64,000 bases of DNA from Candidatus Hydrogenedentota bacterium (GCA_963745075.1 CAVUWV010000012.1:32001-96000); one strand, 5' to 3'. Shown: positions 1 through 64,000, numbered from the stretch's first letter. Notes: a model not told the origin generated them from the sequence alone. Numbers and translations: made by a program.

Positions 1-117
1 TCGCAACTGCAAGGCGGTAATTCCGGGTGTTGTTTGCCGCGACTGTGTGACGGGCGAACTCTGTGTCCCGGTACCGATCGATGATAAACCGTATTGGTCT
101 TGGGGAGATTGTCTGCC

Positions 118-1491
118 ATGTATCGCATCGACGCCAATAAATCGGTCCATTTCTGCGACGGCATGAGCCGGCGGGATTTTCTCCACGCGGGCGCCCTGGC
201 CACCCTCGGGCTGACGCTGCCGGGGTTTCTGGGTCTCAAATCGGCCGGTGCAGTTTCGCCGGATAAAGACATCAACTGCATCTTTCTGTTTCTCGTCGGC
301 GGACCCAGCCAGCTTGATACGTTCGACATGAAACCGGACGCCCCGGCCGAGATCCGCGGTCCGTACAAGCCGATTCCAACCAACAATCCGGACATTCAGA
401 TCTCCGAGATCTTCCCGAAGCTGGCAAGCCATGCCGACAAGTTTTCGATCGTCCGGACGCTCTATCACAAGGCCGCGGGGGTTCATGACACCGGCCATCA
501 GATGATGCAGACGGGACGGCTGTTTCAGAACGGTATGGAGTTTCCGCACGCGGGCTGTGTATACGGGTATCTACGGGGCGGACAGAACGACATGCCGCCG
601 CACGTGCTGATGCCGCGACCCATCGGGCCGACGGGGGGCAACATGCCGCACGGGCAGACGGCGGGGTTTCTGGGCAAGTCGCACGATCCCTTCATTCTGA
701 ATGCCGACCCGGATAAACCGGACTTCAAGGTCCCCGACCTGTTGCCGCCGGACTACATTTCGTCGATGCGCATCGATCGGCGTCGCAAGTTGCGCGACAT
801 CGTGGACCAGTCCGTGGCACAACTTGAGGCAAACCCCGACGCGCGGCTGCTGGACGAGAATTTTCAGCAAGCCTACACGCTCATGTCGTCCGAGGCGGCG
901 CGGGAGGCGTTCGAGTTGAACCAAGAGCCGGAGGTGTTGCGCCAGGCGTACGGGATGAACAAGTTCGGTCAAAGTTGTCTGCTGGCGCGGAGACTCATCG
1001 AGCGCGGCGTGCGCTTTTGCACGGTCAACATGTTTGAGACTGTATTTAACGAAATTACGTGGGACATTCATGGCTCGGCGCCGTTCAGTCCTATCGAATG
1101 CTACAGCGACCTGGTGGGGCCCATGCTCGATTTCGGGCTCAGCTCGTTGCTGGAAGATCTCAAGCAACGGGGCATGCTGGACACCACCATGATTGTGGCT
1201 ATGGGCGAGTTCGGACGGACGCCAAAGATCAACCCGGCAGGTGGACGCGATCACTGGCCGCAAGTCTGGTCCATACTCATGGCCGGCGGCGGGATCCAGG
1301 GCGGTCGAATCGTCGGGAAGACGGACGACATTGGGGCGTTTCCCGTGGAAAGACCGACGACGCCCGCAGAGGTGGTGGCGACCGTGTATCACTGCCTGGG
1401 CATCGATTTGGAAACGGAACTTCCCGGACCGGGCAAACGGCCGATTCCGGTCGTGGACTACGGTACGAAACCGATTTTGGAATTGGTGTGA
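118..1491 (+). CDS. DUF1501 family protein with Tat-like signal
   Basis: ATG at 118 follows GGGGAG. Has SRRDFL twin-arginine-like motif, GGPSQLDTFDMKP, LLARRLIERGVRF, WDIH and MGEFGRTPKIN..GGRDHWP, all typical of DUF1501. Confidence 0.9.
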   Translation: MYRIDANKSVHFCDGMSRRDFLHAGALATLGLTLPGFLGLKSAGAVSPDKDINCIFLFLVGGPSQLDTFDMKPDAPAEIRGPYKPIPTNNPDIQISEIFPKLASHADKFSIVRTLYHKAAGVHDTGHQMMQTGRLFQNGMEFPHAGCVYGYLRGGQNDMPPHVLMPRPIGPTGGNMPHGQTAGFLGKSHDPFILNADPDKPDFKVPDLLPPDYISSMRIDRRRKLRDIVDQSVAQLEANPDARLLDENFQQAYTLMSSEAAREAFELNQEPEVLRQAYGMNKFGQSCLLARRLIERGVRFCTVNMFETVFNEITWDIHGSAPFSPIECYSDLVGPMLDFGLSSLLEDLKQRGMLDTTMIVAMGEFGRTPKINPAGGRDHWPQVWSILMAGGGIQGGRIVGKTDDIGAFPVERPTTPAEVVATVYHCLGIDLETELPGPGKRPIPVVDYGTKPILELV

Positions 1492-1493
1492 CG

Positions 1494-3953
1494 ATGCGCG
1501 TGGGCCGATATTTGTTTGGGTTGTGTGGTGTCATTTGCATCGCGGCGGCAACGGCCGCGAACGCGGCCGATGACTTGGCAATTCTCCCCGGAGAGGTTGC
1601 GCTCACATACAACGGCGCCGTTCACTCGCTGATCGTCGAGCGTAAGGTGGGGGACGACTGGCGCGGCGACCTCACGGGTAGCGCGACGTTCACTTCCTCC
1701 AATCCCGAAGTCGTTACGGTCGACCCGGCGGGAATCGTTCATGCCGCGAGCAATGGCGAGTCGATCATCACGGCTAAAGTAAATGACCGCGAAGTCACAG
1801 CCCACGTGACCGTGACCGGCGCCGACACGCCTTACGTGCAAAGTTTTCGCAACCACGTGCAACCCTTGCTGTTCAAAATGGGGTGTAACACGGGGGCTTG
1901 TCATGGTGCGGCTGCCGGAAAGAACGGGTTCAAGTTGTCGCTACGGGGGTTTGACAGCGATTGGGACCACAAGGTTCTGACACGACAGGCCAACGGACGC
2001 CGCCTGTCCCCGGGAGATCCTGCGCAGAGCCTCATTCTCTTGAAACCCACGATGCAAATACCGCACGCGGGGGGAGAGCGTTTTCCGAAGGATTCCGAGG
2101 CGTATCGAATACTGCTGGACTGGATCGAAGCGGGCGCTCCGACCGCAGGCAAGGACGATCCGGTGGTTACCGGAATCGTGATTCTACCCCAGTCCGTTAC
2201 CCTTCCAAATGAGGCCCATCAGCAGCTTTTGGTCCGCGCCCGGTACAGCGACGGCAGCTATGAGGATGTGACCCGCTGGGTCAAATTCAGTACGACGGAC
2301 GACTCGGTTGCCGCGGTTGATGACCAAGGCAAAGTTGCCATTACGGGTTCGGGCGCGGCGTCGATCACGGTTTACTACGCAAGCAAGGTTTCATCTGCGC
2401 GCATCATCGTGCCGCGTGCCAAAAAGGTAGATGCGGTCATCTATGCGAAGGCGGATCGGCGGAATTACATCGACGATCTTGTGCTCCAGCAATTGGAGCG
2501 ACTGCAGATTACACCCGCGGCCGAAACGAGCGACACGAATTTCATTCGTCGCGCCACGCTGGACGCGATTGGTATGTTGCCCACCCCGGAGGAGGTCTCC
2601 ATGTTCGTGCTCGACCCGGATCCCAACAAACGGGACCGGCTCGTCGATCGGCTGTTGAACCGGCCGGAGTTCGTGGATTATTGGTCGTACAAGTGGTCCG
2701 ACCTCCTCCTGCTTTCTTCCAAAAATCTGCCTCGGCGGGAAGAGCTGAACGCGTTTTACCGGTACATCCGCAAGAACGTAGAGGCCAACACCCCGTGGGA
2801 TGAATTCGTACGCGATATCGTGACGGCCCAGGGCAGCACGCTCGAAAACGGCGCAGCCAATTATTTCGTCATGCACAAGGAAACCGTCGATCTCGCGGAA
2901 ACAACGTCGCAAACGTTCCTCGGATTCTCTGTTACCTGCGCGCGGTGTCACAATCACCCTCTCGAGAAATGGACCCAGGACGACTACTACGGAATGGCGA
3001 ACCTGTTCTCGCGGGTGAAATTCAAGAACGGGCGGCGGGGCAACGACACGGAAGTTATCAATGCGTCTTTTGGCGACATCATCCATCCTCGTTTGGGGAA
3101 GGCCGTCGCGCCGCGGCCCCTCGATGGTGAGGCCATCCCGAAGGACGGGTCCGTCGATCGGCGGGAATACCTGGCCGAGTGGATCACGTCTCCTGACAAC
3201 CCCTATTTCACCAAGGCCATCGTCAACCGCGTCTGGGCAAATTTCATGGGGCGGGGGCTGGTGGAGCCAATCGACGACCTGCGCTTGACGAATCCACCGT
3301 CCAATCCGGATCTGCTCGATGCGTTGGCGAGCGATCTTGTCGACCACGAGTACAACCTCAAAGAACTGATGCGGACAATCATGGAATCGGCGGCGTACCG
3401 CCGTTCTTCGCAGCCGGCGGACCCGGAGGCGCCCGACAACAAACACTACTCGCAGTACATCGTGCGGCGGCTGAGCGCGGAGGTAATCCTGGACGCCTAT
3501 TCGCAGGTGACCGGCGTGCCCACGAAGTTTGACGGGTATCCCGAAGGATTCCGGGCGCTGCAATTGCCGGATTCACAGGTGGGTTCCTATTTCCTGACGG
3601 CGTTCGGACGCCCCGAGCGCAAACGGGCGTGTTCGTGCGAGCGAACCGCCGATTCGAGTGTCGCGCAGACGTTGCACGTGGCGAATGGCGACACCTTGAA
3701 CGGAAAGCTTCGCGACGACCGATCGATTGTGGCGAAACTGGCCGGCGAACAGGCAGACGATGAAAAGTCGTTGGATACCCTGTATATGCTTGCGCTTTCC
3801 CGCATGCCGCGACCCGAGGAGCGCGATGGAGCCTTGGCGGTTCTGGACTCGGTTCCCAAAGACGGACCAGATTGTGCGGTCCAACGCCGGGCCGTCCTCG
3901 AAGATCTCAGTTGGGCATTGCTCTCGGGCAAGGAATTCTTGTTCACACACTAA
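1494..3953 (+). CDS. DUF1549/DUF1553 protein with Ig-like (Big_2) domains
   Basis: True start is ATG 1494 (MRVGRY), just after the upstream TGA. Signal peptide, CNTGACHG, CARCHNHP, IVNRVWANFMGRGLVEP, RRLSAEVILDA and a C-terminal KEFLFTH. Confidence 0.9.
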   Translation: MRVGRYLFGLCGVICIAAATAANAADDLAILPGEVALTYNGAVHSLIVERKVGDDWRGDLTGSATFTSSNPEVVTVDPAGIVHAASNGESIITAKVNDREVTAHVTVTGADTPYVQSFRNHVQPLLFKMGCNTGACHGAAAGKNGFKLSLRGFDSDWDHKVLTRQANGRRLSPGDPAQSLILLKPTMQIPHAGGERFPKDSEAYRILLDWIEAGAPTAGKDDPVVTGIVILPQSVTLPNEAHQQLLVRARYSDGSYEDVTRWVKFSTTDDSVAAVDDQGKVAITGSGAASITVYYASKVSSARIIVPRAKKVDAVIYAKADRRNYIDDLVLQQLERLQITPAAETSDTNFIRRATLDAIGMLPTPEEVSMFVLDPDPNKRDRLVDRLLNRPEFVDYWSYKWSDLLLLSSKNLPRREELNAFYRYIRKNVEANTPWDEFVRDIVTAQGSTLENGAANYFVMHKETVDLAETTSQTFLGFSVTCARCHNHPLEKWTQDDYYGMANLFSRVKFKNGRRGNDTEVINASFGDIIHPRLGKAVAPRPLDGEAIPKDGSVDRREYLAEWITSPDNPYFTKAIVNRVWANFMGRGLVEPIDDLRLTNPPSNPDLLDALASDLVDHEYNLKELMRTIMESAAYRRSSQPADPEAPDNKHYSQYIVRRLSAEVILDAYSQVTGVPTKFDGYPEGFRALQLPDSQVGSYFLTAFGRPERKRACSCERTADSSVAQTLHVANGDTLNGKLRDDRSIVAKLAGEQADDEKSLDTLYMLALSRMPRPEERDGALAVLDSVPKDGPDCAVQRRAVLEDLSWALLSGKEFLFTH

Positions 3954-3995
3954 GGGCCGGCAAGGGACCGGCCGGTTTGGAAAAGGGGTTAACGG

Positions 3996-6900
3996 ATGTT
4001 GTCAGTCTTGTCCACCTTCCGTTTCGCTGCGGCTGGTAGCGTCGCGGCGGCTACATTCGTGCTTAGCGCACCCGCGCATGCGGAGCCGGTCGATTTCACT
4101 CGGGATGTGCACCCCATCTTCCAGAAGAGTTGTTCGGGGTGTCATTTTCCAGAAGCGGAGTCGCTGAAGGCGAAGCTCGACTTGTCGAAGGCGGAAACGG
4201 TGCTGGCCGGCGGAAAGAGCGGACCGGCCGTCGTCGCCGGTAAGGCGGACGAAAGTCTGTTGATCCGGCTTGTGGCGTACGCGGAGGAACCCCATATGCC
4301 GCCTGAAGGCAAGGGTGCACCGCTGACGCCGGATGCCATCGCCATTATTAAGCAGTGGATCAACGAGGGTGCGGTCGTGTCTACCCTGCCGGCCGCCGAA
4401 ACACCACCACCGGCCGCTGCGTCGGAAGCTCCGGCCCTGGCGGCTGCACCCATTTCGTCCCTGGCCTGGTCGCCGAAAGGAACCGAGCCGTTGCTGGCAA
4501 GTGGTTCGCTGCGCCACGTCGAAGTGTTCGCTCAGGATTCGGCGACGGGCACCCTGACACCGAAGTTTACCCTGGGAGGTCATGCCGAGATGGTCCGGGC
4601 CCTGGCCTTTTCGCCGGATGGTACGCTGCTCGCTGCGGCGGGCGGCAATCCTGGCAGGAACGGGGAAGTCAAGATTTGGAGTGTAGCCGACCATCGTTTA
4701 GTGCGCACCCTTGAAGGTCACAAGGACAACATTCTCGGGGTTGCGTTCAGTCCGGAAGGGCAGCGTCTGGCAACGTGCAGCTACGACAAGACGATTATTG
4801 TATGGAACGTGGAGACCGGCGAGGCGCTCCAGACGCTCAGCAACCATGTGGACGCAGTCTATTGCGTGGCGTGGAGCCCGGACGGTTCGACGATTGCCTC
4901 CGGCGCCGGCGACCGCACGGTAAAGATTTGGGATGCCGAGAGCGGAGCCCTGCGTGCCACGATATCCGATTCCCTCGACAGCGTTTTGACTCTGACATTT
5001 TCTCCGGACGGCAGCCAATTGGCAGGCGCAGGCGCCGACAAGATGATTCGGATTTGGGACATGCGAAAGTCCGACGGCCCGGTTCAACAGTCGGCCACCA
5101 CATCCGGCACCCTCTTGCGGTCGGCCTTTGCGCATGAAGGGGCAGTGTTGCACGTGGCCTATTCGCCAGATGGCGGCACGCTGTATTCAACGTCCGAAGA
5201 TTTGCGTATCAAAGCGTGGGATCCCGCAACGCTGGAAGAAAAGCTGGTGTTCGAACCGCAATCCGACTGGGTCACCGCGCTCGCGGTCAGTCCCGACGGG
5301 GCCTATTTGGCGGCGGGGCGTTACGACGCCACGAGTGACGTGTACGTCGCGGAGACCGGAAGGCCGGTGGGTGGTGACACCGCACCCGAGAAGCAGGACG
5401 TCGCCCAGGCAAAGGCTCCATCGGAGCAGGTCGAAGCGAAACCCAAGAAGGTTACGAGTCTTAGCGTCGAAGCCGTGATCATCGAAGCGACTGTCCCGCC
5501 GTCCATTTCGTCGATTACCCCCGTTCGTTGGCAACGGGGTTCCGAAGTCGAAGTAACGGTCAACGGCAAGAACCTTGACCAAGCAGAACCGATCGTCACA
5601 AATGGGAGAATCGCCGTCGAGGTATTGGAACGGGAAGCGCTTCCGGTGCCGGACCTGAAACTGGGGGAGGGGCCGCGCGGCACGGGAGCGGATATTATCG
5701 ACAACGCACAACCGTACCGGCTGAGGTTGAAGTTCGCCATCGCAGAGGATGCCCCGGTCGGACGGCATGAGTTGATGTTTCGCACACCCATCGGCATGTC
5801 CAACGCGACCCCCTTCGACGTGCTTGCGGCGGCGGATGTTGGAGAAGCCGAACCGGATGCCACCGATGCGGAACCTCAGGCGGTCGAATGGCCCACGGTC
5901 ATTGTTGGACAAATCGGCAAGCCGGGGGACGTGGATCGGTATCGGATCAATGCCAAAGCCGGTCAGGAGATCGTGTGCGCCGTGACCGATACCAGTCTCG
6001 ATACGAAAATGCGATTGCTGGATGCCGCCGGGAACGAGCTTGCGGCAAGTCGTGATTTCGGCAGCCTTACAAACGACCGGCTCGGATACCGGGTTGCGTC
6101 CGACGGGGAGTACATCATCGAATTGACTGATGCCGATCTACGGGGCGGTCTTGGCTATCGGCTGCATATTGGACTGTTCCCCATGGTGACGGAGGTGTGG
6201 CCCTTGGGCGTGCGTGCGGGCGAGCCTCAGTCGGTTCAAGTGGCCGGCTTCAATCTGGGAACGAATTCTATCGAAGTCGATCCCCCCGATGAGGTTCGGT
6301 ACGACGACACGATGCCACTGCCGGTTCCGTGGATGGAAGGCAGTCCGATTGGCGCACCCGCGCTGGCGGTGGGGTCCTACGACGAGGCTGTGGAGACTGA
6401 GCCAAACAACGATGCGGCGACGGCACAGCCGGTTCCGTTCCCCGAAACCGTCAATGGGCGCATCGCGTCAGACACGGACCAGCAAGATCTCGACGTGTAT
6501 CGCTTTCCGGCCAAGAAAGGCCAAAAGATCATCCTGGAGACGAATGCAGCGAATCTTGGATCGCCGCTGGATTCCGTTATCGAGGTGCTCGACTCGTCGG
6601 GCAATCTTCTCGAACAGGGGGTGGTGCGTTGCGTTGCCGAAACCTTCATGACCTTGTCCCCACGCGACTCGCGCTCGGCGGGCCTGCGACTTGCCGTATG
6701 GCGGGACCTGCGGCTGAACGACGAAGTCATGGTGGGCGGGGAAATTCTCCGCGTGAAGAAAATCCCCGATTACGCGGACGAGGACGTCGTATTCCGGTCG
6801 TACCCGAACGGACAGCGCGTCGCCTATTACGCAACCACACCCGAGCATCACGCGGTCTATTCGAAGGTCTACAAAGTGGAAGTGCATCCTCCCGGAACGA

Positions 6901-7790
6901 CGTTTCCCCCGAACGGCATGCCCGTATTTCCCCTTTATTGGCGGAATGACGACGGATTCTCGCCGAACGGCGACACAGGCGGAGACTCCCGGCTGGAGTT
7001 TGTGGCGCCGGAAGATGGGGAGTATCTCGTGCGCGTGAGCGATGCCGCCGGCGCCGAAGGCGATGCGTACGCGTACCGGTTGACCCTGCGTTCGCCGGAA
7101 CCGGATTTCGACGTGACGGCGGGACCATACCGCGTGAACATTGCGCAAAATGGCCGGGTTCCCATCGACGTACGTGTCCTGAGGCGGGACGGATTTGACG
7201 GTCCGGTGCGCGTTCAGTTCGAGGACTTGCCGCCGGGATTGACGATTGCGCATGCGGTCGTGAATGCGGGCGAAGACTTGGTGACGCTTGCCCTGAATGC
7301 GGGGCCGGAAGCAACGTCTACACCCTTCGATTCCCGATTCCGGTTGACCGCGCAGGCGGACATCGGCGGGGAGACGGTCGCGCGCGAGAGCGCCATCGGA
7401 CCGATCACGGTCAGCACGGTTCAGCCGGATCTGGTCGTGAATACGGATCGCCAGCAGTTGGCACTTGTTCCCGGCAAGGCGTCGACACTCTCCGTCAAAT
7501 TGGACCGCAACAACGGATTCACCAGCCGCGTTCCGATCAATGTGTTGAATCTTCCCTTTGGTGTTTACGTCATGAATACCGGATTGAATGGAATTCTCGT
7601 GCGGGAAGGGGAGTACGAGCGGACCATGGATATCTACGCCGAACCGTGGGTGACCGGCATCGACCAAACGATTTACGTGCAGGCGCAGATCGAAACGCAG
7701 TCACCCCTCAAGCCGGTGTTTCTTGGCGCCCCGATCGAACTGACGCTATCCGAACGTCTGGCGAAGAATAGCAACGATTCCGCACAGTAG
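3996..7790 (+). CDS. Planctomycete-type cytochrome c + WD40 propeller + PPC-like domain protein
   Basis: Signal peptide; VDFTRDVHPIFQKSCSGCH (CxxCH) ... MPP ... WINEGA; several GH...W(D/N) WD40 repeats; EPNND and DVDRYR PPC-type motifs. Confidence 0.85.
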   Translation: MLSVLSTFRFAAAGSVAAATFVLSAPAHAEPVDFTRDVHPIFQKSCSGCHFPEAESLKAKLDLSKAETVLAGGKSGPAVVAGKADESLLIRLVAYAEEPHMPPEGKGAPLTPDAIAIIKQWINEGAVVSTLPAAETPPPAAASEAPALAAAPISSLAWSPKGTEPLLASGSLRHVEVFAQDSATGTLTPKFTLGGHAEMVRALAFSPDGTLLAAAGGNPGRNGEVKIWSVADHRLVRTLEGHKDNILGVAFSPEGQRLATCSYDKTIIVWNVETGEALQTLSNHVDAVYCVAWSPDGSTIASGAGDRTVKIWDAESGALRATISDSLDSVLTLTFSPDGSQLAGAGADKMIRIWDMRKSDGPVQQSATTSGTLLRSAFAHEGAVLHVAYSPDGGTLYSTSEDLRIKAWDPATLEEKLVFEPQSDWVTALAVSPDGAYLAAGRYDATSDVYVAETGRPVGGDTAPEKQDVAQAKAPSEQVEAKPKKVTSLSVEAVIIEATVPPSISSITPVRWQRGSEVEVTVNGKNLDQAEPIVTNGRIAVEVLEREALPVPDLKLGEGPRGTGADIIDNAQPYRLRLKFAIAEDAPVGRHELMFRTPIGMSNATPFDVLAAADVGEAEPDATDAEPQAVEWPTVIVGQIGKPGDVDRYRINAKAGQEIVCAVTDTSLDTKMRLLDAAGNELAASRDFGSLTNDRLGYRVASDGEYIIELTDADLRGGLGYRLHIGLFPMVTEVWPLGVRAGEPQSVQVAGFNLGTNSIEVDPPDEVRYDDTMPLPVPWMEGSPIGAPALAVGSYDEAVETEPNNDAATAQPVPFPETVNGRIASDTDQQDLDVYRFPAKKGQKIILETNAANLGSPLDSVIEVLDSSGNLLEQGVVRCVAETFMTLSPRDSRSAGLRLAVWRDLRLNDEVMVGGEILRVKKIPDYADEDVVFRSYPNGQRVAYYATTPEHHAVYSKVYKVEVHPPGTTFPPNGMPVFPLYWRNDDGFSPNGDTGGDSRLEFVAPEDGEYLVRVSDAAGAEGDAYAYRLTLRSPEPDFDVTAGPYRVNIAQNGRVPIDVRVLRRDGFDGPVRVQFEDLPPGLTIAHAVVNAGEDLVTLALNAGPEATSTPFDSRFRLTAQADIGGETVARESAIGPITVSTVQPDLVVNTDRQQLALVPGKASTLSVKLDRNNGFTSRVPINVLNLPFGVYVMNTGLNGILVREGEYERTMDIYAEPWVTGIDQTIYVQAQIETQSPLKPVFLGAPIELTLSERLAKNSNDSAQ

Positions 7791-7806
7791 GCCCGTTATT
7801 GCCGAC

Positions 7807-9069
7807 CTACTGAAGTTGCTCCTCGGGTTCCCGGTATAGCCGTCCGATAGCCGCCTTGATGGCGCTCTGGGTCGCCATGACGGGTCGCACCGACCGATTG
7901 CTGGCGCGTTCCACGTCTTCAATGGCGATTACGTTCAAGGGGTCCACCATGGCGAGGACGAGCGCGTCGTCGGTGACGCGAACCGGCACGCACCGGTGCT
8001 GCGTGGCAATCTTCGGCGTGATGAGTGCGGCCGCAGCGGGATCGACACTTTCTTCATTCAAGTGGACGTAAAGGACGCGGTGTTGGGCCGCGACCGCCTG
8101 CGCGGCCACCTCTTCGGCAACGGCGCCCTGGGCGACCAGGATATCCGTAATCGAACGGTCCGGTTCCGCAAATTGTTCGGAGACGGCCGAATCAAGTTGT
8201 TCCTGCGTGATCACGCCGGCTTCCAGCAACATCTCACCGAGTTGCCGTTTTTGAACTTCCCGGTCCACCTTCGGCCGTTTGGGCGTGGTGATCCGGTCCA
8301 TTTCGATGGCCTTTTCTTCCGCTTGACGGCGGACGCTCTCCAATTCCGCTCGAAGGGACGCGAGTTCTCCACGTGCGGTTTCGGCATCGCGGAGCGCGTC
8401 GGCCAGTTGTTGGGCAATAATGGCTTTCGTGCCGTTCGCCGTCTCCGCCTTTAATTGCCCTTCGAGTTCATCGGCGCGTTGCCGTTCCGCCTCCAGTAGA
8501 CGCTCGGCGGCACCCACCTTCTCCGCGGACAGACGCAACGCCTCGATTTCGTCATTGGCCTGGTCCAACTCGGTTTGTAGCTCGGCAAGCGCTTGTTCGG
8601 CATCGGCGGACTGTGTCTGTTGTGTCCCGAACGCTTCGTTTTCGGAGCGAAGCCGGGACACTTCCGCCTCGAACTCGTGCAGGCGATCGTGGGTTTGCCC
8701 CAATTCGGCGTTGCGTTGCTCGAGGTCCCGGACCAATTCGTCCACCCGTCGCCGGCCGGCCTGATGGGCCTCGGTCTGTTCGGACAATTGCCGTTCGAGC
8801 TGTTCGATTCGTTCCTGTTTGCCCGATGCGCTGGCCATACCGTCCGCGAACGCGTCGCGAAGGGCGGCGAGATCCTCGAAAACACGCTTGCGGAGCGCAT
8901 CGTCCGCCAGCTTTCGGTTGCGTACCGTTTCGGCCAGGAGTTCCATGCGGCGGGTAAGCCGGGCCAGGTGGGATCCAATCTCCTGGTCGGTGGCCTTGAG
9001 TTGGGATTCGTTCTCAGACAGGGCGGTTTCGATCCTGGCACAGAACTCGTCAAGGAATTGGTCGCTCAT
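7807..9069 (-). CDS. Coiled-coil protein with C-terminal MshEN/T2SSE_N domain (no ATPase)
   Basis: About 250 aa of heptad E/Q/R/L-rich sequence, then RQLGEMLLEAGVITQEQLDSAVSEQ ... LVLAMVDPLN. No Walker motifs. Confidence 0.8.
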   Translation of the reverse strand: MSDQFLDEFCARIETALSENESQLKATDQEIGSHLARLTRRMELLAETVRNRKLADDALRKRVFEDLAALRDAFADGMASASGKQERIEQLERQLSEQTEAHQAGRRRVDELVRDLEQRNAELGQTHDRLHEFEAEVSRLRSENEAFGTQQTQSADAEQALAELQTELDQANDEIEALRLSAEKVGAAERLLEAERQRADELEGQLKAETANGTKAIIAQQLADALRDAETARGELASLRAELESVRRQAEEKAIEMDRITTPKRPKVDREVQKRQLGEMLLEAGVITQEQLDSAVSEQFAEPDRSITDILVAQGAVAEEVAAQAVAAQHRVLYVHLNEESVDPAAAALITPKIATQHRCVPVRVTDDALVLAMVDPLNVIAIEDVERASNRSVRPVMATQSAIKAAIGRLYREPEEQLQ

Positions 9070-9250
9070 GTTCGCTCCCGCTTCGTTCTTCCCCAGCCCC
9101 CCGCATTCGGGGGTTCCGCGTCAACCTTCCCCATTGGGACGGCGGTTAGCCAACCGCCTGCACAGTTTACCTGTCCCGATCCAATTATACACGATACTTC
9201 GAGTTGCGAAACCCATGTATCTCAATATCTTGTTCCGGGCGGTCGGAAGG

Positions 9251-12200
9251 CTACGACACAATCTCGCAATTGGGAAGATCGTATTTGAGCAACGTCATGC
9301 CTTCTCGGGACACCTTCGTGCCTTCGATGCGTAGATACTTGAGGTTTTTGAGGTTACGAACTGCCGGGAGGCTGGCGTTGCTGATGGGGGCATTGACGAC
9401 GGACAGACGCTCCAGATTCGGAAAACTATCGAGGACGGACATGCCCTGGTCCCCGACTTTCACCGCATATAGACGCAATTCTCGAAGCTCGTGCATGCCG
9501 CGGAAATGCGTCATTCCCAAGTCGGTCAGCGCGGCATCCGCGACTGCCAGCAACCGGAGCCGCGTCATTCCGCGCAAATAGTCGAACCCAACATCCGTGA
9601 CGTTAGGGGCGGAAATATCGAGTTCGCGGAGTCCCTTGAGGTGCTGCAATTGACGAAGACTCTCGTCGGTGACTTCCTTACCGTATAAGACAACGGAGTA
9701 CAACGCATCGGGATCGAGTTGTTCGAGCGCCGACAGGTCTGCTGCCGTTTTGTAGTCCACAATCAGCTTAACCACGCGACCAGCGGGTATCGAAACTGCG
9801 CCCTGGGCATTTCCAAGGTTCTTCCATGCCTCGGGATCGTGCGAGTCCCAGGCCCGAGTTTGCAGTCGTCCCAGTGATGCGTTTCCCGCGAATCGGAGCG
9901 TGCGGGCCCCGGGGGCGACCTCCGGTTCTTCGACGGGGGGCGGAGCGGGAACGTATTCGGGTTCACTTTGAACGACGATCGCCGTGCCGGGCATTACTTC
10001 GCGAAGGGTGGTTAGCACGGTTTCGTCGGATCCAGCGCCGACGAACTCGATTTCACGAATTCCTTTGAGCGATGCAATCTGTTCCGCGAGTTCCGAGGTC
10101 AGGGAAGCGGCCGGAATCTGAATGGATTCCACGGTTCCCGGAGCGATTGCGGCGGACAAATCCGTGGACGCGACGCCTTCTTCCGTGAAAACTATTCGCA
10201 CGGCGGCGCCTTCGGGCGGTATCCAATCGCCCCGGGCGGGTCCGAATTCCACCCATGCGGCTCCGGGGTCGGTCCTCGGCCGTGTGTATAACGTCCCAAC
10301 CGGCACGTTTGTGGGAAAATGCAGTGCGGTTTGAACGGTATCTTCGTGGCTTGCCCCACGTGTGGATAGATAGGTTTCCCAAACCGGCGGCACGTACATG
10401 TACGCAGCAATCGCGGCCGCGGCCAAGACGCCCAATGTGGTCAAGACGGCTAATACCCCGACCTTCTTGTGGGCGCCTTCCTTGACGACGACAATCGGGG
10501 GGACGCGCGGCGCGGCATCGCGCTCAGCAAGGGCCGCCCGCAGTTCTTCCACCTCGCGCCGCGCCTTCTCCAGGGCTACCGCCTTTTCCTCCTGTTCGGT
10601 GCGCAAGCCTTCCAGTTCTTGCGTGATAGCCGCCTCGGTGGATGTGGTATCGGCGGCTTGGGCACGCAACGATTCCAATTCGGCCTGCAACGTCGCGATC
10701 GTCTCTTCGCTTTCCGCACTGTGCGCGGCCGCTGCCGAGGCTTCCAGCTCGCGTTCTTCCAATGCCGATCGCAGCGTATCGAGTTCGGCGCGCGCCTGAT
10801 CCAGCGCGTCGGACTTCGCGCTCTCCGCGGCGCGAAGTTGCTCAACCTCAGCCGCAAGACCCCGTTCGGATGATGTCACCTGTTCCGTCTGGCTCACCAG
10901 TTTATTGAGGGCCTCGCGGAGCGTGGCGATTTCATGTTCACGCTGCTCCCGATCCTTGGCGGCCTGCTGGAAGGCCTCTTCGTGTTGTACCAGTGTGTTT
11001 TTGAGGTTTGAAACCTCCGAGCGGGCATCTTCAAGGGCTTGGGACTTCTCTTCGACCGCGTGTTGCAGGCCGGCCACTTCTTCGGCATTGGCCTTCTCTC
11101 GCTCGGATGCCGTTTGAGCGCGATCGCGCAAGGTCGCGAGTTCGGATTGAAGTTTGGCGACCGCTTGGCCGCTGTCCGCACTGACTTGTTCCGCTCGGGT
11201 GACGGCCGATTCACGGTTTTCAAGGGATTTTCGAAGGGCATCGAGTTCAGCCCGTGCCGTTTCCAGCGCCCGTGCCTTTTCACTTTCGTTCGCACGGAGT
11301 TGGGCAACCTCGGCCGCCAACGACTGTTCCGATGTCGACGCGCGTTCCGCCTTATCCCGGATGGCGTCCAATTCGCCTTGCAGTTTTGCAATCGCTTCGG
11401 CGCTCTGGCTGCGATCCTGTTTTGCCGCAGAGACATCGCGTTCGCGTGTCTGGAGTGCGTCCTTCAGCGCTTCCATTTCGGCCCGCGCCCGCTCCAGTTC
11501 CTGAGCCTTCGACGACTCCCGGTTACGCAACTGGTCCAACTCGTGCGCTAATTCGGCTTCGGACGCGGTTGCCTTCTCCGCATCGCTTTGCAGAGATTGC
11601 AGTTCCTGGCGTAACTGCTCGGCGGCACGTTCGCTTTCAGCGTTGCGCGCTTCAGCGTCGGCAATGGCGGTTTCCCGTTCCTCGAGCGTGGCGCGCAGTT
11701 TCGCCATTTCCGCGCGCGCGTCTTCGAGTGCTTCCGTCTTGGCCGTTTCATTGGCCCGCAGTCGCTCCAGCTCCGACGACAGGGACGCCTCGGAGGACGA
11801 AGCTTTTTGCGCTTGATTCCGAATGGCCTCCAATTGGGCGCGCAGTTTTTCCGCGGCTTCCTCGCTGGCCTCGCTACGTTGTTCGGCGGCCTTGATGGCG
11901 GCCTCCCGGCCGGTCAGTTCCTTCCGGAGGGTTTCCAACTCGGTTCGAGCGGTCTCCAAGGCTTCGGTTTTCGCCGATTCATTGGCGCGAAGCCGCTCCA
12001 ATTCGGTCGAGAGCGCGGCCTCCGAAGACGAGGCTTGTTCGGCCTGCGACCGGATATCGGTGAGCTGACGGCGCAATTCTTCCGCGGCTTTTTCGCTTTC
12101 CGCGCTACGTTGTTCGGCAGCCTTAATGGCCGATTCTCGTTCGGACAGGGCGCCCCGCAGTGAATCCAACTCATGCCGGGCCTTTTCGAGCGCCTCGGCC

Positions 12201-12926
12201 TTGACGGTTTCATTGTTTCGGAGCCGCTCCAATTCCGCAGACAACGCTTGCTGGGAGGATGATGCCAGTTCGGCCCTTGCACGGAGCGCGTCCAGTTCCT
12301 TGCGCAGCGCCGCTGCTGCCTGTTGACTTTCCTCGCTGCGCTGCTCTGCCTCACGGATGGCCACCTCGCGGTCTGCGAGGGTGCCCCGAAGGGACTCCAT
12401 TTCGTTGCGGGCGCCTTCCAATTCGTTGCTGCGTTCTTGCTGGAGCGCGCGCAACTGTTCCAATTCGGTGGCCAATTGCAGCTCGGTCGTCGTCGCTTTG
12501 TCCGCCCGGGACCGCATCCCGTCGAGTTGCTCTTCAAGCGCGGCAATCCGCTCGCGCAAATTGACTTGTTCCGAGGCCTCCGTGCGCTTGCGCGCCACGA
12601 GTTCCTCGACTTCCGTGACAGCACGTTCCTGATCTTCGATGAGCTTGGACAGCGCCTGGAGTTGATCGTTGCCAAGGAACGTCCCGCATGGCGTCGAAGT
12701 CGGTTTGCGCGTCTCGAATCCGAACTTGGAGCAGCCGGCTGACCTTCTCCGCGTCATCCAGCAAACCCATAGTGGCAAGGCTGCGCATTCGCATGGTCAT
12801 TAATGCCGGGCTGTTGGGGAGGGATTGGTCAAGCTGGGTCAAAATGTCGAGCGCCCAGACGTGTGCGTCTGCGGCTTGCAGTCGAATTGCCTGTTCAAAC
12901 TTCTCTTCAATCGTGGGAAGTGCCAT
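9251..12926 (-). CDS. Long coiled-coil / single TM / leucine-rich-repeat protein (one frameshift ~12684)
   Basis: ORF 12534-12926 (MALPTIEEK...) joins ORF 9251-12778 if one G is removed from atgcgggacg (giving MRTFLGND). Contains 77-aa repeats, TM VGVLAVLTTLGVLAAAAIAAYMYV and LRRs (LRELDISAPNVTD, LRELRLYAVKVGD). Confidence 0.8.
10520..12520 (-). repeat. Intragenic 231-bp (77-aa) tandem repeat, about 8.5 units
   Basis: ELE(R/Q)LR...K..ALE.AR.E...LR..L..RE recurs every 77 aa. The DNA word agccgctccaattc occurs at 11991 and 12222, 231 bp apart. Confidence 0.85.
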
Positions 12927-13224
12927 TCACCATCATCCGTCGCGCGTTCGAGGTCGCCGTCCGCTGCGTGTTCTCTATCCAACGCTATTAGTTGTACCAT
13001 AATACGGGCGGCGGCGGACGCGGGCAATCTTCTTGTGCGCATTATTCATAGACCAGCGGATTCCTTGACTCCGGGGCCATGCGCTCCTACACTTAGCGCC
13101 AGTCGGCCAACGGATGCCTTCCTGCGGAAGGGTCGGGACTACTGGGGATGTGCGACGGCAACAGGGTACAACCGACGCGCGAGTTCCCTCCACAAGGGCC
13201 GAAGCATCGGGTGATCGCAACAGC

Positions 13225-14827
13225 ATGCTTGTTATTTCATGTGAATGTGGCCAGCGGATGAAGGGCCCCCCTACGCTTCTGGGGAAAACGGTGAAGTGTG
13301 TCCGCTGCGGCAAGCAAGTTGCGGTCACGAAGAAGAACACGGCTCCCTTGGCGGCCCCCTCCGGGGTGAATCCAGGGCACGGAGTCAGCGAAGGCCCCTC
13401 CCGAAAAAGCGCCCGTAGCGGAGTCCGCCCGGCATATCGGGCAGTTGTTGGTCGAAGACGGCGTATTGACGGGGGAGCAGATGCAGGAAGCCATCGCCGT
13501 TCGCGAACGGGAAGGCGGGCAGATTCTTCCGATTATCTTATCCCTCGGTTTTCTGGATAAGTTGACTCTCCACGACTACCTGTCCAAGAAGCCCGGTATC
13601 GCCAGCATCGATTTGAAGAGCTACTACATTCCCAAGGAACTGATTTCCCTCGTTCCGAAGGAAATCGCCCAGGAGTGTCTCGTCCTCCCCATTGACAAGT
13701 TGGGGCGGCTTCTCACGGTGGGGATGGCGTGTCCGTTGGACACGGACACGATCTACCGGTTGGAGGAGATCACCGGACTTACCGTCAAGCCGATGCTCTG
13801 CAAGCTCGACGATATTTTGGGCACGATCGACCGGTACTATCCCGGCGAAATCCAAGCCGAGGAACCGAAACCGCCTGCGTCACCGCCGCCACCTGAGCAG
13901 GCAGCGCCGCAGACGCCCAAAGATGATCGTCCGGCGGAAACTGCCCGACCGCCGGAGCCGCGCCCGCTGCCCGCGTCGGCGATGCCGGTCGTGCCGCTGC
14001 TGGCTGAAATCGGCGATCGTTTTGCCCGCATGGATGCGCTGCCGACGTTTACGGACACCGTGAACCGTTTACGAGAACGGGTGGATCACGGAAACGCGAC
14101 CGCGGTTACGGTGGCCGAGATCGTTCGGCTCGATCCCGCCATCGTTGCCAAGATTCTCAGTATTGCGAATGCGGGGCCCTACGGCATGGTTGGAAACGTA
14201 CAGGATACGAACCTTGCAGCCGCCCTTCTCGGAATCGACGGGGTTTGTGAACTGGCCATGTTGTCCGTGATCGCCGGCAATCAGTTCGACGCTCCTCCCT
14301 TGGACTACGAATCGTTTCTTCAGCGGTCCCGATTCTGCTCGGTCGCGGCATTTTCGCTGGCAGACCGGGTCGATCCGATGTTGCGTCACACGGCGCAGGT
14401 CACAGGTTTGCTTCACAGCGTGGGATCCCTGGCGCTTGCTTGCGCATTCCCGAAACGTGCGGCGGAATTGAGCGATGATGTGACTGCGTTCGAACGAATT
14501 TCGGATGAAACACGGTTGTTCGGAGTCGGACACCCCGAGGCGGGCGCATTGCTCGCCAAGGAATGGGGAATCCCGGAACCGGTCGAGCAAGCGCTTCGAC
14601 TGCATCGGGATCTGCCTGCGGCGGCTTCGGCGGGACCGTTGGCTGCCGTCACGGCGTTTGCGGCGATTCTCGCGGACGCGTTCATGGCGGACGAACCCGA
14701 GCCCGCGCATGCCATCCAGGAAGGCGAGCATCTGCTCAAATCGCTCGAAATCAGTGCAAAGGATGCCCTCCAAACGTTCAATCATGTGCGCTCCGCCATG
14801 AGGGACGGTCCAATTCCCGGTAACTGA
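13225..14827 (+). CDS. Zinc-ribbon + MshEN/T2SSE_N + HDOD domain protein (one frameshift ~13375)
   Basis: ATG 13225 gives MLVISCECG...KCVRCG. Removing one G in ccagggcac links this to RHIGQLLVEDGVLTGEQ and LTVGMACPLD. HDOD motifs DPAIVAKILSIAN, GLLHSVG, HPEAGALLAKEWGIP. Confidence 0.8.
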
Positions 14828-15556
14828 TTATACACAGACCAGAACCGGCTTTCGGGTGACAACGCCATCCACCTTGACGCCAAGCGTGTGCAATACTTCA
14901 CCGACGAGCGTGACGGCGCGCTTCGGCGACATCGTGGTCTTGAGGAGGCGTTCGTACAACAATGCCTCGGCGATGTTCGTGTACCAGTCGTTCACGTCTA
15001 CGCGGTAGGAGATTACCGCAGCCGCCTGGCTGACCTCTTTAATCGATTCGAGGACTTCGCGGTCCTGGCCGATCTGGCAGCACGAAAACAGCAGGATCTT
15101 GTCCCGCAGCCCCTTAAACACGTCGGCCTGTTTCACGAGATCCAGGTCGTCGAAGGTCAGGTGCAACATGGCGCTGCCGGGTTTTGGGCCCACGGTTCCG
15201 TGACTCATGATGTGGATGAAACGGGTCGAAGGGTTTTTGCCTTCCTGGCGCAGGAATTGACGCATGGAGTCGACCGTATGCACGCGTTCGTACAGCGCCT
15301 CAACGTCGAATGCGTAGAGCAGTTGCTGCATCATGGGACCGTAGGTCCGGTTCGACCGCAAGTTGCGATCCAGCCGCGTTTCGAGGATGAGGGACCGGTC
15401 GTGGGCGGAACGCAAGTTCCGAACGGATACCAGCAGGCGCCTTCCCGAATCTGTCACGACACGACGGGATGCATGCTCCACCCCGGTCACCCGGCCGCGG
15501 TGGTAGTCTCCATTCATCTTAAACAAGACACGTGTGTTGAAATCGTATTTTCGCAC
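14828..15556 (-). CDS. Small caspase/CHAT-like (clan CD fold) putative cysteine protease with short N-terminal beta domain
   Basis: FIHIMSHG followed about 40 aa later by ILLFSCC: the strand-His-Gly and strand-Cys pattern of the caspase-hemoglobinase fold. GTG start. Confidence 0.6.
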   Translation of the reverse strand: MRKYDFNTRVLFKMNGDYHRGRVTGVEHASRRVVTDSGRRLLVSVRNLRSAHDRSLILETRLDRNLRSNRTYGPMMQQLLYAFDVEALYERVHTVDSMRQFLRQEGKNPSTRFIHIMSHGTVGPKPGSAMLHLTFDDLDLVKQADVFKGLRDKILLFSCCQIGQDREVLESIKEVSQAAAVISYRVDVNDWYTNIAEALLYERLLKTTMSPKRAVTLVGEVLHTLGVKVDGVVTRKPVLVCV

Positions 15557-15768
15557 GGATACTCGTCCTTACTTCATCTCCAAACCAGCGCGGACATCCC
15601 CGCGATTGGCGCGGTCCGGCCGGGTACTCCCAAACAGATAGATTATAAGCGAAGGCGGGGGAGTTCGGGTACTGCGCAAGCAGGGACTCGTTCGCACTGG
15701 CGGCGCGTCGCCCGAACGACTATACTCCGGCCTGGGGGGTGGCGGTTCCGGGGATTGGGAGACGGTTG

Positions 15769-16134
15769 ATGGAGAAGCACTTCGAACACCTGGGCGGGGA
15801 TGCGGGTATTGAGAGGCTCGTCACTTCCCTATATCAGCGTATATTGTCGGACGACCGGCTGGCTCCGTTTTTCGACGGAGTGGACATGAACCTGCAACGA
15901 CGGAAGTTTCGGTCTTTTCTGCACACGGTGTCGGGCGGCCCGCAATCCCGCACTTCGATCGAACTTCGATCGGCGCACTCACAGGCAGTGGACCGTGGGT
16001 TGGAAGATTCGCACGTCGATCTCTTTGTCGGTCATTTCCAGCAGACACTTGATGATGCGGACGTTCCCACACATATCGTCGATGATGTCATGGTCGAGAT
16101 CGCCCGTACGCGGGAAGACGTGCTTGGTCTCTAG
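15769..16134 (+). CDS. glbN: Group I truncated hemoglobin
   Basis: FEHLGG..GIERLV..LYQRIL.DDRLAPFF, GGP, LRSAH (proximal His); 121 aa; GGGAGA RBS before ATG 15769. Confidence 0.85.
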   Translation: MEKHFEHLGGDAGIERLVTSLYQRILSDDRLAPFFDGVDMNLQRRKFRSFLHTVSGGPQSRTSIELRSAHSQAVDRGLEDSHVDLFVGHFQQTLDDADVPTHIVDDVMVEIARTREDVLGL

Positions 16135-16260
16135 TTCCGGCGGCCCGCGTATCGCCCTCATGCACTCATGCCGGTTTTCGGCGTCAACACGCTATTTTGA
16201 TTCGCAATATTCCGGAAAATGCGTTAGACTCATTGAGAAATGGTGCGGTCACCGGTTGTC

Positions 16261-16475
16261 CTAGCCGGGAAATCTCACACGCGCCAAACATTGGATCTGT
16301 AACCCCAATCCGCTTCGGGTGTTCACATGTTGGTCCGAGCTTTTTGGGCGGACAGAGTGCGTGTGCGAATTTCTCAACAATGAGCCTACAGTTTTTCTCG
16401 AAAGCGTTTCTCACCGCACCCAACGTACCGGTCTGCAAAACGGATGATTTTCGGGCGGTGAGAAATGCGGACTAG
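16261..16475 (+). mobile_element. MITE-like element, copy 1 (~215 bp)
   Basis: CTAG at both ends; imperfect TIRs GCCGGGAAATCTCAC / GTGAGAAATGCGGAC; two internal hairpins; aligns by eye with three other copies. Confidence 0.8.
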
Positions 16476-16503
16476 AGGTGCGGTTTTGCGGTGTCTTCCC
16501 GGA

Positions 16504-18297
16504 ATGAGTTCCGCGCGAACGGGAATTCCAACCCTGCCGGTAGTGTGTTTCGCCTGCGCGTTACTGGTGTGCTCGCCGGTGGTTGCCGGATCTGAAGCGA
16601 CTGGATTGCACTACGAGGTGCGGTGGCAGGGAAAATTGGAAGACGCACTGCGGAAGACACTGGAGCAAAACTCGGACACGGTAACCTACCGCGATCGGTT
16701 GCCCGCGAGCCTCACGCATCTTCGTCGCAGGGTCAGCCGCGACGTGGAACGCTTCACACGGATCCTTCACGCGCAGGGCTACTATGACGCGACGATTGAC
16801 GAGGATATCAGCACCGCCGAGTCCCCCTTCGTCGTCGAATTTCGCGTCGATCCCGGACCTCAATACACGTTTCGGAAGATCGATGTGGCAGCCACCAGCA
16901 AGGTGTCGTTTGCATGGCCGACACCGAGCGCGCTCGATCTGCCGCCAGGAACTCCGGCGTTGTCAAAAGCGGTCGTTGATGCGGAGGGGCAATTGCTGGC
17001 TTGCGCGAAAACCTTCGGCCACCCCTTTCCATCGGTCGCGAATCGATCCGTGGTTGTCGATCGCGAAAGCCGGACGGTCGACGTTACCTATACCATTGAC
17101 CCCGGACCACTCGCACAATTCGGTCCAACGACAGTAGACGGCCTGAACGCGGTAAAGGAAGAGACCGTGCGCCGGGCAATCGCATGGCAGGAAGGGGAAC
17201 CGTACGACGCCAAGCTGATCTCGGAGACGCAGGATCGTTTATACGCGCAAGAACTGTACTCGATGGCACGGGTTATCACCGGCGACACACTCGATGCCGA
17301 GGGGCGCGTCCCCATGCGGATTCGCGTTGTCGAGCGCAAACACCGGACGATCTCGCTTGGCGCGGGATTCGATACCGATGGCGGACCCAACGTGCGTGCG
17401 GGTTGGGAACACCGCAATATCGACGGCCTCGGTCACAAGCTAACGCTGCAGAGCAAACTGTCGGGCGACTCGCAGGATGCCGAAGCCCGTTTCTTGATCC
17501 CGGGATGGCGGCGTGACGATCAGACGTTACGGTTGCAACTCCGTCTTGGCGCCGAGTCGCCGGAAGCGTACGACAGCCGGTATGCGGGCGCCGGCGTGAC
17601 CGTGGAACGGAAGCTGGGTCCTCGCTGGACCGTGGGTGCGGGCGTGGCGTTCCGGTACAGCCTCCAGGAGCAGAAGCGCCTGGATGAAATCTATCATCTC
17701 CTGTCGTTTCCGTCCTATGCGTTGCGAGACACGACCGACAATTCCATGGATCCCAAACAAGGGTCGCGGCTTGATTTGCGCGCGGAACCTTTCGTGGAAG
17801 TTACGGACCCCACCGTTTCGTTCCTGCGTGGCAGCGTGGAATGGCGCGGCTACCGTGCCTTGGATGAAGATGGATACTGGGTGATCGCGGCACGGCTTAA
17901 ACTAGGCACGATTCTGGGCGCCGGCTCGGACGCGATTCCGCCCGATGAGCGGTTTTACGCCGGGGGCGGCGGGTCGATTCGAGGTTTTGCCTACAAAACG
18001 GTGAGTCCGTTGAAGGGCGACGACCCCATCGGCGGCCGCTCGCTGACGGAAGCCAGCATCGAATTGCGCCGGCGGATCACCGAGCAACTTGGCGCCGTGG
18101 TCTTCGTTGATGCCGGAAACGCGTTCTCAACGTCAATACCGGATTTTGGAGAAGAACTTCGCGTCGGTGCAGGCGTGGGCGTTCGCTACTTCACACCGAT
18201 CGGTCCGCTACGCATCGACGTAGCCGTCCCCTTGAATCCACGCGAAGAGCTGGATGACCGTTTCGGAGTTTACGTCAGTTTTGGACAAGCCTTCTGA
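16504..18297 (+). CDS. tamA: TamA (Omp85 family) translocation and assembly module outer-membrane subunit
   Basis: POTRA-like N-terminus (AQGYY), RFYAGGGGSIRGF, GVGVRYFTPIGPLRIDVA and terminal SFGQAF. The ORF-track start 16465 lies inside the MITE, so ATG 16504 is preferred. Confidence 0.92.
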   Translation: MSSARTGIPTLPVVCFACALLVCSPVVAGSEATGLHYEVRWQGKLEDALRKTLEQNSDTVTYRDRLPASLTHLRRRVSRDVERFTRILHAQGYYDATIDEDISTAESPFVVEFRVDPGPQYTFRKIDVAATSKVSFAWPTPSALDLPPGTPALSKAVVDAEGQLLACAKTFGHPFPSVANRSVVVDRESRTVDVTYTIDPGPLAQFGPTTVDGLNAVKEETVRRAIAWQEGEPYDAKLISETQDRLYAQELYSMARVITGDTLDAEGRVPMRIRVVERKHRTISLGAGFDTDGGPNVRAGWEHRNIDGLGHKLTLQSKLSGDSQDAEARFLIPGWRRDDQTLRLQLRLGAESPEAYDSRYAGAGVTVERKLGPRWTVGAGVAFRYSLQEQKRLDEIYHLLSFPSYALRDTTDNSMDPKQGSRLDLRAEPFVEVTDPTVSFLRGSVEWRGYRALDEDGYWVIAARLKLGTILGAGSDAIPPDERFYAGGGGSIRGFAYKTVSPLKGDDPIGGRSLTEASIELRRRITEQLGAVVFVDAGNAFSTSIPDFGEELRVGAGVGVRYFTPIGPLRIDVAVPLNPREELDDRFGVYVSFGQAF

Positions 18298-21200
18298 AAA
18301 TGCTCGCCGCCTACCAAGTGTTGTGCGATGGCTCGTCCGAGCCTTCGTGGCCTCCGCATGTCTGATCGTATTGTCGTTATTGGCCATCAATTCCGGTCCC
18401 GGAAAACGATGGCTCGCGTCTTACTTGTCTGAGACGCTCTCCGCAAATCCGCGATTGGATTTCCAACTAATCGGACTTCACGGCACGCTGCCAAGCTCCA
18501 TACGCCTGGAGTCCATTAACGTCAGCGACAGCGCCGGCACGATCGCGTCAGCTCGGGACGTTTCGGCGCGCTGGTCGCTTTGGTCCATTCTGCGGGGTCC
18601 CTTTCACGTCTACGCGGTTTCCGTGAACGACGTAGCAATTCTGAAACGACCGCCCCCCAACCCGGATGCACGACCCTTGGATATTGTGCGCGCGATACCA
18701 AAGGCCCTGCGCGGCGTGCGCGTCGACTCGTTTACGATCAACCAGTTGGCAGTATCTGAGGCCGTGGCGGGGAAGCGCGCGACGTTTCGCATCGACGGCC
18801 ACTTGGCCGGAAAGACGGTGGAGGAATTAGTTGCCGCGTTGGACGTCGTTCGTACTGATGCGCCAACGACCTCTGCGACGTTGACCCTGAATCTCGGCGG
18901 CGGCGCCTCGACGCTGGGGCTTGCCGCGCGCGTGGAAGATACCGCATTCCTGCCTGAGCTCGTGGGCGCGGAAGGCCAGACGCCGTTCGTCTTCACCGTC
19001 GACGGGGACGGCGATTCGAATTCGTGGACCGGAAAAGTCGATGGCTCTCTCGGTGGCGCGTCGTTCGTGAATGCCGATCTGGAACTCGCCGTGGGCGATA
19101 CCATCCAAGGGTCCCTCGACGGGATTTTTCACGCGAGCCGTCTTCCTCGGGCTGCGGCGCTAAGCGAACGGCTTGGCGAGGTCGTCGCATTTCAGATTGA
19201 CGGTCAACGACGATCGGACGGCTCCGTTGCTCTATCCCCAATCAAGGTCAGCGGCGGTGGATCGGAATTTGCCGGGCAACTTGGTTACGACGCCAAAGCC
19301 GATACGGTGGACCTTACCGTCGACCTAACCACGGAATCTCTTGCGCGGGTTCTTGGGGTAACCCGCAATGGCTTGAACCAGCCCGCGCAGGGGACGGTTT
19401 CGCTGAAGGGGCCGTTAGCTACACCCACCCTAAGCACGCGACTCAGTGTATCAAGAACTCCGTTGCTCGCGGTGGATGGTGATTTGGATTTGCGAGAGGG
19501 CTACGGCTTTGACCTGGACGTCGCCGCGTGGCCAAAACCGCCGCTCATCCCAGAGAAGGCGGGAGAGGCAATCGCCGACGGTGTAAACGGTCATGTGGCG
19601 GGGATGCAACGGGCGGATGGCTCGCTGCGCATAGATGAGTCAGTACTCCACGTAGCCGGCGCCCGGTTGGGCTTCAACGCCGACATGAACGCGGGATCCC
19701 ATCAATTGGCCGCCAGTGTGAATCTTTCCGATCTCGACATATCGAAGCTCGCCGGACTTGTTCCGGATGGCAGCACGGGGATCGTTTCGTTGCAGGGGCG
19801 GATTGACGGATCGAAGGATGGATGGAACGCAAATGCCACTATCTCGGGTACGAGCGTAGAAATCAAGGGAGCGACTACGGCCAAACTCAGCGGGACTTTG
19901 ACGGGTTCGGGACACTCTTGGAAGCCGTCAACCCTCGAAGGCATGAATTTCGCGGTTGATGCCTCGGCTGCGCCGTTTACACTAAACGAGCGCTCGCAGC
20001 CCGAACTTCGCTTGCGGGCAGAGGCAGCGATTCCCGAGGCGAATCACCTCCGACTGGCCAGTGCGAAGGTGGACTCGCGGGATCTGGCCATAAGCGCGCA
20101 TGGTGACTACAATATTAAGTCGAAAGGTGGTAAATTCGGGGTGAATTTGTCCCGGATCGACTTAGTCTTGTTCAAAGCGGCCGGACACTTGAGTGCCCAG
20201 GCGACCATCCACACCTCTACGGAGACGCCCGCTTCGGGCTCGCTCGACTTCCGCGTGGCGAACGCCGGCGGGCTCCCCGACCCGGTTCTGTCTCTGGTAA
20301 CCGAGCAGGTCGATGGGAAGGCCACGTTTACCCTGTCGGACAATTCACGACTCGCAATCGACAACGCAACGTTAGAAAGCAGTGCCATGTCGGCGAGTGG
20401 CACGGGGGTGTTGGACCTGATAGAGAAGACGATGCAGACGGATACATCGTTTCGCGTGCCCAATCTGGCAGTATTGTCCGAGCCGATGGGGCGCTCGCTT
20501 GGAGGCGCAATCGCGGCGTCGGTATCGACGAAAGGGCCTTGGGACGATTTCGCGGCCACGCTGGCGATCGATGGAGATGCACTGGTCGTTGACGACGCGA
20601 AAGTGAGTCACGCGGAACTGCGGGGAGAGGTGAGTGGACTCCCCGCGACTCCTTCTGGCGACGCAACGCTGCGATTATCGCGTGACGATGAAGCGCTCTC
20701 GGTGGAGGCCGCATTTGCCTTCGCGAAACCCAACCTCACGGTTCCGAATTTCACGATTGAATCGGGTTCGAACCAGGTACGCGGCAACGTCGAGTTCGAT
20801 GTGGAGAGCAAACATGGGCAGGGGGCCGTAACGGGGGACCTTCCCGACTTGTCCGCCGTAGGCCGGATGTTCGATGTGAACCTGGCCGGCGGGATGAAGG
20901 TAAACGCTGTTCTTGAAGGACCGCCTGATACCGAACATCTAAGAGTGGACTTGAATGGCGCCCAAATCGGCTTCGCGGACGTTTCGGCAGGCGCCGTTCA
21001 GGCGAACGCTGATATCAACGACCCTTTCGGCAATTGGTCGGGCGCGATCCAGGTTAAGGGCCAAAGTCTCGAGGCCGGCGACGCGAATCTTGCGGGGTAT
21101 TCCGTGGGGATGAAGGGCGATAAGAACACCGCGGAATTAAGAATGGCAATCAATGAAGGCACCGTCCGCGAATGGCCGGTAACATTGAAGACCGGGATGA

Positions 21201-23017
21201 CGGCAAGTGTCTCGGATGGGTGGTTATCCGTGAATTCATTGGATGCAACGCTCGGCGGGCATCAAGTCACGTTGGCCGAACCGGCGCGCGCGAGCCGTTC
21301 CGAAGACGGCGCCACCGTCGACCTTGGTCGTATCGCCGTCGATGATGGCGAAGTCGGCGGCGCGATGAATCGGGATGGGGAGAATATCGCGGCATCGTTT
21401 TCGCTCGATGCGCTACCGCTCGAATTGGTGAAATTGGCCGGTGGCCCGGCGTTGGAAGGCACGGTAGGCGGGCAGTTCGACTTGGAAGGCGAGGCGTCAC
21501 AGCCGACGGGCAACGGATCGCTCCGATTCCGCGACGTTCGGGAACCGGGCGCAGCCTATGCGCCATTTGCGGCGGATGTCAGCGCCTCCGTGGATGCCGG
21601 CGTGTGCAAGGCGTCGGTAAAGGCAACGATGGATGACCGCATCTCGGCTGACGCCTCGGCGGAGTTGCCGGTACGTTTTTCTTTTGCCCCGATGGACGTT
21701 GGCGTCGATTCCGGCCGAACGCTGCGTGGAACCTGCAAGGCCAACGCCGACCTCTCGGTGTTTCCGCAATTACTGGACTTGCAAGACCATGTGCTACAGG
21801 GTCGAGTGAAATCAGAGCTTGCGCTTGGAGGGACGGCAGCGGTTCCGGTCATTACCGGCGAAACACGAATCGAGAACGGCCGGTATGAAAACCTGAAAAC
21901 GGGAACCATTCTCGATGACTTGCATGTCGTTATCGAAGGCAAGGATCGCGAGTTGCAGGTTACCGAATTCAATGCAACGGATGGCGCCGGGGGAACGCTG
22001 TCGGCCGAAGGGCACGTTGACGTGTTGCCGGACAAACGCTTTCCGTTCTCATTGAAAGCGAACCTCGCGAACCTGCGCGTCGCCAATCGCGATACGATTT
22101 CCGGTCAGGCGGACGGGACGTTTACTGTCGCGGGCGACATGGACAAGATGGATGTAACGGGCGCGGCGACGATTGGACCTGCGACGGTGAATATTCCGAA
22201 GCGGTTGCCGGGCGAGTATCCCGAACTCAACGTTACCGAAGTGAACGGTCCGGATGACACGTCCGCACCGAAGCAGCCCGAAGTGAAAACGGACGAATCG
22301 CCGTTGACGATTGCGCTGGACGTGACGTGCGACGCACCCGGCAAGGTGTACGTCCGCAGTCAATCGATGGATACCGAGTGGAAGGGGAATCTGCACGTTG
22401 GCGGCACTGCGGATGCGGCTGAAGTCACGGGGACGTTGTCGCCGGTACGGGGACAGATCGTCTTCCTGGACCGGACCTTCGACCTACGCGAGAGCGCGAT
22501 AACGCTGGACGGAAGCACGCCTCCTTCTCCTTACCTCGATCTCAACGCCGAGACCCGTACGGCCGACATGACGGCCAAGCTGCATCTCTATGGCGTGTAC
22601 CCCGACGTGAAACTGGAACTTCAATCCGAACCGGCCTTGCCCCAGGACGAAATCCTCGCAAAGCTGTTGTTCGACCGAAATCTCAGTGACATTACTCCGT
22701 TCCAGGCGGTGCAACTTGCCGCGATGCTCGATTCCATGCGTGGTAACGACGGATTCAGCGCGCTTACCCGAACGTCACGCATGCTTGGCAATTTCCGAGT
22801 CCAAGTGCGTCGGCAAGGCGAAGGAGTCGGCGAAACGTCGGTCGCGGTGGGCAAGTATCTCAACGACAAAGTCTACGTCGAGGTCGAGCAGGGATTGAAG
22901 GACCAGAAAGGCGGCGGTCGCGTCGAATACCAAGTCACGCCCAGAATCTCCATCGAAGGCAGTGCCGACTCCGAGGGAAAGGGCAACGTCGGCATTCTAT
23001 ACAAAAAGGATTATTAA
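18254..23017 (+). CDS. tamB: TamB (DUF490) translocation and assembly module subunit
   Basis: Follows tamA; N-terminal TM; long beta-rich body; C-terminal LQSEPALPQDEILAKLLF, VGKYLNDKVYV, YKKDY. Start uncertain (GTG 18323 possible). Confidence 0.9.
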   Translation: MTVSEFTSVLDKPSENARRLPSVVRWLVRAFVASACLIVLSLLAINSGPGKRWLASYLSETLSANPRLDFQLIGLHGTLPSSIRLESINVSDSAGTIASARDVSARWSLWSILRGPFHVYAVSVNDVAILKRPPPNPDARPLDIVRAIPKALRGVRVDSFTINQLAVSEAVAGKRATFRIDGHLAGKTVEELVAALDVVRTDAPTTSATLTLNLGGGASTLGLAARVEDTAFLPELVGAEGQTPFVFTVDGDGDSNSWTGKVDGSLGGASFVNADLELAVGDTIQGSLDGIFHASRLPRAAALSERLGEVVAFQIDGQRRSDGSVALSPIKVSGGGSEFAGQLGYDAKADTVDLTVDLTTESLARVLGVTRNGLNQPAQGTVSLKGPLATPTLSTRLSVSRTPLLAVDGDLDLREGYGFDLDVAAWPKPPLIPEKAGEAIADGVNGHVAGMQRADGSLRIDESVLHVAGARLGFNADMNAGSHQLAASVNLSDLDISKLAGLVPDGSTGIVSLQGRIDGSKDGWNANATISGTSVEIKGATTAKLSGTLTGSGHSWKPSTLEGMNFAVDASAAPFTLNERSQPELRLRAEAAIPEANHLRLASAKVDSRDLAISAHGDYNIKSKGGKFGVNLSRIDLVLFKAAGHLSAQATIHTSTETPASGSLDFRVANAGGLPDPVLSLVTEQVDGKATFTLSDNSRLAIDNATLESSAMSASGTGVLDLIEKTMQTDTSFRVPNLAVLSEPMGRSLGGAIAASVSTKGPWDDFAATLAIDGDALVVDDAKVSHAELRGEVSGLPATPSGDATLRLSRDDEALSVEAAFAFAKPNLTVPNFTIESGSNQVRGNVEFDVESKHGQGAVTGDLPDLSAVGRMFDVNLAGGMKVNAVLEGPPDTEHLRVDLNGAQIGFADVSAGAVQANADINDPFGNWSGAIQVKGQSLEAGDANLAGYSVGMKGDKNTAELRMAINEGTVREWPVTLKTGMTASVSDGWLSVNSLDATLGGHQVTLAEPARASRSEDGATVDLGRIAVDDGEVGGAMNRDGENIAASFSLDALPLELVKLAGGPALEGTVGGQFDLEGEASQPTGNGSLRFRDVREPGAAYAPFAADVSASVDAGVCKASVKATMDDRISADASAELPVRFSFAPMDVGVDSGRTLRGTCKANADLSVFPQLLDLQDHVLQGRVKSELALGGTAAVPVITGETRIENGRYENLKTGTILDDLHVVIEGKDRELQVTEFNATDGAGGTLSAEGHVDVLPDKRFPFSLKANLANLRVANRDTISGQADGTFTVAGDMDKMDVTGAATIGPATVNIPKRLPGEYPELNVTEVNGPDDTSAPKQPEVKTDESPLTIALDVTCDAPGKVYVRSQSMDTEWKGNLHVGGTADAAEVTGTLSPVRGQIVFLDRTFDLRESAITLDGSTPPSPYLDLNAETRTADMTAKLHLYGVYPDVKLELQSEPALPQDEILAKLLFDRNLSDITPFQAVQLAAMLDSMRGNDGFSALTRTSRMLGNFRVQVRRQGEGVGETSVAVGKYLNDKVYVEVEQGLKDQKGGGRVEYQVTPRISIEGSADSEGKGNVGILYKKDY

Positions 23018-23064
23018 CCGTCGATTCTGCGCACGCGAATTGCGCTGTTTGTGAGGCGCAACGA

Positions 23065-23430
23065 TTATAACCGGATAATCACGTCGTCCTTGTGCAGACG
23101 CCAGGCGACCGCATAGTTAAACAGAGAGAAAAGTACAAACCCTACCAACGCCCGAATGACCCCGCTGTCCTCGGGAAACAATTTGACGTGCTCGGAGAAT
23201 TGCGGAAACGTCTTGTACATCTCCAGCAGGCAGAACTGAACGAGATAGATCGTCAGGGGGTTCTTCCCTATGATGCTGAATCCGGGGAATTGAAACTTGG
23301 CCATCTCGTTGATCGCGTAAAACAGCGCCAACGTCAGGAAGGACGTTCCCGCCGATCCGATGGTATAGGACGACAGCATCGCGCGTTGGGTGAAGTGCCA
23401 GGGCTCTTTGAAATTCGTGATCGTATCCAG
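23065..23430 (-). pseudogene. 3' remnant of a multi-pass membrane protein (DUF5009/HGSNAT-like acyltransferase)
   Basis: PWHFTQRAMLSSYTIGSAG..., IIGKNPLTIYLVQ, AWRLHKDDVIIRL resemble the C-terminus of this family. Only about 120 codons remain, with no recognisable 5' part. Confidence 0.5.
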
Positions 23431-23747
23431 AACTTGGCCATCGTGGCGTAGACTTATCCAACCCTTGGATAGCTGGAGCCGCGTATTACGTGGATCGAGG
23501 CGGTGATTCGAGGTTAACGTTCTGCACGTTCTTCGGTCCGGATTTCTCTAACCTTCCATCCGTCAATCGTTTGTGAGTTTCTGCGCCGTGGGGTTGCCGT
23601 TCCGGGCATGCGGGTTGCTCCCTTGTGCGCGTCTCGCGTTTGGCAGGGGCAACTGACAACGCGCGATGGAGTGGAAGGAGGCGGGGTGCGGATCGGCCGG
23701 CCTCGCCTCCTGAAGCTCCCGGAAGCCCGGAGCGATTGAATGAAACA

Positions 23748-23776
23748 TTGCAAATATCGGGTTCCTTTGCTATTCT
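23748..23776 (+). promoter_or_regulatory. Putative sigma70 promoter
   Basis: TTGCAA-N17-TATTCT with extended -10 TGn, in an AT-rich patch about 415 bp upstream of ATG 24193. Confidence 0.5.
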
Positions 23777-24192
23777 CAATTTGCTTCGTATTGCCCCTGC
23801 GAATGAAAGTTCTGTGATTCGGTGTCACACGGTGCGTTCGGATGAAACGCAGGAGGCAAAAGGGGCATGTCGATTCCAGGGGAAGGGAAAGTGCTGAGTC
23901 CGTACACACGCGAGGGGTTCCAATCTTCGAACGAGAAGTGGAAGCGTGTGAGGCGGTTGTGGAACGGCGCGAGGCGTTCCCGGCTTACCGATCGTTTATC
24001 CTCCCATCGGCTCCATCCTCCCAGGCAACTTGTACGATGCGCCACCTGATGTCTGCGCGGTAACGACGGCTCGTTTGCGCAGACCGAACCGGTTCCGATT
24101 GGAACGAGTACCAGCCGCGTGTGCCACGCGGATACATGGATAGTGCGTCACGTAGATCCGGGGAAGGGCGTTAGTCGACGAGGGAGACGGAA

Positions 24193-27100
24193 ATGATGGG
24201 CAAAGGGGACCGTGGTGCGAATGGGGTCGTCTGTCTATTCGGCGTATTAGCGGCGGCGGTTTTTTTGATTGGCGCTACCGGAATTCCGGGGCAGGGCTAC
24301 CAGAAGGCGAATGCGTCGGATTTCGGAGTAACACGGGATACTCAACTGGATCGGGGACCTGCTGACCCCGTATCAATCGAGACGGAAGGTGCGACCGTCG
24401 ATCCGCAGGCTCATGCCGCGGTTCAGCAGTTTATGTCAGGTTCATCAGTCTTCATCAAAAACGAGGGGCAATGGCCGGACGATTCGATTGCGTTCGCTCT
24501 GGATGGTTCCGGCGCCAACGTCGGGCTGACGGACGCGGGTCCTCGCTTTCAACTGTTTCGCGCTATGACAGCGCCGACAAGCTCACTTGCGCCGTCCGAC
24601 CCGAACCAAGTTCTTTCGGAAGGCGCCACCACCGCAATGCGGGAATTTGGTGTCGTCTTTGACGGCGCGGCCCGCGTAACGCCCACCGGCCACGACCAGG
24701 CCGCCCGTACGTTCAACTACCTCCGGGGTGACGTCGCTCTTCATCGGGAAGGCGTCCCCTCTTACGCATCCGTATGGTACGAAGACTTGTATCCTGGCGT
24801 GAATCTCGAACTGACCGGCAACCGATCCGGCATCAAGTACAACTTCCACATCGCGCCCGGCGCGGACTGGCGCACGATCCGCGTCCGCTACGACGGGATC
24901 CAGGGACTGTCGTTGCGCCCGGACGGCGCGCTCGAAATTCGCATCGCCGACGGCTGGGGCATCCTCACCGACGCCGTGCCCTACATTTACCAAGAAGTCA
25001 ATGGCGCGAACGTGGAGGTTCCCGGCCGATTCGTTCTGTTGGACGACCGTACCTGCGGTTTTGAGATCACAGGGAATTACGACTCGGCATTGCCTCTCAC
25101 TATTGACCCGGTTGTCGACTGGGGAAGCTACTTGGGCGGAACTCTGCAGGACGAAGCAAACGACGTTGCCGTAGATGCGAGCGGGAATGTTTACGTCGCT
25201 GGGCATACGCAATCATCGGGTTGGGTGAGTGGTGGCTGGGACACGGTTCTCGACGGGACTCAAGATGCCTGTGTCGTGAAGTTAGATCCAACGGGTGGCC
25301 ACCTTTGGTCAACATACGTGGGTGGCGCGGATTTTGAGCGGGGCTGGGGTATTGCGGTAGACGGAGATGGCAACACGTACATAACGGGAGAGACTTATTC
25401 GGCAGGCTGGGTAAGCGGAGGTTGGGACACTTCGTACGGGGGCGGTGGAGATGGTTTTCTCGTCAAGCTTGCCACTGATGGCACGTATGCTTGGTCTACT
25501 TACCTTGGCGATACGAATTACGAAGTCGGCTACAGCATTGCCGTGGATCCGAACGGCAATGTATACGTGACGGGAGAAACCCAGTCATCGGGTTGGGTGA
25601 GCGGTGGCTGGGACACGACCTATGCCGGCGTCGGTCGGGATGGCTTCGTGGTGAAACTAGACGCGACCGGCAGTCACGTCTGGTCCACCTACCTGGGCGC
25701 GATTGGTAACGAATACGGTTACGGCATTACGGTGGATGGCGTTGGGAATGTCTTTGCTACCGGATCCACTGGATCGTCCGGTTGGGTCAGCGGCGGCGGC
25801 GATACCACGTTCAACGGTGGTACCGATATCTACGTCGTTGATCTTCGGCAGCTGGCGCTCACGTGTGGTCCACCTACCTGGGCGGAAGTTCTGACGACTA
25901 CGGTCGCGGCATAGCTTTAGATGGAAGCGGCAACATCTACGTTACGGGAGACACCCAATCCGTAAGTTGGGTCAGCGGGGGGTGGGACAGCGTCATTGGC
26001 GGTCCGCAAGATGCCTTTGTGGCGAAGTTGAATTCGTCAGGCACCCAACTCTGGTCCACCTATGTTGGGGGTACGAGCGCCGAGATTGGCTACGGTATTG
26101 CGGTCGATGGAAGTGGCAATGCGTATGTGACCGGGCGAACGCAGTCCTCAGGTTGGGTCAGCGGCGGTTTCCTGACCACCTATGCGGGGGGCAGTAATGA
26201 TGCCTTCATAATCAAGTTCTCGACATCCGGTTTACACGTTTGGTCCAGTTACTTGGGTGGGGGGGATGTTGACTTTGGTTACGGCATTGCGGTCAATGGC
26301 AATGTATACGTTGCAGGGACAACGGGCTCCGGGGGCTGGGTGAGTGGAGGATGGGACACCGTTTTTAATTCTCAAGACGGCTATGTGGTCCAAATCTCGC
26401 AACTCACCGACCTCGCAGTTGCGCCGAGCAATCCTGGCGCGACGGCGGTCGATACCGATCGTATCACTTGGACGTGGCAGGATAATTCGGACAACGAGAC
26501 CGGATTCAACGTATACGATGATCCGGGTATTGGCCCTCCCTCCACTTTGCAAACTACGACCGCGGCTGATGTCACTTCGTGGCAGCATACCGGTCTATCG
26601 GTTAATACGCGGTACGCACTTCAGGTGACTGCGGGAAACGCCAACGGAGATAGCGCGGGCACTCCCAATTTTACGGCGTATACCGGAATCGAGCCGGTTT
26701 CTTCGTTGATCTTCTCGAGTGTCAGTGCGAATGGAATCAGCGTAGCGTCTGCGAATCTGCCCAGCAATCTTGCGAGCGGCTCCTCCGGTCTCTATTTTGC
26801 CAATACGTCCATTGGTACCAACTCGGGGTGGCAGAAAGATAACACGGCGTGGAATTCGACGGGTCTTGTTCCAAATACGCCATACACATTCACCGGAGTT
26901 TCCCGGAATGGCGACGGACTTCAGACTGTTCCCTCCTCGCCGGTAGTAAAGTACACACTTGCGGTTACCCCGGTCGCACCGCTGGTGTCGGTTCCGGCGA
27001 ACCACGCGACGGCGGTCCACGCGCTGGACGTGGTCATTGGACCCGGCGACGGAAACCCCGTGGCGACGGAATACGCCATTCAGATTTCTCCGTCCGTTGG

Positions 27101-30100
27101 CGGAAATTCGTGGGTGCAAGCCGACGGCACGGTGGGAGCTTCACCGGTATATCGGTTGGCACCGGCATGGGATGCCGTGCGTGTGACAGGATTGGCAAAG
27201 GCAACCACCTACACATTTACCGTCATCGCCCATAACGGCGACAACGTCGATACGGCCTTCGGCCCCGGTGGTGTGGCTACTACGGCGGACAATGCCCCAC
27301 CGAGTGCGCCGGTGTTGAATTTCCCGACGGTCCAGAGCACGAGCGCGAACCTGGTGTGTTTCGTCGCGTTCCCCAGCACCGACGCGGATGGCGACACCAT
27401 CCTTTACGAATACGACTGGTACGTGAAATACAACGGCTTCCCGAGCTTTGTCTTGTTCCAGAACGGGGCTCCGGAGGCGGCGTTGTCGAGCCAGGTGAAC
27501 TACACGGACACCGTACCCGGCGACGTGTGGTATTGCGTGGTCACTCCGCACGATGAAGAGGAAGCGGGCACGGCGGCCACGAGCCCCAATTGCGATGTCG
27601 TGCTGGGCGGCATTACGCCATCGTTTATCTCGCTATCCGTAGCGCCTACACCGGTGACCCTGGGCCAGTCCGTTACCGCGTCGGGGTTCGTGTTCCCGAC
27701 GCCCAGCGGCAGCCCGAACGTGACCTTCTCGAGCACGTCGCCCTCCGGCGTTGTATCGGGGGTCTTCCCCGAAGGCACGCCGCTGTCGGGTGGCGCGTAT
27801 AGCAAGACCTTCGTACCGACCGAGGCGACGGAAGGCCGCGACCCGTGGAAACTGACCGCGTCCTGGGACGGGGACAGCACCTTTACAGCGGCGACCAGCG
27901 CTGAAGTAAGCTTCAATGTGCTGAAGGCGTCGCCCGCGGTCGAACTCAGCTTGAACGCGACCGCCGTACCGCTTGGATACAGCGACCTGGTTGCGACAGT
28001 CCAGGTGTCGGCGCCTATCCCCGCGTCGCTGAACGGCCTGTTGTCCGGCCTTTCCGTGCAACTGTTCGCCCGCCTGCCGGACGGCAGTTCGCTCTGGTCG
28101 CCGGGTAGCGCGCCGACGGCCATAACCGATGCCGATGGGATCGCCGTATTCTCGGCCGCGGAATTGGCGACGGCGGGGCTGGATTTGTCGACAGCGGGCA
28201 CCTGGCAGTGGCGCGCGGACTTCGCCGGCAACGACAACTTCACGACCGCCTCGTCTCCGGCCTACGACCTGTCCACTTCCGTTCGGTTGACGGTTCGTGA
28301 CCGCGCCGGTTATGCGATAATCACGGTGGGTCGTCTGGACGTATCCGGTGAAGGCATCGCCGAGCACAACAAGACGGCGGACTTCGTCTACCGCGCATTG
28401 CGCGATCGCGGATTCCCCGATAACGACATCTACTACCTGCGCCAGGGGGTTGTGCCGGCAACGCCGGAATACCAGGACATCATCGTGGACGATCCAACGC
28501 CGACGCAGGCCGAAGTGCAGTACGCGATAAGTCAGTGGGCCGCCGCGCAAGTGAACGCATCGGCCGCGCCCGTGTACGTCATCTTCGTGGACCACGGAAG
28601 CCCCGAGCAGTTCTACCTGTATGCCGGCGACCTCGGCGAGGCGCTTGTCATTACTCCGGAAGAGCTGGACAGCTACTTCGATGTATTGGAGACGAACATT
28701 GGCGCCAAAGCCACGACCCCGGACACGGATCGGTTCTTCATATACGGCGCCTGCCGGTCGGGTAGTTTCATTCCGGCCATGTCGGCCCCGGGCCGGACGA
28801 TCATCACGAGCAGCGCCGCGGACGAAGTCTCGCACCGGGGCGTCGTCGATCCCTCGGACGGGGTGCGTGACGGCGAGATGTTTATTACGGAGCTGTTCCG
28901 GGGGTTGCGTGACGGCAAGACGTTTAAGGAATCCTTCGAACACGCCTCGGACCAGACCCGCGATTATACCCAGGGTCCGGCCAATGGCGCCGGCGAACCG
29001 CCGCAATCGCCCATGTTGGACGACAACGGCGACGGAACGGGTTCCAGCGGAACCTTGTCCTTTGCGCCGGGCGAGGACGGCGGGAGGGCCAATGAACTTG
29101 CGCTCGGCTATGGCGTGAACGCCGGCGGCGAATTCGCCAGTTGGCTGGCGGCCACCTCGACCATTGTACTTGGGCCGAGCGATCCGATGCCGACCATTGA
29201 AGCCCTTACCGACAAGCGGCCCGCCACTAATGTGGAGGCATGGATCGAGGTCAAGTCATCGACCTATGCGGGCGACGACATCGCCGATCCAGGCTTTGAG
29301 GATTCCCAGGAAGTGGTCAATTTGACGGTAATCCCGGCAGACCTGGGCAGTTCCGACATCACCAACGGCATCTTCCGTTGGCCCTTGACGGCTCCGGATC
29401 AGGTTACGTTGTTCTCGGCGCCGGGTACCTACGCCGTCTATTACTACTTGCGAGACGGTGGAGACGGGAACGGTGCGGGAGACGTGAGCAGCTATCTGCT
29501 CACGACGGTGTACCGGCAACAGGCCGGAAACCAACCCCCGCTGCCGGTAACGCTGGTTTATCCCGCCGATGGGGCCCAACTTCCGACGACCGTATTCTTC
29601 GCGTGGGACGAAACGACCGATCCCGATGGCGACGCGGTCACCTACCGCCTGGAGGTGGCGGAGGATCTTGCGTTCTCCACCGGGCTTATCGTCCGTGAGG
29701 GCGTGACGGACACCTTGGTGCAGTTGACGGAATCCGACGGAATACAGGATCTCACGACCTACTATTGGCGCGTCATCCCGGTGGACGAATACGGGGCCAG
29801 CCCGACGTCCAACGCGGTGCGGACGTTCACGACGAACAACAGCAATCCCGACGCCTCGTGCGCTATCCAGGGACGGATCAAGAGCGCCGTCGACGGTTCG
29901 GCTCTATCCGGCGCAACGGCGACGTTGACACCGGGGTTTGTCAATTTCACGACCGTATTCAACGGCCAGTATCGCTATCTCTACCTGGCACAAGGCACGT
30001 ATACCGTGCAGGTTACTGCACCCGGTTTTAAGACCGGGTCGGCCATCCTGACCCTTTATAACGGTCAACAGCGCACCTATGATTTCACCCTACAGCCATT

Positions 30101-30668
30101 GACGGGAGCGGTGCAGGTGACCATCACACCCGCGGCCGCTCGTACCGAGGGAGCACAATGGCGAGTGGACGGTGGTCTGTGGCACGACAGCGGGTACATT
30201 GTTAACGGCCTGCCCGTCGGCGACCATACGATCAGTTACAAGACATTAACGAATTGGGCGGCACCTGCCAATAAATCGGTAACGATTCAATCCAATCAAA
30301 CGACATTGACTACGGGGGTCTACACGACCGGGACGGGCTCGTTGAAAGTTGTCATTACGCCGCAACAGGCGATTGACCTGGGTGCGTTGTGGCGCGTGGA
30401 CGGGGGCGCGTGGCAAAGCTCCGGAGCCACGGTCAGCGGTTTGTCGTTGGGAACCCATACGGTGGAGTTCAAGCCCGTGACCGGGTGGTTCACGCCGTCC
30501 AGTCAGCAGGTAGATTTGACCCTGAACGCGACGTTACAGACCGACGTTACATACTACGAATTGACATCATTGCCGTTAGGCTGGATGTCGGTGGCTGGTG
30601 TCATGATGCTGGTCGGATGCCTTGCATTAGTCCGCCGGCAAAAACGGGCTCATGGCGGGGAGTTATGA
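24193..30668 (+). CDS. Giant cell-surface protein: SBBP beta-propeller + FN3/Ig + C13-like (legumain-type) peptidase + C-terminal anchor (one frameshift ~25843)
   Basis: Signal peptide; WSTYLGG / IAVDGSGNxYVTG / SSGWVSGGWDT repeats continue across the frame junction; WQDNSDNETGF (FN3); FVDHG...YGACRSGSF dyad; two WRVDGGxW repeats; SLPLG + TM + RRQKR tail. About 2150 aa when repaired. Confidence 0.85.
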
Positions 30669-30760
30669 CAAGAGGCCTGTTGTTGACGCAGGCCGAAAGG
30701 AGCGTTCTCATTGCTTAGGCGTCTGAGCACGGCAATGAGGACGTCAGCGGTGGAGACCCG

Positions 30761-32827
30761 ATGCCTCGTGGATTAGTATTTCGACTAGGGGAAGACCGGG
30801 CGTTCTGGACTGCCGTCCGGGACGAAGGCGCCCCCTTCTCCATTCGGATTGGTCGTGGGCGGGAAAGCGAATTGATTCTTCCGAAGCGGTTGCCGGCGGA
30901 AGTTCGCGAAACGGTGTCCCGCGCGCACGCCCGTGTTTTCCGGAATCGGAAGACGTTGCGCATCGAAGACCTCGGCTCGGTTAATTTTACTTACGCCAAC
31001 GGCCAGATCGTGCTTGCCCCCGTCGAACTTGTTTTGCCAGCAACGATCCGGCTCGGTGAAGTCACGTTATACGTCAATCACGAGCCCATCGGCGCCGAAT
31101 CGCCTGATGCAAGCCAAACGACCGGTACGTGGACGTTGGAGGTGACTGGCACCCGCAGCGCATTTCTCGACACACCTCCGCAAGCCATGGCGGCAGCCTG
31201 GCGAGGGGTGTCCGACCGGCTGCGTTGGTCCAGCATAGTTTTTGAGGTGGCCGAATGTGTCAACGCGGCGCGGCGCGCGGAGGAAGTCGAACTATACCTT
31301 CGCGCAATCCTGGCTCAGCAACTTAACGTACGCGACATTGCCGTCCTGTGGTCTGTAAGCCCGTCGCGTTCACAGGCGGCCTTGGAAGCGTTGGGGGTGC
31401 CAGGTGATTGGGCTGCCGGCATCCAGCAGCAGCTTGCGTCGTTGCGCGACGGGAACCCCTTGGTTTCGCTTGAACTTCCAGCGCGAACCGCTTCTGCTTG
31501 GGCCGTTCGGTCTTTTGACACCGCGGATCCCACGTTTACCGTGCTGGTTGCGTGGCCGATCAATGGGAGGGCCAAAATCCCTCCGGAGGATATCGGCACG
31601 GTCCTGGCGCTCTGTTTGCGTGTCGTTCAACCGACCCTGAGTGCGCTTCGGGAATTAGAGTCGCGTCGGGCGTCGGAGATCCAAGCGCTTCCGCATATGC
31701 CTTCGGAGGAAATGCTGCGTATCTGCCGCGATCGTCACATGTGGGGCCGTTCTCCGGCATTTCTCAAAGCGCTCTACTATGCCGAACATGCGGCGACCCG
31801 ATACTTGGGCATGCATCGGCCGGATCAGCGTCTTTCCTCCGTTTTCGTGCTGGGTGAAACGGGCACGGGGAAAAGCGCGTTGGCGCGTCTGATTCATCAC
31901 CTCTCCAAGCACAGCGAGGAGCGTTTTGAAGAACTGAATTGCGCGGCGATCCCGGTGCCCCTGGCAGAATCGGAACTGTTCGGATACGAGAAAGGCTCCC
32001 ACGACAAAGCGTTCAGTGCGAAGGAAGGGCTTTTCGAAACTGCGAATCGAGGGACGCTATTCCTGGACGAAATCGGGAAGACCACGAAAGAGTTTCAGAG
32101 CAAACTGCTCAAGGTTCTTGATACGGGTGAATACCGGCGTTTGGGCGGGAACCAGTCCCGCCAAACGTCATGCTATGTAATTCTGGCCGCCAGCGAGGAC
32201 CCGGAATTCCTGATCAAAGAGGGAATACTTCTTGAGGAACTTTGGTATCGAACCGGCGCCTTTACCGTCACCCTACCACCATTGCGTGAACGCGGTCAGG
32301 ATTTGGATTTGCTCGTCGAGATGGCCGTTGAACATCTGGGGCAATCGCACGAGACCGGCCAATCGAAGCGTGTATCGCCGCAAGTATTGGCCCTGTTTCG
32401 CGGTTATCACTGGCCGGGGAATGTCCGGGAACTCATGCAATACCTGGATGTCGCTCATGCGTTGGCGCCATCCGACGCGCCGGAAATAGACGTTGCGCAC
32501 TTGCCCGAGAATCTGTTGCGAAGTCTTGGTGTACGTCCTGCGACGGAAACCACACGACCGGGCTTGGATACTACCAAGGCCTGGGATGAGGTCATTTCGG
32601 CGGTCGAGCGCGAGTATCTCGTATGCCTGGTTCGCGAATGCGAAGGTAACCTTATGGAAGTGGCACGCCGTTCTGACAAGGCGTACCAAACGATTCACAC
32701 CAAGTTGAAGCTGTTTCGCGGCTGGCTCGACGAAGCGGCGACGCCGGAGCGCGAGGCGGAAAAGAATCGCCTGCGATCGCTTGCCGACGCCTATTGGAAC
32801 GTCATCGAAAAGGGGGCGACGCCATGA
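30761..32827 (+). CDS. FHA-domain sigma54-type enhancer-binding protein (AAA+, Fis-like HTH)
   Basis: FHA motifs IGRG, VSRAHA, DLGSVN; Walker A GETGTGKS; NCAAIP..LAESELFGYEKG; Walker B FLDEIG; WPGNVREL; HTH GNLMEVARR. Confidence 0.9.
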   Translation: MPRGLVFRLGEDRAFWTAVRDEGAPFSIRIGRGRESELILPKRLPAEVRETVSRAHARVFRNRKTLRIEDLGSVNFTYANGQIVLAPVELVLPATIRLGEVTLYVNHEPIGAESPDASQTTGTWTLEVTGTRSAFLDTPPQAMAAAWRGVSDRLRWSSIVFEVAECVNAARRAEEVELYLRAILAQQLNVRDIAVLWSVSPSRSQAALEALGVPGDWAAGIQQQLASLRDGNPLVSLELPARTASAWAVRSFDTADPTFTVLVAWPINGRAKIPPEDIGTVLALCLRVVQPTLSALRELESRRASEIQALPHMPSEEMLRICRDRHMWGRSPAFLKALYYAEHAATRYLGMHRPDQRLSSVFVLGETGTGKSALARLIHHLSKHSEERFEELNCAAIPVPLAESELFGYEKGSHDKAFSAKEGLFETANRGTLFLDEIGKTTKEFQSKLLKVLDTGEYRRLGGNQSRQTSCYVILAASEDPEFLIKEGILLEELWYRTGAFTVTLPPLRERGQDLDLLVEMAVEHLGQSHETGQSKRVSPQVLALFRGYHWPGNVRELMQYLDVAHALAPSDAPEIDVAHLPENLLRSLGVRPATETTRPGLDTTKAWDEVISAVEREYLVCLVRECEGNLMEVARRSDKAYQTIHTKLKLFRGWLDEAATPEREAEKNRLRSLADAYWNVIEKGATP

Positions 32828-33047
32828 GTTCCAAGGGCATCAGGCTCGAACGAAATGCGCGGCTGTCGGCAAGACTCTCTTTCCATAAACTAGATAGCTT
32901 GACGGTGTCGCTATCTAAACATTGGATAGCGGGTCGCCGCAAATACTCAGGTTCTCTCTTTTCCGAATGCCATCTCTTGTTTCATAAGATATTATATTGC
33001 ATTGCTTTACATGTCAATGCGTGTTTTGCGGTTCCAAGTTCCAGATC

Positions 33048-33064
33048 TTGGCACAGACGTTGCT
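33048..33064 (+). promoter_or_regulatory. Sigma54 (-24/-12) promoter
   Basis: TTGGCACAGACGTTGCT matches TGGCAC-N5-TTGCW with exact GG-N10-GC spacing; preceded by an AT-rich tract. Confidence 0.8.
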
Positions 33065-33127
33065 CTTCTACTGGGCGTCAGGGAAATGAACCCGCAACGC
33101 AGTACGTAGCCAGGGAGATTAGGAACT

Positions 33128-33292
33128 ATGAGCGCAAATCAGAAAACTCGGTTGATGATTGCGGCCATGGACCTGCTGAAGGTTCTCGACCGCCGCGAGG
33201 TGTCGGAAGGCGAACTGCTCACGCGTGTCGCCTCCATGTACTACGAGGTGGGGAACGCGCGGAGACATCTTCTCGTGTTGTCGGAGTCTTAA
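33128..33292 (+). CDS. 54-aa small helical protein (absent from the ORF track)
   Basis: GGGAGATTAGGAACT-ATG; MSANQKTRLMIAAMDLLKVLDRREVSEGELLTRVASMYYEVGNARRHLLVLSES*; first ORF after the sigma54 promoter. Confidence 0.55.
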   Translation: MSANQKTRLMIAAMDLLKVLDRREVSEGELLTRVASMYYEVGNARRHLLVLSES

Positions 33293-33519
33293 GAATACGC
33301 CGGTGGTGGGTGCCGAAGGTCGCTACGATGAACGGCAATCTTCTCGGTAACGTTTGGAGTCAGGGTGTGCGGTGCGCGTTTCGGACGCGCGCCGTTCATT
33401 CTGTAGTCTTGGTGGCGCCATAATAATGATGCGGTTGGCGCAACCCGGGAAGAGTTACGAGAAAAGCTGGGACATGCGGAGGACGCTTGGCGCGGTCCTG
33501 GCTCAGAAGGATTTATGTC

Positions 33520-35952
33520 ATGGCCGATGACGTTCATACGCGAAAAGCATGGAACGATTCCGCCGATGCCCGGGACTCGGCGAGTACGCCTACGCCGTCT
33601 CCGGATTTTGATGGCATTCCTTCAACCAGGATTACCAAGTGGACCATTAGCGGGGAACAGTTGTTGGGAAGTCAGATCGACAACTTCCGCGTCGAAGGAA
33701 TTGTGGCCCAGGGCGGTTTTGGGTTGGTGTGTAAGGCGACCGATGTGAAGCTGAACCGGGTCGTCGCACTCAAGTTTCTCAAGAACCGTCTTGACGAAAA
33801 GCATTTTCAACTTTTTGAGCGTGAAGCGCGCATCCTTGCCCGGCTGGGCAAGGAACCGTCCATTGTGGAGGTCTATGCGTGGGGTGAATACCAGGGGTAT
33901 AATTATTTTGCGATGGAGTATCTTCCGCTTACGGCGGACGCAATCCTGCAGAAACACCCCACCGGATTAAACCCCGCGCGAGCCATCGAGATCGTTGCGG
34001 ACTGTGCCGAGGCGCTCGCCTCGGCCCATCGCGAGGGAATCGTTCACCGGGACATCAAACCCCCGAACATCCTGCTGGATAGCGAAGAGGGCCGGGCCAA
34101 ACTGGCCGACTTCGGGTTGAGCCGGATCTTGGAATCAACCGAATCCATCATTGGCGGAACGATCAGCGGTTCGCCGCCGTACATGTCTCCCGAACAAGCC
34201 TCCGCGGAACCTGCCGACCATCGATCGGATATCTTCTCCCTCGGGGTGTCCCTCTACGAACTTTTGTGCGGAAAACGGCCGTTCGAAGCGGCGTCTTCCG
34301 GAGAGTACCTCGAAAACATCCGAAACAATATCCGCGTGCCGTTGGCAAAACGCAGAGTCAATCTGCCTCCGAACGTAATCCAGGCGGTCGAACGCGCAAC
34401 CAGGCATGCACCGAAGGATCGTTTTCAATCGGCCGAGGAATTCGCTTGCGTACTCCGCGGCATCCTGGCGACGTTGCCGGACTACGTGGAAACCACGATC
34501 TCGGGGCGAGTGGGAACTCGGTTTGGGCAACGAGTGAGGTTCTTGCGGAAGCCCATTCTCTGGGGTTTGGCGGCGGTGCTCGTGTTTGTGTCCGGCCTGT
34601 GGTTCACGACGTCCAGGCCGTTACCCGAAATTACGACGGACCTGAAAGTTGCCGACGCGGCTCTGGACCAGGGTGATGCCGTGGCTGCCGCGGCCCGCTA
34701 TCAGAAAATCCTGGCGAAGGATCCGGCCAGCGATCCGGCGCGTTACGGGTTGGCATACGCGTTCTTGCGCCAGGGGAAACTCGATGACGCCGCTGGAGCT
34801 TTCGCGGACCTGAATAATGAGTCGTTGCGTGTGGAAGGCAATGCAGCCGTCGCCTATGCGGAAAACGGGGCCGAAGCCGCGCCGGTAGTCGAAAAAGCCG
34901 TGGGAAACGCTCAAACCGCGTATCTGCAGGCGCTGGGATGTGCAATTGAATTGGATCTGGCGCAGTACTCGAAAGTGGTGTCTGTTGGAAAAGGACTGCA
35001 AGATGCATCGTTCCCGTTTGAGTGGCAGCGAGCGGAATTGCTTCAGGCTTTGGGTCAAGCGTACTACCGGCTGGGCAACTTCGCGGACGCCAAGGCGATC
35101 TTCTCTCGACTGAAACCGCTGACCTCATCGGCGCCAGAGGTGGCGAACGCCTATTTGCGCTTGGCCAATGCCCGGCTCGACGAACAGTTGCAGGACAAAG
35201 CCTTAACGCGCGCAGCCGAAATTCGCGACCTTATAGACTCCGGAGCCGTTCCGGTCATGGAAGATCAATGGTCCAGTCGTCCGCTCACGTTTGTCCTGCT
35301 GCCGGTGGAAGCCAACCCAAGCGACTATGCAAATCGGTCCGGTTTGGTGGACGTGCTACCGATGCTCTTGGGTGAGGAACTTGAAAGTCGAACCGCCCTC
35401 AACCTTGTGGATCGCGAGTTGATTGGCGAGGTGCTGGCGGAACAGAAATTGTCCGCGCTGCTGAGCCAACAAGCGGGGCAACTTGAGTTTGGTCGAATAC
35501 TCGGCGCGCGTCTCATCATGCGGTGCATATTTGGAAGGCTCGGCGGTTCCGAATTCGTGAAAGCGAAGGTTGTAGACGCGGAAACCGGTGAGGAAGTGAT
35601 TGTGCCGCGTGTCGATCTCCAGCGGTCCACGAGTCCCGACGCGCTCTTGGGTACTCTCGCGGACGAAATCGGTCACGCCGTGAAACAGCACTACCCGTTG
35701 CGCGCCCGACTCACCCGAGAGGGCGACCGTGCGCGGATTGACATTGGATCTTCTGAGGGCGTTCAACCGGCAATGCGTTTTCAGATCGCCGTCGGCGCCG
35801 ACCGATCGACTCTGATCCCCGACCGTCTGGCAATCGTTGAAGAACCTGTGGATGTCGAGTCGGCACACGTCCGGGTGGACGGCTTCTCTCCGGCCGATAT
35901 CCCGGAGGATGGTCTTTATGTCGTTCAACAGAACGTGACGGAGCAGCGGTAG
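33520..35952 (+). CDS. Membrane Hanks-type Ser/Thr kinase with extracytoplasmic TPR, CsgG/HfaB-like and FlgT-C-like domains
   Basis: QGGFGLV, VALK, HRDIKPPN, DFG, YMSPEQ; TM ILWGLAAVLVFVSGLWF; TPRs; LVDRELIGEVLAEQKLS...GRILGA; IDIGSSEGV. Confidence 0.9.
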   Translation: MADDVHTRKAWNDSADARDSASTPTPSPDFDGIPSTRITKWTISGEQLLGSQIDNFRVEGIVAQGGFGLVCKATDVKLNRVVALKFLKNRLDEKHFQLFEREARILARLGKEPSIVEVYAWGEYQGYNYFAMEYLPLTADAILQKHPTGLNPARAIEIVADCAEALASAHREGIVHRDIKPPNILLDSEEGRAKLADFGLSRILESTESIIGGTISGSPPYMSPEQASAEPADHRSDIFSLGVSLYELLCGKRPFEAASSGEYLENIRNNIRVPLAKRRVNLPPNVIQAVERATRHAPKDRFQSAEEFACVLRGILATLPDYVETTISGRVGTRFGQRVRFLRKPILWGLAAVLVFVSGLWFTTSRPLPEITTDLKVADAALDQGDAVAAAARYQKILAKDPASDPARYGLAYAFLRQGKLDDAAGAFADLNNESLRVEGNAAVAYAENGAEAAPVVEKAVGNAQTAYLQALGCAIELDLAQYSKVVSVGKGLQDASFPFEWQRAELLQALGQAYYRLGNFADAKAIFSRLKPLTSSAPEVANAYLRLANARLDEQLQDKALTRAAEIRDLIDSGAVPVMEDQWSSRPLTFVLLPVEANPSDYANRSGLVDVLPMLLGEELESRTALNLVDRELIGEVLAEQKLSALLSQQAGQLEFGRILGARLIMRCIFGRLGGSEFVKAKVVDAETGEEVIVPRVDLQRSTSPDALLGTLADEIGHAVKQHYPLRARLTREGDRARIDIGSSEGVQPAMRFQIAVGADRSTLIPDRLAIVEEPVDVESAHVRVDGFSPADIPEDGLYVVQQNVTEQR

Positions 35953-35954
35953 AC

Positions 35955-38522
35955 GTGCGCAGACTAGGAATCAGTGTCGCATTCGCAGCGTTAACCACAT
36001 TGCTGCTTGCTCCGGGGTGTACGACCATTTCTTCTCAATCGGCGCAGTATGAGCGCAACGGCGTGCGATACGGGGTTACGAAGGGCACGTTTCGCGGACG
36101 GTGGTGGAACTACTACGAACGGGGCCGTTCCTTCTCCGACGGCGCGTTCTGGTCCGAGGCGGAAAGTGATCTCCGGACGGCATTGGCTTCGCGAAGCCGG
36201 GACCAACTCTGGTCGCGCACGTACGGCCTGCACTTTTTGCCTGAGTACTTTCCCCATCGCGAACTGGGCATCGTATTCTTTCATCAAGAACGCTTCGACG
36301 AAGCAGCAGCAGAGTTGGAGACGAGCTTGGCGCAGCAATACTCTGCGCGCGCAGCGTATTTCCTCAACGAGGCGCGTCGCGAACAGATCGCGAAAATCGC
36401 CAACGATCGCGAACCGCCAACGATCACCTTACAATTCTCCGAAGAAACCGGGGTGATCGATTCGCTAGAGATTGTTCCGAAGGGGGTTGTTGAAGACGAC
36501 ACCTACGTCTCACGCCTGACGATCGATGGACGGGATGTACCGCTTCAAGTTTCCGCGCCCCGAATCGAATTTCCGGGACCTTTGGTTACCGATTCTTTCC
36601 ACGTGACACTGGCCCCTGGCAGAAACGTCGTGGAGGTAGAGGCGGAAGACCTGTCCGGAAAAGTCACCCAGCGGCAAATCATCCTAACGACTGACGTCGA
36701 CGGCCCGGCGGTCAGTTTTAACGCCCCCGTCGTGGTGCCGGGAACTATCCGAGGCGTGGCGCTGGACCCCTCCGGAGTCAAGGCGTTGACTATCAACGGT
36801 CAGAATGCGGCACTACAGCGTACTGCGCGAGAGCAGGTTGCTTTTGAGGTGAAGGTAACGTCCGCAAAACCCGATAGCCCCCTGCAATACGAGTGCACCG
36901 ATGAGAAGGGAAATGTCACCCGGGGACGGGTTCCCGTCAATGGTCTTGTTTTGTCCAAGACCATTCCTGCGGTTATGCCTGCGAGCAACGGCGTTTCTGT
37001 CGAACGGTTAGGGCCGGGGCTTGCAGGCCTGAACGTGAACGGCGTTTTGGTGGCGGTTGCAGCAGATGCGCGGCACGCTGCGGAGCCGGAGATTCGCTTT
37101 CCAAACCTGCGCGACGGGCAACAATATCTTATGGACGAGGTTATTGTGGGCCTCGACGTGGCCGCGCCCAACCCCATCGCAGAAGCTCGCATTAACGATG
37201 TCGATTTGAATCTTGCGCCGGATCGTTCTCTGCAACATCTCAGCCGTCGGCTACGCCTTGTGCCCGGGCCAAATGTCATTCACGCGGACGTCCGAGATGC
37301 GCAGGGGAAGACGTCGAAAGCCAGTCTGACCGTTGAACGGAAATTCACCGATCTGGAGCAGCGCGTCAATCACCTTAACGCCGCGATTCTGGGATTCGTA
37401 GCGGAGGGCAATGCGCCGCGAGTCGATGACGAACCGGATTTTATTCGTGATGAACTGATCGGTCAGTTGAGCCGACAGAATCGGTTCCAATTCGTCGATC
37501 GGAGACTTCTTCCGGACGTAATCGCGGAGCAGCAACTCAGTGCGGCGCTGAGTTCGAAGGAGGGCCGGCTCGCCTTGGGCCGGGTCATTCCCGCGGAGAT
37601 CTTCTTAACCGGTCGCATTCATCGCGACGCCGATTCGATCGAAATCGTTGTCGAAGCAATCAGTACCGAAACCGCATTGTTTGTCGCCCGGAGCGACGTT
37701 GCGGGCCGCGCCGACACGCCGGACGAACTCGAAGGACTGGTTCGCGATCTCGCGTTGCGGATCGTACAGGAGTTTCCGCGCGTCCAGGGTGAGGTGGCCA
37801 GGGTTCGGGGAGAGCCCCCGTCGCAACGGGTTCGGCCGACCGTGGCCATTCCTGCGAGTCAATGGGATACCGCCGGGGTATTAACCGCAGATGAATTGAC
37901 GTGGGTCATCGACGAATTTGAGCGGGAATTGCAACAGGCAAACCGATTTAATTTCGTGAGCCGGGACAGGCTCGATACGATTCAGCGCGAAACAAGGCTT
38001 AGCGAGACGTTGGGCCCGGAGGAAAAACGCCTCGCGCTCGGAAGAATTCTGCCGGCAGATGTGCTGCTGGAAGTCCAGTTTCAGCGGGTCGCCGGAAACG
38101 TGACGGCAGTCGGCGCGTCGATCGACACGCGTACCATGGAAGCGACGATTCGTCATACCGTTTCACAGGCGGCGAGTGACGAAGACGGGTTTCGAAACCT
38201 TGGGCGCTATTTGGCGCGGGAACTGCTTCCGTTACTTCCAACCGAGGGACGTTATGACGATGCGGGGCGTAGCGCGCCGCGTATCACCGCCACGCTCACG
38301 AGCAAGCAAGGCGTAAGCGAATCGATGAAATACGTCGTCTTTCGATACGGACCGGAGATCCTCGATCCGATAACGAAGGAAGTCATCGGACAGGAGACCG
38401 AAATCGTTGGCGAAGGACTTGTGCAATCCGTGAATGACTCGTCGAGCGTCGCCGAAATGCTCTCGACAAACGCGGCGCTTCCCGTTCCCGTTCGGGCAGG
38501 TGATTATGTGGCAACAAAATAG
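35955..38522 (+). CDS. Lipoprotein with TPR, Ig-like and two CsgG/HfaB-like domains
   Basis: Lipobox LLLAPGC; TPR (HRELGIVFFHQERFDEAAAELE); Ig motifs (LAPGRN, LVPGPN); FVDRRLLPDVIAEQQLS and FVSRDRLDTIQRETRLS. Confidence 0.8.
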   Translation: MRRLGISVAFAALTTLLLAPGCTTISSQSAQYERNGVRYGVTKGTFRGRWWNYYERGRSFSDGAFWSEAESDLRTALASRSRDQLWSRTYGLHFLPEYFPHRELGIVFFHQERFDEAAAELETSLAQQYSARAAYFLNEARREQIAKIANDREPPTITLQFSEETGVIDSLEIVPKGVVEDDTYVSRLTIDGRDVPLQVSAPRIEFPGPLVTDSFHVTLAPGRNVVEVEAEDLSGKVTQRQIILTTDVDGPAVSFNAPVVVPGTIRGVALDPSGVKALTINGQNAALQRTAREQVAFEVKVTSAKPDSPLQYECTDEKGNVTRGRVPVNGLVLSKTIPAVMPASNGVSVERLGPGLAGLNVNGVLVAVAADARHAAEPEIRFPNLRDGQQYLMDEVIVGLDVAAPNPIAEARINDVDLNLAPDRSLQHLSRRLRLVPGPNVIHADVRDAQGKTSKASLTVERKFTDLEQRVNHLNAAILGFVAEGNAPRVDDEPDFIRDELIGQLSRQNRFQFVDRRLLPDVIAEQQLSAALSSKEGRLALGRVIPAEIFLTGRIHRDADSIEIVVEAISTETALFVARSDVAGRADTPDELEGLVRDLALRIVQEFPRVQGEVARVRGEPPSQRVRPTVAIPASQWDTAGVLTADELTWVIDEFERELQQANRFNFVSRDRLDTIQRETRLSETLGPEEKRLALGRILPADVLLEVQFQRVAGNVTAVGASIDTRTMEATIRHTVSQAASDEDGFRNLGRYLARELLPLLPTEGRYDDAGRSAPRITATLTSKQGVSESMKYVVFRYGPEILDPITKEVIGQETEIVGEGLVQSVNDSSSVAEMLSTNAALPVPVRAGDYVATK

Positions 38523-39912
38523 GTCAGGATTTCGAGGCCTTGTTCGCACGCTGCCGGCGGTTCTCCTGTTGGCGGCGGGGAGTGCGTTTTGCTCGGCGCA
38601 AGAACTCGAAATCGCGATCTCGCCCAGTCCTGTGGGATCGGGGGCACGGGCCGCCGGTATGGCCGACGCCTTTGTGGCCATCGCCGATGACGCGACGGCC
38701 GCTTCCTGGAACCCCGCCGGTCTGGTCCAACTGGAACGGCCGGAATTATCCATTGTGGGGGCCTATAACGGTCTCGTCGAAGACTTTCGCGCCGACTGGC
38801 ACGACGAAGTCGATTCCAGGCATAGCGATGACAATCTCGATTTGAACTTTCTCAGTTTCACGTACCCGTTCCCCGCTTTGATTCTAGGGCGAAATTCCTC
38901 CGTCGGTCTGTACTATCAGCACAAATACGATCTCTCGCGAAAGTTCAAACTGGATTTCAATCAATCGACCGTGGGATCAGACGGTATCGTATTCAATAAT
39001 TTTTCCGAACTCGATTTCAAACAGGACGGTGCGCTCAGCGCCATCACGCCCGCGTTCGCCTTCGAGGTAACGCACCGCCTGGCCCTCGGGGTGGCGGTTA
39101 ATCTCTGGCGGAGCAGCATCTTCTCCGAAAATGGATGGACGCGTGACCAGCGCGATCAGACGTTTTCCCATTCGGCAAACGGCGGCGGGCTGGCGATTAC
39201 GAGTCTCCATGAGAAGTACGAGGATGTCGAGGGCGAAAATCTAACGGTTGGATTGCTTTGGAATGTCACGGACAAGTGGAGCATCGGAGTCCGGTACGAC
39301 TCCGCGTTTACCGCGGATAGCGATTATACGCGACACGGTTCCACGCTCCAGATCAATCTGCCTCAGAACAGCCGGGCCATGAGCTATTTTCCGAAAAATC
39401 GAAAGTCGAATCGCGAGATTCGCTTGCCGTCAACGGTCGCGGTCGGCGCCGCCTATCGCGCAAACGACCGACTCACACTATCATGCGATGTCACCACCAC
39501 GGACTGGAACGACTTCTGGTTCAAGGACGAAAGCGGGAATCGCAAGTCCCTGGTCAACGCGCGCAATCTGGATCAAGTCTGGTTTGCACCGCACTTCGAG
39601 CCCACCTATACCGTCCGTCTCGGCGGGGAGTACGTCTTTATTCCGAAGCAGCCGGATGAAGTGCTGGGGCGTATTTGGACCCTCCGTGGCGGCTTGTTTT
39701 ACGATCAGGAGCCGGCATCGGGAGGTCCGGATAACTTCTGGGGTGGCGCGGTAGGTGTGGGCCTGTTGGCGAAAGAGCGAGTCAATGTCGATCTCGCCTA
39801 TCAGGTGCGTTACGGGCACGAGGTAAACCACGACTTCGTCCGCGGCGTTCCCGGTTTTGATGAAGACGTAATTCAGAGTCGATTTCTCATATCAACGGTC
39901 ATCTACTTTTAG
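38506..39912 (+). CDS. FadL/OmpP1/PorV-like outer-membrane beta-barrel
   Basis: Signal peptide; GARAAGMADAFVAIADDATAASWNPAGL; amphipathic strands; terminal Phe (TVIYF). ATG 38506 overlaps the end of the upstream gene. Confidence 0.85.
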   Translation: MWQQNRSGFRGLVRTLPAVLLLAAGSAFCSAQELEIAISPSPVGSGARAAGMADAFVAIADDATAASWNPAGLVQLERPELSIVGAYNGLVEDFRADWHDEVDSRHSDDNLDLNFLSFTYPFPALILGRNSSVGLYYQHKYDLSRKFKLDFNQSTVGSDGIVFNNFSELDFKQDGALSAITPAFAFEVTHRLALGVAVNLWRSSIFSENGWTRDQRDQTFSHSANGGGLAITSLHEKYEDVEGENLTVGLLWNVTDKWSIGVRYDSAFTADSDYTRHGSTLQINLPQNSRAMSYFPKNRKSNREIRLPSTVAVGAAYRANDRLTLSCDVTTTDWNDFWFKDESGNRKSLVNARNLDQVWFAPHFEPTYTVRLGGEYVFIPKQPDEVLGRIWTLRGGLFYDQEPASGGPDNFWGGAVGVGLLAKERVNVDLAYQVRYGHEVNHDFVRGVPGFDEDVIQSRFLISTVIYF

Positions 39913-39923
39913 AGGAGGGGTTC

Positions 39924-40139
39924 ATGAAACACATCCAAGCCTTATCTCAAGAGCGCCCGGCGATGGCGCAGTTCGAGCCGATTCTTCAGTTCATCGGAAT
40001 CATCCAATCCATTCTCGGCACGCCGGGAATCGTCATCCAGAATGTGACGGCGGCCATTGGTGTGTTTGGCACAGCGATTTCCGTGCTGCAAAACTGGCAA
40101 TTGCTGCAGCAATTGAAGGCCCAAAACCAAGGCGAGTAA
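39924..40139 (+). CDS. 71-aa amphipathic/hydrophobic peptide
   Basis: Strong RBS AGAGGAGG; starts 11 bp after the barrel gene stop; polar leader ending RPAMA, then an I/V/G/Q-rich core. Confidence 0.75.
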   Translation: MKHIQALSQERPAMAQFEPILQFIGIIQSILGTPGIVIQNVTAAIGVFGTAISVLQNWQLLQQLKAQNQGE

Positions 40140-40332
40140 CGAATCCAGTTTTTGCGTGAGGTCCTGTTTGCTAACTGATTTGACTCGGGCGTGCCGAACG
40201 AACTGCCCCTTTGAACGTGCCTCTGAGCGGCCGCCATCGCTGCGCAACCCATGATCGAACATATGGGTAAGCGTGATGGAATATCTATTGAAAGCCCCAA
40301 TACGCGAAATCGCCAGCAACCATAAGTCTTTC

Positions 40333-42729
40333 TCACTCCGTTCGAATCAGCCATACTTCCGAGAGGCGGGACTTGTACCGCCAGTTGATCCCTGGCTCGG
40401 AGACGGGATCAAAAGTCAGCGTGATATTCCCGTCGGCATAGAGTTGCTTTGGCACGGGGAATTCCTTGATGTCGCCAATCTCTTTTCCGTAGATGGTCGG
40501 TTCCAACCGAGCGTCGTTCACCTTAGGGAAGCATTCACCGTTGCCCGTGGTGCGCACAGTATATTGCGCATCCGTCTCCAGCCCACTATACCGTAGAGCC
40601 AGGGGCCACTGGCCGCTAATCCACGATAGTCGCGTACGCCGCGCTCCATCGTCCCACCACATGAAGCCTGGGAGTGACACGTGCCGATCCTCGTAGATCG
40701 GTATCAGCGGACCAGACAGGTCATCGCCGCGCACGACGTGGGGAGCCTTGCCAACGTCGCCCACACTGTCGTAGAAGCTGCCCGGTCCCGGATGTTCCCA
40801 GCCGGCTATCGACTCAAGGCGAGCGCATTTCTCCTCTTCGGTACTCATCTCCCGGACCCTGGCAAACTCGTCTTCCAACCACCAACGGTTGTTGAGCGGG
40901 TAATCCAGGAAGTCCAGCACGGCGCCCCGTTCGCGTCCACTGGCGCCGTATTTGGGAACACTCGTTTGGAGACCGATGGAATTGAATAACTGGTCGCAAA
41001 GCGTAATCACACGGTCTCGTAGTTCAGGGCGGATACGGTCGGTCTCCGCCCGCTCGAGTACCGCCAGCGCTTCGTCCATAGCCTTTTCCGCGCCGTTGTC
41101 CTTCGCTTCGAGCAGCCGTGCGTTGGCCGTTTCTTCCAGTCCGCTTTCGTAGATGAGCCGGTCTCGTGTGTAGGCGTCGTAATACGCCCGCAACAGATAT
41201 AACTGCCAACGCCAATTATCTTTCAATTCCGGGTGTGCGGCCTCGAGTTTTTGCCACAGGACCAAGTTCGCGCCGACGGCGCCGTTGGTCGCGAGAGGGC
41301 CTTCGTACGTTCGCTCGAATGCTAAGATACCGTCCGCCGCTTCTTCCGCTACATCCGGCCCGAAGAAGACGCGGCAATACGCGACGAGTGTGTCGCGCAC
41401 GTCAGCCGAGGGGTCCCATCCCAGGGTACTCCATATAATCTTGTTCACGTCGTCGTGGACCCCGTCCGAATACGTGCTGAAACCATTTGTGAACGGGGCG
41501 AACTCATTGAACAGACGGGCGTAGAACCGAGGACGGGGATTGATTCCCTCCCGGCCCAATGTAAAGGCGATGGCCGGATCAGGCCACGGCACCTCATATT
41601 GGCATCGCACGATGTGGGTGATGTCCGGGTAGTCGCGCAAAGGGTAGTGAGCGTTCAGACGCGCGCGCGTGACCGGTAGAAAGGGACTGCCCGGCCCTGC
41701 GACCAATCCGCCAAGCCACTCTGGCATGTCCCTGTCGATCCATTCGTATACGGCGTCCGCTTTGGAACCACGAAAACCTTGCAGCGATAGCCAAACCTTT
41801 CCGTTGGGATGATATTTCATCAGGAGCTTCGCCATGTCTTCCAGATACGGGATCACCAATTCCGGTGGATTGTTGCCCGGGTCTCCGCCAGGGAAGAAGA
41901 TGTTGTCCATGCGTGGGCAGTCACGGAACAGTTCCTCAAGCTTGCGAAGGGCCTCGGCGCGTTTTTCCGTATCATTCAGATCGAAGTCTGCCGGCGTCCA
42001 AATCCAGTAGTCCAAGCCGTACTTCTCACATATGCGGCTGATGTCCACGTTCATTTTGCTGCGAGGGTAGGAGTTGACTGTGGGCCGGTCGTCCTGGAAC
42101 GGTATCCCTTCGATGGCGTTTGTGCCGAAGAAAGCCAGCTCCCGGATGTACTGGTCAAATTGCTCCGGACTCCACGCATCGTAGGAATTGGCGGTGGCGC
42201 GGTAGCCCAGTTGGTGCCCTCGAATCGGATAGCGGGGGGAAGTCGTCAAATTCAAGGCTTGCGGTAGACGCACACTCCCTTGACGACATTCGATCGTACG
42301 CAGCAGGCGTCCCACGCCGAATAGTGCGCCCCGCGGGTCGGCGCCTGCGATCCAGACCACCGGACGCTGTGGATTCGAGACATCCGTGGATATGCCATAG
42401 CCCTCCGGTTTGCCGATCGCGGCCTCGGCCGGGACTGACTTTCCGTCCAATGTGGCGTTCTCACCCGAGGTGATGGCAATAGCGCAACCGGACTCGGGCC
42501 AACGCGTGCTGACTTCCCATTTGGTCCCGGACCGTTTCTCGACTTCTTCTATGACCACTATTGCCGCGCTTTGTTCGGGTATGGGTGCCGCTTCTCCCCG
42601 TACTACCACCGTTGCATGGGTCAAGTCGATTCCCCCATCGGCGATGGCAGGCGTTGCTGCCGCGCAAACAAGGACGGCGAGTATCAAGACCGGGAACCCG
42701 GTCATGCGGGTGTTCCTACGAGTCAACAT
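40333..42729 (-). CDS. Secreted glycoside-hydrolase-like protein (GH20/GH67-type N-domain + barrel), paralog A
   Basis: Signal peptide; EGYGI...IAGADPRGALFGVGRLLR; P.YPIRG; YSDGVHDDVNK. Confidence 0.65.
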   Translation of the reverse strand: MLTRRNTRMTGFPVLILAVLVCAAATPAIADGGIDLTHATVVVRGEAAPIPEQSAAIVVIEEVEKRSGTKWEVSTRWPESGCAIAITSGENATLDGKSVPAEAAIGKPEGYGISTDVSNPQRPVVWIAGADPRGALFGVGRLLRTIECRQGSVRLPQALNLTTSPRYPIRGHQLGYRATANSYDAWSPEQFDQYIRELAFFGTNAIEGIPFQDDRPTVNSYPRSKMNVDISRICEKYGLDYWIWTPADFDLNDTEKRAEALRKLEELFRDCPRMDNIFFPGGDPGNNPPELVIPYLEDMAKLLMKYHPNGKVWLSLQGFRGSKADAVYEWIDRDMPEWLGGLVAGPGSPFLPVTRARLNAHYPLRDYPDITHIVRCQYEVPWPDPAIAFTLGREGINPRPRFYARLFNEFAPFTNGFSTYSDGVHDDVNKIIWSTLGWDPSADVRDTLVAYCRVFFGPDVAEEAADGILAFERTYEGPLATNGAVGANLVLWQKLEAAHPELKDNWRWQLYLLRAYYDAYTRDRLIYESGLEETANARLLEAKDNGAEKAMDEALAVLERAETDRIRPELRDRVITLCDQLFNSIGLQTSVPKYGASGRERGAVLDFLDYPLNNRWWLEDEFARVREMSTEEEKCARLESIAGWEHPGPGSFYDSVGDVGKAPHVVRGDDLSGPLIPIYEDRHVSLPGFMWWDDGARRTRLSWISGQWPLALRYSGLETDAQYTVRTTGNGECFPKVNDARLEPTIYGKEIGDIKEFPVPKQLYADGNITLTFDPVSEPGINWRYKSRLSEVWLIRTE

Positions 42730-42864
42730 GGCAAGACTTCCCCTTCCTAATCCGAGTCAAGTACTCCGTGGTGTCCCTTCCGAACTTCCACTCAAATCAG
42801 TCTCATTTCGCCACGAACCGGATTGTTTCCCCCAGGTTCTTGAGTTTTCATCTCTTCGATCGCA

Positions 42865-45402
42865 TTACATCCGGGCAGTCCACGGCATCTTGTCCTTGCG
42901 CATCAGCCAGATTTCATAAAGGGCGGAGATGGCCCGCCCGGGGGACTTGCCCGTCACGACGATCTGCACCTTCCCGTCACGGGTTAGTTCCTGTGGAACA
43001 TCAAATTCGAAGTAACCGATCTTGTCTGTCGGCACGTCGAAACCGTCGCTGATGACCGTGCCGTCCGCGTCGATGCCTTCCCTCGGTTTGAATCCCGGCG
43101 GGAGCCGCGAACCGATTTGGCCACCCACCGAAATCCGAACCACGTACTCCGCCTGCGGGTCGAGGTTCTCATAGTCGAAAGTGACGCCTCTGCCATTGGG
43201 GTCGCGGGAATAGGCCTGGTTGTACTGCGACATCTTCGCGGGGCCGGCAAACGGCTCGAAAGTCCACAGGGTATGCCCAAAGGTCAAATGCTTGGATTCC
43301 ATGGGCCAACCGACGTCGTCATAGTAGCCGCCTTCGCCGGGATCGTCGTAGTGCAAAATCATATTTGCGGCGTTCCGTAGTTTGGCCGCGTCCGGAGTGG
43401 TCAGTGCCTGTTGCACGTGTTCCTTCCACCAGCCCACCTCCGTCAGATCGTATTGGTCGACAATAAAGACGACTGGTTCCCGGTACCCAAAGGCCGCGTT
43501 TGACTCCTCGCTCCGCTGCGTGGCCTCATCGCGCAACGCCTTCATCGCCCCGGTTTCCAGGGGCTGTTCCAGCACGTTTAACGCCTTTTCAAAGTCGGGT
43601 TTAGGATTCTCCGCGGTTAATGCGTGCGAAAGCACGTTACCGGCCTGCCGTTTCAGGTCTTGACCCCGCTCCAACTCCATCTGGATGTAGCGATCCATGA
43701 GCGCCTTTTCCGTAATGACGCGCCAACGCCAGTCATCCTTGAGCAGGTTCGGCGGAATCTTCTTACCGGCCGAGCGCAAGAGAACGACGGCTTGGGCGAT
43801 GCCGGGGTTGCCCAGGACCGGCTTGTCGAGGGTCTCCTCCATCACAAAGATCGCTCGCGCCATCTCGTCCTGCGCCTCGGGGCCAAACCAGTACCGGCAA
43901 TACTCGTTGGTAATCGCTTCGGCGGTCTGGTGCGGATTCCACATCAGGCGATACCAGAACCACTTGTTGAAGTCGTCGTGTATCCCCTCGCTGTAATGCA
44001 TGTCGCCAACAGCGTAGTGAAAGATTTCCTGGCCGACCTTGTAGAAGTTCCGTGGACGGGCGTTCCAGGCTCGCCGGTCATAAACGGCCGCAAGAGCGAT
44101 GTCGGGGTGGGGGACGGCGTACTGGGCCTGCATCCAGTGGGTGATATCCGAGTAGAGGGCGATATTCGTCGTGCGCGGCAGCTCGTGGTGCATGAACTTC
44201 AGATAATTGCCGAGCGGACCGAACCCTTCGTACTCGAACCAGCGGGGATTCACCGGGCCGCGGATGTAAGTCTGCATCTCATCCGCTCCCGGGCCGTAGC
44301 GGATGGCGTAGAGCCAACTGGAGTCCTCGGAATTCAGGTAGTCGAAGATCGCCTGGTTGCCTTCGTTCGTCAGGTCCTGGTTCGTCGCGAGAACTTTCGT
44401 GTTTGGGTGATACTTGTGAAGGATGTCGGCAATCTCGTGAACCAGTTTGATGTAGGTACCACCCCAAGGCATGCATTTGTCGCAGCGACAGCCCCCCTCG
44501 TCGCCGGAGTTCGTCGTGTAAATGTCGTAATCCGGAGATTCGCGGAAGAATTTGTCGAAGGATTCCAGTAAGGCCTTACGGGCTTCTGGGACCGACGGGC
44601 AAACATATCTCCGCGACCGGCCGCCGTCTGCACGCCACTCCTCGGGAATGACGAAACCGTTGTCCATCTGGTTGGCGGTGCGGCCAAATGACGAGTACAC
44701 ACCGTACGTCTCGCGCAGTTGCACGGGATTGCCGCCGAACACGTTCGTGCCCAGGAGAATCTGGTCTTCCATGGTTTCGAGCGATTCTTCCGGGGTCTGT
44801 GGTCGAAGCTTTCCGAATTCACGGGCGCGGCTGCCCGCTCCATGGGGATTCCCTCCTCGCATCCAGAGGGCCGGCTTGTCGGTCACGTCCACCACGGGAA
44901 CCAACACGGATTCGGGGAGGTACGTCATCGCCCGAAGCATCCAACCGACTCCGTAGATGGTGCCCGGGCCGTCCGTGCCCGCTATGACGATGTAGTGCTT
45001 CCCATCATAAGTTCCGGACTTAACCGCGAAGCCCTCCGGGTGCAACGTCTCGGAATTAGGTAAAACCGGCAGCACGGCGCCGAATTGCGGCACCAGCTTT
45101 TTCGAAAGCACATTACCGCTCGTCGTGCCGACCACGAAGGTCACGTCCGCGTCGGTTGGCGCGGCGCTTTCGTCCTGGACCGCCACCGCCACGCTACTCC
45201 GCTTCTGCAGGCGTTTACTCAGGAGTTCGGCGGCTTTGAGTTCCGGTTGGGTGCTCTTCGCACCCGTAACAATGAGAATGTGCTTGGCCGTAATCGGCGG
45301 GTTAGCGGGTGCATCCTCGCCGTATACTCGGGCCGATACGGCAACAGCGAGCACGAGTAACGCAAACCATATGAATTCGGTAGACTGGGAGATACTTTTC
45401 AT
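42865..45402 (-). CDS. Secreted glycoside-hydrolase-like protein, paralog B
   Basis: ATG 45402 follows GGAGGA; EGFAV...IAGTDGPGTIYGVGWMLR; GDEGGCRCDKC; YSEGIHDDFNK shared with paralog A. Confidence 0.65.
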   Translation of the reverse strand: MKSISQSTEFIWFALLVLAVAVSARVYGEDAPANPPITAKHILIVTGAKSTQPELKAAELLSKRLQKRSSVAVAVQDESAAPTDADVTFVVGTTSGNVLSKKLVPQFGAVLPVLPNSETLHPEGFAVKSGTYDGKHYIVIAGTDGPGTIYGVGWMLRAMTYLPESVLVPVVDVTDKPALWMRGGNPHGAGSRAREFGKLRPQTPEESLETMEDQILLGTNVFGGNPVQLRETYGVYSSFGRTANQMDNGFVIPEEWRADGGRSRRYVCPSVPEARKALLESFDKFFRESPDYDIYTTNSGDEGGCRCDKCMPWGGTYIKLVHEIADILHKYHPNTKVLATNQDLTNEGNQAIFDYLNSEDSSWLYAIRYGPGADEMQTYIRGPVNPRWFEYEGFGPLGNYLKFMHHELPRTTNIALYSDITHWMQAQYAVPHPDIALAAVYDRRAWNARPRNFYKVGQEIFHYAVGDMHYSEGIHDDFNKWFWYRLMWNPHQTAEAITNEYCRYWFGPEAQDEMARAIFVMEETLDKPVLGNPGIAQAVVLLRSAGKKIPPNLLKDDWRWRVITEKALMDRYIQMELERGQDLKRQAGNVLSHALTAENPKPDFEKALNVLEQPLETGAMKALRDEATQRSEESNAAFGYREPVVFIVDQYDLTEVGWWKEHVQQALTTPDAAKLRNAANMILHYDDPGEGGYYDDVGWPMESKHLTFGHTLWTFEPFAGPAKMSQYNQAYSRDPNGRGVTFDYENLDPQAEYVVRISVGGQIGSRLPPGFKPREGIDADGTVISDGFDVPTDKIGYFEFDVPQELTRDGKVQIVVTGKSPGRAISALYEIWLMRKDKMPWTARM

Positions 45403-45656
45403 GCTTGACTCCTCCACGAAAAATAGCCGGTGATCGATCCCGATCAAATGTAACAATAGAAACCTCATAGGGTTACACTTGAGTTGTCAAAGACGCACGT
45501 ATTCAATTTTAAGGTTTCCCCGGATGCATATTAGTCTTTCGTTCACACCCGAGCAAACTACAAAGATTCGGGAATTGACGCACGCATTCATATTCTAAAT
45601 GCACCAGTGGAGTGATTTGGAGAAGGGGTTGAGCGCGTGAGGAAGCAGCGGGATAC

Positions 45657-46309
45657 ATGAGCAAGAAAAAAGCCGAGGCCAAACGAGAAATTGCAGGCGT
45701 GGATCGACGGGCGGGAGCGCCATCGCTTGTCGCACGCGCACGTCCACATGGGCCGGAAATTGGGTATGAATCTGCGAAAGCTTGGCAAGATCGATAATCA
45801 TGACCAGGAACCGTGGAAGATTCCGTTAAGGGATTTCACCGAGTACCTCTACGAAAAGCGCTTCGGAAGGACGCGACCGGAGGTTGTCGTGATGGCCGAA
45901 GCCGTAGTCTGGTTTCGCAAATCCGCGGAACTGGCCGAACCTATGGGCCAGTTTCGCTTGGGTGTGTGCTATGCCGTCAGGCGATGGGGTGGAGCGCGAT
46001 GAATGCGAAACGGCTCATTGGTTTCAGCGGGCCGCGGACGCCGGGCTTGCGTCGGCCCAATTCAAGGTCGCCGTTCTATTCCTGACCGGCAGCGGCGTAC
46101 CCAAAGATCCCGCGCGGGCCGCGCAGTACCTGGTTCGCGCCGCCGAACAGGACTATGTTCGCGCGCAAACCAAGCTGGGCGAATGCTATTGTACGGGGCA
46201 AGGCGTCGCCAAGAACTGGGACGCCGCCGTAACGTGGCTTTGTCGGGCCGCGAAAGCGGGTGATGAGAATGCGGAACGACTACTTCGGCGATACGGCGTC
46301 CGCCATTAG
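45657..46309 (+). CDS. Chimeric small conserved domain fused to Sel1-like repeats (two frameshifts; possibly a pseudogene)
   Basis: Removing one A at ~45670 gives MSKKKPRPNEKLQAW...LGMN..KLGKIDNHDQEPWK..L..F.EYLYEKRF. This runs into AVVWFRKSAE..MGQFRLG; a second shift at ~45974 joins GDGVERD...WFQRAADAG Sel1 repeats. Confidence 0.55.
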
Positions 46310-46519
46310 CCCGGAAATCTCACCCGCACCAAGCATCGGATCTGTAACCCCAAACCGCCCTGGAGCTTCGCGTGTCCGTCCGAGTTTCTGGGTTCACAGA
46401 GTGCGTGCGAGAACTCTTCGACAGTGAGCCTACCGTTCATCTCGAAAGCATTTCTCACCGTACTCAACTCACCGGACCGCAATACGACGGCTTTCGGGGC
46501 CGTGAGAAATGCGGGTTAG
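46306..46519 (+). mobile_element. MITE-like element, copy 2
   Basis: TTAG at both ends; GCCCGGAAATCTCAC ... GTGAGAAATGCGGGT. The left TAG is the stop codon of the Sel1 ORF. Confidence 0.8.
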
Positions 46520-46645
46520 GATTTACCGCGTCGTTGAGGAGAATCGGCGCTGCGCCCCGACGCGTGATGGCCGATTATAGTAACACGCTGGAATTGCCAG
46601 CCAAACCGTGCACGGTGGTGTGATCCAGCCCAGCGTGATAGCGAA

Positions 46646-49162
46646 TTATCCTGTGCTCTTCATGCCAAAGGCGATCCCATGCGCCGTAAGTGCGAGTAGC
46701 CGCTGGAGCGTCTCGTCCGGCTCGGTTTGGGAAGGCGCATTGCGCCACTGGCGCAGAAAATGAATCTGCAGATAGTTGAGCGGGTCCACATACGGATTTC
46801 GCAATTCGATCGACTCGGCGAGGACGTTATTATGCGCCAGGAGTTTGGAATGTTGCGAAACCTTCAGCACCATTTCGACTGTGCGGCGGTACTCCTGTTC
46901 AATCCGGCCGAAGATTTCGTCGCGTAACTTCTCTGATTCCACGAGTTGGGCGTATCGGCCGGCGATGTTCATGTCAGCTTTTGCCAGCGATGTTTCGGCG
47001 TTGTCCATCAGCAAGGCGAAGAACGGCCATTTGTCGTGCATTTCGCGCAGCAGCGCGAGCCCCTGTGGCTGTTCGTCGATGAGGCGCTCCAAGGCATGGC
47101 CAATGCCATACCATGCTGAAATCAAGTGGCGCGATTGCGTCCACGCGAAGACCCAGGGAATAGCCCGCAGGTTCACCAGGCCGCCGACTTTTTTTCGATG
47201 GCTGGGGCGGGAGCCGATCTTCAGGTGTTCGACGAGATCGATGGGGGTTGCCTGACGAAAATAGTCCAAGAAGCCGTCTGTCCCGTCAACCAATTGGAGA
47301 TAGAATGCGCGAGAGTCGTCGGCCAGACGGATCATCGCCGCTTCCCAGTCGGGAAGTTGTTCGGCGAATTCCTCGTTGGGCGAGGGCAGACATTCGGCGG
47401 CGATCACCGCGGAAGTAAGCTGCTCCAAATTTCGAACTGCTATCGCCGGACTGGAATACTTCAGCGAAATCACCTCTCCTTGCTCGGTGATGCGGATACG
47501 GCCGCCATGCACTGCCATCGGTTGAGCGCGGAGGGCCGTATGACTCTGACCGCCCCCGCGATCGATCGAGCCACCTTTCCCGTGAAAGAATCGCAGCCCA
47601 ATGGCACGTTCATCGGCAAGTTCCGCGAGTTCGCGTTCGGCGCGATACAGATTCCAATTGGCCGCGAGATAACCTCCATCCTTGTTCGAGTCGGAATACC
47701 CCAGCATTATCTCCTGCACGTCGCCCCGGTGGCTCAAATGACGACGATACGCGTCGTCATCCCAAAGCTCGCGCATTAGTCGGGTGCACCGTGTCAAGTC
47801 GTCGATTTTTTCGAACAGCGGAACAATATCGATCTCTTTGAGATCCACTTTGTGCGCTAGTTCAAGCAATTTCCGCACGTCGGCAGCGCTGTGTGTCATG
47901 CTGAGAATGTAGCGATTCGATGCGCCTGCGCCGTATTGCACTTGCAGATCGCGTTGAGTGCGGAACTGCTGGAGAATTGCCTCTTCATCGGTGTGTAATT
48001 TGTCGCTGTCGTCGCGAAAATCGAGTTCCGCCAAATGAAATCCGAAAACCTGCGTTTGACGAATGAGCCGGGCAATTCGCCCTTCAGCCGCACGGTGGGC
48101 GCCTTGCTGATACAGTTGATGGCGAATCCATTCCAAATCGGCGATAAACTCTTCGGGGGACGCGAATCCGCTGGACGGGTCGGACAACCTCTGTAAAATC
48201 GCGACAAGGTGTTTTCGAAGTATTTCATTTGCCTGAAAACGAATCCGCGGCAATACTTCCTTCACCGTATCCGGCAGCGAATCATCATCCGACGGCGGTC
48301 GCTTGGCCTTTGGCTCGGCATGTTGGCCCTCATCTTGGGCCTGCCCTGCGTGGCTCAATTCCGCGAACAGCAGGCTAAGCTGTCTTCGGTAGAACGCGAG
48401 CACGCGTTGCCGCTGCAATTGCATGGCCCGTCGACTGATCTCGGGTGTGACATAGGGATTGCCGTCGCGATCGCCGCCGATCCAAGTCGCCAACGTTAGG
48501 AACGGTCTGCGCAGGCGCACGGTTGGAAACGAACTTGCCAACTCCTGGTTGATAATTGCGTAGAAATCTGCTACTGCTTCGAAGATTGTGCGGTCGAAGA
48601 AGGAAAGTGCATTTTCGACTTCGTCAAGCGGACCCGGGCGACAGCGGCGCACTTCTTCCGTCAGCCAAAGGGTTTCCAAAATCTCATCGGGTTCGGCGGG
48701 CCATTCGCGCAATCGCCAAAGGTGATACAACACACTATCCCGCTTCGCCTCAGTGGGGTGCGCTGTCAACACCGGCTGAATTTCCAGGTCATCAAGGATG
48801 GACTGCAGCTTTTCGGCCGGCACACCAGATTCGTTTAGTTCCCGGAAGATCCGCCGCAATGATTGTTTCGGCTCTGGGGCCTCGCGCAATTTCCGTGTCC
48901 TGGCCCTCTCCTCGCAGAGGTTTACGAGCTGAAAGAAAAGACTGAAAGCGTGTGCCGTTTGTTCCGCTTCCCGAACGGTCAGACTTTCCGCAAGCTGCTG
49001 CAGTTTGCTCGTTTTCGTGGGATTCGGTTTGTGCCTTGTCCTTTTTGCCAGCTTGCGAAACTGTTCAACGTGCCGGAAAACCTTATCCCCGGCCAATTCG
49101 CGAACAATGCCTCCCAAGCGGGTCGTGATAAAGCGAACTTCATTGCGCAATTTCCGGTCCAT
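46646..49162 (-). CDS. ppc: Phosphoenolpyruvate carboxylase
   Basis: VLTAHPTE, WIGGDRDGNP, MLGYSDSNKDGG, LRAIPWVFAWTQSR, LRNPYVDPLN; ATG 49162 follows AGGAGG. Confidence 0.97.
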   Translation of the reverse strand: MDRKLRNEVRFITTRLGGIVRELAGDKVFRHVEQFRKLAKRTRHKPNPTKTSKLQQLAESLTVREAEQTAHAFSLFFQLVNLCEERARTRKLREAPEPKQSLRRIFRELNESGVPAEKLQSILDDLEIQPVLTAHPTEAKRDSVLYHLWRLREWPAEPDEILETLWLTEEVRRCRPGPLDEVENALSFFDRTIFEAVADFYAIINQELASSFPTVRLRRPFLTLATWIGGDRDGNPYVTPEISRRAMQLQRQRVLAFYRRQLSLLFAELSHAGQAQDEGQHAEPKAKRPPSDDDSLPDTVKEVLPRIRFQANEILRKHLVAILQRLSDPSSGFASPEEFIADLEWIRHQLYQQGAHRAAEGRIARLIRQTQVFGFHLAELDFRDDSDKLHTDEEAILQQFRTQRDLQVQYGAGASNRYILSMTHSAADVRKLLELAHKVDLKEIDIVPLFEKIDDLTRCTRLMRELWDDDAYRRHLSHRGDVQEIMLGYSDSNKDGGYLAANWNLYRAERELAELADERAIGLRFFHGKGGSIDRGGGQSHTALRAQPMAVHGGRIRITEQGEVISLKYSSPAIAVRNLEQLTSAVIAAECLPSPNEEFAEQLPDWEAAMIRLADDSRAFYLQLVDGTDGFLDYFRQATPIDLVEHLKIGSRPSHRKKVGGLVNLRAIPWVFAWTQSRHLISAWYGIGHALERLIDEQPQGLALLREMHDKWPFFALLMDNAETSLAKADMNIAGRYAQLVESEKLRDEIFGRIEQEYRRTVEMVLKVSQHSKLLAHNNVLAESIELRNPYVDPLNYLQIHFLRQWRNAPSQTEPDETLQRLLALTAHGIAFGMKSTG

Positions 49163-49222
49163 CGTAGCCTCCTGGAAGGTCGCATAAAAATACCAGTATA
49201 TCGGGTGTGCACGTCGCAAGTC

Positions 49223-49438
49223 ATAGCCCGAGTTTCTCACCGCGCAATGGCGGTCGTTTCGCGGACCGATCGCGGTGGACGGCGGTGAGAGACGCCCCCG
49301 AGAAAATTTGCAAGCTCACTGTCGAGAAATTCTCACACGCACACGGTCAAATTGAGAAACCTTGGTCGTAGTTGAACGGTATAGTGCTCACAGCGGTTAC
49401 ACGGTACGAGTGTCGCGCGTGTGAGAATTCCGCGCTAG
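49223..49438 (-). mobile_element. MITE-like element, copy 3 (inverted)
   Basis: The minus strand reads CTAGCGCGGAATTCTCACACGC...GCGTGTGAGAATTTCTCGACAGTGAGC...TCTCACCGC...GCGGTGAGAAACTCGGGCTAT. Confidence 0.8.
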
Positions 49439-50166
49439 GCCCCGTTTTCCGGGGGGGTCAATTGACTCCGGATAAGCTCGATCTCATAGAGCGCCTCATC
49501 GTCATAGCGGACAAGCCGGAACAGGGCCACCGGGTCGGGGACGGTGGCGTCGAACGTAAACTCGCCAAAGGCGTATTCGCCTATTACGCCGAAGAGCTGC
49601 GTCTTCCACTTCGGATCCGTGGCGGGCGGGCCGTCGCCACGGCCGCCCAGGCTCGCGGGCTCGAATTCGTAGAATTGGTAGCCCGAGGGTCGCGGGATGG
49701 TGAAAATTCGCGCGCCATGACGATCGCCCGAAATCAGGAGCACGCCCGGAATGCGGTGCTTCTCGATAAGGTTGAAAATTCGATCGCGCGCTTCCGGATC
49801 GTAAACGCCCCACGAGTCCTCGCCGTGGGTCACGTCGTCACTCCACATCGTGCCGCATGAGAGAATGATAAATGGCCCCGTGCAGTCCAGCAATTGCGTT
49901 TCCAGCCACTGCATCTGCTCCGGCCCGAGCAGGTTCCCGCTTTTGCCCTCTTCCCGCGCCGTGCGGAAGTAGCGATGGTCCACCATGATGATGTCGCAAC
50001 ATCCCACGCGGGTACGGAGGAAGACCCCGCGGCGCTCATCATTGAATCCCCAGGAGGGGTTGTTCCAGGCGTGCCGGAACACTTCCCAGACCCCTTGCCG
50101 GTCCTTGTCGGTGAACCCCTCCGGGATACCCCATCCGTCATTCTTGAAATAATCGAGATCGCAGAC
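49435..50166 (-). pseudogene. phoD: 5'-truncated alkaline phosphatase D family gene
   Basis: D.RYFR, LLGPEQMQWL, LLISGDRH. Homology begins at CDLDYFKND (the WDDHD equivalent, degenerate). The upstream part of the ORF only overlaps the neighbouring gene. Confidence 0.65.
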
Positions 50167-50233
50167 GGCGCTTCCTGAGTGCGGGTAATGTTCAAACTTC
50201 CGATGGGGATAGGTGGATGCCCTCGACATACGT

Positions 50234-51220
50234 TCAGTGTTTCGGCAACCGCTGCAGTTCCGCCGTGAGCGCCTTCTCCATTTCCAAAGGATACCCTTGG
50301 GGATCGCGAACCTCGAATGTCTGCAAAGGAATGCCGCCCGATTCGACAATGTGTGTGAGACCAGAATCTTCCACACGCACCTGCTGACCGGCAAACCCCC
50401 ACCTTTTGCCGGTGCGCCCCGCCGCATGCAAGAATGCGGCCGTACACCACATGTTGCGGTCTTGCTTCCAGAACTTCTGCACGGCATCTTCGGGGGGCGA
50501 TTGCAGTAAATAGGCGATGGGGTCTTTCTTCGATTGCGTCAGCATGTAGAGGAAGAAGTTCTGAACGGGCGGGGCCTGTTGCGCCAGTACGGTCTCATGC
50601 CGGAACTTCCAATACGAACCATGCCGTTCGCCGAAGCACGGAACCCAATAGACCGGCAAACCGCTCCGTAAGATGCGGATATACGCCGCCGGGTCCATAT
50701 CCACGTTCCACTCATGGTCGCCGTCGCTATTCCCGGCATTCGTATAAAGGCGGGCAACCTTCGACGCGAACAATTCCGGTTCGCGGTTATAGGCGGCGGC
50801 AACGTCTCGCAGACTGCCCGTGGCGAACAACACCACGGGTACGTCCGTGTCGCGCAACACTTGCAGGATCAATTCCACTCCACCCTGCGCTTCCTGCGGC
50901 TGATCGGTAGCGGTATCGTCGACCGCTTTCAGGTTTGCGATCAAGCCGGTGGCATAGGGTGGGGTCTTTCCCGACAGGACCATCGCCTGGCGGAGCGCGC
51001 CAATGGCGGGACGACCTTTCCCACGCGAACCGGTGTCAATGACGATGCCGCGGATGTCGAACTCAGGCATTGCGAACAGGGTGAGCAAATCAAAATGGTC
51101 GTCGGGATCGTCTGGCGGATGATAGAGGTCTGAGCAGTACAGGATGGGGACGCTTCCGGCGGCCGGAAGCGTGACAAGAAGCAGAAGCGCGATACAAACC
51201 ACTCTCAACAATCGACCCAT
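50234..51220 (-). CDS. Secreted nucleoside-hydrolase-fold protein
   Basis: Signal peptide from ATG 51220; SDLYHPPDDPDDHFDL Asp cluster; GSLRDVAAA; EWNVDMDP. Confidence 0.7.
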   Translation of the reverse strand: MGRLLRVVCIALLLLVTLPAAGSVPILYCSDLYHPPDDPDDHFDLLTLFAMPEFDIRGIVIDTGSRGKGRPAIGALRQAMVLSGKTPPYATGLIANLKAVDDTATDQPQEAQGGVELILQVLRDTDVPVVLFATGSLRDVAAAYNREPELFASKVARLYTNAGNSDGDHEWNVDMDPAAYIRILRSGLPVYWVPCFGERHGSYWKFRHETVLAQQAPPVQNFFLYMLTQSKKDPIAYLLQSPPEDAVQKFWKQDRNMWCTAAFLHAAGRTGKRWGFAGQQVRVEDSGLTHIVESGGIPLQTFEVRDPQGYPLEMEKALTAELQRLPKH

Positions 51221-51387
51221 ACCAAATGACTTTGCCCGAAACCAAGACGGGCGATTTAGACGCCAGTATGGAGGCTTCACCGGGTGCATTCAAGGCCGGT
51301 AACACAATGCGCGTGCAAGACGGGATTGCCACTGGCGCCCGGCTCGCGCGCGCTTGTGACGGTGCAGGCATTTTAGCGTGACCAACA

Positions 51388-51597
51388 ACTCGGGCGAAAT
51401 CGAACCGGCACATACATCCCATTATTCAATCTCAAGACGCCCCCTCGGTGTTTGGGCCCAGGACCGATTCGGGTTCACAGAGTGCGTGCGAGAATTCCTC
51501 AACAGTGAGCTTTCAGTTTTTCTCGAAAGCATTTCTCACCGCGCTCAGGGTACCGGTCGGCAAAACGTCGAATTTCGGGGCGGTGAGAAATGCGGGT
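51388..51597 (+). mobile_element. MITE-like element, copy 4 (left arm degenerate)
   Basis: GGGTTCACAGAGTGCGTGCGAGAA...CTCGAAAGCATTTCTCACCG...CGGTGAGAAATGCGGG closely matches copy 2; terminal TA not retained. Confidence 0.75.
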
Positions 51598-51822
51598 GCG
51601 AACCGGCAGACGTTCGCCGGGGCGAGGGCGCGCCCGAGTTCAAGGTGGAGGCCGTGGACTGGGACGCGGAAGCGCCAGGCTGAAACCCGATGGGCCGAAA
51701 GCTTCAGGACAGTAACCGGGACGACTTACCATGAATGCGCGCATTCGAAAAACCCCAAACACGAGTTGCCATGTTTGACCTTGTAAAGTACCTGGATTTC
51801 ACAGCGCGGCACCGCCGCAACC

Positions 51823-51856
51823 AATCTCGAAATCCGAAGCACGAAATCCGAGACAA
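51823..51856 (+). repeat. Short heptanucleotide tandem repeat
   Basis: tcgaaat-ccgaagc-acgaaat-ccgagac, period 7. Confidence 0.6.
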
Positions 51857-51944
51857 GTCTCAATGCTCCAGATGGAAAATGACCAAAACGGTTTTGACGG
51901 GTCCAGTCCCCCTGACAGGTTTGCATGGGCAGGGATCCATATGC

Positions 51945-52038
51945 AGCCCCGGTCGGGGCAGCCCGATGCTAGTCCGGGGTGGAGCGAAGCGGAACCGTGG
52001 GCCCGAGGCTTTCTTGCCACCAAGCCCGTATAGGGCTT
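51945..52038. repeat. REP-like multi-hairpin element
   Basis: GCCCCG-GT-CGGGGC and AAGCCC-GTATA-GGGCTT hairpins around GGGGTGGAGCGAAGCGGAACC; lies just 3' of the GH39-like gene. Confidence 0.5.
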
Positions 52039-52051
52039 CGACTACTCACGT

Positions 52052-53779
52052 TTACGGACCGTTTGATTCCACGTCGAGCACCAGCACTTCGGGGGCGGCG
52101 AGGCGCACGCGGATGGCGCCGTCATTGGCATCGAGTTCAACGGTTCCAACTTCGGAGGTCAGAGGTTTCAGGGTTAGTGAGTCAATCCACTGCTTCTTGT
52201 AGTCTTCGAGACGATCGGAGACGACGAATCCTGCTTCGCGGCTTTTGCCCATCTCGCGTATCGAGCCGAGACGATCCGGCCTCTCGACGAAGTCGGGGGT
52301 GAGCAAGTGGTTCTGTGCGAGCGCTTCACGAATACGATCGTGGACAGCGGTCTGCCGCGTGAGACGGACAAACCGCACGGTCGCGTTTTCGAGCTTCAAT
52401 TGCTTAAGGGGAATGGGGAACGTGACCGTTTCCTCCGCGTGTGTTGCGATGTCTGTGTTGTAGGCGGAGATCACGATCAGTGCGCTGCCTGGCTTGATCG
52501 AGCCGGCAGCGAGATACTGCGTGTTGCCGGGCGACTGTTCGATCGGCGGAAAGAGATACGCGTCGCCTTCCGCCATAGAATCCATTACGCAGAACAGCCA
52601 TGCCTGGCTGGTGAAGAGCAGGTGCAGCGCGCCGTCTCTCCCTCGGAACCGGTCCGCCACACCCCAATGCCACAAGCGATCGATCCCAACTTCGCGCAAC
52701 CGCCACATCATCTGGCACGTCAGTGCGGCCCCCAGCGCACCGGGTTCGTCGCTGGCGAAGGCGCCTTTTGTCACTTCCCCCCATGGCGCCACGCCGAATT
52801 CGTGAATCTCTCGTGAGATGCCCTTGAGTCTGGGCGCGCGTCGCTCAAATTCCTCCCATACGTCGCGGCATGCGGCCGCGTGTTGGGCCGGATCGTCGCC
52901 GGGCCGGTAGTACCGCGAGTAGGCGATCCAGTCCCAGGGGGCCTGCGATTCCTCGGCGATTGCGAACGTGTGGTTCTTCTCGTAGCCATTCACGCTGGCG
53001 CCGGAGAAATTACAGGGTCCGACCTGTGCGCCCGGAAACACGTTGTGGACTGCCGATACGGATACGTCGTAGTGCTTGATATATTCACGGTAGGTTCCGT
53101 CAAATCGTGTGCGCGAGTTGTTTTCCGTGCCGACGCGGAAACGAATATGACTCGTAGCGTCCGGGCCCAGGATGAGGGCGAGTTGGCGGCACACCGCCTC
53201 GATGAATCGCCGCCACTCCTCGGGGTCGCGCGGCGGCGAACTCTGCCCGAGGCCGGAGTTCATCGCGGGGTTCTCGGGAAAACACCAGGGCGCGTTATCC
53301 AATACGAAGGTGAAGTCCCGGTAGCCGCAGTCGAGATAGGGCTGCAACCGCGGACGCAGCAATTCCATCCGGTAACGGATCGTTCCATCTTCGTCGCGGT
53401 ATGCCAAGTCCCGCTCGCGCACCGCAAGGTTGGGCGCACCCTTGTCACTGCCGTCGCTGTATCCGCCGAGCAAGCGGACGACGCTCAGATGATCGGCAAA
53501 CGGCACTTCTTTCGGGAATGGTTTTTTCCGATACGGGAAGTCGCCCTGCTGGACGTAGTCGGGAATCTCGATTAGCCCCTGTCCTTGTTCCAAGAAGGGT
53601 CCCAGCACCGGGCTGTATCGCCAGAACGCGTCGAGTTTGCCCAAGGGTACGGGAGCGCCGGCGGATTGCTCCGGCTCCGTAGCGACCGCGGCCTGCGAGA
53701 GCGTCGCGCAGCAAATGACCAGGATTCCCACAAACAGCGCAGGGGCCGACTCTCCCTTTACAAGGGAAGCGCGCGTCAT
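52052..53779 (-). CDS. GH39-like (clan GH-A) secreted glycoside hydrolase
   Basis: Signal peptide; PPRDPEEWRRFI; RVGTENN (acid/base Glu); IHEFG (nucleophile Glu). Confidence 0.65.
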   Translation of the reverse strand: MTRASLVKGESAPALFVGILVICCATLSQAAVATEPEQSAGAPVPLGKLDAFWRYSPVLGPFLEQGQGLIEIPDYVQQGDFPYRKKPFPKEVPFADHLSVVRLLGGYSDGSDKGAPNLAVRERDLAYRDEDGTIRYRMELLRPRLQPYLDCGYRDFTFVLDNAPWCFPENPAMNSGLGQSSPPRDPEEWRRFIEAVCRQLALILGPDATSHIRFRVGTENNSRTRFDGTYREYIKHYDVSVSAVHNVFPGAQVGPCNFSGASVNGYEKNHTFAIAEESQAPWDWIAYSRYYRPGDDPAQHAAACRDVWEEFERRAPRLKGISREIHEFGVAPWGEVTKGAFASDEPGALGAALTCQMMWRLREVGIDRLWHWGVADRFRGRDGALHLLFTSQAWLFCVMDSMAEGDAYLFPPIEQSPGNTQYLAAGSIKPGSALIVISAYNTDIATHAEETVTFPIPLKQLKLENATVRFVRLTRQTAVHDRIREALAQNHLLTPDFVERPDRLGSIREMGKSREAGFVVSDRLEDYKKQWIDSLTLKPLTSEVGTVELDANDGAIRVRLAAPEVLVLDVESNGP

Positions 53780-53821
53780 CGTAAGTCTCTCCTTACGGTC
53801 TTTCGCGGGACTCGAAATGGG

Positions 53822-55370
53822 CTAAAGCGCTTTCTCGTCCGCTTCCTTAAGTTTCGTGTCATCAACCCCATTTACGTCGTGGACAGCGATGTTGCTTACG
53901 TCTTTTAGGATGAACTGCGGGACATTCTCCCCCTTTTGTGCGTCGATTTGATAGAAGGTCGCATCGTGAACGTCATCCAAGACGAATGCCGGACGCGCGT
54001 CCGTATTCACGTAGCGTAAGACCACGTTGCTCACCCGCAATCCCTTCACATACCGGAAATACATCCCATAAGCCGGCATTGTCTTCCATCGATACGGATC
54101 GGGGTACATGTCGACGTTTTGCGGGATCTCTGCGTCTATCGCATCTTTCGAACCGCCCCCGCGGTAATAGATTCGGATGTTGCTCAACGTTAAGTCTTCG
54201 ATATAGTGTCCGGGAATGCCCATCACCATTCCGGCGCCCAATCCCGGCGCCATGGGGCGTCCACCCACATCGTACACGTTCAGGTTGCTGATGGTGATGC
54301 GTTTGCAGGTGCCGACCGGAGTGCCCTCGGGACCGCGCATCCGCGCATTCAGCCGGATGAAGAACGGCGTGTCCGTTACATCGCGCATGGTGATGTTGTC
54401 GAACACAATATCTTCAATTGCGCCGCCGTCCGCCGTTTCGATGCAGAGTCCCCGCGAACGTTCGAAAACGCAATTGGAAACGGCGATGTTCTTGAAGCCT
54501 CCGTTCGATTCCGTTCCCAACTTCAGTCGGCCGGTGATGCAGTGGTTCGCGCCCGGTGTTTCGTCTTTGAATTCGGTCTTGAAGGTGCCGTCCATCAAGG
54601 AACCGTGGTCGTAGCCAAACACCTGGCAGTTCGTAATCGTCACGTTCTCCGTAGCACGGGCGGAACCTAAAGCAAAGGAAGACTTCAGACAAATTCCATC
54701 GTCGGTAGGCGAGTTCACGATGCAGTTCGAGATAAGAACGTTCTTGCAGCAGTCGATATCGAATCCGTCGCGGTCCGCATCGACGCGCACATTGTCGATG
54801 GTCAAATTGTCGACTCCCGTGGCCAGGATACAGAAGTGACCCCCGTGGAGAATCGAAATGTCGCGAACCGTCACGTTATGACAGCTCTTCAGCGCGATTG
54901 CCTTGTTTCCCGATCCTTTGATGTCCGGTTTATCGTATGTTTTCAGTCCTTTTCCCCAAATCATTCCATTGCCAACGATCGCAATGTCGTGCAGGCCGTC
55001 ACCGTAGATCAGGCTGTTGTTCCAGTAGCTGTGCCCAAAATCCTGAAACTTTTTGTACCAGACCGGTTCGTCGGGGCACGTCATATCCCACCCCGTCCAC
55101 TTCTTCATCACCAATCAATACCGCTCCCTGGTCGAGAAACAACGTAATGTCGTTCTGCAGGTGAATCGTATAGGAAAGAAAATCACCAGCAGGAAAGTAG
55201 ACCGTTCCCCCTCCGTCTTTTGCGGCGGCATCGATTGCGGCATTGATGGCTTTCGTATTGTTGGTGTTGCCGTCTCCCTTCGCGCCGTAATCGAGCACAT
55301 TGTAGAACATCGCCTGTGCGGAGCTGGATGCCGCAATCAGGCAGAACGCAAGCAATGCTGTTTTTCTCAT
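53822..55370 (-). CDS. GH28 family beta-helix glycoside hydrolase (one frameshift ~55075)
   Basis: YNVLDYGAKGDG...AINAAI; FQDFGHSYW; DRDGFDIDCC; TDDGICLKS; LKLGTESNGGF. One extra C in a run of four splits the gene. Confidence 0.88.
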
Positions 55371-55490
55371 CTGATTCTCCATCGACAGGTGACTCTCTAC
55401 GCTGCACAAGTTCGTTTCATTATTTGTCTACTTGGCGAGGAATTGACGCGCTTCGGGCGAGCCAACAACCGTAGCTTCCAAGAAAGCGGG

Positions 55491-57602
55491 CTACTCTTTT
55501 CCCACATCGAAGAGTGCGGTAAGCGTTGTGTCTTTAGTTACATCCACCTCGATGCTCGGCGAACTGCCGCGGTCCTGCCACTCGCGGAAGTGGAATTTCT
55601 TGCCCTCGCTCGGCTTGGTGGGGTTGGACGGATCCATGAACTGGCCGAGCCGTTCGCCGGAACCGTAGCCCTTCGGCGTCTTCATGTCGGCGGGAACCAC
55701 GTCGACGATCTCGATCGTATGGTTGCCCGGCTTGTCGAAGACGATACTGAACTGACCGAAGTTCGGACCCAGCGTGTACTCCGTCGTCCAATGCCCACTG
55801 TGGGTCCAATAGTCGAACCCGTCGACCCGAAAGCGCACCTCGCCAAGAGCCGGTGATGTTACGACCGTTAGCCTGGGTCCGCTCGAGCTCAAGTCATTCG
55901 TGCCGTCCGGCGTAAAGAGATAGACCCGTCCCGAATACGCGGGGATTTCCAGCGTTCCGGTTTCGGAGAGATCAAGGGGACGGCCATGACGGTCGGCCTC
56001 TTCGAAACCGCCGTTCAAGGCACGTTCCGCGCCACGCTCTTCGCGCAAGGAGACGTCGTCAAACCAGGCGGAGCCTGTCTTGTTTCGGAAAAGCGCGAGC
56101 AGGTTTAAGGACTTAATCGGTTTTTCGGGATGTATCGTGACCGTTTCGTATTCAAAATCGTGCGTCCCCACATTGAACGGCGCGACTTGACCATAGAGCC
56201 AGGTTCCGTCGTTATATTGGGCGTCCACATATAGCGCGTAATCGCTGTCCCGGCTTCCGTCCACGTTCTCCGCCTTGCTCCAGCCACTCACTACTACCGG
56301 CGCGGGTCTCTTCTGATTCAACGCGATCGTTTGGATCACGCCGCCCGATTGCCCCGCCGTGGTGTTCGTGCAGGCCACGCTGCGATTGCCCCCGTGCGTC
56401 GTGCTGGTGTCCACGTGGTAGTTGCCCTGTCCATACGGCCCCCAGTCGGCCAGCGCCGTGCCAAACAGATCGAACAATCGCTGCGTGGGAATGGGGGGCG
56501 CCAGGGTAATCGATGCCGCTCTTTCCTTGTCGGGATTGACCGCTACCATTCCGGCTTCGAACACGCGATAGTGCACGCCGTTCTCTTCCAATTCGTCCGT
56601 AAGCGGAGCGCCGAGGCGTAATCGGTACAAGTCTGCGGTATCCGGGTTGGCCAGGGAAGTGCCGCCGTTCCAGACAAATCCGGCGAGGCGCGCACTCGCG
56701 TAACAGAAGAACGCGTCTTCCCGCACGCCGTACGTCGTGTGACCCAGGTAACTGAGCGCCTGGATTTGTTTGCCGGCCTTCACGTAGGGCTGGAGATCCT
56801 TGCCGGCCTTGTTCCAGTGCGTGGTCCAGTCGAACCACCGGTCCGTGCTGACCCACGTGCAGATATACGATTCGAGCATCTCCGCGTCGAGATAGGGCCA
56901 GAACTCATGCGGCAACGTCGTGGGTGAGGCGCTGTTACCGAGCACGGCGCCGTCGGGCTTGTACTCCTTCACGAGTTCGCGCACGCGCTTCAGCAACATG
57001 GCGAAGGCCTGGTTCTGATCGCCGTAGATGTGCTGATGCTTGCCAAACTCCGGACCAAAGCAGGGCGCTCGCGACGACAGATTGTCGACGAATACCCCAT
57101 CTGCGCCCAGTTCCATGATCTTGCGCACCCACGCGACCATCGCATCCTGGTATGCCTGGACGTTGGGGCAGGTCGTATACATGTTCTTCGCGTCTTCAGA
57201 CTCCCAGAACCCCGTGCGCTTCAGATTTCCGTCCTGATCGACCTCGATGAAGTCGGGGTGATCCTTGAGGTTGATCCCCATATAGGTCTGATTCGCGAAG
57301 CCTTGGTAGAAGGTGACATAGGGAAAGCAACGAATACCCAAGGCGTGACACCGCTGGAAGTAGTCGCGATTGATGGGGCAATGGGTGATGAACGCAACCT
57401 TGGATTGGGCCAGCGCGTCCCAATCATTGGGATGGAAGCCGAAGGCGTAGGTTTCCGAATTGACCAGCCAGTCTGGCGCGGATTCGCCGATACCCAATTG
57501 TTGCGCCTGCGCCGTGCGCGCTTTCCACGCGTCCGAAGGCTCGCCCGCGCCCGCGACGCACGCGGCGATGAGTACCAGCACCAACGTTGTGCACCTGTTC
57601 AC
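55491..57602 (-). CDS. Putative glycoside hydrolase (TIM barrel) with CBM4/9-like domain
   Basis: GTG start after GGGAGA; signal peptide; GADGVFVDN; AWFDDVSL and NGGFE carbohydrate-binding-module motifs. Confidence 0.6.
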   Translation of the reverse strand: MNRCTTLVLVLIAACVAGAGEPSDAWKARTAQAQQLGIGESAPDWLVNSETYAFGFHPNDWDALAQSKVAFITHCPINRDYFQRCHALGIRCFPYVTFYQGFANQTYMGINLKDHPDFIEVDQDGNLKRTGFWESEDAKNMYTTCPNVQAYQDAMVAWVRKIMELGADGVFVDNLSSRAPCFGPEFGKHQHIYGDQNQAFAMLLKRVRELVKEYKPDGAVLGNSASPTTLPHEFWPYLDAEMLESYICTWVSTDRWFDWTTHWNKAGKDLQPYVKAGKQIQALSYLGHTTYGVREDAFFCYASARLAGFVWNGGTSLANPDTADLYRLRLGAPLTDELEENGVHYRVFEAGMVAVNPDKERAASITLAPPIPTQRLFDLFGTALADWGPYGQGNYHVDTSTTHGGNRSVACTNTTAGQSGGVIQTIALNQKRPAPVVVSGWSKAENVDGSRDSDYALYVDAQYNDGTWLYGQVAPFNVGTHDFEYETVTIHPEKPIKSLNLLALFRNKTGSAWFDDVSLREERGAERALNGGFEEADRHGRPLDLSETGTLEIPAYSGRVYLFTPDGTNDLSSSGPRLTVVTSPALGEVRFRVDGFDYWTHSGHWTTEYTLGPNFGQFSIVFDKPGNHTIEIVDVVPADMKTPKGYGSGERLGQFMDPSNPTKPSEGKKFHFREWQDRGSSPSIEVDVTKDTTLTALFDVGKE

Positions 57603-57765
57603 CACTCGTATCTCCCTTATTGTATTGCTCGGTCGTATTGGGGTTCTCGCAGGATCTTGGCCGGCCGCCGCGCATTCACAGAGTACCATAGCGGACGCGC
57701 TTGATTGCTCGAAGACATTGCCGGCGCCGGCTATACGGACGGCTCGGCCCCGCTGGCGACGCGAT

Positions 57766-57788
57766 CCGGCGTTGAGAATCGACGCCGG
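57766..57788. terminator. GC-rich hairpin downstream of the URO-D family gene
   Basis: CCGGCGTTGA-GAA-TCGACGCCGG; no clear U tract. Confidence 0.3.
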
Positions 57789-57800
57789 CTTGAGGCGTTT

Positions 57801-59030
57801 CTATGCTCCGTCGCGGACCGCGTCAAGCATGGCGATGATGTTTTCGGGAGGCACGTGGGCCAGGATGTTGTGGACCTGTTGAAACACAAATCCGCCCCCC
57901 GGACGCAGGATACGCACGTGGTCCTTCACGTGTTCGCGAACTTGTTCGGGCGTGCCTTGCGGCAGGATGATCTGCGTGTCGCACCCGCCGCCCCAAAAGA
58001 CGAGATCGTGCCCGAAGTCTTTCTTCAATGAGCTTGGTTCCATGCCTCGGCACGTGATTTGAACCGGGTTCGTCGCGTCCAGGCCCGCTTCAATGAGATC
58101 GGGCATCAGTTCGCGGAACCCGCCACAGCAATGCAGCATAACTTTGACGTCGGCGAGTTCCTTGGCTCGGGTCCACATACGCTTGTGGTGCGGCTTAAAA
58201 AGTTCCCGGTACATATCGGGTGATATTTGCGGACCCGATTGCATGCCGAGGTCGTCGCCGAACAGGATTACGTCGATGTACGCGCCGACTGTGTTCAGGT
58301 AGTGTTCGAGGTTCTTTACGTGAATGTCGGTAAGTCGTTCGAGAAATCGGTGCACCACGTCGGGCCGTTCGGCAAGCAACATGAGGAACAGGTCGTTCCT
58401 CCAGAAGAACTGGCCCATTTCGAGGAGGTTCCCCCCGAAAAGACCGATGATCGCACGATCGCTAGTTTCGCGGAGTCTACGTGCGCCGTCGGCAAATCGC
58501 TTGTCTCCGTCGGGCCCGGCAATCAGCGGGCCGGGCGGCGACGCGACGGAGCACCACATGTTTTCGTCCATGGCTTCGAGAATGCTGTCGGGGTTGAGCC
58601 CTTCGGCGAAGGGATAGTACGTCTGCTCGAAGTAAAGTGCGCCGTCCGGCATGGCGGCGATGACGCGACCGGACGATGACCGCAGCACCCAGCGTCCCTG
58701 CTCCCGTTCCGGCAGGGCCCAGACCGGCATCTGGCACGGGCTTCCGTCTGGCAGCGTCCAGTCCGCCCAGTCCTTATCGTCGGTGGCAAAGGCCCGGCCC
58801 AGCTCAATGGTGTCTATGCCGAAACGATCCAGCACATCTTCATGGACCACGGCCAATTGCTGGACTGGATCGTAGACCCGCACCGGTTTCGGCGGCAGGC
58901 CCAGTGCCCCGCGCAACTTGGGATAAGCGATTGCCGAAATACCGGACGATCGGTGGCCGGACAAATCGATAGGAACGCGATCCGGTTCCTTGTGATTCAG
59001 TGCGGCGAGTACTCGTTCACGCGATGTCAT
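57801..59030 (-). CDS. Uroporphyrinogen decarboxylase / MtaA-CmuA superfamily protein
   Basis: MTSRERVLAALNHKEPDRVPIDL, GDDLGMQ, LHCCG, FWGGGCDTQ, GGGFVFQQVHNI. Confidence 0.85.
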   Translation of the reverse strand: MTSRERVLAALNHKEPDRVPIDLSGHRSSGISAIAYPKLRGALGLPPKPVRVYDPVQQLAVVHEDVLDRFGIDTIELGRAFATDDKDWADWTLPDGSPCQMPVWALPEREQGRWVLRSSSGRVIAAMPDGALYFEQTYYPFAEGLNPDSILEAMDENMWCSVASPPGPLIAGPDGDKRFADGARRLRETSDRAIIGLFGGNLLEMGQFFWRNDLFLMLLAERPDVVHRFLERLTDIHVKNLEHYLNTVGAYIDVILFGDDLGMQSGPQISPDMYRELFKPHHKRMWTRAKELADVKVMLHCCGGFRELMPDLIEAGLDATNPVQITCRGMEPSSLKKDFGHDLVFWGGGCDTQIILPQGTPEQVREHVKDHVRILRPGGGFVFQQVHNILAHVPPENIIAMLDAVRDGA

Positions 59031-59042
59031 GGCGCCTTCTTC

Positions 59043-62000
59043 CTACTCCAGCCCGGCCAGGTACAGGGTGGCGATACCATATGCGGGCAGCGTTACCGTG
59101 TCTTCAATTCGTTCCAGTTTGTCTTCGTTCAAGTTGCTCATGAATGCCTGTACCGGTCGCCCGTCACCACGGGCAATGCGTGCGGTTTCAGGACGGCCCG
59201 AAGTCGCGAACAGCCGGACCACCCAGCCTTTACCATCGTCGCTGGGTTTCAACGCCGTTACGACGACCCCTTCCGGTTCGACATGGAGGAGCGAGGTCGG
59301 CTGGCGCTCGCCGGGATCCACGGGGACCGCAAGCAAGGGCTGGCTTCGTTCCACACCAAAGCGGTAGGCCGAGGCCGCGTCGAAGCGTCCGTGAGGCCGT
59401 ATCGCGTATCTAAACGTTGTCGGCCCTTCCTGGCCCGCCTTGTAGTTTGTCTCCCAGTAGTTGTTCATCACGTACGAGTAGAACGTTTGCGATGGGGCAA
59501 TATGATCGATCCAGCCGACGGTTCGGGCGTCGGTTGTGATGGCGCCGATCTCGATCAACGGCGCATCGACCGTCGCCCACGTCACGCCGCGATCCTGATT
59601 GGCGATATCCACCCAACGCTGGACCGTGAAGTAGTTCTTGCAGGACCCCGGCAATTGATCGCACTCGGGACGAATCACGGCCCAAGGGATATTCATCCGG
59701 AGCACGCCATCCGGAACATTGAAGGCGAACGCGAGGTGCACTCGCTTCAGGATCGTAGATGTTTTCCTTGTCGAGGGTCGTCGAAAGATCCACATGGTCG
59801 AGGCCCGCGACGACGCGGAGTTCCCGCGTCAATCCGCGACAGCCCGGCGCGTCCGACGTCACTTCGAGCGCCGCCACGAGCGGGCCCGATTCCTTCACGG
59901 CGATCTTCGCCGGACCATTGCGTTGCGCCGTCTTCGGGTCCCGTCCGGCGACGTAGAAGTAGTCGTTGAGTCCCAGTCCGTTGGCGCCGTCCACGAGATT
60001 GACCGGTGAGCCTTCGCACGCGAGCGATGCGATCGCCCCGGTGGTTTCGTCTACGGTAAGCGTGACGGCGCCGTTCGAAAGGCTCGGTCCGTTTGCCTCC
60101 GCGCGCCCGGCGATAAAGGGCTCTCCGGATTGGAATCGAAATCGCGCGGCACCCAGAGGCGGTACGTCTTTGGCCAGGAACACGAGCGCTCCGGACGCCA
60201 GCCGTTGCGACGGCACGGGATTGCCGCCTTCATCGGTTACCCGGTCTCCGGCCACGGTCCATTCGACAGGGCACTTCCACCAGGTCGGTGCGCGGCCATG
60301 ATGCCGTGTTGTACACGTCAATCGCGTTGATTGTCCCGAAGGTTCTTGCGCGTCCAACGCTTCCGCCAGCAAGTCACGTGACTGCCGTTCGGCTTCGAGG
60401 GCGAAGGCCTGTTTGATCCGCCACTGGTTGAGCGCGAAATCGCTTTCCGGCTCGGTGATGCTGTTGTGCGCGCCCCAGGTGTGCTCGTCGTACAGCAGGG
60501 CCTCGCGCCAGGCCGCGTTGAATTTGCCGGCCGGATAGTTTTGCACACCGCGCATCGCCCAGAGGGTTTGGGCCTGGACCAGACGTTCCGCTGCCGCGCG
60601 ATTGATCGAGGTCTCACGCGCCGACGACGCCGCGCCGTCTTCCCAGTACGGCGTAAAGTCGCCGCTGACTGATGGAATCTGGTCGCGATAGCGCTCCTCG
60701 AATGCGTGAAACATCTCGCTGTCGGTGGTAATCACGAGCCGGGGGAAAGGTAGCGTTCATTCCAATCCTTCACGAAGTCGCAAATGCCCGGATCGGGAGG
60801 CCCGTTGTCGCCGCCGATGTTGTAGCGGACCTGCACCATGTCGTAGGGGTAACCCTTGGCGTCCAGATCGTCGAGGTACTCGAGCAGCGCCGTCCCGTCC
60901 CGGAGCGGTCCGCGGTGGAACCAGGAATAGCCGTGACCGGCCATCCAGCACAAGACCTTCTGGTTTTCCGAAGGCGATACCCAGTAGAAGGGCCGGTCGC
61001 CCCACGCCGACAAGGTCGATCCGATGCGGTGCCCGTAGTTCGGTCCGATGGAGAAATACTTCACGCCGCTCAGCGCGAAGGCGGGCACGATGCCCCAGGT
61101 GTATCCGGGGACATCGGTGATCATGGCGGAGTCAATCGTGAGGTCATACTGCTGAGCGAGACGCCGCGCGCATCCGGTCAGTTCGCAGGAGTTCCTCGGG
61201 ACGGCACAGCGCGGTGAGTTCGTTGCCGTATAACGCGTCCAGGCCAATCCAGCCCTTCTTCACCGCCGCGACGAACCGCTCGCGGGTATCCGCATCGGCT
61301 TTGGCGAGGTAGCTGTCCACGGCCCACAGGCCTTCCGGGCTCCACTTGAATTGCGCCCCGGCGGGGTAGTCGGCCGTTTTCTTCGCAAGATCGATGGCCT
61401 GATCGATGAACTCCCACTGCCGGGCTTCGACCTCCGTTTGCACGTGGGTGTAGCCGATGTCGAGATGCGTATGGTGCAGGAGGTATACGACCCATTCGCG
61501 GACCGGCTGGACCACGACCTCCCGATCCGCCAGCACTGCGCCGTTGGATTCCAGTTTGACGGCGACGTTGGTCTCCTTCTCCACGGCGGGTGTCTCGTAC
61601 TCGATAGACTGCTGGCCCTGGACGATCTGGACCGGAACCGGATCCCCGCCGCCGACGGCTAACGTCGCATCGATCGGGTCGCCGATATGTTGAATGTGCA
61701 CGTCGACAGGCTGGTACTTTTCGCCCTGTCGCTCGAACAAGACGCCTCGCGTGCTCACAGAATCTACCATCGTCTCCGCAGTCAACCCGCCGAGAGACAT
61801 ACCGGAGGGGGTCTCCAACGCGAGCGCGTCGTACAGCATCCAGCTTCCGGCAATCGCTGTGATGGCGATGGCGTTGTTGCCTTGCTTCAGTTCCGCCGCG
61901 GGAAAGACCACTGTAAAACGATGTTCCTTCCCCGCGGAGGCGTTGCCGCGGATGGACTCATCGGACGCGCCGCGCGGGGTGCTGTGCTCGTAGGAGTGGC

Positions 62001-62388
62001 CGTTGACGTCAATTCGGAGTTTCGGCGGGGAGCCGGCATGGGTGTCGGCAAGGTCCACGACCAGCGAGCATTCGCCGTCCGACACGACCCGATCCAGGCC
62101 GAAGTAGATGGTAAACGTGTGCAGTTTACCGCCGGCCCACGCGTCGCTCGGACCGGGATGCACGTAGGGCCAATCGGTGCCGGGATCGGACTGGCCTACG
62201 AGAAAGACGGGTTCTCCGCGGGACGAATCATATTGGTCGTAGTGATTGGGTGCATACGCGAACTCTGCGGTGTCGTTGTCCGCCTTGCCGATTTCCCACA
62301 ATGTCTTTTCTGCCGCGTAGGCCGACAGGAGGGGACCGCACAGCACAATTACCGCCAGAAACGTCCACGAAGAATAGCACTTAAACAT
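59043..62388 (-). CDS. GH38 alpha-mannosidase-like protein with N-terminal lyase/CBM-like domain (about 5 frameshifts)
   Basis: Signal peptide from ATG 62388; HHTHLDIGY; DVPGYTWG; DNGPP; GDFTPYWEDG; YDEHTWG; MNNYWETNYKA. Frame changes near 61185, 60745, 60335, 60270 and 59743. Confidence 0.85.
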
Positions 62389-62421
62389 TCGATGCCCCCC
62401 TTGATGCGCGTGCCGCCGCTG

Positions 62422-62448
62422 CAGGATACGATTTATTAGCGTATCCTG
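62422..62448. promoter_or_regulatory. Perfect inverted repeat upstream of the carbohydrate operon
   Basis: CAGGATACG-N9-CGTATCCTG, about 34 bp upstream of ATG 62388. Confidence 0.45.
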
Positions 62449-62723
62449 AGGACGTTTCCGCAACCAGCCCTGATAGCCGAACCGAGACCGGATCACCTCT
62501 TCCGTTCCCCCAACGTCAGTCTACCAAATTCCCCTACGTCGGGCGACACGGCATGGTCTCCTATGCACAAAGCATGGAATCATACCGACAGGTGGCGAAT
62601 GGAGACTGACGGAACGGCGAGAGCAAAAGGGGCGCGCACTGCAAGACGCGAGCCGACGCATCACTCCCGGATGAACGACCCTGCCATCCGGGAGCGACAC
62701 GCCGACGATACGGTGAAACGAGA

Positions 62724-63477
62724 TTACGATTGTGCGTTGGCGGACTTTGCCCGTTGGTAAGCTGCCTCAAAAATAGGGACCGGGAACACGTACTCAAAAC
62801 ACCGGTTGCCGAGCATCATCGGCTGAATCGATTCGGGATGGGTGCGCGCAACGTCACGTATCAGATGACGAACCAGGTTCTGATGTTTGAACGTCTTCCA
62901 CTGCATGGAACTCGCCGAACTCACAGGCATCGCTTGGAAATCCGACCCTTTTGGACACCGTCAGAAGCGATTCGGAAATCCATGGGGTCAATCCTTCAAA
63001 GAGGTAGAGCGCACCCAAGTAGGCGAACGGATCCATCCGTGTGGCCGCGTAGTTCCAGAACGACGCGACGGCGCACGCCGACGGGCTCATGTTGATCTTA
63101 TCGGTACGTGATTCATCCCCGTCGAGAGCGAGAAAATCCCGTCTCGCCATCAGGCCATGATCGAATTCGTCTGCCTGATGCACGAGCATACTTTGAATCA
63201 GTTTTGGCGACACCGCTCGCGGCAGCCTGCCGATCGCGGAAATCGCGCCGGAGATCGCATCTTCCTGATACCAGACTATCTCCAGGTACACTTCGCGTAT
63301 GATGGAAATCAGGTTGTTGCGGTCCACGTTCTCCGCCGTCATCACTGACCAGGCTTCAGTCGAAATCAGCCGGTTCATAATATTCTGGATCCGCTCGTCA
63401 AGCCAATCCAAAAACCGGTCTGCATCGGGTATGGTCTCATTCAAGTTTGTTGATTCGATTCCCGTGGTAACTGCCAT
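62724..63477 (-). CDS. Heme-oxygenase-like (TenA/PqqC/CADD fold) di-metal oxidase (one frameshift ~62890)
   Basis: HQADEFDH, YLGALYLFEG, FHAVEDV(K)H after removing one T; all-helical, about 250 aa. Confidence 0.75.
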
Positions 63478-63521
63478 GGCTGTGTCCCTTCTGTTTTCGT
63501 TTTTGCCAAGATTGGCGCTGC

Positions 63522-64000
63522 TTAAACTAATGATTGATTGCCGGAGTTGTTGCGGTGTGCTTCCAGCACCTTGTAAAGCGGCGATCCGCAGGCTGTGAGG
63601 TGATCTGCATCTAGGCACGAGAGCCGCATAATGTCCACGTCGCCGTATTCGGGATGGGAAACCATGCCCATCGGCACGAACCCCAGTTTCTGGAAAAACG
63701 CGACGAGGTGGGCGTTGCAGTCGATGTAGCAATGGACGTTGCGGTTTTCCACGCCGAACTGATAGATGGCAAGGGCGAGGTCGAGCCCCAGGCGCGTGGA
63801 TCGTTTGTGCCTGGCGACCATCAGCCGCGTGACGATGCTCGTTGTCTCTTCGTCAAAATCCGGATGGGCTCGACACCCATAGAGATTTACGTACTCGTCC
63901 AACCCGCCGTCCCGCGTAAAATTGACGCGCACGGTTCCCACGATCTCGTTATTCTCCCAGGCGGCGAGCACATGCCCCGTGGGCTCGAGGGGATCGCAGA
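63522..64000 (-). CDS. GNAT family N-acyltransferase, N-acyl amino acid synthase (FeeM)-like (5' end outside the window)
   Basis: LAAWENNEIVGTVRVN; VTRLMVARHKR; IDCNAHLVAFFQKLGF. Confidence 0.75.
   Translation of the reverse strand, partial: CDPLEPTGHVLAAWENNEIVGTVRVNFTRDGGLDEYVNLYGCRAHPDFDEETTSIVTRLMVARHKRSTRLGLDLALAIYQFGVENRNVHCYIDCNAHLVAFFQKLGFVPMGMVSHPEYGDVDIMRLSCLDADHLTACGSPLYKVLEAHRNNSGNQSLV

Follow-up and report, generated by a model that had tools for sequence, protein, structure and literature searches.

What functions as a unit in a run of co-oriented genes whose products span every layer of the cell envelope? The question is raised by positions 24,193 to 40,139 of a 64,000-nucleotide stretch of DNA from a Candidatus Hydrogenedentota bacterium (the window, meaning that whole stretch), which the original prediction read as one undescribed seven-gene signalling or export system. 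All seven listed ORFs were found on the + strand at the coordinates given there. The gaps of 2, -17 and 11 bp (kinase to lipoprotein, lipoprotein to barrel, barrel to peptide) were confirmed with the ATG at 38506 taken as the barrel start, and the consensus sigma54 box was present ahead of the last four genes. Domain assignments were also borne out: FHA plus sigma54 AAA+ in the activator, Pkinase with one TM helix and TPR in the kinase, TPR, Ig and CsgG/LpoB-like domains in the lipoprotein, a FadL family barrel, and a C13 peptidase. The gene count was not, as two upstream ORFs are likely one frameshifted gene and a 54-aa gene had been missed. Nor is the set fixed. Only 5 of 60 relatives yielded an orthologue of the activator, a lineage-restricted accessory, the 78 metagenome loci held neither an orthologue nor a genuine FHA match, and the peptide adjoins the core only in the kinase clade. 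The full set of parts was present in no other locus examined. The conserved unit is three genes (barrel, lipoprotein and kinase), and the remaining genes are variable add-ons.

Variable genes around the core

The two upstream ORFs (24193..25914 and 25863..30668, both +) have 52 bp in common, read in different frames. The first encodes the N-terminal piece of a large surface protein, with a signal peptide, DUF7948 and SBBP beta-propeller repeats. The C-terminal piece carries SBBP, Fn3/Ig, a C13 (clan CD) peptidase domain and CarboxypepD_reg, and ends in a TM helix and a basic tail. Because the propeller repeat stays in register over the break near 25840, and neither a signal peptide nor a ribosome-binding site was found for the second ORF, the two ORFs most probably make up a single frameshifted gene of about 2,150 aa. 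None of the contigs compared covers the break, which is a real lesion or an assembly error. The C13 domain scored 21 bits, just under the cut-off of 22.8, with His and Cys motifs present; the C13 domains of homologues exceed the cut-off. C13 genes were found in 10 of 34 metagenome loci of at least 10 kb, and in 18 of 36 lipoprotein-bearing relatives versus 1 of 24 others. The C13 protein is an enriched accessory neighbour of the core.

The activator gene (30761..32827, +) encodes an FHA domain, a middle domain and a sigma54-type AAA+ domain (PF00158, 158 bits), with intact Walker A/B and a C-terminal HTH as in canonical sigma54 enhancer-binding proteins. Its sigma54-contact loop is GSHDKA in place of GAFTGA, and in the 5 orthologues whose loop could be read the pattern is G[SA]H[DA][KT]A. 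Of the 18 such loops found in genome G000, 17 are GAFTGA-like. Changing the loop Phe and Thr of GAFTGA mostly abolishes sigma54 activation, according to an excerpt of PMC3162934. Since both residues are missing here, the activator step may be repression or may be sigma54-independent. FHA proteins adjoin at least 8 of 23 ectodomain-type kinases.

A consensus sigma54 -24/-12 box, TGGCAC-N5-TTGCT (33049..33064, +), was located by motif match and occurs once in the window (0.07 expected; 7 of 100 shuffles gave one). The 6.8-Mb genome has 20 such sites, and rpoN is present. Two overlapping inverted repeats (32891..32931; 8-bp arms with an 11-bp spacer, and 7-bp arms with a 9-bp spacer) lie 140–158 bp upstream of the box and form a candidate activator-binding site. 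Of 6 related sigma54 boxes, 5 have the half-site upstream, the motif having been picked after those boxes were viewed, and boxes with this common half-site accompany the activator orthologue. The first gene behind the box, upstream of the kinase, is a 54-aa ORF (33128..33292, +) with a ribosome-binding site, starting 79 bp past the start of the box. Its homologue in locus L107 (32% identity over 41 aa, E 8e-6) lies behind a sigma54 box and beside an activator orthologue.

The 71-aa peptide (39924..40139, +) has an MKH-type leader and an amphipathic core. Seventeen peptides in the genome share the leader, and the sixteen others have unrelated cores. A leader/core pattern like that of RiPP precursors was seen; no modifying enzyme was found among 9 scanned neighbours of the other copies. 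Members of the peptide subfamily lie next to the core in 6 of 62 genome loci, with one remnant besides. The same holds for 9 of 78 metagenome loci, of which 4 have the peptide on the opposite strand. The expected co-occurrence with short peptides was seen beside kinase-type loci and failed in the 18 cyclase, CHAT and TIR metagenome loci, none of which has the peptide. A complete seven-gene circuit, in which the peptide is matured by the C13 enzyme and exported or sensed by the barrel, with the activator completing the loop, draws on these adjacencies, on locus L201, where C13, peptide and kinase occur together, and on the way sigma54 boxes track the activator. It is very improbable, given the peptide-free receptor types, the reversed peptide genes, the sixteen unrelated cores, the absence of all parts together elsewhere and an apparently frameshifted C13 gene at this locus.

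The barrel, lipoprotein and receptor genes

The neighbourhood search called for in the original prediction returned barrel, lipoprotein and ectodomain receptor together, syntenic over several phyla and many uncultured bacteria. Of 57 assessable genome loci, 53 (52 plus L032) have the barrel within 3 kb of the lipoprotein. The two are also neighbours in 28 of the 29 metagenome loci that extend at least 1.5 kb on both sides. A receptor adjoins in 23 of these 29; the other six have no receptor gene and four of them carry C13 genes instead. Among 60 relatives, which as kin are not independent, lipoprotein and ectodomain were both found in 34, neither in 21, the lipoprotein only in 2 and the ectodomain only in 3. 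One locus (L111) has kinase and lipoprotein without a barrel. The lipoprotein was found in none of 5 same-genus genomes, which indicates that the module is dispensable.

The receptor gene (33520..35952, +) encodes a Hanks-type Ser/Thr kinase with catalytic Lys, HRD, DFG and APE-like motifs, followed by a single TM helix (residues 346–364) and an ectodomain of TPR and a CsgG/FlgT-like module. The catalytic residues are invariant in 31 sequences. The cytoplasmic output joined to this ectodomain varies between Ser/Thr kinase, cyclase, CHAT protease and TIR. A receptor adjoins in 33 of 62 genome loci (22 kinase, 7 cyclase plus CHAT, 1 TIR, 3 cut off), and the 78 metagenome loci comprised 15 kinase, 9 cyclase plus CHAT, 4 CHAT, 4 cyclase, 1 TIR, 19 cut off and 26 with none. 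ECF sigma factors occur in CHAT-type loci. Some loci encode the ectodomain as a secreted protein of its own; in 14 of the 16 of these that were fetched, the gene directly 5' is a Ser/Thr kinase gene. Such swapping among signalling enzymes points to signalling and not to export.

Some of these outputs resemble those of conflict systems (TIR beside a TPR-S protein, CHAT with ECF sigma and zinc anti-sigma, caspase fusions, kinases). Together with the patchy distribution, and with a TPR-CHAT anti-sigma protein that controls a defence island in Myxococcus (PMC11506125, in part), they would suit an immune or damage sensor that is set off by phage adsorption or by attack at the barrel, with receptor clustering as the start of a defensive programme. 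The matches that PADLOC gave were all generic (kinase, AAA+, cyclase), and the barrel, the lipoprotein and the TIR receptor had none; one subtype is widespread over the order, and no conspicuous defence genes were seen among the neighbours scanned. We regard this sensor as improbable.

The lipoprotein (35955..38522, +; Cys22) has TPR with a conserved hairpin, three Ig domains, two CsgG/FlgT-like domains and a FlgT C-terminal-like domain. Its CsgG/FlgT-like module is homologous to that of the kinase (probability 98.7, E 1.7e-16).

The barrel (38506..39912, +) was assigned by family HMM and structure model to the FadL/BamG family of outer-membrane proteins, with an N-terminal hatch. PF03349 scored 60.2 bits against a cut-off of 29.7, and the predicted model has 14 strands. 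Its nearest structures are FadL, TodX and TbuX (TM 0.55–0.62 to FadL structures), and BamG is among the top structural matches (TM 0.60–0.62); the BamG model NF053685 gave 62.6 against a cut-off of 250. The PorV-like label, and with it the analogy to T9SS PorV/PorU, is not supported, since every PorV score is under its cut-off (NF033709, 55.2 vs 90; NF033710, 22 vs 250; PF19572, 15.9 vs 27). TM to PorV (8gl6_F) was only 0.37, as against about 0.6 for FadL/BamG. A search for the SprA translocon (PF14349) gave no match in G000, and none in the control genomes either. Conservation is highest in the hatch (0.86); the extracellular loops, at 0.37, are variable.

The nearest structures, the conserved hatch and a predicted contact at it could also fit a conventional FadL-type channel that carries a small hydrophobic molecule, which the lipoprotein under the hatch would hand to the receptor, the transported compound being the signal. 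We consider this quite unlikely: genes for lipid or aromatic catabolism are not a recurring feature of the neighbours scanned (selected ORFs), the genome carries a second, unlinked FadL-family gene, and FadL channels release cargo sideways into the membrane and not into the periplasm (PMC12611786, in part).

Modelling of the barrel with the lipoprotein, which had been proposed as a check, gave 0.71 against 0.00 for the best of 3 controls. That mark is reached by 116 of 157 solved complexes versus 2 of 215 mismatched pairs, counts that are only rough with the alignments used. Runs agree in at least 89% of contacts, and partner pLDDT is at least 79. In the predicted interface, the highly conserved TPR hairpin (residues 84–94) sits on the periplasmic turns and hatch of the barrel; a placement on an extracellular pillar, as for BamH, does not agree with these predicted contacts. 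Conservation is higher at interface residues than elsewhere, at 0.80 vs 0.47 in the lipoprotein and 0.68 vs 0.55 in the barrel. BamG, a FadL-family barrel, anchors a lipoprotein, and the BamG–BamH complex has been solved (PMC12611786, in part), so the model may lean on likeness, even though BamH sits on the outside in that complex and is folded differently.

That surface lipoprotein is one reason to ask whether barrel and lipoprotein sort or anchor large surface proteins (C13 and others) in the manner of PorV or BamG–BamH, the receptor merely reporting load. The C13 counts given above, including four long metagenome loci with C13 and without a receptor gene, and the numerous big secreted proteins among the other neighbours agree with such a role. 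Receptor co-occurrence is, however, far tighter (34/21/5 split), the PorV comparisons failed, and the lipoprotein is predicted to dock at the periplasmic face. Judged by the established FadL structure, a hatch-filled 14-stranded barrel cannot pass folded proteins of 150–250 kDa. Sorting or anchoring is fairly unlikely.

The proposed relay

The core is likely a new TonB-independent variant of cell-surface signalling, leading from the surface to gene control. The evidence as a whole leans towards a relay of barrel, lipoprotein and kinase in which the lipoprotein would pass the state of the barrel across the periplasm to the kinase. Such a relay formed part of the original prediction and is supported by synteny over several phyla, by a barrel–lipoprotein interface that passes a controlled prediction, and by the recurrence of FHA proteins beside kinases.

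The relay starts from three genes that are conserved together. By prediction, the lipoprotein plugs the barrel from its inner face, its hairpin touching the hatch. A ligand bound on the variable extracellular loops would shift the hatch; it would most likely be a protein or peptide from the cell's own or a neighbour's surface, for example an amphipathic peptide, or a fragment freed from a large surface protein like the C13 one. The CsgG/FlgT-like domain of the lipoprotein would then meet the homologous domain of the receptor ectodomain and cluster receptors, a link that we infer from gene order, co-occurrence and domain homology. Clustering, as judged from knowledge of these families, would turn on the cytoplasmic enzyme, which at this locus is a kinase and at others a cyclase, CHAT protease or TIR. 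In this lineage only, the phosphorylated kinase may engage the FHA activator, which would act at the sigma54 promoter before the 54-aa gene and the core operon and so provide feedback.

A bolder extension is offered tentatively, as a possibility with the odds against it. The core could be a widespread undescribed platform in which the FadL-family barrel is a ligand-gated receptor, the lipoprotein reads the hatch and a CsgG/FlgT-like ring clusters proximity-activated enzymes. This clade would sense its own MKH-leader peptide or C13-released fragments, and the non-GAFTGA activator would still drive sigma54. If true, the ring would be built of lipoprotein CsgG/FlgT-like domains co-assembled with the same domain of inner-membrane receptors, and the platform would be a bacterial counterpart of animal single-pass receptor families.

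Comparison with known systems

No published description of the barrel–lipoprotein–receptor core was found in the literature. In the T9SS, PorV is a 14-stranded barrel with an N-terminal motif and a clan CD protease (PorU) is nearby. The locus shares the strand number, a similar N-terminal motif and a neighbouring clan CD protease, but its C13 protein is an accessory with its own TM anchor. FHA-domain enhancer-binding proteins were reportedly described in Myxococcus xanthus by Jelsbak in 2005. They likewise join FHA to a sigma54 AAA+ activator in a kinase-rich genome, whereas the gene here is linked with an outer-membrane module and its orthologous group has an altered loop, G[SA]H[DA][KT]A. 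In FecA–FecR–FecI, a ligand at a plugged 22-stranded TonB-dependent barrel is relayed through the periplasm to transcription. The likeness extends to a plugged-barrel signal that would pass by that route and to the ECF sigma factors of CHAT-type loci; the barrel here has 14 strands, not 22, and the cytoplasmic outputs are enzymatic. TonB-dependent receptor, FecR-type anti-sigma and ECF sigma domains were found in none of the window genes.

In BamG–BamH of the Bacteroidota BAM complex, a FadL-family barrel also serves as protein scaffold for a lipoprotein. BamH has another fold and binds extracellularly (PMC12611786, in part), whereas the lipoprotein here is predicted on the periplasmic face.

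Outer-membrane relays to kinase and FHA (PMC10482370) and to cyclase (PMC7529298) are known from the parts of these sources consulted. In Sinorhizobium meliloti, the beta-barrel receptor NsrA signals a protein ligand to the inner-membrane adenylate cyclases CyaK, CyaD1 and CyaD2 (PMC7529298, in part), and cyclase-type receptors also occur in the core family. Here the barrel is of the FadL family with a hatch, the lipoprotein is dedicated, and the receptor ectodomain is TPR plus CsgG/FlgT-like. Sinorhizobium cyclases use CHASE2 (PMC13001267, in part), which was matched in no cyclase-type receptor scanned. TagQRST–PpkA–Fha1, the threonine phosphorylation pathway of the Pseudomonas aeruginosa H1-T6SS, has in common with the proposed relay an outer-membrane protein, a periplasmic link, an FHA-domain target and an inner-membrane Ser/Thr kinase, which in that pathway dimerises and autophosphorylates. 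As described in an excerpt of PMC10482370, it differs in having no barrel, an ABC transporter and T6SS assembly as output. The locus has no TagST-like ABC transporter, and TssC/VipB (PF05943) was not matched in G000 (89.7% complete), while the E. coli control was.

CHAT-type loci resemble DdvA–DdvS of M. xanthus, which has a membrane TPR-CHAT protein, a zinc-binding anti-sigma domain and an ECF sigma factor. The CHAT domain of DdvA is periplasmic and fused to the anti-sigma domain (PMC11506125, in part), whereas in CHAT-type loci it precedes the TM helix, on the cytoplasmic side, and a barrel and a lipoprotein are added.

Genes of the window and corrected gene models

All seven co-oriented ORFs of the original prediction were found on the + strand of the Candidatus Hydrogenedentota genome (6.8 Mb, 89.7% complete), and the gaps of 2, −17 and 11 bp between the last four were recovered. 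These four code for a kinase (33520..35952; Pfam Pkinase and TPR), a lipoprotein (35955..38522; LpoB/CsgG-like and Ig), a barrel (38506..39912; FadL family) and a 71-aa peptide (39924..40139). Upstream are two surface-protein ORFs (24193..25914, with DUF7948 and SBBP; 25863..30668, with SBBP, Fn3, C13 and CarboxypepD_reg) and an activator (30761..32827; FHA and sigma54 AAA+). The sigma54 promoter was located at 33049-33064 as the sole match in the window, against 0.07 expected; matches to sigma70 promoters and terminators were not above chance. A 54-aa ORF (33128..33292) lies downstream of the sigma54 promoter; a homologue likewise follows a sigma54 box, with an activator orthologue alongside.

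The two surface-protein ORFs are probably a single frameshifted gene, because their overlapping ends are read in different frames, the propeller repeat stays in register past the break near 25840, and a signal peptide is present in the first ORF only and a TM anchor in the second only. Three low-share DNA sequencing runs yielded short pieces, none of which spanned this break. A second NHL-propeller and C13 surface protein, near another kinase on contig 31 (294900-298600), appears to be split as the window's gene is, over three overlapping ORFs. Frameshifts recurring in genes of this kind could stem from either assembly errors or phase variation.

TamA-TamB genes (16465-23017) lie 1.2 kb upstream of the surface-protein ORFs; none were seen beside the core in the other loci scanned. 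Farther upstream are a DUF1501-DUF1549/1553-WD40 cluster (94-7790) and a coiled-coil/LRR protein bounded on each side by an MshEN (c-di-GMP-binding) protein, of which one also has HDOD (7807-14827). A short ORF at 23065-23379, convergent with tamB, resembles a membrane-protein gene of which the C-terminal part remains. It may mark an insertion edge, since the module is missing from same-genus genomes (lipoprotein in 0 of 5).

Conservation of the core and exchange of receptor outputs

Forty-six lipoprotein loci were obtained by scanning species genomes and more were added by searching 60 relatives; 62 remained once sequence duplicates were removed, five of which were truncated at the gene end. 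The expected synteny was confirmed, with a barrel gene no more than 3 kb away in 53 of the 57 uncut loci (the exceptions being L023, L025, L045 and L111) and in 28 of the 29 metagenome loci having at least 1.5 kb on both flanks, counts from sets that partly overlap and in which kin are not independent. The metagenome set comprised the best 80 of 255 loci (78 without duplicates). Chance adjacency of the core genes was rejected. In L111 (1-570) a start-less peptide-gene remnant immediately follows the lipoprotein gene, consistent with a deletion that took the barrel gene.

Scoring of 8,000 candidates gave 756 lipoprotein-family proteins at E 1e-40 or better, and among the top 150 clusters (50% identity) approximately 140 matched across the TPR-containing region. 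Record titles place the family in Hydrogenedentota, Thermodesulfobacteriota, Nitrospirota and Myxococcota, the closest loci being Candidatus Hydrogenedentota records. An Atlas search with the lipoprotein N-terminus returned generic TPR clusters. The module should be experimentally tractable, because Desulfosarcina variabilis and Desulfonema limicola, which are cultured, are among the named sources of homologues.

A gene for a receptor ectodomain (TPR and CsgG/FlgT-like) adjoins the lipoprotein gene in 33 of the 62 genome loci. The output domain of these receptors was a kinase in 22, cyclase plus CHAT in seven and TIR in one, with three cut off. The 78 metagenome loci gave 15 kinase, 9 cyclase plus CHAT, 4 CHAT, 4 cyclase, 1 TIR and 19 cut-off receptors, and 26 had none, many of these being short contigs. 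In the window kinase, the TIR protein and 5/7 cyclase-CHAT proteins a TM helix lies between the enzyme and the ectodomain; in the other two of the seven no TM was called. By pattern search, the CHAT cysteine was found in six of these seven receptors and the histidine in one. A word-based search with the kinase ectodomain recovered nine proteins, all kinase-type; the other receptor types were found through their loci.

Proximity is what activates kinases, class III cyclases, TIR domains and caspase-like proteases alike. Four such outputs on one ectodomain are a receptor signature, and mainly because one ectodomain is fused to four proximity-activated outputs, signalling is preferred over export. 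A sensor devoted to defence, to which the TIR and CHAT outputs might be assigned, is improbable.

Among the 60 relatives, 34 had both lipoprotein and ectodomain, 21 had neither, two had the lipoprotein alone and three the ectodomain alone (profile matches at E 1e-6 or better, with cross-hits to the lipoprotein removed); the link thus holds without gene adjacency. The fused kinase type was present in 12 relatives. The other ectodomain-bearing relatives have it as a stand-alone secreted protein of 630-695 aa with its gene at a different site; in 14 of 16 loci fetched, drawn from 25 such genomes plus second copies, this gene comes directly after one for a TM Ser/Thr kinase. A quick lipoprotein tree supported a kinase-linked clade (99) and a split-type clade (100), receptor type tracking lipoprotein clade.

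Several further arrangements were seen. Loci L129-L143 and L148 share a conserved operon for a secreted trypsin-TPR protein, a TM Ser/Thr kinase and a secreted TPR-CsgG-FlgT_C protein, the last sometimes thioredoxin-like; this is probably the split form of the receptor. In some Desulfobacterales (L022, L025, L026, P0212, P0271) a caspase domain is part of the lipoprotein itself, the N-terminal TPR and Ig part of which is joined to C14, and one homologue, P0236, contains a TIR domain. Both TIR loci (L018:2959-6572, L244:3-3447) have a TPR-S/MAP3K-TRAF-binding-domain gene immediately before the TIR-TM-CsgG receptor, which suggests a nucleotide second-messenger step. An ECF sigma factor lies beside CHAT-bearing modules in L016, L085, L240, L249, L256 and L268, accompanied in L016 and L085 by a zinc-finger anti-sigma.

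Predicted barrel-lipoprotein complex and the proposed relay

The lipoprotein model (pLDDT 86.9, pTM 0.77) comprised a TPR domain, three Ig domains, two CsgG/FlgT-like domains and one FlgT C-terminal-like domain. In a fold search with the whole model Ig and TPR matches dominated, CsgG (Z 11.0, rmsd 3.0, 134 aligned) and FlgT (E 4.9e-6) ranking lower. The CsgG/FlgT-like modules of kinase and lipoprotein were homologous (probability 98.7). The lipobox Cys was present in 65/65 lipoprotein sequences and suggests, since Asp never occurred at +2 (an E. coli rule), an outer-membrane location.

The barrel model (pLDDT 85.1) had 14 strands. It had been described as FadL/PorV-like; the FadL half stands, with TM about 0.6 to FadL and BamG, and with TM 0.37 to PorV the other half does not, so PorV/PorU membership was rejected. 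A search for SprA gave no match in this genome and none in the control genomes either. That the FadL-type barrel is a small-molecule channel coupled to a sensor is unlikely.

Modelling of the barrel with lipoprotein residues 22-335 gave a score of 0.71 versus 0.00 for the best control. Of 157 solved complexes 116 reached the mark, as did 2 of 215 mismatched pairs, figures that are approximate for the alignments used. Contact agreement among runs was at least 89% and partner pLDDT at least 79. The prediction supports binding of barrel and lipoprotein. Predicted contacts join lipoprotein residues 44-50 and 79-94 to the short turns and hatch (32-33, 46-49) of the barrel, on what would be the periplasmic side when strands are counted back from its C-terminal Phe. 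The best pair was the invariant R88 of the lipoprotein with D292 of the barrel (96% conserved); interface residues were conserved above background and extracellular loops were variable. The model may recall BamG-BamH, a solved FadL-barrel-lipoprotein pair that is extracellular (PMC12611786), though the geometry differs.

The core, of which gene conservation and domain content were observed, is read with moderate confidence as a TonB-independent surface-sensing relay. A ligand would bind the outside of the barrel, on whose hatch the lipoprotein is predicted to dock; the lipoprotein would couple to the receptor ectodomain and receptors would cluster. In the window an FHA protein would read out the kinase, and the sigma54 promoter would give feedback.

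Accessory genes and comparison with known systems

FHA-domain enhancer-binding proteins of Myxococcus xanthus, reportedly described by Jelsbak in 2005 (cited in PMC4320627), are a precedent for the activator, the loop of which is GSHDKA. Among the selected neighbours scanned, FHA proteins adjoin at least 8 of the 23 fused kinases and fall into three kinds: the window-type activator, an activator of FHA-GAF type whose loop is near-canonical, and FHA-CHAT. Relaxed sigma54 boxes occur upstream of 4/23 fused kinases (about 0.6 expected), three of them in genomes with an activator orthologue, and also beside the orthologue in L107, L002 and L078. A shared half-site, chosen after the regions were viewed, occurred nine times in six non-window regions versus 1.1 in shuffles; the count for 19 other strict sigma54 sites of the genome was 8. 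Simple activation is disfavoured because Phe/Thr changes in the GAFTGA loop mostly abolish activity (PMC3162934). A textbook rule would be put to the test by a conserved activator that lacks GAFTGA and goes with sigma54 promoters.

A strict sigma54 box with two candidate half-sites lies just upstream of the rpoN region (contig 17, about 66260, - strand) and another at C10:22643; both are possible members of the activator regulon. Between sigma54 box and activator orthologue, L002 (5704-6100) and L078 (2612-2200, - strand) share a conserved ORF of 87-88 aa with a helix-turn-helix-like end.

A fixed seven-gene unit, as originally proposed, was rejected: for example, activator orthologues were found in 5 of 60 relatives (and in 0 of 78 metagenome loci), and of the 62 genome loci 6 had the peptide subfamily next to the core, with one further remnant. 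Nine of the 78 metagenome loci had the peptide, four of them on the opposite strand, and it was absent from all 18 cyclase/CHAT/TIR metagenome loci; an alignment-based search of genomes is circular for seed genomes and was not used for counts. A seven-gene loop built around the peptide, whose gene is closely coupled to the core in the window, is very improbable.

Sixteen other small ORFs of the genome have the peptide's MKH-type leader (three with the MRRIK variant) and unrelated cores, some of them Cys-rich. They lie on contigs 8, 9, 10, 13, 15, 17, 18, 24, 30 and 36 (L149-L159), several in tandem, and two clusters follow M4 thermolysin-like peptidase genes; the analysis identified neither an exporter nor a modifying enzyme. 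Related ORFs gave weak scores in many relatives.

C13 genes were present in 4 of 62 genome loci and, among the 34 metagenome loci that span at least 10 kb, in 10; four of those ten loci hold no receptor. Presence in 18/36 lipoprotein-bearing relatives versus 1/24 others, frequently as multiple copies, marks C13 as enriched alongside the core. Anchoring of such surface proteins as the function of the core, rather than the relay, is the likeliest of the alternatives, and still unlikely.

To our knowledge, few routes carry signals over both membranes of diderm cells. The relay, if true, would be a new two-membrane route with a FadL-family barrel as receptor without TonB, and would account for many 'CsgG/HfaB family' and 'TolB-like' proteins, so far unexplained, as coupling domains; output swapping on one ectodomain would suit a plug-in scaffold for synthetic sensors. 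The three-gene core was not described in the open literature searched. CsgG is unmentioned in the main text and in part of one supplement of the ECF reclassification paper (PMC7826278). DdvA (PMC11506125) was among the known systems compared. The relay would work like TonB-dependent signalling but does not belong there; it would also work like NsrA-CyaK (PMC7529298) and TagQRST-PpkA-Fha1 (PMC10482370) but is a member of neither.
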